Shown here in pieces: positions 1 through 32,000 of a stretch of 32,000 nt of DNA. Below the pieces are notes generated by a model. The model did no database searches. It had not been told where the DNA came from and saw only the letters and a program-made list of their open reading frames with translations. The translations under genes were made by a program, and so were the position numbers. Source of the stretch: Candidatus Omnitrophota bacterium (GTDB lineage: Bacteria > Omnitrophota > Gorgyraeia > 2-01-FULL-45-10); contig JAMWCX010000002.1 in assembly GCA_023818895.1 (NCBI GenBank), forward strand, positions 1-32,000, written 5' to 3'. Every line of letters starts with the position of its first letter. Position 1 is the first letter of the stretch.

Positions 1-2458
1 CATTGCCGCCCTCGAAGGATTTGTCGAGAACGAAAACATCCCATCGGTTAAACTTGGTGCCGTCATTGGCAAACCCTCTGTTGCGGCCGAGAGTCTGGTT
101 TGCCCTGTCATAGGTCGTCTTTCTATCAAAGACTCCGACGAATCCGACCTTCTCGCCTACCTTTATATCGGTTCCGGTGATATCTTCAGCCCCTAGGAAT
201 ATGCCGGTCTTCTTGTTGGCACCGTTCTCTACGAACCTTCCGTCCTTGCCTTGGGTGTAGAATTGCTCGCAGAGGGCTTTCTTGCTTAAGTTCTGCTTGC
301 CGGCCTCCCACTGCCCGCTTTTCAGCTTAAGCTCCATGAAGTTGCCGTGGCTGTCCGGGATTATTATCCTCTCGAACCCCTTTGCGGCGCAGATATTTTT
401 AAAGGCAGCGACCATATCGACGCCGTGCACGGTACGCGCCTCGGCGGCGAATACGAGGTAGTCCCTGCCGCTTAAGTCGACACATCTATCGGTAACGCTC
501 TTAGCGAGGTTACGCACAGAATCGACACTGTTATATGAACGGACGTGTTCTTTCCTCTGGCCGGTGCCCCCCATATCTGCGGGCAGATAAGCGTTCTCCT
601 GCTTGGCGTCAACTTTTAAGCCATACCCGAATTTAAACACGCTTTTTACTGCGGCAAGAGTACCGGTGACTCCCACGACGTTTCCGCCGTTCTTAAAGAT
701 GTCCATTATGACCTGCTGCATCTCGGCCTTGACCGAGTCTCCGCTCGTGCGCAGCCTGCCCAGCTGCTTGGCAAGGGCGCTCCTGTTACCAAGGTCTTTA
801 CCGAGCACTTCGCGCGCATGGAGGTTCGTTAAGACCTCTTCCCACTGGCTCGAGTATATCCTCTCTATCTCAGCTTTCGTCCCGTACGGGCATGCCCTCT
901 CGAAGCCCAGCTCTTTATCGAACTCCCATCCGAAGCCGTCCATCTTCTCGTGGAACTTGGTCGTGGCTATCCTTGCAAGCGTCATTAACGCGGTCTTCTC
1001 TTCAGCGGTAAGGGTCTCCGCGGTCTTGCCGAGTTTCTTGGCGACTTCGCGGACAAAGTCGGCCTTTATCCTTACGTCGTGTGTAACAGGCGACTCCCAG
1101 GCAACGTCGCTCCACGACCTGTTCGTAGACTCCCTGACCGATTTCGCCGCGAAGAAGACGTCCATTGACGTCTTGACTACGTCGGCATCGACTGTACCGC
1201 CGGCCCTCATCGACATGATAAGAGGGACTGTGTTTGCCAGGAAATGCGCCTCGTCTATGGCAAGCTCGACCCGCGAGGTCAAGGTCTTATATATACTAAC
1301 CTCGAGAGCCCTAACCGACGGGGCCTTATTTATCGAGGTCTGGTTGAGGCAGTTCATAAGAGACTGCTGCAGGACCGAATCTACAGTTACGATTATATCC
1401 GCATTCTTCGCCCTGTTCTGCAGGGTTGTCAGCTGCGTAAGATCTCCGGAATTAAGGGCCTTGGCGGCGTTAAATCCGATCACTTCGCTATCTCCCAAGA
1501 GGTCGAACTTGTAACCCAGTGCGCCGAACTTCCTAACCGCATCCGGGAATGAATTGGCGTCATAGCTTCCAGCAAGTAGTGCCGGAGGCAGGGTAAGTAT
1601 CGACTTATCCGTAGTCTGGGAGAAGAGCGCACGCGTCAGGTACATGTAGGCGTTCAATATCGCGTAGGTCTTGCCTGCGCCTGTGCCTATCTGTTTGGTC
1701 TCGGCAGAGGCCTTGTCTAAAGCGGCCTCGTCCCTCAGGTTCTTTATATTCTCCTTGTTTAAACCTTTGGATATAAGACCGAGCACCATCTCAAGCTGGT
1801 TTATCGCGCCATTGGAGGACATCTGCTCCCTTAAGCGCACGCCGAAGATGTCGCCGAATACGCTAAGGAGATTATTGATGGCCCTGGCCGTCTCCTGGCT
1901 CGCCTTGTCGACTTTTGCGACGTTGATAACGAGATCGCCCGCTTCGTTCTTCTCCAGGAAGTCGTACTTGGACTCTCCGGCTACTTCAGCCTTCTTCAGG
2001 AACTCGCCTATCCGGCCTCTTAAGTTTTCGGTGGCGCGGTTTACGGCCTGGTCGGCAAGCTTCGCCATATCCGTGCGCTTCATGCCAAGGAACTCCTTTA
2101 TCTTTTCGGCAGCCCTGGCGAAGACGCCTTTCTTACCGACGAGCGATGAATCCATTATCGACTTCGCCTCGTTAAGTATTATCGTATGTACGGACATCTT
2201 GTTTACTGTGTCCCGCACGGCCAATTTCGTCATTTCGAGAGACTTGCCGTCCACTTTGATGCCGTCTATCCTGACAGTCGGTATAGGCGCCGTCTTCTCG
2301 CCTGGGCCCGGCAGGCCGGTCGTCAGAGACTTGATTTCCCTGGCTTCGGGTGAATTTTTAACTTTCTCTCTTATTGCGCCTGCCTCTGTTTGATTATGTC
2401 CTCGTGTTTTTCCTGCTGGTTCATGAGATAGCCGGGAGCGAACTTGTACGACTGTTCC
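1..2458 (-). CDS. Large SF2 / SecA-DEAD-like ATPase protein, partial (3' end beyond window; no canonical start codon in its own frame)
   Basis: My own minus-strand translation is open from 2458 to 1 (819 codons). It is absent from the ORF track because there is no stop in the window. Motifs: Walker A QIGTGAGKT (1667-1687); DEAH box AIDEAHFLANTVPLIMS (DEAH at 1244-1255), resembling SecA DEVD...ARTPLIIS; GVTGTLAA (659-670), like SecA GMTGTA; ITGTDIKVG (155-178), like SecA GRGTDI; RANQTLGRNRGF (Q..GR..R motif VI). The plus-strand track ORFs here are S/T/A/L-rich antisense shadows. Confidence 0.8.
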
Positions 2459-2763
2459 TTATCCCGGGGTGAAGGCAGGAGTTTTTCGGCTGTGGATTCG
2501 CGGCGCTTGTAGTACAGGGAATCGTAATTCGTGACCTCTTCGCTACGGGAAGAATTTTCCGGACCCAGCTTTGCCTGCGGGATGCTGCTTTGATTATCAT
2601 AAGCTTCTGTATGAGCTAATATATTTTTATAGGGATCCTGGAAATAGAACATATCGCCTGCCCACGCGATGTCGTACCAGACAAACATAACGACCAAGAC
2701 CGTGGCGACGGATTTCATAAAAATTATTTTGCCAGGAGAATAATATTCAATCATTTGAATCAC
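2371..2763 (-). CDS. Signal-anchor leader ORF (130 aa from GTG 2763; ATG 2754 has the better SD, GGTGA). Probably the 5' part of the downstream ATPase gene.
   Basis: Track ORF. Hydrophobic segment MKSVATVLVVMFVWYDIAWA ending in an AxA-type site, followed by FYFQDP. It overlaps the downstream long ORF by 88 nt (2371-2458) in the -1 frame. Its N-terminus resembles that of the 1746-aa ORF. Confidence 0.6.
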   Translation of the reverse strand: MIQMIEYYSPGKIIFMKSVATVLVVMFVWYDIAWAGDMFYFQDPYKNILAHTEAYDNQSSIPQAKLGPENSSRSEEVTNYDSLYYKRRESTAEKLLPSPRDKEQSYKFAPGYLMNQQEKHEDIIKQRQAQ

Positions 2764-2886
2764 CCGCTTTTTGATTAAAAAATAAAGAATATATAATAAC
2801 TACTTTTTTAAAACTTATATAATCTTAAAAATAATTAATCAAAAAAACTCAACTCCTACTCTTTTCAAGTTGTTCGGCTACAATAT

Positions 2887-2914
2887 AATATATCATATAA
2901 CTAATTATTGTCAA
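2887..2914 (-). promoter_or_regulatory. Sigma70-like promoter for the leader/ATPase gene
   Basis: Minus strand: TTGACA (2914-2909), 16-nt spacer, TATATT (2892-2887). It sits in an AT-rich intergenic region about 120 nt upstream of the start codon. Confidence 0.5.
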
Positions 2915-2967
2915 GTACGTATATGTAACTTTTTTATTACTTAACTTTAGTCATCTGTCACCCTCTC

Positions 2968-3757
2968 GTGTAGACTGAAGTAGACTGCAGGGGCTTCTTT
3001 TGTTCTGCTTTTGTGGTATATTTTTGTTGTTTATAGAGGGGTGTGTATGGGTGAAGATTCGAGAGATATGGCTTTTAGGTTGCGGAAGATAATATTCTAT
3101 GAATGGCGATCGAAGAGACTGACATGGCAGGAAGTCAAGGCACGCTATGGGCTAAGCAAAGCGTGGTTCTATAAGTTCAGGTCTAGGTTCTTGAAATATG
3201 GCGATGATGGGCTCAAGGACAAGATCCGTAAAGTACCCCTCCTCGCCCACTATCTTGCGTGGGATCAAAAGATAAAGGTCGACTTCTTTGTGAACCATAT
3301 ATTCAACAATACCCCTCCTTTCAAGATAAGAGGCGTTATCACGGACCAGGCAGTTGAGTTCTATTATGCGCGTCATAAGAACGACTATAGCTACTTCAGG
3401 CCCATGATAAATCGATGCGGAGTTGAACACACGGTTACCAAAAGAGCCCATCTGTGGACCAACGGCTATGCCGAGAGATTGAACCAGACAATATGGCAGG
3501 AATTCTACCTATGCATGCTGCCCAGACCTTATGCAACACTTGCACAGCTAAATGAGGACCTGCAGAAGTTCATGAGAGAATACAACTTCAAGAGGATGCA
3601 TACGGGCTACAAACTGGTAGAGAGAGGCTATCGGTCCCCGGCGCATGCGTTCTTTGATATACGCGAGAACTCTAATATCGTTGAGATAAAGTATTAGCTG
3701 CAAAAAAAGATACGGGATCTTTGCCGCGGGAGAGGTGTATCTACTTTAGTCTACTCA
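2968..3757. mobile_element. Internally deleted IS remnant (IS481/IS3-like rve transposase) with imperfect terminal inverted repeats
   Basis: Left end GTAGACTGAAGTAGACT (2970-2986) versus the reverse complement of the right end GTAGACTAAAGTAGATA (3754-3738): 14/17 matches, both read outside to inside. Each end contains a tandem GTAGA motif. The repeats bracket the truncated transposase ORF. No target-site duplication is evident. Confidence 0.5.
3047..3697 (+). CDS. DDE (rve/integrase-core) transposase, internally truncated and likely non-functional
   Basis: The N-terminal HTH-like region (RLTWQEVKARYGLSKAWFYKFRSRFLKYGDDGLKD) is joined after about 45 aa directly to the C-terminal third of an rve domain (TDQAVEF...GVEHTVTKRAHLWTNGYAERLNQTIWQEF...YNFKRMHTGY). 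The segment that should carry the first two catalytic Asp residues is missing. The track ORF starts at TTG 3011; ATG 3047 is more plausible. Confidence 0.65.
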   Translation: MGEDSRDMAFRLRKIIFYEWRSKRLTWQEVKARYGLSKAWFYKFRSRFLKYGDDGLKDKIRKVPLLAHYLAWDQKIKVDFFVNHIFNNTPPFKIRGVITDQAVEFYYARHKNDYSYFRPMINRCGVEHTVTKRAHLWTNGYAERLNQTIWQEFYLCMLPRPYATLAQLNEDLQKFMREYNFKRMHTGYKLVERGYRSPAHAFFDIRENSNIVEIKY

Positions 3758-4518
3758 TCGGGGAGATAGGACAATAGCATTCTATTCCCCACTCGTAGTA
3801 ACTGGTTTTTGAATTTTTGGTTGTGTTTTTTGGATGTTTTTCGGGCTTGCCGATAAGGGGAATCGGGCAAGTAATCTAATACCGGCTTAAAACTACGCCT
3901 GTGTATAGGAATGATTCCGTATTTTTTTATGGCTTCTTTATGTGATTTGGTCGGGTAGCCTTTATGCCTTGCGAATCCGTATTGCGGAAATATCTTGTCA
4001 TATTCAAGCATGATACGGTCCCGGGTAACCTTTGCTATGATGGAGGCCGCCGCGATGGACATGCTCTGTGAGTCGCCCCTTACTATGCTTCTTACCGGGC
4101 ATTCGATGGGCAATTTTATCCTCCCATCGACAATAACATAATCTGGCGGAATACGGAGGTTGGATATAGCCATCTGCATTGCCTTGACAGCGGCGTGATA
4201 AATATTTATCTCGTCTATAGTTTTTTCGTCCACAATCCCAACGCCGACGATAGCTTTTTCCATTATTTCGTCATAGGCTTTTTCACGCTTCTTCGCGGTG
4301 AGTTTTTTGGAATCGTCGATCTGGCACTCGAAATCGTAATTTTTTAGGATAACGGCGCTGGCAACCACGGGTCCGGCTAACGGGCCGCGGCCGGCCTCAT
4401 CGACACCGGCTATCAGCGAGTAACCTCTTCTACTTAGCCTCTTCTCGTGCCGCAGAAGTCTGGTCTTCAGATACCGATGGTCCCGAACCCTTATTCGAGG
4501 AGTGCTCAATCTTTTCAT
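3751..4518 (-). CDS. rnhB: Ribonuclease HII
   Basis: [43 protein letters not shown] and HRRSFKPV motifs. ATG at 4518 (the track uses TTG 4521). The stop codon TAG lies inside the IS terminal repeat. Confidence 0.9.
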
Positions 4519-4849
4519 CAACCCTCGTCGCTTTGCCGACCTTTCTCTTTAGATAATAGAGTTTTGCCCTCTTCACATCACCCCTCTTGACAACTTTTAT
4601 TTTGTCAATGAATGGGGAGTGTAGAGGAAATACCATCTCGACACCTTCGCCATAAGATATCTTGCGAACAGTGAATGTTTCGCGCAAACCCGAGCCGGCT
4701 CTCGCAATCACGGTGCCTTCGAAAGTCTGGATGCGCGACTTTCCCTCTTCAACTATCTTTAGCTGGACGTCAACGGTATCGCCGATATTGAATTTTGGGA
4801 TATCTTTCTTTATGAACTTCGCTTCGACCGACTTTATTATATGTTCCAT
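4430..4849 (-). CDS. rplS: 50S ribosomal protein L19 (with a C-terminal extension of about 25 aa)
   Basis: Typical L19 sequence: [51 protein letters not shown]...KRAKLYYL. Confidence 0.93.
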
Positions 4850-4881
4850 CTTTTCTCCTTTGCGTTATAACTCTTTACCGC

Positions 4882-5610
4882 TTACTGTTTACCTATTAAA
4901 TCCGGCCGCTTCTTTATCGTCCTCTTCAAGGCCTCGGCTCTTCTCCATTCTTTTATTTTCCTATGATCACCGCTCAAAAGCACCGATGGCACCTTCATTC
5001 CCTTGAATTCCGCCGGCCTTGTATACTGCGGATATTCCAAAAGACCATTTTCGAATGATTCAGACAATAGAGAATCCGCATCCCCCAACACTCCGGGAAG
5101 AAGCCTGACCACGCAATCTATAAGAACCATCGCCGGTATCTCGCCACAGGTAAGGATATAATCGCCGATAGATATTTCCTCATCTACAAGCTCTCTTATC
5201 CTTTCGTCAACGCCCTCATAGTGTCCGCAGATAAGAACTAGCGATTTTTCCCGGGCGAGTTCTTTCGCAAGTTTTTGGTCTAACCTCCTTCCTTGCGGCG
5301 TAAGAAGTATGGTCTTCGCCCTTCTACGGCGGGCTCTCGTCTCCCGCCGGGCGCCGCGCTTTAAACCGAGATCTTTTCGCAAGACGCCCAGTTGGCAGAG
5401 AGCCAACCAGACAGGCTCTATTTTCATCACCATCCCCGGCCCGCCGCCGAACGGCTTATCGTCGGCGGTGCGATGATTATCAAACGTCCAATCACGCAGG
5501 TTGTGGATTTTAATCTCGATAAGTTTTTTCGCCTGGGCGCGCTTCAATATCGATTCGCCCAGAACACTATCGAACATTGCCGGAAATAACGTGAGAATGT
5601 CTATACGCAT
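4882..5610 (-). CDS. trmD: tRNA (guanine37-N1)-methyltransferase
   Basis: [57 protein letters not shown]. Carries an Arg-rich insert ([23 protein letters not shown]). Confidence 0.95.
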
Positions 5611-5659
5611 GGACTCAGGTTAAGATCGAGCTTTAGGCTAAGGCTTCCCTACCTTTGTC

Positions 5660-5911
5660 CTAAGCCCTAACCTTGATCCCCTGTTTCTTGAAAAGCGTCC
5701 GCACGATAGCGGATGGGGTAGCGCCCACTCCGATCCAGTACTCTGCGCGGTCTTTTTTAACTTTCACGCTTGCCGGGTCAGTCTTGGGATCGTAGAATCC
5801 AAGTATCTCTATCGGTTTTCCATCCCTTGCGCTACGCCTGTCCATCACGACGATCCTGTGAACAGGTTTTTTCAGAGTTCCCATCCTCGTAAGTCTTATA
5901 ACTGCTGGCAT
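5660..5911 (-). CDS. rpsP: 30S ribosomal protein S16
   Basis: MPAVIRLTRMGTLKKPVHRIVVMDRRSARDGKPIEILGFYDP. SD AAGGAGGA lies upstream. Confidence 0.95.
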   Translation of the reverse strand: MPAVIRLTRMGTLKKPVHRIVVMDRRSARDGKPIEILGFYDPKTDPASVKVKKDRAEYWIGVGATPSAIVRTLFKKQGIKVRA

Positions 5912-6048
5912 CTTATCCTCCTTGCTAACCGCCTCTTAACTCAAAACTCAAATTTCTAAAATTAATGCCGCCGCTTCGCCGACTTCGTATACCTATCCCC
6001 GCCACGCCAGAGGCGGCAATTTCGATCTTTGCGTTTTGATCTTTGACT

Positions 6049-7314
6049 TTATTTCTCCTTCTCTCTCCAGACACTAGCACCCAATGCCGCCAATTTCTCT
6101 TCAATCTTCTCATACCCGCGATCCAGATGGTAAATCCTTTTGACCTCTGTCCTGCCCTTTGCCACAAGCCCGGCCAGCACAAGCGCCGCTGAAGCCCTCA
6201 AGTCAGAAGCCATAACCGGCGCACCGCTTAATCCCTGGACACCTTTTATTATCGCGCTCGGCCCTTCTAGTCTTATATCGGCCCCCATCCTGTTTAATTC
6301 CATGATATGAGTGAACCGATCCGGGTAGATCTTCTCGGTGATAACACTGATACCTTCGGTAACAGCCATGAGACTCATCACTTGTGCCTGCATATCCGTC
6401 GGAAAGCCGGGATATGGAAGCGTCGTCACGTCTATAGGCTTAAGCTTCTTCACGTATTTGACCCTGAAGCCGTTCGGCACCTTCCTGATATGCAGGCCCG
6501 ATTCGATAAGCTTGTCGACCAGGGCAACCATATGCTCCAGCTTCGCGTTTCTAAGTGTCACGTCACCTTTTGTTATGGCGGCCGCTATCGCGTAAGTACC
6601 GGCCTCTATCCTGTCCGGAATTACACGGTGGTCGGCCCCATGCAGCCGCCTGACGCCTTCGATTATAAGCCGGTGAGTTCCATGCCCTTTTATTTTGGCG
6701 CCCATCTTCATCAAAAACGATGTAAGGTCCACCACTTCGGGCTCGCAGGCGGCGTTCTCTATGATGGTAACCCCTTTCGTCAGCACTGCGGCCATCATGA
6801 CATTCGCGGTGGCAAGTACACTGGAACCGAAGTGCCCACCGAGGTATACATGGCCTCCTCGCATACGCCTTCCGTCAGCGACTATATAACCTTTCTCAAC
6901 CTTTATCCCCGCTCCGAGCGCCTCAAGCCCTTTGAGATGCAGATCTATAGGCCGCGGCCCTATTACGCACCCCCCAGGATACGACACCTGCGCAAACTTC
7001 TGCTTCGCAAGAAGCGGGCCGAGAACACATATAGATGCGCGCATAGTACTGACGAGTTCATACGGCGCCATGCACTTCTTGTATCCCTTCGGATCCACGA
7101 CCACCGTATCGCCATCTTGGCGGGCTTTGACATCAAGACACTTAAATATCTTGAGCATCGTCGATATATCCCTCAACATGGGGACATTCCTTATGACCGA
7201 CTTTTCATCTGAAAGTAGCGTGGCGGCAAGTATGGGAAGCGAGGCGTTCTTCGCGCCGCTTATAGTAACTGTGCCCTCAAGCCTTCCGATGCCTTCTATT
7301 ACTAACTTATCCAT
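6049..7314 (-). CDS. murA: UDP-N-acetylglucosamine 1-carboxyvinyltransferase
   Basis: N-terminus MDKLVIEGIGRLEGTVTISGAKNASLPILAATLL and active-site loop PGGCVIGPRPIDLH. Full length, 421 aa. Confidence 0.95.
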   Translation of the reverse strand: MDKLVIEGIGRLEGTVTISGAKNASLPILAATLLSDEKSVIRNVPMLRDISTMLKIFKCLDVKARQDGDTVVVDPKGYKKCMAPYELVSTMRASICVLGPLLAKQKFAQVSYPGGCVIGPRPIDLHLKGLEALGAGIKVEKGYIVADGRRMRGGHVYLGGHFGSSVLATANVMMAAVLTKGVTIIENAACEPEVVDLTSFLMKMGAKIKGHGTHRLIIEGVRRLHGADHRVIPDRIEAGTYAIAAAITKGDVTLRNAKLEHMVALVDKLIESGLHIRKVPNGFRVKYVKKLKPIDVTTLPYPGFPTDMQAQVMSLMAVTEGISVITEKIYPDRFTHIMELNRMGADIRLEGPSAIIKGVQGLSGAPVMASDLRASAALVLAGLVAKGRTEVKRIYHLDRGYEKIEEKLAALGASVWREKEK

Positions 7315-7994
7315 CGGGCTACAAGCACCCTTTCGATGCCATTATGGTCCGTTTTTACCTCAACAACGCGGAGCAAACCAAAAGACTTCACAATCTCTTC
7401 TATAGCCTTCCTCTGCCCGTAACCAATCTCCATAAGGATATAGCCGTCTTTTTTTAGGTAAAACGGCGATAAATGAATAATTCTCCTGTAAAAATCGAGG
7501 CCGTCTTCTCCACCGTCAAGCGCGATAGCGGGCTCCTTAAGAACCTCTTTCTGAAGCACGGCAAATTCATGCCTTGCTATGTAGGGAGGGTTAGATATTA
7601 TTATATCAAATCGGCCTTCAATTTTGCCGAAAACGTCGCTTTCAATAAAATCGATATTTTCTAAAACGCCATGATAAGCCGCGTTGCTCCTTGCCACACA
7701 AAGCGCTGCTTCAGATATATCGGAAGCGATTATTTTACAATTAGTTATGGCTTTTGTCAATCTACAAGCAAGCGATATCGCGATACATCCTGACCCTGTG
7801 CAAAGATCTAAAATCCTTACGCTCCGTCCAGCCGAAGTGCCGCCACTGGCTAACTTAGACGCGATCTCCACCAGTATCTCTGTCTCCGGCCTAGGAATGA
7901 AAACTCTCTCATCGACTTCGAATTCCAGGCCGCAGAATTCGGTCTTACCGATGATATATTGTATAGGAGTATGTGGCTCTATCGTCTGAATCAT
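7302..7994 (-). CDS. prmC: Release-factor glutamine N5-methyltransferase PrmC/HemK, short form lacking the N-terminal helical domain
   Basis: PIQYIIGKTEFCGLEFEV..FIPRPETE, SAM motif LDLCTGSGCIA, catalytic NPPY (IISNPPYI). 230 aa; the protein begins right at the conserved (E)PxQYxxG block. Overlaps murA by 13 nt. Confidence 0.88.
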   Translation of the reverse strand: MIQTIEPHTPIQYIIGKTEFCGLEFEVDERVFIPRPETEILVEIASKLASGGTSAGRSVRILDLCTGSGCIAISLACRLTKAITNCKIIASDISEAALCVARSNAAYHGVLENIDFIESDVFGKIEGRFDIIISNPPYIARHEFAVLQKEVLKEPAIALDGGEDGLDFYRRIIHLSPFYLKKDGYILMEIGYGQRKAIEEIVKSFGLLRVVEVKTDHNGIERVLVARWIS

Positions 7995-8056
7995 AGGTCA
8001 AAACCGAAAATCAGAAACACCGGATACTGAACAAAGGAAAAATTAGAATTTTCCAT
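7991..8056 (-). CDS. Candidate 21-aa upstream ORF (MENSNFSFVQYPVFLIFGFDL) coupled to prmC
   Basis: GGAG lies 4 nt upstream of ATG 8056. Its TGA overlaps the prmC ATG (ATGA, 7991-7994). prmC has no SD of its own. Too short to appear in the ORF track. Confidence 0.25.
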   Translation of the reverse strand: MENSNFSFVQYPVFLIFGFDL

Positions 8057-8109
8057 TTGTCTCCGATTCCTGTGTTTTGAATCTATAGTTTTTGAGTCGC
8101 ATGCCGCGC

Positions 8110-9183
8110 TCACCTTATCTGTTCTAATCGCAATTTTCTTTCTTTCTCTTTAAGTGCGTCTATGATCTCGTCCAGCTCGCCTTCGAGAATACCCTCAAGG
8201 TTGTGAGTGGTAAATCCTATCCTATGGTCCGTGACGCGCCTGTCCGGAAAATTATAGGTCCTTATCTTTTCTGAGCGGTCCCCCGTGCCCACCTGCGCGC
8301 GCCGCGATCGGGCGATCTTCTCGGCCTGTTCCCGCTGCTTGATATCGAAAAGCCTCGCTCGCAATACCTTCAGCGCCTTGGCCTTATTCTTAAGCTGTGA
8401 ACGCTCGTCCTGACAAGTAACGACCATTCCTGTGGGAAGATGCGTCAGGCGCACCGCCGAATCGGTTCGGTTTACACCTTGGCCGCCGGCGCCTCCGGAC
8501 CTGAACACATCCACCTTGAGGTCTTCGGGTTTTATGACAACGTCCACCTCTTCGGCCTCAGGAAGCACCGCTACCGTAGCGGCGGAGGTGTGTATTCTTC
8601 CGCTTGCCTCGGTTTCGGGCACGCGCTGAACACGATGGGTGCCGCTTTCAAATTTCATCCTGCTGTAGACACCGCTGCCGGATATCGAGCAAATGACTTC
8701 CTTGTAGCCGCCTTTTTCAGTCATGCTAGAATCGATAAGCTCAAGTTTCCAGCCTTTCTTCGCGGCGTATTTTGAATACATACGCAAAAGATCCGCGGCA
8801 AAAAGGCTTGCCTCAAGCCCGCCGGTACCCGCGCGTATCTCGACGATGACGTTTCTCTCGCCGCCTGACTCCTCTTCAATAACAAGATCCTCAATCCGCG
8901 AGGAGGCGTCTTTAAGAGCTTTTTCGAGCCTGTGCTTCTCCTCTTCGGCCATGACGAGAAAATCATTGTCATGCGATTTGTCACCGAGCACATTCTCCAG
9001 ATCCTGAAGGTCGCGCGTAATCTTAAGGTAATTATTATACTCGTTTACAATCGGCGTAAGCGAGGCGAGCTCCTTGGCATAGGCCTGGTACTCCGCTTTG
9101 TTTGAGATAACGTTGGGGTCGGCCAGAAGCAGTTGCAGCTCTTCGTAGCGCCTCTTCTTCTCCTGGGCTATTCTTTCTATCAT
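8110..9183 (-). CDS. prfA: Peptide chain release factor 1
   Basis: GGQ motif (RSGGAGGQGVNRTDSAVRLTHLPTG) and the RF1-type P-x-T tripeptide region RVQRVPETEASGRIHTS. Confidence 0.95.
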   Translation of the reverse strand: MIERIAQEKKRRYEELQLLLADPNVISNKAEYQAYAKELASLTPIVNEYNNYLKITRDLQDLENVLGDKSHDNDFLVMAEEEKHRLEKALKDASSRIEDLVIEEESGGERNVIVEIRAGTGGLEASLFAADLLRMYSKYAAKKGWKLELIDSSMTEKGGYKEVICSISGSGVYSRMKFESGTHRVQRVPETEASGRIHTSAATVAVLPEAEEVDVVIKPEDLKVDVFRSGGAGGQGVNRTDSAVRLTHLPTGMVVTCQDERSQLKNKAKALKVLRARLFDIKQREQAEKIARSRRAQVGTGDRSEKIRTYNFPDRRVTDHRIGFTTHNLEGILEGELDEIIDALKEKERKLRLEQIR

Positions 9184-9201
9184 GTTCTATATCGAACTTG
9201 T

Positions 9202-9474
9202 TCAGGCTTTCGGACCTTCCTGTTCAGGAACGTCTTTAGCCGGGGTTTCTTCTTTTTGCTTCTTAGCGCTCTTAACTTTGCCTGCGTATCTTTTCGAGAA
9301 CTTCTCAACGCGGCCTGCGGAGTCAACCAGCTTCTGCTTTCCAGTAAAGAAGGGGTGGCACTTCGAGCAGAGATCCACATGGATATTCTGCTTCGTCGAG
9401 CGCGTGCGAATCACTTCTCCGCAGACACAGACTATCGTCGTCTCCTTGTATTCAGGGTGTATCTTGTCTTTCAT
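9202..9474 (-). CDS. rpmE: 50S ribosomal protein L31 (Zn-ribbon type, Lys-rich C-terminal tail)
   Basis: MKDKIHPEY..., Cys pairs CVC...[10 protein letters not shown]. Strong SD GAGGAGGAG upstream. Confidence 0.93.
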
Positions 9475-9582
9475 GCTCTCCTCCTCGTTTATTTCAAAAC
9501 AAAATCAAGTATTTCGGAGTTAAAATTTTTTGAATTTTAATCTTGCCGCTTTGATGTTCGATATTCAATATTTGGATTTATA

Positions 9583-10830
9583 TTACTGATTCATCGACAT
9601 CAGGAACTCCGCGTTCGTCTTGGTCTTGGAAAGTTTCTCTATAAGTAGTTGCATCGCCTCATCGGTATTCAGTTCATTAAGCACTTTTCGCATAAGCCAG
9701 ATACGTTTAAGCTCATCTGGATGCACTAAAAGCTCCTCCTTTCTTGTGTTAGAGCGCTTTATGTCGATGGCTGGATATATCCTCTTCTGGAAGAGAGTTC
9801 GGTCCAGCTGAAGTTCCATATTACCCGTACCCTTGAACTCTTCGAATATGACTTCGTCCATCCTGGACCCTGTATCGATTAGCGCCGTCGCTATTATCGT
9901 TAGACTACCGCCCTCCTCAATATTGCGCGCGGCGCCGAAGAAGCGCTTAGGCTTCTGAAGCGCGTTCGAGTCAACGCCTCCTGAGAGGATCTTGCCGGAG
10001 TGAGGAACACACGAATTGTATGCGCGCGCAAGCCGCGTTATAGAGTCAAGGAGTATAACGACATCCTTTTTGCACTCAACGAGCCTTTTCGCCTTCTCAA
10101 GAACCACCTCGGCAACCTGTATATGGCGCTCCGCCGGTTCATCGAAGGTAGAACTTATGACCTCGCCCTTCACCGAGCGCTGCATATCGGTAACCTCCTC
10201 AGGGCGCTCGTCTATAAGGAGCACTATGAGCACCACTTCCGGGTAGTTCGCTGTAATGGCGTTGGCAAACTTCTGTAGGAGCACCGTTTTGCCGCTGTAC
10301 GGGGGGGCCACGATAAGCCCTCTCTGGCCCTTGCCTACCGGCGTGAGAAGGTCCATAATCCTCATGGATATGTCCTTAGGATCATGCTCAAGCAAGTATC
10401 TTTTATTAGGATAAAGCGGAGTCAGGTTGTCGAAGAGTGTCTTGTCTTTCATTTCGTCGGGATTGCCGAGATTAACTGCCTCAACTTTAAGCAGCGCAAA
10501 ATATCTCTCGCCCTCTTTCGGCGGCCTTATCTGGCCGCTCACCGTATCTCCGGTCTGTAGGCTGAACCGCCTTATCTGTGAAGGCGATACATAAATATCA
10601 TCGGGACCCGGCAGGTAGTTGTAGTCGGGACTCCTCAGAAAACCGAAACCGTCAGGCAATATCTCGAGGACACCCTCCCCGAATATCAGACCTTCCTTCT
10701 CGGTCTTGGCTTGCAGGATCTTGAATATAAGATCCTGTTTTTTTAGGCCGCTTACGCCGTTGACGTTCAGTTCCTTGGCGAGCTTCGTCAGCGCCGCGAT
10801 CGACATAGTCTTAAGTTCTGCTATTTCCAT
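9583..10830 (-). CDS. rho: Transcription termination factor Rho
   Basis: [22 protein letters not shown]-terminus, RNA-binding DGFGFLR, and P-loop [14 protein letters not shown] 10830 has SD GGAAGGAG 5 nt upstream and overlaps the coaE stop by 10 nt. The track ORF extends to 10992. Confidence 0.92.
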
Positions 10831-11411
10831 GCGATCTCCTTCCACAATTTTTCTACTTGTCTCTTCGTCGCGTTCTTCGTCTTTCCGTTGTCTATCACGA
10901 AGTCCGCTATTTTTATCTTCCTCTTTAAGGGGATCTGGCTCGCGATCCTCTTCATCACCTCTTGCCTTTTGATCCGGAATTTTTTTACGCATCTTTCTAT
11001 CTGCCTCTTTTTAGGACATGTCACAACTATCAGCTTATCCACAAGCTCCTTGGCGCCCGCCTCGATTAGAAGCGGCGCATCTATTACCACTATATCTTCA
11101 GGCCCGCATCTTCTGATCCGGGCTCTTAATTTCTGAATAACCTCCGGATGCACTAAGCTATTAAGCCTGGCGAGCGCCTTCTTATTACCGAACACTATCT
11201 TCGCGAGCTTTTTTCTATCGATCTCGCCTCTTGGCCTAAGAACTCTCTTACCGAAAGCCCTGACAATCTTTTTAAAGACAGGGGTTCCTTTCGTTATGCA
11301 TTCATGCGCTATAGCGTCGGCATCTAATACTTTGGCCCCTTTAGACTTAAAAAGGGATGCGACAAAAGTTTTGCCCGTTCCGAAAGACCCTGTAAGACCT
11401 ATTACCTTCAC
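10821..11411 (-). CDS. coaE: Dephospho-CoA kinase
   Basis: [16 protein letters not shown]-loop at the N-terminus, as in CoaE, plus [10 protein letters not shown] and HPEV. GTG 11411 overlaps the glgA TGA (GTGA). The upstream extension in the track ORF (to 11519) lies within glgA. Confidence 0.85.
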
Positions 11412-12808
11412 GGCAGCGGTGGCCTCTTCACTATCTTCTGGTATAATCTTATGTACTCCCTGGCCGACACCTTCCAGGAAAAATCCAGCTCCATCACGTT
11501 TTTGACGAGCGCCCGCCATAGCTCCCTGCGCTGATAGGTCGCCAGCGCCTTGTTTATGGCATCGAGCAGGGCCTCAGGCTTGTAATCGACGAACAGGAAG
11601 CCGGACCCTTTCCTCGTCTTCGGATCAAATTCATGTATGGTGTCCTTGAGACCCCCTGTTTTTCTGGCCACAGGGATAGCGCCATACTTAAAACCTATCA
11701 TTTGGTTTAAACCGCACGGCTCGTATCTCGATGGTATCAGAAAGATGTCGGAAGCCGCATATATCTTCCCCGCCGGCAGCATGTCAAACCTCAGGTTTAT
11801 AGACGCGTTTCTAGGATGGGCTCTTGCCATCTTCTCCAAAAGGACGTGGTACTTCTGGTCACCACTGCCCAGCATTACAAGCTGTACTTTTTTATTGAGA
11901 ACATCCCCTATAATCCTGGCAAAAATGTCCATGCCCTTCTGGTCCGCGAGCCGTGATATCATACCTATCATCGGTATATCAGCATCGACCTTAAGGCCAA
12001 GCTGCTTCTGCAGGTCCTCTTTATTTAGGTATTTATCGTCGAGGTTTTCGACTGAATAATTTTTCGCAATGTCTTTATCGGTCGCCGGATTCCAGGTACT
12101 ATAGTCTATGCCGTTTAATATTCCGAAGAGCGAGTCCGCTCTCGTCTTAAGAACCCCTTCAAGGCCGCAGCCGTATTCCGGCGTTAATATCTCTTTTGCG
12201 TATGAGGGACTGACAGTGCTCACAGCGTCGGAATACACTATACCTGCCTTCATAAGGTTAACCTTGCCGTAAAATTCAAAATAGTGTATATGGAAGAGCG
12301 CCCAGTCCAATCCTATCTTCGGGAATTCTTCTTTCGCGAAGAGACCCTGATACGCTATATTATGTATCGTAAAAAGGGTTCTGGTCTTCGAGAAGAAGGG
12401 ATCATATTTGAACAAGGTGTTAAGGTATACCGGCACAAGTGCCGTGTGCCAGTCGTTGCAGTGTATGATGTCCGGCTTGAAATTTTCCTTAAGACACCTC
12501 TCCAACACCTGCCGTGAAAAAAACGAGAAACGGTCGAGGTTATCAGCATAATCACCGTACCTGTCACCATACAAATGAGTTCTGTCAAAATAGTCATCGT
12601 TCTCGACAAACCATACCTCCACGTTCTTATCCATCGCCGTCCGATCGCCTTCAACTTTTACAGAATGATATTTAGGCATGATAAGCCTCACATCCGCGCC
12701 CAGGTCCGCCAGGGCAAGCGGCAGGCTCCCCGCTACGTCAGCCAGGCCCCCTGTCTTGGCGAACGGCACGGCCTCCGCTGACGCGAATAGTACTTTCAGT
12801 TTTTCCAC
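11408..12808 (-). CDS. glgA: Glycogen/starch synthase (GT5, ADP-glucose type)
   Basis: MEKLKVLFASAEAVPFAKTGGLADVAGSLPLAL, with the hallmark KTGGLADV. 466 aa. SD GGAG upstream. Confidence 0.93.
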   Translation of the reverse strand: MEKLKVLFASAEAVPFAKTGGLADVAGSLPLALADLGADVRLIMPKYHSVKVEGDRTAMDKNVEVWFVENDDYFDRTHLYGDRYGDYADNLDRFSFFSRQVLERCLKENFKPDIIHCNDWHTALVPVYLNTLFKYDPFFSKTRTLFTIHNIAYQGLFAKEEFPKIGLDWALFHIHYFEFYGKVNLMKAGIVYSDAVSTVSPSYAKEILTPEYGCGLEGVLKTRADSLFGILNGIDYSTWNPATDKDIAKNYSVENLDDKYLNKEDLQKQLGLKVDADIPMIGMISRLADQKGMDIFARIIGDVLNKKVQLVMLGSGDQKYHVLLEKMARAHPRNASINLRFDMLPAGKIYAASDIFLIPSRYEPCGLNQMIGFKYGAIPVARKTGGLKDTIHEFDPKTRKGSGFLFVDYKPEALLDAINKALATYQRRELWRALVKNVMELDFSWKVSAREYIRLYQKIVKRPPLP

Positions 12809-12878
12809 TTCAGGCTCCGATTTTTAATACACTTATATTCGATGGTTACGCGCTACTTGTCTTGTCTAAACATAACTT

Positions 12879-12902
12879 TTTTGCGCAAACGGTCCCGCAA
12901 AA
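12879..12902 (-). terminator. Possible hairpin terminator downstream of polA
   Basis: 7-bp arms TTTTGCG (12879-12885) and CGCAAAA (12896-12902) with a 10-nt loop, 20 nt after the polA stop. It lacks a clean U-run on the minus-strand transcript. Confidence 0.3.
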
Positions 12903-12922
12903 GCCTTTATTAAACACAAATG

Positions 12923-15592
12923 TTAAAGTTCGTATTTTTCCTGTTCTAACCAGTTTTTTCCTACTTCTATGTGCGCCTCAATCGGCACCTTAAGTTTTAT
13001 AACATTCTCCATACCGTCCCGGACTATGCGGCAGCTTTCTTTGAGCTCATTCTTCGGCACATCAAATACGAGTTCGTCATGCACTTGGAGAGTCATTTTT
13101 GTGTCGAGATTTTTCTTAGCCAGCGTCTCATCGATGGATATCATTGCCACTTTTATAATGTCGGCGGCTGAACCCTGTATGGGGGTATTTATGGCGGTCC
13201 TTTCCGCAAACTGTCTTATCCGCATATCTTGGCTATTTATCTCAGGTATATACCGCCGCCTGCCAAGTATTGTTGTAACATAACCCTTTTTTCTTGCGTC
13301 GGCTATGAGGCTCTCAAGATACTGCCGAACGCTGGGGTATCGCTCGAAATACGCGTCGATGAACTCTTTGGCCTTGTCCACCTCTATGCCTAGCGACTGT
13401 GAAAGGCCGTAGGGGCTCATGCCATAGACTATGCCAAAGTTGACGGTCTTAGCCATGCCTCGCATCTCGGCCGTAACGTCCTTTTCCTTCACGCCAAAAA
13501 CGAGACTTGCCGTGAAGGCATGAATGTCGGCGCCATCTTTGAACGCCTCTATCAGATTGCTGTCGCCGGATAGATGCGCCAGTATCCGCAGCTCTATCTG
13601 CGAATAGTCGGCCGAGAGCAGGAGATGGTCTTTCGAGGACGGTATGAAAGCCTTGCGGATCTTCCGTCCCTCTTCGGTCTTGATGGGTATATTCTGCAGG
13701 TTCGGGTCACTCGATGAAAGCCTTCCGGTTGCTGTCACGGTCTGGTTAAAAGAGGTGTGTATCTTGCCGGTATACGGGTTTATTAAGCCAGGCAGAGAAT
13801 CCACATATGTTGATTTCAGCTTCGAGAGTTCGCGATATTCGAGAAGCGCGCGCGGCAGGTCGTGTTTAGCGGCGAGCTTCGTGAGCACCTCTTCGTCGGT
13901 AGAGACGCCTGTCTTGGTCCTCTTTATCACTGGAAGCTTCAATTTTTCAAAAAGCACCATGGAAAGCTGCCTTGGTGAATTTATATTGAATTCCTCGCCT
14001 GCCATCTCGTATATCTTCTTAGTAAGGCCCTGAAGCTTTCTATCCATCTGGCCAGAAAGCTCGGCCAGATAATCCGTATCTATCGATACGCCGTTAATCT
14101 CCATCCGCGCAAGCACTTTTACCAGCGGCATCTCCACTTTATAAAATAGTTCCTCGAGACCCTTGGCCGATATCTCTTTCTCGAGTATCTTCTTGAGCCT
14201 TAATGTCACATCTGAATCCTCGCAGCAATAGGCGCATACCTTTTCTACGTCGACTTCGGCCATGGTTATCGCCTTCTTGCCCTTGCCTATAAGATCATCT
14301 ATAGGTGTGGTCATCTTATGATTAAGGTATTCGATTGATATGTCCTCAAGATTGTGATTAAGCTTCGAGGGATTAAGAACGTAAGAGGCGACCATCGTGT
14401 CAAAAAGCTCACCGCCAAGCCGTATACCCCGCTTCGCGAGTATCATATATTCATATTTTATATTTTGGCCTATCTTCAATACCTTACGATTCTCAAATAC
14501 ACGTTTAAGAGCTGAAAGCACCGTGTTAGCGTCAAAATGCTTATTCATCGGCACATAGCAGGCATGCCCTATCTTCCAAGAAAATGATACGCCAACAGGC
14601 GCGGCAACCATAGGATCCTCATTCGTAGTCTCGAAATCGAAAGCAAATTCGTCTATCTTTCCCAGCTCAGAAACAAGTTTTTCAAGTTTTTTTTGGCTAT
14701 CGATCAGTTCATACGTAGATCTGAGCGTCTCCTTAGGAGTCAAGTCTTTTATAAAAGACTTGAATTCGAGCTCCTTATAAAGCTCAAGCAAAGAAGCCTG
14801 ATCCGGTTCCTTAAGTTCAAGTTGTTTAAAATCCACTTTTAGCGGCACATCCTTATCCAAAAGAGCAAGCTCCTTGCTGAGGCGGGCCATATCCTGCCCT
14901 TCTCGCAGCATCTTCTGTCGGGCCTCGCCCTTCACCTTAGATATGTTCGCAAGAAGATGATCGAGCGAGCCGAATTCGCCGATAAGCTCTATCGCGGTTT
15001 TCTCTCCTATACCGCGCACGCCTGGAATATTATCGCTAGCGTCTCCCATAAGCGCCATTATATCCGGTATCTTTTCCGGCCCTACTCCGTAGGCCTCCCT
15101 TACCTTCGCCTTGTCATATATGAGACCGTCCTTATGGGTACTAAAGACTTTAATATGGTCGTTTACTAGTTGCAAGGCATCTTTATCGCCTGTAACTATA
15201 TAAGTTTCTATGCCGTGGGATTCCGCCTTTTTAGCGATTGTGGCCAGCACATCATCGGCCTCATAACCCTGAACCTCGAATATCGGTATATTCGATGCCT
15301 GAACAAAGCGCTTTATATAGGGCATCTGGCTTACCATCTCATTCGGCATCGGCTTACGGTGTATCTTATACTCACCGAATTTTTCGTGCCTGAAGGTAGG
15401 GCCTTTAAGGTCGAAAGCAACGGCCAGCATGTCCGGAGAGTTATCCTTTATTATCTTATGGAGCATGGTAACGAACCCATAGACAGCATTCGTCGGCTGG
15501 CCTTTTGAGTTCGAAAGCGGCCTTATGGCGTAATATGCCCTGTAACAGAACGAGTTTCCGTCAATAAGGAATAATCTTTTCTTCCCAGACAT
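12923..15592 (-). CDS. polA: DNA polymerase I
   Basis: 889 aa. 5'-nuclease N-terminus (LFLIDGNSFCYRAYYA), 3'-5' exo motif FAFDFETT, and pol motifs DYSQIELR, RGMAKTVNFGIVYGMS and QVHDELVF. Confidence 0.97.
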   Translation of the reverse strand: MSGKKRLFLIDGNSFCYRAYYAIRPLSNSKGQPTNAVYGFVTMLHKIIKDNSPDMLAVAFDLKGPTFRHEKFGEYKIHRKPMPNEMVSQMPYIKRFVQASNIPIFEVQGYEADDVLATIAKKAESHGIETYIVTGDKDALQLVNDHIKVFSTHKDGLIYDKAKVREAYGVGPEKIPDIMALMGDASDNIPGVRGIGEKTAIELIGEFGSLDHLLANISKVKGEARQKMLREGQDMARLSKELALLDKDVPLKVDFKQLELKEPDQASLLELYKELEFKSFIKDLTPKETLRSTYELIDSQKKLEKLVSELGKIDEFAFDFETTNEDPMVAAPVGVSFSWKIGHACYVPMNKHFDANTVLSALKRVFENRKVLKIGQNIKYEYMILAKRGIRLGGELFDTMVASYVLNPSKLNHNLEDISIEYLNHKMTTPIDDLIGKGKKAITMAEVDVEKVCAYCCEDSDVTLRLKKILEKEISAKGLEELFYKVEMPLVKVLARMEINGVSIDTDYLAELSGQMDRKLQGLTKKIYEMAGEEFNINSPRQLSMVLFEKLKLPVIKRTKTGVSTDEEVLTKLAAKHDLPRALLEYRELSKLKSTYVDSLPGLINPYTGKIHTSFNQTVTATGRLSSSDPNLQNIPIKTEEGRKIRKAFIPSSKDHLLLSADYSQIELRILAHLSGDSNLIEAFKDGADIHAFTASLVFGVKEKDVTAEMRGMAKTVNFGIVYGMSPYGLSQSLGIEVDKAKEFIDAYFERYPSVRQYLESLIADARKKGYVTTILGRRRYIPEINSQDMRIRQFAERTAINTPIQGSAADIIKVAMISIDETLAKKNLDTKMTLQVHDELVFDVPKNELKESCRIVRDGMENVIKLKVPIEAHIEVGKNWLEQEKYEL

Positions 15593-15734
15593 TACACGGC
15601 GAGCCTTATCATGAGGTAAAGATACAGAAGGATGAATTTGACATTTATCGCTATTTTATTTCTATCTAGGGATTAATCTCTCGGAAATTGGCCACTCTTT
15701 AGAGAGGAATTAAGAATTGTCAATATTGATATTA

Positions 15735-15762
15735 ATTATACAAATTACGTCGGATTTGTCAA
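15735..15762 (-). promoter_or_regulatory. Consensus sigma70-type promoter upstream of polA
   Basis: Minus strand: TTGACA (15762-15757), 16-nt spacer AATCCGACGTAATTTG, TATAAT (15740-15735). The predicted TSS falls in or next to the perfect 10-bp palindrome TCAATATTGA (15720-15729). Confidence 0.6.
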
Positions 15763-15776
15763 TAAAAATAATCCTT

Positions 15777-17783
15777 TTACATAAAATAATCGAAATCCCG
15801 CTCTTTATGAAGCTGTTTAGCCACCCTTATAACGTGAGCCGGCGCCTTCTGGGGATCAAGCTCTATGTAACTTGTGTGTCCCTGCCATATGAACTTCTGG
15901 TCGTTCAATAGATCATGGGCCATGTAGGGGGACTCTTTATCTATACCAAGATCCTCTAATGGGACATGCAGCAATCCTGACTGGACATGAAAAGGGTCAA
16001 GGTTGACTACCACTATGATTATGTCAGAATAATCTCCTGTAGCCTTGTAGTAAGCCAGTAGATTTTCGTTGTCTATGTTGCAGAAACGGATATTGCGGGT
16101 CATCTGAAGGCATGGATTTTCGCGACGGATGGTGTTAAGTTTTGTAAGAAGATCCTTTATGTTTCCCGGACGGTTTCGGTCCCAATGCTTTATCTCGTAT
16201 TTTTCGGAGTCCAGATATTCTTCCCTTCCCGGAAGCGGTGTATTGACGCACAACTCAAAAGCCGGCCCGTATATGCCATAATTCGACGACATGGTCGCGG
16301 CCATCACCGCGCGAATGGCAAAGGCAGGCCTGCCGCCTATCTGCAGGTGCTCCGGCAATATATCAGGGGTATTGGGCCAGAAGTTCGGCCGGAAATACTC
16401 GGCGACGTCAGTCTGGGTAAGTTCGGTCAGGTAGTCTTTCAGCTCCTGCTTGGTGTTTCGCCAGGTAAAATATGTGTACGACTGGCTAAATCCCGACTTT
16501 GCCAGCCGGTACATTATTTTAGGCCTTGTGAATGCCTCGGAAAGCAATATAACGCGGCGGTCTTTTTTTCTCAGTTCGGGGATCAGCCAGTCCCAGAACG
16601 CAAACGGCTTTGTATGAGGGTTATCCACTCTGAATATCTTAACCCCCTGATCCATCCAGAAGACGAAGATGCTTTTGAGCTCTTTCCAAAGGCCTTCCCT
16701 ATCAACGGTATCAAAATTAAACGGCACAATGTCTTCATATTTCTTGGGAGGATTTTCAGCATATTGAACGGTGCCGTCGGGTCTCCATTTGAACCACTGG
16801 GGATGGCTCTTCAGATAAGGATGATCCGGCGAACACTGTAGAGCGATATCGAGCGCCACCTCAAGCCTATTCTTTGCGGCGGAAGCCACAAAAGACTTGA
16901 AGTCATTCAATGTCCCTAACTGGGGATGAATTGATTTATGGCCCCCTTCAGATGAGCCGATGGCCCATGGTGATCCTGGATCACCGGGCATACATTTGAC
17001 GGAGTTATTCTTTCCTTTGCGAAACTTCTTGCCGATTGGATGAATAGGAGGAAGGTACACTATATTGAAACCCATAGCGGCTATATCAGGAAGTATGCGT
17101 TCGCAGTCCTTAAATGTTCCGTGTTTCCCCGCCTCCGGGCTGCAAGAGCGCGGGAATACCTCATACCAGCTGCTGAATATAGCGCGCCTACGCTCTACCA
17201 TCACCTTCAGCTCAGGAGAATAGGTCGAGCTCTTGGCCTTATCGAGATTAGCCCTCATTATCGCGTTAAGCTCCTCATCCATCGCCAGCGCGAGAGCGGC
17301 TTTAGGGCTCCGCGCTCCGAGCATGTCGCGGGACCTTTTATTAAGCAAGGACGCTTCCGCCTTGCCGCAACGCAACGCCGTCTGGCGTATTATCGCCGCG
17401 CCTATCTTGAGATCCACAGAAATATCTCTTCCCGCGTCCACTCTTTTTTTGAGGTCGTGGCACCACGAGGAAAATTCGTCTATGTATCCCCGCACGGAAT
17501 AGACATAGTCATTTTCGGTTTCGATGGTAAAGGAACCCGCCCAGGCGTCGTTTCCCAAAGGCCTCATCGGAAGCTCATTCCATTCCTTCTTGCCGAATTC
17601 GCGATAAAGGAGAAACGCGGCTGTTTCATCATGGCCGTCGGCGTAAACGTCGGCCCGCACAACCACCTGCTCGCCGACAACGCGCTTTATGGGAAACGCG
17701 CCGCCATCGATCTGGGGAGATACATGCTCGATGACTATCCTTGAGCTCGCCGGAATTTTTTTCGCCTCAACCTTCTTTGCCAT
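15777..17783 (-). CDS. glgE: Alpha-1,4-glucan:maltose-1-phosphate maltosyltransferase (GlgE, GH13)
   Basis: N-terminus RIVIEHVSPQIDGGAFPIKRVVGEQVVVRADVYADGHDE and PMRPLGNDAWAGSF are typical of GlgE, as is the catalytic region FRVDNPHTKPFAFW. I prefer the MAKKVEAKK start at 17783; the track ORF starts at ATG 17837. Confidence 0.85.
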   Translation of the reverse strand: MAKKVEAKKIPASSRIVIEHVSPQIDGGAFPIKRVVGEQVVVRADVYADGHDETAAFLLYREFGKKEWNELPMRPLGNDAWAGSFTIETENDYVYSVRGYIDEFSSWCHDLKKRVDAGRDISVDLKIGAAIIRQTALRCGKAEASLLNKRSRDMLGARSPKAALALAMDEELNAIMRANLDKAKSSTYSPELKVMVERRRAIFSSWYEVFPRSCSPEAGKHGTFKDCERILPDIAAMGFNIVYLPPIHPIGKKFRKGKNNSVKCMPGDPGSPWAIGSSEGGHKSIHPQLGTLNDFKSFVASAAKNRLEVALDIALQCSPDHPYLKSHPQWFKWRPDGTVQYAENPPKKYEDIVPFNFDTVDREGLWKELKSIFVFWMDQGVKIFRVDNPHTKPFAFWDWLIPELRKKDRRVILLSEAFTRPKIMYRLAKSGFSQSYTYFTWRNTKQELKDYLTELTQTDVAEYFRPNFWPNTPDILPEHLQIGGRPAFAIRAVMAATMSSNYGIYGPAFELCVNTPLPGREEYLDSEKYEIKHWDRNRPGNIKDLLTKLNTIRRENPCLQMTRNIRFCNIDNENLLAYYKATGDYSDIIIVVVNLDPFHVQSGLLHVPLEDLGIDKESPYMAHDLLNDQKFIWQGHTSYIELDPQKAPAHVIRVAKQLHKERDFDYFM

Positions 17784-17844
17784 ATCTTTTTGTATTTTAT
17801 CATTAAAGGTTGTAATTACAAATGAAAAAATGACCATAATCCAC

Positions 17845-17873
17845 TTGCGAATTTTGCGTTCTTGGATTATAGT
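17845..17873 (+). promoter_or_regulatory. Candidate promoter for the GT4 gene, implying a near-leaderless mRNA
   Basis: TTGCGA (17845-17850), 17-nt spacer, TATAGT (17868-17873), with the ATG only 8 nt after the -10. No SD precedes the ATG. On the opposite strand, TATAAT (17871-17866) overlaps the same sequence. Confidence 0.35.
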
Positions 17874-17883
17874 ATTGGATTAT
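17862..17883 (+). repeat. Direct repeat TTGGATTAT x2 (13-nt period) spanning the -10 and the start codon
   Basis: TTGGATTAT occurs at 17862-17870 and 17875-17883, separated by AGTA. The second copy contains the ATG of the GT4 gene. Confidence 0.5.
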
Positions 17884-19093
17884 GAAAGTTCTGCTTCTTA
17901 CAAACGAATACCCGCCGTCAATATACGGAGGGGCCGGCATACACGTTGGCTACTTAAGCCGCGAGCTCTCAAAGCTATGCAAGGTAGAAGTGCGTACCTT
18001 CGGAAACCACAACATACGTAAAGGCAATCTCACGGTAACGGGCTTTCCGGTTGATGACAGCCGCTATACCGCCCCGAAGCCGCTTCAGCAGGTATTCGGA
18101 GCCATGCAGCGTTGCATTGATTTTAATGCCACGAATATAGACGCCGATATCGTCCATGTCCACACGTGGTACACTCACCTCGGCGGCGTCCTCGCCAAAC
18201 TCAATTATTCCATTCCGCTGGTTGTGACCACCCATTCATTAGAGCCTCTGCGGCCCTGGAAACGGGAACAGCTTGCCGGCGGCTACAACTGCAGCTTGTG
18301 GATCGAGAAAACAGCTATAGAAATGGCCAACGCTGTAATCGCTGTCTCGGCTGAGGCGAAAAAAGACATTCTGAAATTCTTCAAGATCCGCCCTTCCAAA
18401 ATCCATGTCATACATAACGGCATAGACCTCAATGAATACCGTCCTGTGAAAGCTCCCCAACTCCTCAAGCGTTTCGGCATAGACCCTCAAAAACCATATC
18501 TACTATTTGTGGGCAGAATCACCCGGCAGAAGGGAATCATACACCTGGTAAACGCCATAAAATACCTGGATGGTGGCTTTCAGGTCGTTCTGTGCGCCGG
18601 AGCACCCGATACAGAAGAGATAGGAAAAGAGATGAAAGATCGCGTGGCGGCCATGCAGAAAAAACGAAACGGCATCATATGGATACACCAGATGTTAGAC
18701 CTTCCCTCCAAGGTCGCCCTCTATTCCCATGCCGATGTCTTTTGCTGTCCTTCGATATATGAACCTTTCGGGATAATAAACCTTGAAGCGATGGCCTGCG
18801 AAACCGCTGTTGTGGCAAGCGCTGTCGGGGGAATAAAAGAAGTGGTTGTCGAGGGCAAAACCGGTTTTCTCGTGAACACCGGAAAGCTGAAAGATGGTTC
18901 CTTCGAGCTTGAGGATCCAGTAAAGTTCGAAAAAGAGCTTGCCCGGAAGATAAACGAACTTATGAAAAATAAGAGATTGCGCGATAAGATGGGAAAGGCC
19001 GGCCGCAAGAGGGCTTTGGAACATTTCAGCTGGCCGGCGGTAGCGAAACAAACCTGCGAACTGTATCGGTCTGTTCTGAGTACCACCTCCTAA
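17882..19093 (+). CDS. glgM: GT4 alpha-maltose-1-phosphate synthase (GlgM / 'glycogen synthase, Corynebacterium family')
   Basis: MKVLLLTNEYPPSIYGGAGIHV, HSLEPLRPWKREQLAGGY, FVGRITRQKG, VLCAGAPDT and CPSIYEPFGIINLEAMACETAVVASAVGGIKEVV closely follow the actinobacterial GlgM pattern as I remember it. Confidence 0.8.
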   Translation: MKVLLLTNEYPPSIYGGAGIHVGYLSRELSKLCKVEVRTFGNHNIRKGNLTVTGFPVDDSRYTAPKPLQQVFGAMQRCIDFNATNIDADIVHVHTWYTHLGGVLAKLNYSIPLVVTTHSLEPLRPWKREQLAGGYNCSLWIEKTAIEMANAVIAVSAEAKKDILKFFKIRPSKIHVIHNGIDLNEYRPVKAPQLLKRFGIDPQKPYLLFVGRITRQKGIIHLVNAIKYLDGGFQVVLCAGAPDTEEIGKEMKDRVAAMQKKRNGIIWIHQMLDLPSKVALYSHADVFCCPSIYEPFGIINLEAMACETAVVASAVGGIKEVVVEGKTGFLVNTGKLKDGSFELEDPVKFEKELARKINELMKNKRLRDKMGKAGRKRALEHFSWPAVAKQTCELYRSVLSTTS

Positions 19094-19114
19094 ATTCCGC
19101 CACCCCCACCTACA

Positions 19115-22100
19115 CTACGCCGCCTGGAGCGCCTTCGCCTGAGCCTTATATATATCCTTGAGTTTTTCATAATCGACCGGTTCCGCCTTCGGGAGGAATA
19201 CGACTAGCCTCTTTACCTTATCGTAAGAAGCGATGAGCGGCAGTTTCGGCGGCTCCTTTCCTGCCGCAAGCTCAAGGGCAAGGCAAAGCATCTCCATAAT
19301 CCTTATATTAAGTTGTTCTAAGGATGCCGTATGCTCATCGCTGAATCTCTTCAGCTCTGAAGGATCCACGCAGGCAAGAAATGCCCGCTCATCATTATCC
19401 GTGCTCCTTAAGGGAATGAAGCTATCCGACTCAAGCGTGGTGTTGGAACCCAGCACCACTACATTCGACAACTTCGTATTCGTCCTCTCCGCCTCCTTAA
19501 TAATGACATCGGCCAGTTCGTTGGCTGGGCGGTGAACCACGATGACGTTATCAAGCCCCAACGACCGTAATGTGTCCCCCAGAGATTCTATCTCCTTGAC
19601 AAGAGAGTTGATGGCATTACGCTGAAGCGACCCTTTTTCCTCATATCCCGGTATCCAATCGGTCTCGAGGCCTATTATCAACTTCTGGTCATTGTATTTT
19701 GCGCGTCTGGCGATAGCTATAACTGAGGCGACTATCGAGTCGGCCTCAAGCCGGGTCAGACCGGCCTTCAGCCTGTTTGACAAGCCCTTTATATCGGCTG
19801 GCACGGAATCTTCCGGCATACTGTCAAGAGATCCGAGAAGGGTTTGCAGCCTCTCTTTTATCTCGGAGGTGGCCATGCCCGTATGAAGGGCTATTTCGCC
19901 CGGCGCGGAAGGAATGACCTTATGCTTGTCAACAAGCACCCGTAGAAGATTACCGTTCGTTATCATTCTTGCCCGTTCGTTATTAACGGTCCCTTCGACT
20001 ATCTCGAAAAGCCGCGCTACTTCAGGGTCCGCGTTAATGGCTGATGTCTTTTTCTCCGCCGCGGCCTCACCCATCCCCTGTCCCGGCCAGAGAAGCGCAA
20101 GCCGCAGGATGCGAGTCTGCTCTTCGGAAAGCTTATACTTCTTCTGCGCCCTCTCTATATTCTTGGCGATCACATCCGCCGGAATCTCGGACTCAGCGAG
20201 CGGTTTTACCTTCCGGAGCGCGGCCCTGAGCGCCTTCATCTCCTTCGGGACGCTGGACTCCACTATCTCAAAGGCCTCAATATGAGAAATGCTTGTATAC
20301 TTCTCGAGCTTCTTCTTGGCCTCGGATGTTATCGTCGCCAGCTCTGATGTCGTAGGCGATGTTAGTGACGGATTAGCTAAAGAAGCGTCCGGCTTCTGAC
20401 TATCGTGAATGGGCGCTTCAACCTTTCCTTGTTCAGTACCACCTTCGGACTGATCGAGTTTGCTACTTTGAGCGCGTGATTCAATCAGTATTCGCGCATG
20501 ATTCGAAACCCCCAATTCGTTGAGCTCCTCGATGTCCACAGGATCCAGCATGATGTGAATAATGCCCGCACTTTCATCGAAGTATAGTTCCGCTTGCGGA
20601 TGGCGCGATGTCTTCATAAACGTGCTATTCCACGCCCACTGCTGGTGGTAATCAAACCATCTCAGGTTGAAAAGCGCGTCAACGTCATACCGGTTTTTAT
20701 CCGTCGCCAACCAGCATTGAACACCCCAGTTCTTCGTCTTGGGGCTTGCATAGACGCGAAGGACAATATCACCCACCATCTTTTCTTTGACAATAACGTC
20801 TTTATCGCTGATAAATCTACTGCTGTCAGGCGCAATATCGACCCATCCTTTTAATAAATCCATCATGTCCGCGCCCAGCATCATCGTCGCTTTATCCAGT
20901 CCAAAATCCTTGCGCAACTGTTCTTTCGACTTATCAAAACCACTACTATCGTCACGCTGACCTTCTCTTCCGAACTGCCCCGGCTTCTGCGCATCGGCTA
21001 TTTCGCCCGCCGAGTCAACCCCCTTCTCTATCTCCTCGATCACGTCGGAGATGCGGACTCTGTTCATCTGTTTTTTGTCTTTTTGCGCCTCCTTCAGGTA
21101 CGGCAGCGCCTTCTCGCCCATCTTCAAAAGCGCCTGCCTCGCGTCCTCTACCTTGCGATAATCCTTTCCGACAAGGTCGGTAATGATGAGCTGTATCTTA
21201 TTAGAATCAATGGCACCTACCGCCGCGTCGTCGGGGAGAACATCCCCAACTCGCAGAACCTTATCGTGAAGGCTGGCAAAACGCTCTTTCAATCTCGTAA
21301 AGTGACGCCATAAAATATAGGATATGGCGCCGATGAAGAACACGCTTCCGGCCAGCGCAACCACCGAAACTAAGCCGGCTGAAAGAAAGGCGGTCGCCAT
21401 CCCTGCCAAGCCTGTGATCGCGATGAAGTCTATGGAAAAAAGCCTTTCCCTGCCGGAGGGCGCCCGCTGGCGGGCCGCCTTGATAATACTCCTGAGTATC
21501 ACCCTGTCATCGGCGTTTGATACCTCGCAATCCTTCATCTTTTCCAGATAGGGAACGCAAGAGCTATCTAGATCATCGGCCGCTATATCCATGATATACC
21601 TGCGCATCAGCACAGATGATTCTGTTGGATAGATATCCTCCGATACCGCCTTGATAAAAGATGCGGGATATGTATTCTTCAATATATGCTTAAGGCGCAT
21701 GGTTTCAAGATAGAGTGCCTTGCTGTATAATTCAGGCGACACAAAACCGTCTGCTGCGCGCGTAAACTTGTTTATCTCCGTTAATTTCTTGAAAGGATAC
21801 CCTGCTATCGCCGTCGCCCCGCCCAAGAAAAACGCGCATGCCGCCAATAACGGCGCCTGCGCCGTCACTATGGCATAGATACCGCCCGCAACGCAGGTAA
21901 GCGGCAAGACCAGCTGTGCGATTGCCGTGTTTATAAGCGCTATGCGTATCATCAAAGACGGGTAATCACTCGCGTTTTTCATTACCGTTCGGTGGGCTAT
22001 GCCGAGGAACATCTTCCCCAAGACAAACGAGATGACGGTGATCAACCCGTAATACAATAATGCCGGCATTGCAAGCAAGCCGCTCACAGCAAAGGCATCC

Positions 22101-24355
22101 AATGAATATGCCTTATGTTTTTCCAGCGCAGACTTCTCTTCCGCTGCAACCATTTGGCTTCGCGGCTTTTTTATATTCCGCCAGCCCAAATATGCGCAGG
22201 CGCTTAAAACCAAGGCGGCTATCGCTGCGATGGTGCTATAGGCTCCGGCGGACGATACCAATGCCAGAGGCTCTGTAAAAGTCCCCCCGAACGCCAACGC
22301 CGGCACCAGCAAAAGGAAAGCGATTCCGGCCGATTTTTTCAAAACCGGCGGTATAAGAGGCCTGTTTGCGTTCCTTTGCCAATAGCTCGATTGTTCGGTC
22401 GCGGACTGTTGACCGGACTGCGAATAAACTGTAGCGTAGCCGGAGAGGAAGGGAGCTATCAGCATTAAAAGGACGGGGGTAATATTCTTTATATTCCCGG
22501 CCGTTTCGCTTATGGAGGATTCTTTTTGACCACTCTCTGCGGCAACATCCCCTTTTCCTCTGACGATTAATTTCCCCGGAACCGCGACTGAAGTCTGTAC
22601 CTCCCACCGGTGAGTACGCTTATTAGGCTTATATTCGTGATGCACGTAGGGCGGGGTGTATATCACAGAATAATCTTTTCCTTCCGCTATACATTGAGCT
22701 ATAATCTCTGCCTGCCTCTCTGTTAAGGAAGTATGACAATCGAACGGCGGATAACCCGGCATAGGCTCATGGGTAAGTAAAGTTAAATAATAGCGCAGAG
22801 GCGCTAACCGCTTATCATGTATAAGTAGACGCGCAAGATCTTGCGCGGCATTATAGCGGACATCCCTCTCGTCGTCAGCCAGGTCTTTTATAAGCTTTAG
22901 CATCGCCGCAGGGTTTACGACCTTCTCGCGGGATTCTGCGGACGCAGCTTTTTTGGCTTGCTCGGCCCCATCATCGCTGCCGGGCAACTGATCTACAAAT
23001 TCACCTTCTATGGCAACCTCCAACCGGCCCGGTTGATCCAATTTTTCCTCATACCAATATGTAGTCTCCCAAAAATCTGTTACCCTCTCATCATGTGTCA
23101 GGGGTCGGCTATATTTTACCTGGAAAGATTTTCCTTCTACAAGACATTGAGCTATAAAAGCGGCCTCCCGCCTCGTCAGTGGCACATAGTACAAAGGATC
23201 GTAACGACTAACCGCCACTGTCAAAAAATACCCACTCAGAGGTATTGGGAGGGGCAAATTTTTCAATTTCAAAAGTATTGTTGCCGCATGTCGCCGGACA
23301 CCCTCATCGCTGTCGGCCAAATTTAATACGAGAGATTTGATCTCATCCTTAATTTGCGGGTCCTGCGAAAGAATTGCTTTGTCTATTCTTGCTGCTCTGC
23401 GCTTTTCTATCCTTGCCTTGACAGCCTCAGGCGCATTCCTGTCAATGAGGAAATCTATTACAAAGACTACGACCAATATCACTCCTATGTAATATAACGA
23501 AGATGTGATTAGCGATTCCAACTCATTCCCACCTACTGTGGCCAGCATAATCATCCCGTTTAAAAGGCCGAACGAATGAAAAACGCCGGAGCCGGTGGCG
23601 GGAGAACCGGGCCTATTTTCGCCTCGAGAAAGCCTGGCGGACGGCTTGGCATCGCGGGAACCCTCTGGTTCTCCCCGCTTTTGGGATCCATCCTCCCCCG
23701 CCTGTTCCGTTACGGCGTTGCGGGGCGTGGATGATTCGGAAACCGCTTTCAGGCCTTCAGAAATATCTTTCAACCGCTCTTGAGATGCGGATGCAGGTTC
23801 TTTCCTGTAATCGTCCCTTACTACCTTTATTACAAAGGTGTCCGACAGCCCCTTTATCTCATGGCCTTTAAGAGCCGCGGATAAAGGATTAGTCTTAGGT
23901 GTAACTTGAATAATATATCGATGGCCGTTTCGCTCGAACGGTATTAGCAACACGCCATTTTTGTCAAGACGTATATCCGAAAGGGGCGTGTTTCTCTCCT
24001 TACCGTCAACAAGCGTTACTTTTGAAAGGTCTATGTCTCCGATCTTGTCAGCTACCCCGTATATCGGATTTTTTAATACTTCTTCCATAAGCCTCATAGG
24101 CAAAGGACCTATGCCGACATTCTTATCTCCGAAAGCGTATTTGGCTATATCGAGGGAAAGAATAAAAAGGCTGCAGGCCTTCTTTACTGCCTCTGTAGCC
24201 GAGGGGTCCTGAAATATCGAATGGGTAGCAAGACACGATGGGGCTGATGGATTTTCCGGAGGATTGGCCCACGCTACATCAAGCGCAAGAAATGAGATTA
24301 CCAACAAGATCGATATCGATTTGAACCACAAATATTTTTTCATGCTATAAATCAT
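19115..24355 (-). CDS. Giant (1746 aa) multi-pass membrane protein with HEAT-like units; function unknown
   Basis: Uninterrupted ORF with SD GAGGAGAG 5-7 nt upstream. N-terminal signal/anchor MKKYLWFKSISILLVISFLALDVAWA. About 10 further hydrophobic segments (residues about 258-304, 625-645, 674-724, 753-855, 973-1016). HEAT-like units (LADSDEGVRRHAATILLKL, LADDERDVRYNAAQDLARL, DYRKVEDARQALLKMGEKALPYL). I recognise no catalytic motif. Confidence 0.85.
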   Translation of the reverse strand: MIYSMKKYLWFKSISILLVISFLALDVAWANPPENPSAPSCLATHSIFQDPSATEAVKKACSLFILSLDIAKYAFGDKNVGIGPLPMRLMEEVLKNPIYGVADKIGDIDLSKVTLVDGKERNTPLSDIRLDKNGVLLIPFERNGHRYIIQVTPKTNPLSAALKGHEIKGLSDTFVIKVVRDDYRKEPASASQERLKDISEGLKAVSESSTPRNAVTEQAGEDGSQKRGEPEGSRDAKPSARLSRGENRPGSPATGSGVFHSFGLLNGMIMLATVGGNELESLITSSLYYIGVILVVVFVIDFLIDRNAPEAVKARIEKRRAARIDKAILSQDPQIKDEIKSLVLNLADSDEGVRRHAATILLKLKNLPLPIPLSGYFLTVAVSRYDPLYYVPLTRREAAFIAQCLVEGKSFQVKYSRPLTHDERVTDFWETTYWYEEKLDQPGRLEVAIEGEFVDQLPGSDDGAEQAKKAASAESREKVVNPAAMLKLIKDLADDERDVRYNAAQDLARLLIHDKRLAPLRYYLTLLTHEPMPGYPPFDCHTSLTERQAEIIAQCIAEGKDYSVIYTPPYVHHEYKPNKRTHRWEVQTSVAVPGKLIVRGKGDVAAESGQKESSISETAGNIKNITPVLLMLIAPFLSGYATVYSQSGQQSATEQSSYWQRNANRPLIPPVLKKSAGIAFLLLVPALAFGGTFTEPLALVSSAGAYSTIAAIAALVLSACAYLGWRNIKKPRSQMVAAEEKSALEKHKAYSLDAFAVSGLLAMPALLYYGLITVISFVLGKMFLGIAHRTVMKNASDYPSLMIRIALINTAIAQLVLPLTCVAGGIYAIVTAQAPLLAACAFFLGGATAIAGYPFKKLTEINKFTRAADGFVSPELYSKALYLETMRLKHILKNTYPASFIKAVSEDIYPTESSVLMRRYIMDIAADDLDSSCVPYLEKMKDCEVSNADDRVILRSIIKAARQRAPSGRERLFSIDFIAITGLAGMATAFLSAGLVSVVALAGSVFFIGAISYILWRHFTRLKERFASLHDKVLRVGDVLPDDAAVGAIDSNKIQLIITDLVGKDYRKVEDARQALLKMGEKALPYLKEAQKDKKQMNRVRISDVIEEIEKGVDSAGEIADAQKPGQFGREGQRDDSSGFDKSKEQLRKDFGLDKATMMLGADMMDLLKGWVDIAPDSSRFISDKDVIVKEKMVGDIVLRVYASPKTKNWGVQCWLATDKNRYDVDALFNLRWFDYHQQWAWNSTFMKTSRHPQAELYFDESAGIIHIMLDPVDIEELNELGVSNHARILIESRAQSSKLDQSEGGTEQGKVEAPIHDSQKPDASLANPSLTSPTTSELATITSEAKKKLEKYTSISHIEAFEIVESSVPKEMKALRAALRKVKPLAESEIPADVIAKNIERAQKKYKLSEEQTRILRLALLWPGQGMGEAAAEKKTSAINADPEVARLFEIVEGTVNNERARMITNGNLLRVLVDKHKVIPSAPGEIALHTGMATSEIKERLQTLLGSLDSMPEDSVPADIKGLSNRLKAGLTRLEADSIVASVIAIARRAKYNDQKLIIGLETDWIPGYEEKGSLQRNAINSLVKEIESLGDTLRSLGLDNVIVVHRPANELADVIIKEAERTNTKLSNVVVLGSNTTLESDSFIPLRSTDNDERAFLACVDPSELKRFSDEHTASLEQLNIRIMEMLCLALELAAGKEPPKLPLIASYDKVKRLVVFLPKAEPVDYEKLKDIYKAQAKALQAA
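22547..23353 (-). repeat. Intragenic tandem duplication of a module of about 115 aa within the giant ORF
   Basis: Module 1 (residues about 335-452, nt 23000-23353) and module 2 (residues about 481-603, nt 22547-22915) align at LAD..(D/E)VR..AA..L..L, Y(F/Y)LT, LT.R(E/Q)A..IAQC..EGK...V.Y..P..H. Confidence 0.7.
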
Positions 24356-24404
24356 AAAAATCTCTCCTCTGTTCTTTGGTCTAACAAGTTATTATATCTT
24401 TAAA

Positions 24405-24443
24405 TAAAAAAGCCAGGCTAACATTCTTGCCATCAGCCCGGCT
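24405..24443 (-). terminator. Rho-independent terminator
   Basis: Minus-strand RNA: AGCCGGGCU (24443-24435), 15-nt loop, AGCCUGGCU (24419-24411). This gives a 9-bp stem with one G-U pair, followed by UUUUUU (24410-24405). Confidence 0.7.
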
Positions 24444-24528
24444 ACAACAAAAAATAGTTGTTCAGACTTTCTTTTGTGCTTACACCTATTTATCACGTTC
24501 TTTATTTTTCTACTCCTAACATTTAGGT
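24405..24528 (-). ncRNA. Candidate sRNA of about 120 nt, or 3'UTR-derived RNA, or a 5' leader of the giant gene
   Basis: It is bracketed by a near-consensus promoter (24535-24563) and the intrinsic terminator (24405-24443). There is no ORF longer than 6 codons with an SD. An additional small hairpin ACAAC/GTTGT lies at 24444-24461. Confidence 0.3.
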
Positions 24529-24534
24529 GAAAGA

Positions 24535-24563
24535 AGTATAACATAGACATTTAGCTCTGTCAA
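24535..24563 (-). promoter_or_regulatory. Near-consensus sigma70-type promoter immediately downstream of the BNR gene stop
   Basis: Minus strand: TTGACA (24563-24558), 17-nt spacer, TATACT (24540-24535). It begins 12 nt after the stop codon at 24575. Confidence 0.5.
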
Positions 24564-24574
24564 GTTTATATAGC

Positions 24575-26143
24575 TTACTTTTTTTTATTTAACTTTGAAA
24601 ATTCAGATAGGTAATTGCCAGTTAGGTCATCAATAGCCTGAGCCAGTTCTTTTACCCTTAACTCCTTCTCAAAACGCAACCGGCTATCTTTAGGAGGCGA
24701 TGACATCAGCTCAAACTGCAGTCTTTTTCTCTCGTAATAAGCCCTGCGCAGGTCATCGAGTATGTCATTTCGCAACTGTGTATTTAGCCTAGACCTTACA
24801 TCGATACTCGTCTGATCAGTCGACCATATTAGGTCTGCGAGATCCCAGGAAACCGAGACATCCCACCCTTTGGAGATATCGTCAGGCCCGGCAACTACAT
24901 AGTCCTTCGTCGCGCTAGTGTATATCTCATAGGTATTAGACATGTCAATATCCATGCCGAAACTGACTTTAGGCATAAGGGCCTTTAGCCGGGCCTCGCC
25001 TCTCCATTTCTTTATTTTTTCCGGGCTGACCTCGTTATATTCAATGGCCGCCTTCTGCAGTTCAGCGAACGACGGCTCCCCGTCATAGAGTATACTCAAC
25101 GAACTTAAATTTGTCTCGATGTTGACGTGACTATCGTAAATAATCTCCGGGTCCTCTACTCTGTAAAAGCCCTTATCAGTTAATGCCAATACCGACTTTT
25201 CATCTTTCCCATCAAATACCACGATTCTTGCGCTTACTGATCTATCTGTCCCCTTATACAGCTCAATCCATTTACTCTTCGCAGGGCAATACCCGAAAAC
25301 CCCTTTAGACGTAGCGCAGAATATCTTATCGGATATAGAAGAAACTAGCATATGGTTTATGTGGCCAGCGAGACCGGCGCTTGGAAGAAAGCCCCATGTC
25401 TTGCCGAGATCGTCCGAATACAGCACCTTTTCGCCAATAGACGCATAGACCCTATTGTTTTTAATAGCAAGGCAGCTGACGCTTGATGCCTGATCTTCGC
25501 CATCTTCCGGAATATCAGCATCCTCCTCTATTCCGGCTGCCTCATTTGCGCAGACGCGCACATAGATCCTATCCCAGGCATAAGGTCCGTCTTTCGATAT
25601 GTATAAGCCGCCATCACTGGACGCATATATATGCCCCTGGTTTATGGCGATACAATTCACAGCTCTGTTCTTCAGGACCCCGCTTATGTCTTGCCAGCTT
25701 ATCCCACCATTCTCGCTCAGGAAAACGCCTCTGCGAGCACCAATAATCAGCCTACTGGCGCCATGTTTGGACATATCTATGCATAGTATATCGCTTTTTT
25801 CCGGGATTATCGTTTTGAATACATTCCTCCAGCTTCTTCCTGAGTCCTGAGACCTAAAAAGGCCTCTTTTTGTGCCCACAAAGATCTTGCCGTTACATCC
25901 AAGCATAAAGTTGATCTCATTTCCTCCTGGAGGCAGCGTAAAAACGGTTTGCCAGTTATCCTTTGTGGCCCTGTATACCTCTGAGCGCGTCGCAAGAAAA
26001 ACCTGACCGCCGTCAGCGACTATCGAACGCGCGCCGATATCGCGGATAGCTCCGCCTTTATCCGCAAAAAGCTCCTGTGAATAGGCCGTTATCGCGGGCA
26101 AAAGCAATGTTTGGATTATTACTAAGACAATTCGTGTCTTCAT
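24575..26143 (-). CDS. Secreted BNR/Asp-box beta-propeller protein with an uncharacterised C-terminal domain
   Basis: Signal peptide MKTRIVLVIIQTLLLPAITAYS. Four S-x-D-x-G-x-x-W boxes: SQDSGRSW, SENGGISW, SKDGPYAW and SDDLGKTW. The C-terminal ~170 aa combine beta-strand-like sequence (WDVSVSWDLADLIW) with a long helix (RSRLNTQLRNDILDDLRRAYYERKRLQFEL). SD GAGGGAG. Confidence 0.8.
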   Translation of the reverse strand: MKTRIVLVIIQTLLLPAITAYSQELFADKGGAIRDIGARSIVADGGQVFLATRSEVYRATKDNWQTVFTLPPGGNEINFMLGCNGKIFVGTKRGLFRSQDSGRSWRNVFKTIIPEKSDILCIDMSKHGASRLIIGARRGVFLSENGGISWQDISGVLKNRAVNCIAINQGHIYASSDGGLYISKDGPYAWDRIYVRVCANEAAGIEEDADIPEDGEDQASSVSCLAIKNNRVYASIGEKVLYSDDLGKTWGFLPSAGLAGHINHMLVSSISDKIFCATSKGVFGYCPAKSKWIELYKGTDRSVSARIVVFDGKDEKSVLALTDKGFYRVEDPEIIYDSHVNIETNLSSLSILYDGEPSFAELQKAAIEYNEVSPEKIKKWRGEARLKALMPKVSFGMDIDMSNTYEIYTSATKDYVVAGPDDISKGWDVSVSWDLADLIWSTDQTSIDVRSRLNTQLRNDILDDLRRAYYERKRLQFELMSSPPKDSRLRFEKELRVKELAQAIDDLTGNYLSEFSKLNKKK

Positions 26144-26204
26144 CTTGTTCTCCCTCAGTTTTAACTAAAATCTAACAGGATTTGGGCCGTCAGCGGTTTA
26201 TTCT

Positions 26205-26232
26205 ATTATACAATTATTTAAATTTTAGTCAA
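26205..26232 (-). promoter_or_regulatory. Near-consensus sigma70-type promoter for the BNR gene
   Basis: Minus strand: TTGACT (26232-26227), 16-nt spacer, TATAAT (26210-26205), about 60 nt upstream of ATG 26143. Confidence 0.6.
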
Positions 26233-26264
26233 TTATTTTTTGCTAATTTATCAAATTTATTTAT

Positions 26265-26296
26265 AAAAAAATAGGCCCTCCTTCTACTGCAGGGCC
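26265..26296 (-). terminator. Rho-independent terminator ending the efflux operon / small ORF
   Basis: Minus-strand RNA: GGCCCU (26296-26291), 11-nt loop, AGGGCC (26279-26274), then UAUUUUUUU (A-run 26265-26271 on the plus strand). It lies about 20 nt after the small-ORF stop. Confidence 0.7.
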
Positions 26297-26316
26297 GTAT
26301 TTTCATTTTTAGAATT

Positions 26317-26469
26317 TTACTTGCAGCAGCCTTTACGTTTTGTTATCCTCCTTAGCGCCTTCTCCATCCTAGCCTTTGCTTGTTCGGGCGTTTTACCCTC
26401 AGTAAGACATCCGCAACAGAGGGCGGCATAACCGCGCCTATTCTTTATTTTGAAAACCTTTGTCTTCAT
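26317..26469 (-). CDS. Unlisted 50-aa basic Cys-rich protein, possibly a HicB/UPF0150-like fold
   Basis: My translation: MKTKVFKIKNRRGYAALCCGCLTEGKTPEQAKARMEKALRRITKRKGCCK. SD GGAAGG lies just upstream and a terminator 20 nt downstream. GY.A....GC.T.G.T.E.A resembles the HicB N-terminal pattern (GYVA.VP.LPGC.TQG.T.EEA). Below the ORF-track size cutoff. Confidence 0.55.
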   Translation of the reverse strand: MKTKVFKIKNRRGYAALCCGCLTEGKTPEQAKARMEKALRRITKRKGCCK

Positions 26470-26511
26470 ACCTTCCTTTCTGTCAGTCTTAGGCTCGCGT
26501 ATGTGAAGATC

Positions 26512-26802
26512 CTAAGTGACCTCCGTCAAATCCCAAACAAACGCCTTGATACCTTCCTTGCCCAGCACGCTACGCAACTTTCCTATACAGCTAATAAGCT
26601 GTTTAGCGTCGGTATCGGTGCATGAAACATACATAACATTGTTAAGGCCGGGCCATATATCATTTCCGAGATGGGTACCCGAAGATTCGCCCTTGCCGTA
26701 AACGCTTGTGAACTTAGTATAACTCTTAAGAGCGCAGTTAGTCAATACTTCCATCACTTCTTCGTCGATCGCCATATTATAAGCTATCATCACCATCTTC
26801 AT
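26512..26802 (-). CDS. Small P-II-like, transporter-associated protein (96 aa)
   Basis: MKMVMIAYNMAIDEEVMEVL...YGKGESSGTHLGNDIWPG...NVMYVSC...GIKAFVWDLTEV follows a beta-alpha-beta / loop / beta-alpha-beta pattern. ATG 26802 has SD AGGAGG 6 nt upstream and overlaps the RND stop (ATGA). The track ORF's 46-aa N-terminal extension lies inside the RND gene. Confidence 0.7.
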   Translation of the reverse strand: MKMVMIAYNMAIDEEVMEVLTNCALKSYTKFTSVYGKGESSGTHLGNDIWPGLNNVMYVSCTDTDAKQLISCIGKLRSVLGKEGIKAFVWDLTEVT

Positions 26803-29800
26803 AGCGCGCCTCCTACCCTCTTCCGCCGATCCTTCTTTAAACGCGATTCTACCGCCGCATATAGCGTAGGCACAAAAAGCATTGTGACGAACGTGGATAC
26901 CGAAAGCCCCCCGAGCATGGTAATGCCAAGCGGCTGCCACATCTCTGAGCCCTCACCCCGTGAAAACGCCATAGGCAGAAGACCTGCTAGCGTCGTAAAC
27001 GTCGTCATGAGGACCGGCCTGAGGCGCTGCCTCCCACCCTCGGTAACCGCCTCTAGCATGGAATAGCCGCGCGCGCGCAATATTCCGATATAGCTCACCA
27101 GGACGATCGCGTTATTGACAACGATGCCCATGAGCATGACTATACCGAGAAAGGTGAGCACGCTAAGCGTTGTTCTTGTAAGCACAAAAGCAAGGATAAC
27201 GCCGGTGAAGGTGAACGGCACCGCGAACATAACAATAAACGGATCAATGAGTGACTCAAACTGCGCGGCCATAACCATATAGACAAGTATGATTCCCAGT
27301 ATCAAAAGGAGAAAAAGGTCTCTAAATGCCTTCTGCTGCTCTTCCGCCTCCCCTCCGACATTTATCATTATATCAGCTGGAAGCACAATTTTCGATATGC
27401 GCGATTTCAGGTCCTCAACTATCTTTCCAGGCGAGCGCCTGAAAGCATTGCACGATACGGTAACCACACGCTCGCGATTCTGCCTCTCAATAGAAACAGG
27501 TCCGCTGAGCTCGCGAACCTTGATGATATTGCCGAGCCGTATCTTCTCACCGCTTAGAGGCGAGACCACAAACAAGTTCTCTATATCTTCGGGTTTCGCG
27601 CGGGAAGATTCCTCAAGTCTCACATATATATCATAAGTTTCCCCTTTTTCGCGGTAACGTGTTGCTGTGGATCCCTCGATGAACGTCTTGGCCGTATCTG
27701 CTATCGTGCCCATGTCTATGCCGAGAACGGCCGCCTTTTCGCGATCAACCTCTATCCTCAACTCCGGCCTGTTTATCTCTCTGGAAATGCTCACGTCAAC
27801 TGCGCCAGGAGTCTTCTCCATTATATCCTGTATAATTTTGGCCACGCGGTCAGTTTCCTCAAACGAATGGCCTATGACCTCTATCTGTATGGCCTTGCCG
27901 CCCATGCCGGTTATGGCCCTCCCTATGGGGTTTCCAGTAGAAATGTCGACTTTAAGCGCCCCCGGTATCTTAGCTATTTCCCTACGTATCCTCTGCCCTA
28001 CTTCTTCAACTGAAGCCTTCCTTTCTGTCTTTGAGACAAGCTTAAGCCCAGCGGCAACCACATGGCTTCCAGAGGGACCGCCAACTATCCTGGGGCCTCC
28101 GCGCATTGTCTCCCCGCTACGAACGTAGAAGGTCTTTGCCTCAGGTACCTTCATCGCAAATATCTCCTCGATGCGCCGTGCCACCTTGTCCGTCTCCTCA
28201 ACCCTTGTACCAAGCGCAAGCTCCACTGTAATCCTAATGTCTCCGGTGTCCTCTTCCGGAATAAATTCGTTTCCTACAAAACCTGTCAGGAAAAAACTCG
28301 CCATAAAAACCAACAAAAAACCGATAATAACCGTTTTTTTGCGACCCAAACACCAGGCCAGCGCACGCGAGTAACGCTCTTCCATCCTGCCGAACCACTT
28401 CTCTGAGGCATCATAAAACGCAACCAGCCACCTCTGCTTGAAGCGCACCTTCTCACCTTGCTGACTTGCGGTAAGCCATTTTGAGCACAGCATTGGGCTG
28501 AAGGTCGCGGCGGTGAAAAGCGACGCCGTTAAGGTGATAGTAATAACCATGGCAAGTTCGCCAAACATGATGCCTACCACTCCCGGGATAAGAAGCATGG
28601 GCAAAAACACGACGACCGTCGTGAGCGTCGAGGCGGCTATGGACAGGAACATCTCGGACGTGCCGAAGATCGCGGCTTCCTGCGGCCGCTGGCCACGCTC
28701 TATATGCCGCACGGTGTTATCCACAACCACTATAGCATTGTCAACCACCATGCCACAGGCTATGGCGAGCGAGAACAGGCTTATAACATTAATGGTCTTA
28801 CCCCCAAGAAAGAGGTAAATGAAAGCTATAAGAAGCGAAAACGGTAAAGTAAGCGCGATTATTATGCTCGGCTTGAACTGCCGTAGGAAAAACCACACAA
28901 CCAATATAACCGCCGTAATTCCTATAAACAGCGTTGACTTGAGCGAATGGAGCGTGTTAACGATATCCTGCGATGTATCGAATAGGATATGCATGCTTAT
29001 GTCGGCTGGCAGGGTCTTCGAAATCTGCTCGAGTTTTTTCTTCACTGTCTCAGCAACCTCAACGGTGTTAGTACCTGTCTGTTTCTGCACCATAAGCATG
29101 AGCGCCGGCTTCTTGTTAAACCTGAGTATGGTGGTAACCTCACGGAAGCCATCCTCGACTCTCGCGACATCCTTTAAGTAGACATACTTTCCTTCGCGCT
29201 TACCAAGGATAACCAGATTAATCTCATCGGGGCTGGCAAATTCCCCCGGCAGCCTGACCAGGTATTCGGTAAGACCTGTCTTGATATTACCAACGGGCTG
29301 AGTAATGTTCGCCCGCTTCAGCGCATCGCGTATATCCAATATCGAAAAACCGTAACCCTCGAGCTTTTCTCTGTCGATCCATACATTTATCTGCCGCTCC
29401 AGACCGCCTATGAGCTGCACGGTGCCTACCCCAGGTATCTGGCGCAGCGGATCTCCGACTCGCTTGTCGATCATATCATAGAGTTCGGGGTAGCTCTGTT
29501 CGGCGGTGACCCCTAGGAATATTATCGGTATCATGGCAGTGTTGAATTTGAATATGAAGGGATTGTCCATCTCGTCAGGTATGTCAGGCAGGAACCTTTT
29601 GGCAAGGTCGATCCTGTCGCGGATATCGTTCGAAGCCTCGTCGAGGTTTGTGCCCCAATCAAACTTGAGCGTTATCCGAGACGAACCTTCTGAAGAACGA
29701 GAGGTTATCTTGTCAAGACCGGGCGTGGTAGCAAGTTGATTCTCTAAAGGCTCGGTCACCCGCACTTCAACATCTTCGGCGCTCGCGCCCGGATAATTGG

Positions 29801-29945
29801 CTATAACCGTTATCGCGGGCGGTTCTATTTCCGGCATCATGTCTATGCCCAACCGCGAAAGGCTGTACAAAGCGATGATGATGATCGCTGAGAAGATCAT
29901 AAGGTTAGTAACAGGCCTTTTTACGCCGAATTGCGGTAAATTCAT
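26799..29945 (-). CDS. RND efflux transporter permease (AcrB/HAE1-like)
   Basis: 1048 aa. N-terminus MNLPQFGVKRPVTNLMIFSAIIIIALYS..., with typical two-fold TM and large periplasmic loop architecture and conserved VVDNAIVV/VVNNAIVLV TM4/TM10 motifs. Confidence 0.95.
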   Translation of the reverse strand: MNLPQFGVKRPVTNLMIFSAIIIIALYSLSRLGIDMMPEIEPPAITVIANYPGASAEDVEVRVTEPLENQLATTPGLDKITSRSSEGSSRITLKFDWGTNLDEASNDIRDRIDLAKRFLPDIPDEMDNPFIFKFNTAMIPIIFLGVTAEQSYPELYDMIDKRVGDPLRQIPGVGTVQLIGGLERQINVWIDREKLEGYGFSILDIRDALKRANITQPVGNIKTGLTEYLVRLPGEFASPDEINLVILGKREGKYVYLKDVARVEDGFREVTTILRFNKKPALMLMVQKQTGTNTVEVAETVKKKLEQISKTLPADISMHILFDTSQDIVNTLHSLKSTLFIGITAVILVVWFFLRQFKPSIIIALTLPFSLLIAFIYLFLGGKTINVISLFSLAIACGMVVDNAIVVVDNTVRHIERGQRPQEAAIFGTSEMFLSIAASTLTTVVVFLPMLLIPGVVGIMFGELAMVITITLTASLFTAATFSPMLCSKWLTASQQGEKVRFKQRWLVAFYDASEKWFGRMEERYSRALAWCLGRKKTVIIGFLLVFMASFFLTGFVGNEFIPEEDTGDIRITVELALGTRVEETDKVARRIEEIFAMKVPEAKTFYVRSGETMRGGPRIVGGPSGSHVVAAGLKLVSKTERKASVEEVGQRIRREIAKIPGALKVDISTGNPIGRAITGMGGKAIQIEVIGHSFEETDRVAKIIQDIMEKTPGAVDVSISREINRPELRIEVDREKAAVLGIDMGTIADTAKTFIEGSTATRYREKGETYDIYVRLEESSRAKPEDIENLFVVSPLSGEKIRLGNIIKVRELSGPVSIERQNRERVVTVSCNAFRRSPGKIVEDLKSRISKIVLPADIMINVGGEAEEQQKAFRDLFLLLILGIILVYMVMAAQFESLIDPFIVMFAVPFTFTGVILAFVLTRTTLSVLTFLGIVMLMGIVVNNAIVLVSYIGILRARGYSMLEAVTEGGRQRLRPVLMTTFTTLAGLLPMAFSRGEGSEMWQPLGITMLGGLSVSTFVTMLFVPTLYAAVESRLKKDRRKRVGGAL

Positions 29946-30045
29946 ATTGCAGATTCTTTCACGCTATTATTATATAAAACGACCTTAATCTCAGCGCTTT
30001 CCCATGCCCACTACAATCTTTACCACGTTGATCAAAAATGTTGGG

Positions 30046-30927
30046 CTATTCCTCCGCCGTCACAGATGCCCCATCGCGCAGCTTCTGCTGGCCCATAATT
30101 ACAACCGACTCTCCGACTTTAAGACCATCTATGACCTCGACATAGGCCCCCCGACGCGCGCCAAGCCTTACCTGCCGTAAACGCGCCTTGCCGTCCTCCA
30201 CCACATAAACATAAAAAGGCTCGATGCGCCCAATCACGGCCTCTTTGAGGATGGCTGGATTCTGCCTGTGTTCCTCGATGATAAGACTAACTTTCGCGAA
30301 CATGCCGGACTGAAGCCGGTGGTCCGGATTATCGATGACTATCTCGATAGGGGCGCTGCGCGTCTGCAAATCAATCACAGGGCTTATATTTTGAACATAT
30401 CCGAGAAACTCTTCTTTTGGATAGGCGTCAACTCTGACTATCGCTTTCTGTCCTATCCGTATGCTGGGAAGATAGGTCTCCGGCACTTTAAGATATATCT
30501 CCGCCTTGTCCATATCAGCAACGAGCGCTATAGGTGTCTGCATCGTTACACTTGATCCGATATCGACGTATATACGTCCTATCCTGCCGCTAAGCGGCGC
30601 CTCAACAGGTGCCTTTTCGAATTTCAAGCCAACCTCATCCCGGTCGATATACGCTATCGGATCGCCTTTAGCAACAGTATCGCCTTCCTCTTTGACTTTT
30701 TCTATTATTTTTCCGGTCACCTTAGGATATACAATAGCCTCATCCTGCCCCTTTATATCGCCAACGTACTCAAGTGTTCTCGAAACGTCTTCCAGCGACA
30801 CCTTCATAACCTTTACCGGCATGGCCTCATTGCCAGCTTTAGTCTGCCGTCCTTTTTCGCAACCGCTTGTACCAACCGCTATTATGCATAAGCATATTAT
30901 ATAAACGATACTGCGCTTCCGCTTCAT
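30046..30927 (-). CDS. RND efflux periplasmic adaptor (MFP/HlyD family) lipoprotein
   Basis: Signal plus Cys (IIAVGTSGC), a lipoyl/beta-barrel-type sequence (GDTVAKGDPIAYID...APLSGRIG), and the operon position between the OMF and RND genes. Confidence 0.9.
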   Translation of the reverse strand: MKRKRSIVYIICLCIIAVGTSGCEKGRQTKAGNEAMPVKVMKVSLEDVSRTLEYVGDIKGQDEAIVYPKVTGKIIEKVKEEGDTVAKGDPIAYIDRDEVGLKFEKAPVEAPLSGRIGRIYVDIGSSVTMQTPIALVADMDKAEIYLKVPETYLPSIRIGQKAIVRVDAYPKEEFLGYVQNISPVIDLQTRSAPIEIVIDNPDHRLQSGMFAKVSLIIEEHRQNPAILKEAVIGRIEPFYVYVVEDGKARLRQVRLGARRGAYVEVIDGLKVGESVVIMGQQKLRDGASVTAEE

Positions 30928-30937
30928 AACATTTCTC

Positions 30938-32000
30938 CTACTCTATCTTTATATTGTCGTATATTAGAGTCATGCCTTCGGCCAAGGCAAGTTCGGCGAT
31001 GGCCTTATTGTATTCTATGACGGCCTCGGCATAGCTAACCTCTGCTCGCGCCAACTTCTCCTGATAATCTATTATGTCGTGCGTGGAAACAAGCCCCGCT
31101 CTGAATCTCGCTTCTTGCGCCTCGTAATTCTTCTGTTCGGCATCCCTGTTCTTGATGCTTGCCTCAAGCATCCTGTATCTAATATCAACTTCGCGCACGG
31201 CGCTCCTCACTTCAAGTATTATCTTCTGCTCCATCCTCTTGAAAGCAAGCAGCGCCTGCTGTTTCTCAAGCTTAGATTTCTGATACTTACCCTTGGCATC
31301 ATCATTTCCAAGCGGCACCGTAACGCTTACGCCTACCTTCCAGTCATTATACATACCGCTACCCAGTATGCCCATGTCTTTCTCAAAGTTCTTAGCCAGG
31401 CCGTTATAGCCCCAACTTCCGACTAAATCTACGATCGGAAGCATGCCGTTCTTATTGTAGATAACGGTGATATCCTTGTTCTTCAAGTCTATCTTCGCCG
31501 CCTCGTAGTCCGGCCTGTGGCTGAAGGCCTTATCAAGTGAGTCTATACTATCAAGCTCTTTCTTCTCATACGCAAGCGCATCTAAGGGCTCAATATTGGC
31601 GCTCCACAATTCCACATCATTGACAAGGTTTGTGATGAATTTAAGGTTATCCTCAGCAAGTTTCATAACTCCTTCGGCGCCCGCGACCGCTTTTTCGAAA
31701 CGGGCGACTTCCGCTTCGGATTGCAAGAGATCCACATTCGATGCTATTCCTTTGGCATATTTTTCCTTGTTGATATTATACAGGTCCTCAACGCGCTTGA
31801 GCGAAACCACAGCCGTCTGGTACTGCGCACGGCTGTACTGGAAATCATAATAGGCCTTCTTCACGTCTGTAAGCGTCTTCATGACATCTTTCTTGAATTC
31901 CTGGATAGATTTTAGCTTATTGTTCTTCGCGATCAAAAAGTCCGCCTGAGTTACAACTATGCCGCCTCCTCTCATAAGGGGCTGTGTAACCGTTACCGCC
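30938..32000 (-). CDS. TolC-family outer membrane efflux protein, partial (5' end beyond window)
   Basis: Two helical-repeat halves typical of OEP proteins (Y..A...L..A....A.A.Y patterns). The frame remains open upstream of the track's Met (31975) to the window edge, and 345 aa is too short for a complete TolC. Confidence 0.85.
   Translation of the reverse strand, partial: AVTVTQPLMRGGGIVVTQADFLIAKNNKLKSIQEFKKDVMKTLTDVKKAYYDFQYSRAQYQTAVVSLKRVEDLYNINKEKYAKGIASNVDLLQSEAEVARFEKAVAGAEGVMKLAEDNLKFITNLVNDVELWSANIEPLDALAYEKKELDSIDSLDKAFSHRPDYEAAKIDLKNKDITVIYNKNGMLPIVDLVGSWGYNGLAKNFEKDMGILGSGMYNDWKVGVSVTVPLGNDDAKGKYQKSKLEKQQALLAFKRMEQKIILEVRSAVREVDIRYRMLEASIKNRDAEQKNYEAQEARFRAGLVSTHDIIDYQEKLARAEVSYAEAVIEYNKAIAELALAEGMTLIYDNIKIE

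Follow-up and report, generated by a model that had tools for sequence, protein, structure and literature searches.

The window analysed here, a stretch of 32,000 nucleotides of Candidatus Omnitrophota DNA, contains two minus-strand open reading frames (ORFs) whose first residues look alike, which raises the question of whether they carry a common export signal and, if so, of what kind. One is a giant ORF of 1746 aa (19115..24355), whose N-terminus consists of a leader of 30 aa, MIYSMKKYLWFKSISILLVISFLALDVAWA (24266..24355, minus strand), continued beyond the predicted cut by NPPENPSAPSCLATHSIFQDP. The n-region of this leader holds K6, K7 and K12 and is followed by a 13-residue h-region and the c-region DVAWA, and signal peptidase I is predicted to cut after A30. 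The other is a small ORF of 127 aa (2371..2754), or 127-130 aa by the start chosen, the frame being open to 2763. Its start is likely the ATG at 2754, which is preceded by the ribosome-binding site GGGTGA, and its leader of 32 aa (2659..2754, minus strand) carries K9 and K14 in the n-region; around the predicted cut the N-terminus reads (V IQ)MIEYYSPGKIIFMKSVATVLVVMFVWYDIAWA on one side and GDMFYFQDP on the other. The uncharged cores of the two leaders, SISILLVISFLAL and SVATVLVVMFVWY, are 13 residues long and run into D-[IV]-A-W-A. A preliminary description of this DNA had seen here a leader shared by two large ORFs. Both leaders are real and they match, but with 127-130 aa the second carrier is not large.

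The likeness between the two ORFs is confined to the leaders. BLASTP aligned these with 12 identical and 20 similar residues out of 28, and past them it found no significant similarity. An HMM of 12 related leaders, from which the giant leader had been left out, scored the latter at 27.5 bits (per-sequence E 1.4e-10). When the window was scanned in all six frames, D[IV]AWA turned up twice (24266-24280 and 2659-2673) and so did FQDP (24203-24214 in the giant ORF, 18 residues past the predicted cut, and 2632-2643 in the small ORF, 6 residues past it), all on the minus strand and all at the same two N-termini. The specific HMM score and the motifs unique to two N-termini agree with the earlier view that the likeness exceeds that of generic signal peptides and, judged from the sequences, the similarity is real and more than chance. 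The two leaders differ at synonymous sites, which points to selection on the protein and not on the DNA and rules out recent gene conversion as the source of the likeness; a DNA- or RNA-level element was rejected on the same synonymous differences together with the lack of an Rfam hit.

Relatives carry the leader too, as had been anticipated. Among 1.84 billion representative proteins the leader HMM matched 35 protein clusters, in every case at residues 1-32, and two contig scans located 46 loci, 8 in Omnitrophota genomes and 38 in metagenomes. A local search covering about 0.5 Mb of DNA (5,446 six-frame ORF segments from the window and 49 loci) returned matches at carrier N-termini only. None of the other secreted proteins (OMF, MFP, RND and BNR) was matched in that search, and the signal peptide of the BNR protein is unrelated to the leader. 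A literature search with the motif string returned unrelated words only. The sequence consensus of the leader is M-I-x(3-6), K..[WFIL].K, a 13-residue hydrophobic core with an invariant final F, and x-x-[YL]-D-[IV]-[AST]-W-[AS]; the n-region pattern K..x.K is kept in every carrier class. Signal peptides are alike in composition and A-x-A ends are common, which is what a chance match of two hydrophobic signal peptides would build on. The leader is specific, recurrent and always N-terminal, however, and is absent from other signal peptides in the ~0.5 Mb of related DNA, and we give chance practically no credence.

FQDP, which had been counted as part of the tag, fared differently. It is present in both window proteins, and with shuffled 25-residue post-leader tails any shared 4-mer arose in 0.5% of trials, but it is absent from all other tails (2 of 72 distinct post-leader tails, both from the window). 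Homologs of the giant ORF do not keep it, reading GQVNP in P0032 and LLQQT in L014a, and other F-type proteins show GDLFY, a variable stretch and a Pro a few residues on, as in GDLFYTFGNPP. To judge by these tails, FQDP is a coincidence or a quirk of this genome and lies outside the signal.

The leader is restricted to giant ORFs. Size could be assessed for the 28 carriers with at least 800 codons of sequence available; 27 of these are at least 800 aa long, which bears out the proposed enrichment among giant ORFs. The longest exceeds 3,365 aa (~3.4 kaa), and 22 reach the contig end without a stop. Among the carriers at least five classes can be distinguished, which show no detectable similarity past the leader: class F has EF-hand/TSP3-like repeats as cargo, class M a Peptidase_C39 domain, class G a polytopic HEAT/TPR protein and L014b a Glucosamine_iso-like domain, and L030 and P0034 are further carriers with unrelated cargo. 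The tag thus marks very large proteins, as had been proposed, but of several families and not of one. When the leader was removed, the hhalign probability between classes F, M and G was ~0.1%. BLAST alignments of ~90-115 aa had been suggestive of an N-terminal domain homologous across classes past the leader, a candidate that was rejected on this leader-less hhalign value. F-type bodies are mosaic and rich in repeats, and L014 holds two carriers in tandem.

Within this collection, the giant ORF is a full member of class G. It is missing from both protein databases searched and its assignment therefore rests on L014a, L015 and the fragment P0032; neither the giant itself nor homologs of its first 260 aa were present in an index of 5.8 billion proteins, and a metagenome scan with an alignment of the giant and P0032 gave no confirmed locus. 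Residues ~31-280 form an extracytoplasmic domain. A TM segment at 279-309 is followed by a K/R-rich cytoplasmic flank (7 K/R in 20 residues), so that residues 31-280 come to lie outside the cytoplasm, as an N-in/C-out leader would predict. Further along the chain are a duplicated HEAT-like module (~337-445 and 485-598) and TM-like segments clustered at 625-850 and 975-1015; the C-terminal domain is conserved in L014a as well.

The small ORF, by its homology and position, is best read as a truncated copy of an F-type giant gene. It consists of a class F leader and the N-module (VTNYD..KLLPS..FAPGY..KHEDIIKQ) of the F-type giant-protein family, its stop coincides with the end of F-type homology, and it is considered truncated because its positional counterpart in the collinear relative L008 is a gene of >1487 aa. 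A shortened IS transposase (HTH + rve_3, 228 aa; 3011..3697, plus strand) has inserted between the small ORF and rnhB, and in L015 a homolog of this transposase, 370 aa long, is found upstream of the gene of class G.

The preliminary description had the small ORF lead into a neighbouring ATPase-like ORF (2..2233, minus strand), which is not itself a carrier. The two lie in different frames, and the start of the ATPase-like ORF at ATG 2233 (MTKLAV) is matched in its sole homolog P0037 (MSKLAV); on this comparison it is likelier a gene in its own right, beginning at a conserved Met. One frameshifted gene comprising both ORFs was judged less likely, since P0037 begins at the same Met. For the frameshift, the ATPase frame is open from 2458, has no start codon before 2254/2233 and overlaps the end of the small ORF; against it, the F-type family has no convincing continuation in the ATPase frame (best E 0.02), the ATPase-like ORF resembles no carrier body, and a signal peptide directly on a TM-less P-loop ATPase would be topologically senseless. 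The open frame of 819 aa has GTGAGKT at residue 258 and DEAH at 402, lacks any TM segment and continues as far as the edge of the window, where the contig probably ends too. With its Walker A and DEAH motifs it had no Pfam hit at E <= 10, SecA_DEAD (PF07517) included; P0037 gave a faint ResIII hit, and the AlphaFold model (pLDDT 43) was too poor for a fold search.

What kind of signal, then, do these proteins carry? The leaders have a charged n-region at the extreme N-terminus, a short h-region (13 residues in the 72 distinct leaders, against about 7-15 in Sec signal peptides) with a polar c-region, and, in all 72, small neutral residues at -3 and -1 and no Pro at +1. Position -3 is A in 59 leaders, S in 11 and T in 2, and position -1 is A in 69 and S in 3; position -2 is mostly W, with G, R and M tolerated, and position +1 is G, A, V, Y, T, I, S or H. 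This A-x-A pattern fits ordinary signal peptidase I. Known special signals were not recovered. Neither window ORF, with leaders of 30 and 32 aa, matched any Pfam family at E <= 0.01, ESPR (PF13018) included; there was no Pfam hit to YSIRK (PF04650) either, and no relevant NCBIfam hit to KxYKxGKxW (TIGR03715) even at E <= 1. Both window leaders lack RR, the twin arginine of the Tat motif S/T-R-R-x-F-L-K, and an NCBIfam Tat-signal hit. Neither has a lipobox L-[AS]-[GA]-C, +1 being N or G with no Cys at the h/c boundary, in contrast to the window's HlyD-like protein with ...GTSGC. Prepilin or class III signals have a short charged leader with G at -1, are cut ahead of the hydrophobic helix and show E at +5; in the leaders studied here the polar motif comes after the hydrophobic stretch and there is no pattern of G, then F/M...E. 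The explanation that we favour, and hold to be somewhat probable, is that both window ORFs carry one Candidatus Omnitrophota-specific N-terminal export leader of ~30-32 residues, Sec-type, with which giant envelope proteins start. As a Sec-type signal peptide it would begin translocation of the first extracytoplasmic part of these very large proteins, and it would most likely be removed by signal peptidase I after A-W-A.

The same residues could instead make an uncleaved signal anchor, a type II TM helix (~W12-A32) that tethers the giants to the inner membrane and whose F, D and W, with GDLFY, contact a partner or each other. W12-A32 could form a 21-residue helix with aromatic belts, as aromatics flank the hydrophobic stretch at both ends and the invariant F and D lie within it. 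GDLFY, beyond the proposed cut, is 70% conserved, in class F more than the leader, and also fits an uncleaved membrane-interface element; published surveys, in the passages searched, describe the majority of long Omnitrophota proteins as membrane-associated (46% TM-only, 39% SP+TM). The uncharged core from the last K to D, however, is only 13 residues long, as is typical of cleaved signal peptides, and small residues at -3/-1 in 72 of 72 leaders, a variable -2 and the lack of P at +1 are what characterises a site for signal peptidase I, which would be superfluous in an anchor. We regard an anchor as unlikely, if not strongly so.

The conservation profile bears on whether the leader, taken as a cleaved export signal, is anything special. 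Across 26 F-type proteins mean pairwise identity is 64% in the leader, 70% in GDLFY, 27-48% in the N-module and 22-37% in the body, and the F/D/W/A pattern is kept across classes whose leaders otherwise share only 40-55% identity. Generic signal peptides usually change more rapidly than the mature parts behind them. An ordinary signal peptide without any special role could nevertheless recur in this way if one ancestral 5' end had been copied or recombined onto the bodies of a fast-evolving mosaic family; all carriers may then go back to one ancestral N-terminus spread by recombination, and the conservation could partly reflect recent spread and not function. The mosaic, repeat-rich F-type bodies suit such a history, as do IS elements beside two carriers, the tandem carriers in L014 and a window copy that breaks off precisely where the N-module ends. 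It accords poorly with a leader whose conservation in the 26 proteins is about double that of the mature sequence next to it, with the persistence of F/D/W/A at 40-55% leader identity, and with the synonymous differences between the window leaders, which mean that any copying was not recent; we think it quite improbable. Because the leader stands on at least five unrelated classes and is conserved above their mature parts, we infer that the specific export leader favoured here does more than generic targeting. It may decide which targeting route is taken, set the pace of the nascent giant chain or detain it at the translocon, or be recognised by a specific partner, and would in all this resemble ESPR and YSIRK-type signal peptides.

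A candidate for such a partner might be sought next to the giant ORF, which is preceded on its own strand by genes for OMF (OEP), MFP (HlyD), RND (AcrB) and a BNR-repeat protein (24575..31975, minus strand). A spacer of 219 nt separates the BNR-repeat gene from the giant ORF and contains a promoter-like site (24563-24535) and then a terminator-like hairpin (24443-24411; 13 bp, with a T-run), and 24411..24563 on the minus strand matched no Rfam family. Conceivably, the leader addresses the giants to a two-step route, Sec over the inner membrane and then handover or anchoring by the upstream OMF-MFP-RND(-RND) system. Besides the OMF-MFP-RND set that precedes the window giant, an OMF-MFP-RND-RND set lies directly upstream on the same strand at ~15 F-type loci, where the RND proteins are 64-87% identical and the giant gene diverges, and L001 and L007 are two such cassettes in one MAG. 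No neighbouring gene is universal across carrier loci, however, and the neighbourhoods differ: other carriers follow rnhB, lepA-lepB-pgsA-plsY, TPR/PMT, FtsA-like, ETF, alr, or a FIST/histidine kinase/GGDEF set. The window RND is only 30-33% identical to the F-locus pumps, and the terminator-like hairpin stands between the giant ORF and the genes upstream of it. The pattern can be explained by a single orthologous locus whose synteny was inherited, and RND pumps are not known to transport proteins. We consider this route very improbable. It is a tentative and somewhat doubtful proposal that the D[IV]AWA leader works as a phylum-specific signal dedicated to sorting and is read by machinery of its own, which might be a specialised translocon peptidase or holdase or the OMF-MFP-RND-RND cassette found ahead of many carriers, and that it governs export, retention or release of giant proteins.

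We read the leader as an undescribed lineage-specific signal-peptide variant that would be comparable to ESPR or YSIRK. Like the ESPR of type V secretion (PF13018), it is a recognisable conserved variant found in one bacterial group, where it sits on very large proteins that are secreted or lie at the surface and belong to different families. ESPR does not determine the Sec targeting route; what it is reported to affect is the rate of export and later biogenesis (PMC8151025). It adds 25 residues ahead of a normal signal peptide and so brings the total to >50 aa, whereas the Omnitrophota leader has 30-32 aa in all and its conserved part takes in the h- and c-regions (F, D-[IV]-A-W-A); phylum and cargo differ as well. 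YSIRK-G/S and KxYKxGKxW are Sec signal-peptide motifs of Gram-positive surface proteins that specify the site or manner of export, and they too are common to unrelated large surface proteins. Their motif lies in the n-region, whereas the Omnitrophota leader is most strongly conserved at the h/c boundary, and the window organism is of diderm type, as OMF and RND genes are present. LapA-like giant RTX adhesins have no Sec signal; their export depends on a C-terminal signal and a type I system of the ABC type, and LapG cuts them at a TAAG-type site. They resemble the carriers in having a conserved N-terminal element (the retention module) on giant Ca-binding repeat proteins with an adjacent OMF-MFP transporter, but LapA-type features were not seen in the leader carriers, whose adjacent pump is RND-type.

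Published counterparts from the same phylum as the carriers are the long 'SP+TM' proteins of Omnitrophota (West-Roberts et al. 2023, bioRxiv 10.1101/2023.11.21.568195; bioRxiv 10.64898/2026.06.07.730766). The proteins reported in the passages searched of both papers likewise combine SP and TM helices, Peptidase_C39, HEAT and TSP3/Ca-binding repeats, neighbouring GGDEF and histidine-kinase genes and a length that breaks contigs. The carriers agree with them in origin, sizes and domains, as does the giant in its TM pattern, its 1746 aa being at the small end; carriers measure 0.8-3.4+ kaa, and the extremes in that literature, as far as these passages go, are >30 kaa. Predicted signal peptides appear in the searched passages only as a topology class (10.1101/2023.11.21.568195; 10.64898/2026.06.07.730766), and these passages make no mention of a conserved leader common to architecture classes.

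Omnitrophota have the longest predicted proteins known, and according to the passages searched the route of these chains to the envelope is an open question (10.1101/2023.11.21.568195; 10.64898/2026.06.07.730766). The leader would offer a testable entry point to giant-protein export. Its HMM of 32 positions is a cheap annotation marker, having picked only giant-gene starts in ~0.5 Mb; in fragmented assemblies it would help to find the real 5' end of a giant gene, and it also exposes truncated copies such as the window's 127-aa ORF. If the leader does have dedicated machinery, it would give the first handle, at the level of sequence, on how giant proteins are exported in the phylum, and a simple marker with which to catalogue its giant surface proteome.

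The giant ORF of the window (19115-24355, minus strand, 1746 aa) begins MIYSMKKYLWFKSISILLVISFLALDVAWA-NPPENPSAPSCLATHSIFQDP, and the small ORF (2371-2763, minus strand) begins, after a GTG, MIEYYSPGKIIFMKSVATVLVVMFVWYDIAWA-GDMFYFQDP; its likely start is the ATG at 2754, preceded by a GGGTGA ribosome-binding site. In a six-frame scan of the window, D[IV]AWA and FQDP each occurred twice, solely at these two N-termini. BLASTP aligned the two leaders with 12/28 identities and found no shared similarity between the proteins beyond them. The codons of D[IV]AWA (GAT GTA GCG TGG GCC vs GAC ATC GCG TGG GCA) and FQDP (TTT CAG GAC CCC vs TTC CAG GAT CCC) differ at synonymous positions, which argues that the similarity is maintained in the protein and is not a recent copy. 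The leader resemblance pointed out in the preliminary description is thus above chance.

Further carriers of the leader, anticipated in that description, were found in relatives. An HMM of 12 leaders of class F (the class of the small ORF), with the window giant left out, matched the leader of the window giant with 27.5 bits (E 1.4e-10 per sequence). When 1.84 billion representative proteins were searched by HMMER with a profile of 5 leader sequences (A3), 35 matched at E <= 1e-3, 17 of them at <= 1e-10, always at residues 1-32. Most were F-type; the fragment P0032 shows homology to the N-terminus of the window giant, and P0034 and P0035 join the leader to different mature sequences. A scan of one genome per species placed the family of the small ORF at eight loci, all in Candidatus Omnitrophota MAGs, one of them labelled Planctomycetia, and a second scan of metagenomes, with a 13-leader alignment as query, yielded 38 loci.

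The carriers form at least five classes. Class F (MIEYY..WYDIAWA-GDLFY; EF-hand/TSP3-like repeats) comprises most of them. Class M carries MLDWQNKKWIKVIAVILVITFLSYDIAWA-[VTI]DFSP and includes L026, a complete protein of 2689 aa with Peptidase_C39. Class G has ..[NYH]P[PDN] following AWA; its members include the window giant and L014a (2409 aa, HEAT and TPR repeats), which share 31% identity across the N-terminal 155 aa and 38% across the C-terminal 300 aa (E 5e-59). The remaining two are L014b (..SFIFMDIAWA-FPDS, >896 aa), a second carrier directly downstream of L014a, and L030 (..SFISYDVAWA-YPDK, >790 aa). When the leader was cut off and the following 130 residues of F, M and G were compared profile to profile, probabilities between classes were ~0.1%, so the similarity between classes is limited to the leader. 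Locus L014 has two different leader-bearing large genes in tandem (565-7791, class G, then 7944-10649), the second with a Glucosamine_iso-like domain, and at L044 an ORF of >3241 aa immediately precedes an F-type carrier. In P0002, from a 669-bp ENA contig, the F-type leader and the conserved N-terminal module that follows it run in frame into a BRCT-like C-terminus (PF00533) such as NAD-dependent DNA ligase typically has; the short assembly is probably chimeric.

In a local HMM search of 5,446 six-frame ORF segments (>= 40 aa) from the window and 49 loci, the leader was matched at carrier N-termini only, and no other exported protein among them matched. The signal peptide of the BNR-repeat protein of the window, for example, is MKTRIVLVIIQTLLLPAITAYSQ, and the window MFP has a lipobox. 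As to cargo, 27/28 non-redundant carriers with at least 800 codons available downstream reach at least 800 aa, which agrees with the proposal that the leader marks very large proteins; 22 of the 27 are still open at the contig end (longest >3,365 aa), and the sole exception is the small ORF. As the loci were picked for carrying the leader, this count means that the leader implies a giant ORF, not the reverse. Many carriers are contig-truncated. The window giant itself had no entry in either protein database searched. Within it, a module of ~110 residues is duplicated at residues ~337-445 and ~485-598 (35% identical, pairwise E 2e-13; pattern LAD..VR..AA..L...PL..Y.LT....LT.R.A.IAQC..EGK..V.Y). 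The module probably starts HEAT-like, and Pfam matches HEAT_2 and TPR in the homolog L014a.

The exceptional small ORF, in turn, appears to have lost its body. In 8/8 loci its counterpart forms the opening ~110-125 residues of a very large ORF, 1121 to >1899 aa long and mostly reaching past the contig end. These F-type proteins are mutually homologous over their whole length, with internal and EF-hand/TSP3-like calcium-binding repeats, and their match to the window is confined to their first ~112-127 residues. The small ORF ends exactly at this limit (...KHEDIIKQ). The locus labelled Planctomycetia, L008, shares the gene order of the window between polA and rnhB (60-90% protein identity), and its giant gene occupies exactly the position of the small ORF. 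The small ORF had been described as leading into the neighboring ATPase-like gene, a reading we consider less likely: the ATPase-like ORF (GTGAGKT and DEAH motifs, no TM segment) lies in another frame, starts at ATG 2233 in its database entry and at the equivalent Met in its sole homolog P0037 (43% identity; MTKLAV/MSKLAV), and resembles no carrier body. Given the end of homology at the stop, the synteny with L008 and the separate ATPase-like start, we interpret the small ORF as an F-type giant gene copy that has been truncated. The ATPase-like frame stays open for 75 codons upstream of ATG 2233 (2234-2458, minus strand; first start codon GTG 2254) and overlaps the small ORF, over the final 29 codons of the latter; possible explanations are a frameshift, an indel in the assembly or a remnant. 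The ATPase-like ORF had no Pfam match at E <= 10, and its AlphaFold model has a pLDDT of 43. Its database copy P0036 (744 aa, 442,820-bp contig) ends exactly at window bases 1-4, so the window probably abuts the contig end and the gene is incomplete. A shortened IS transposase (HTH and rve_3, 228 aa; 3011-3697, plus strand), extra relative to L008, lies between rnhB and the small ORF, divergently upstream of the latter. Its full-length homolog at L015 (2640-3749, minus strand; 370 aa, with 57% identity across the C-terminal 138 aa) is divergently upstream of a class G giant gene and adjoins an IS200-like Y1 transposase.

The surrounding genes (rnhB, rplS, trmD, murA, prmC, prfA, rho, coaE, glgA, polA, glgE) are those of a bacterial chromosome, and a GT4 glycosyltransferase and an OMF-MFP-RND efflux set are also present. 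About 15 F-type loci lie directly downstream of OMF-MFP-RND-RND on the same strand, with pumps 64-87% identical and a divergent giant gene. In the upstream 10 kb examined, this makes a conserved five-gene arrangement on one strand (L001, L003, L004, L005, L007, L017, L021, L024, L025, L031, L032, L033, L035, L039, L048), in which the pair of RND genes is reminiscent of MdtB/MdtC; MAG SO_2017_LW4_139 has the whole of it twice (L001, L007). OMF-MFP-RND and the BNR-repeat gene lie upstream of the window giant. At L040, a BNR homolog (1-780; 59% identity to that of the window) is followed by an F-type leader ORF (1184-1366) that stops after 61 aa, at the position taken in the window by the class G giant, and is apparently another truncated carrier. 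Other carriers are preceded by rnhB, lepA-lepB-pgsA-plsY, TPR/PMT glycosyltransferases, an FtsA-like gene, ETF or alr. We regard the RND link as synteny inherited with a single orthologous locus; a part for the RND cassette in carrier function is a low-probability functional lead. Four of four class M loci (L026, L027, L029, L022) share a divergent upstream set of three ORFs (~400, 500 and 320-330 aa). At L026, the sole locus scanned with Pfam, these encode a FIST-domain protein, a GAF histidine kinase and a response regulator-GGDEF, with a TPR/PMT-like protein farther upstream, which hints at c-di-GMP-linked regulation near class M giant genes. The 219-nt spacer between the BNR gene and the window giant (minus strand) contains a near-consensus promoter-like site (TTGACA-17-TATACT with TG, 24563-24535) and, ~90 nt past it, a terminator-like hairpin (13 bp and a T-run, 24443-24411) ahead of the start codon at 24355. 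This layout would fit the terminator of the BNR gene or an attenuator-type 5' leader; 24411-24563 matched no Rfam family.

FQDP, previously proposed as part of the shared leader, falls outside the conserved element. Among 72 distinct 25-residue tails following the leader, it occurs only in the two window proteins. It is missing from the closest same-position relatives of the small ORF (L008 GDLFTMTVKPS, L013 GDLFYIVHAPA) and from homologs of the window giant (P0032 LVGQVNP, L014a SLLQQTV). Shuffled tails had any 4-mer in common in 0.5% of trials; the double occurrence of FQDP in one genome is a mildly surprising coincidence.

Pfam and NCBIfam, with their signal models for ESPR, YSIRK, KxYKxGKxW and Tat, gave no match to either window protein, and neither has a solved relative in the PDB. 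Published passages on Omnitrophota giant proteins that we searched describe signal peptides and TM helices with C39, SecA_DEAD and TSP3/dockerin architectures, and make no mention of a conserved leader common to several of them (10.1101/2023.11.21.568195; 10.64898/2026.06.07.730766). The nearest functional analogues would be the conserved signal-peptide variants on large surface proteins, namely the ESPR of type V secretion and YSIRK-type signals. The ESPR does not decide which targeting route is taken; its main effects are on the rate of export and on passage through the periplasm (PMC8151025). In contrast to the ESPR, the leader (30-32 aa) has no N-terminal extension, is conserved at the h/c boundary, and occurs in another phylum on other cargo.

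Averaged over pairs of 26 distinct F proteins, identity per column reaches 64% for the leader and 70% for the GDLFY that follows, falling to 27-48% in the rest of the N-terminal module and 22-37% in the body. Ordinary signal peptides have the opposite profile. Across the 72 distinct leaders, position -3 is A, S or T only, -1 is A or S only, -2 is mostly W (also G, R, M) and +1 is never P; the core of 13 uncharged residues follows a K-rich n-region and precedes the c-region D. Small residues at -3 and -1, the lack of P at +1, the K-rich n-region and the 13-residue core are the features that define Sec signal peptides of the type cleaved by signal peptidase I. The main rival reading is that the leader stays in place as an uncleaved signal anchor. 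In the window giant, seven K/R in the 20 residues after the next TM (279-309) place residues 31-280 on the extracytoplasmic side, where a preceding Sec signal peptide would be expected to put them. From the conservation, the signal-peptide features and this topology together, we infer a cleaved Sec-type signal peptide: the leader would direct export via Sec, be cut by signal peptidase I, and have an additional specialised role in the handling of giant chains.
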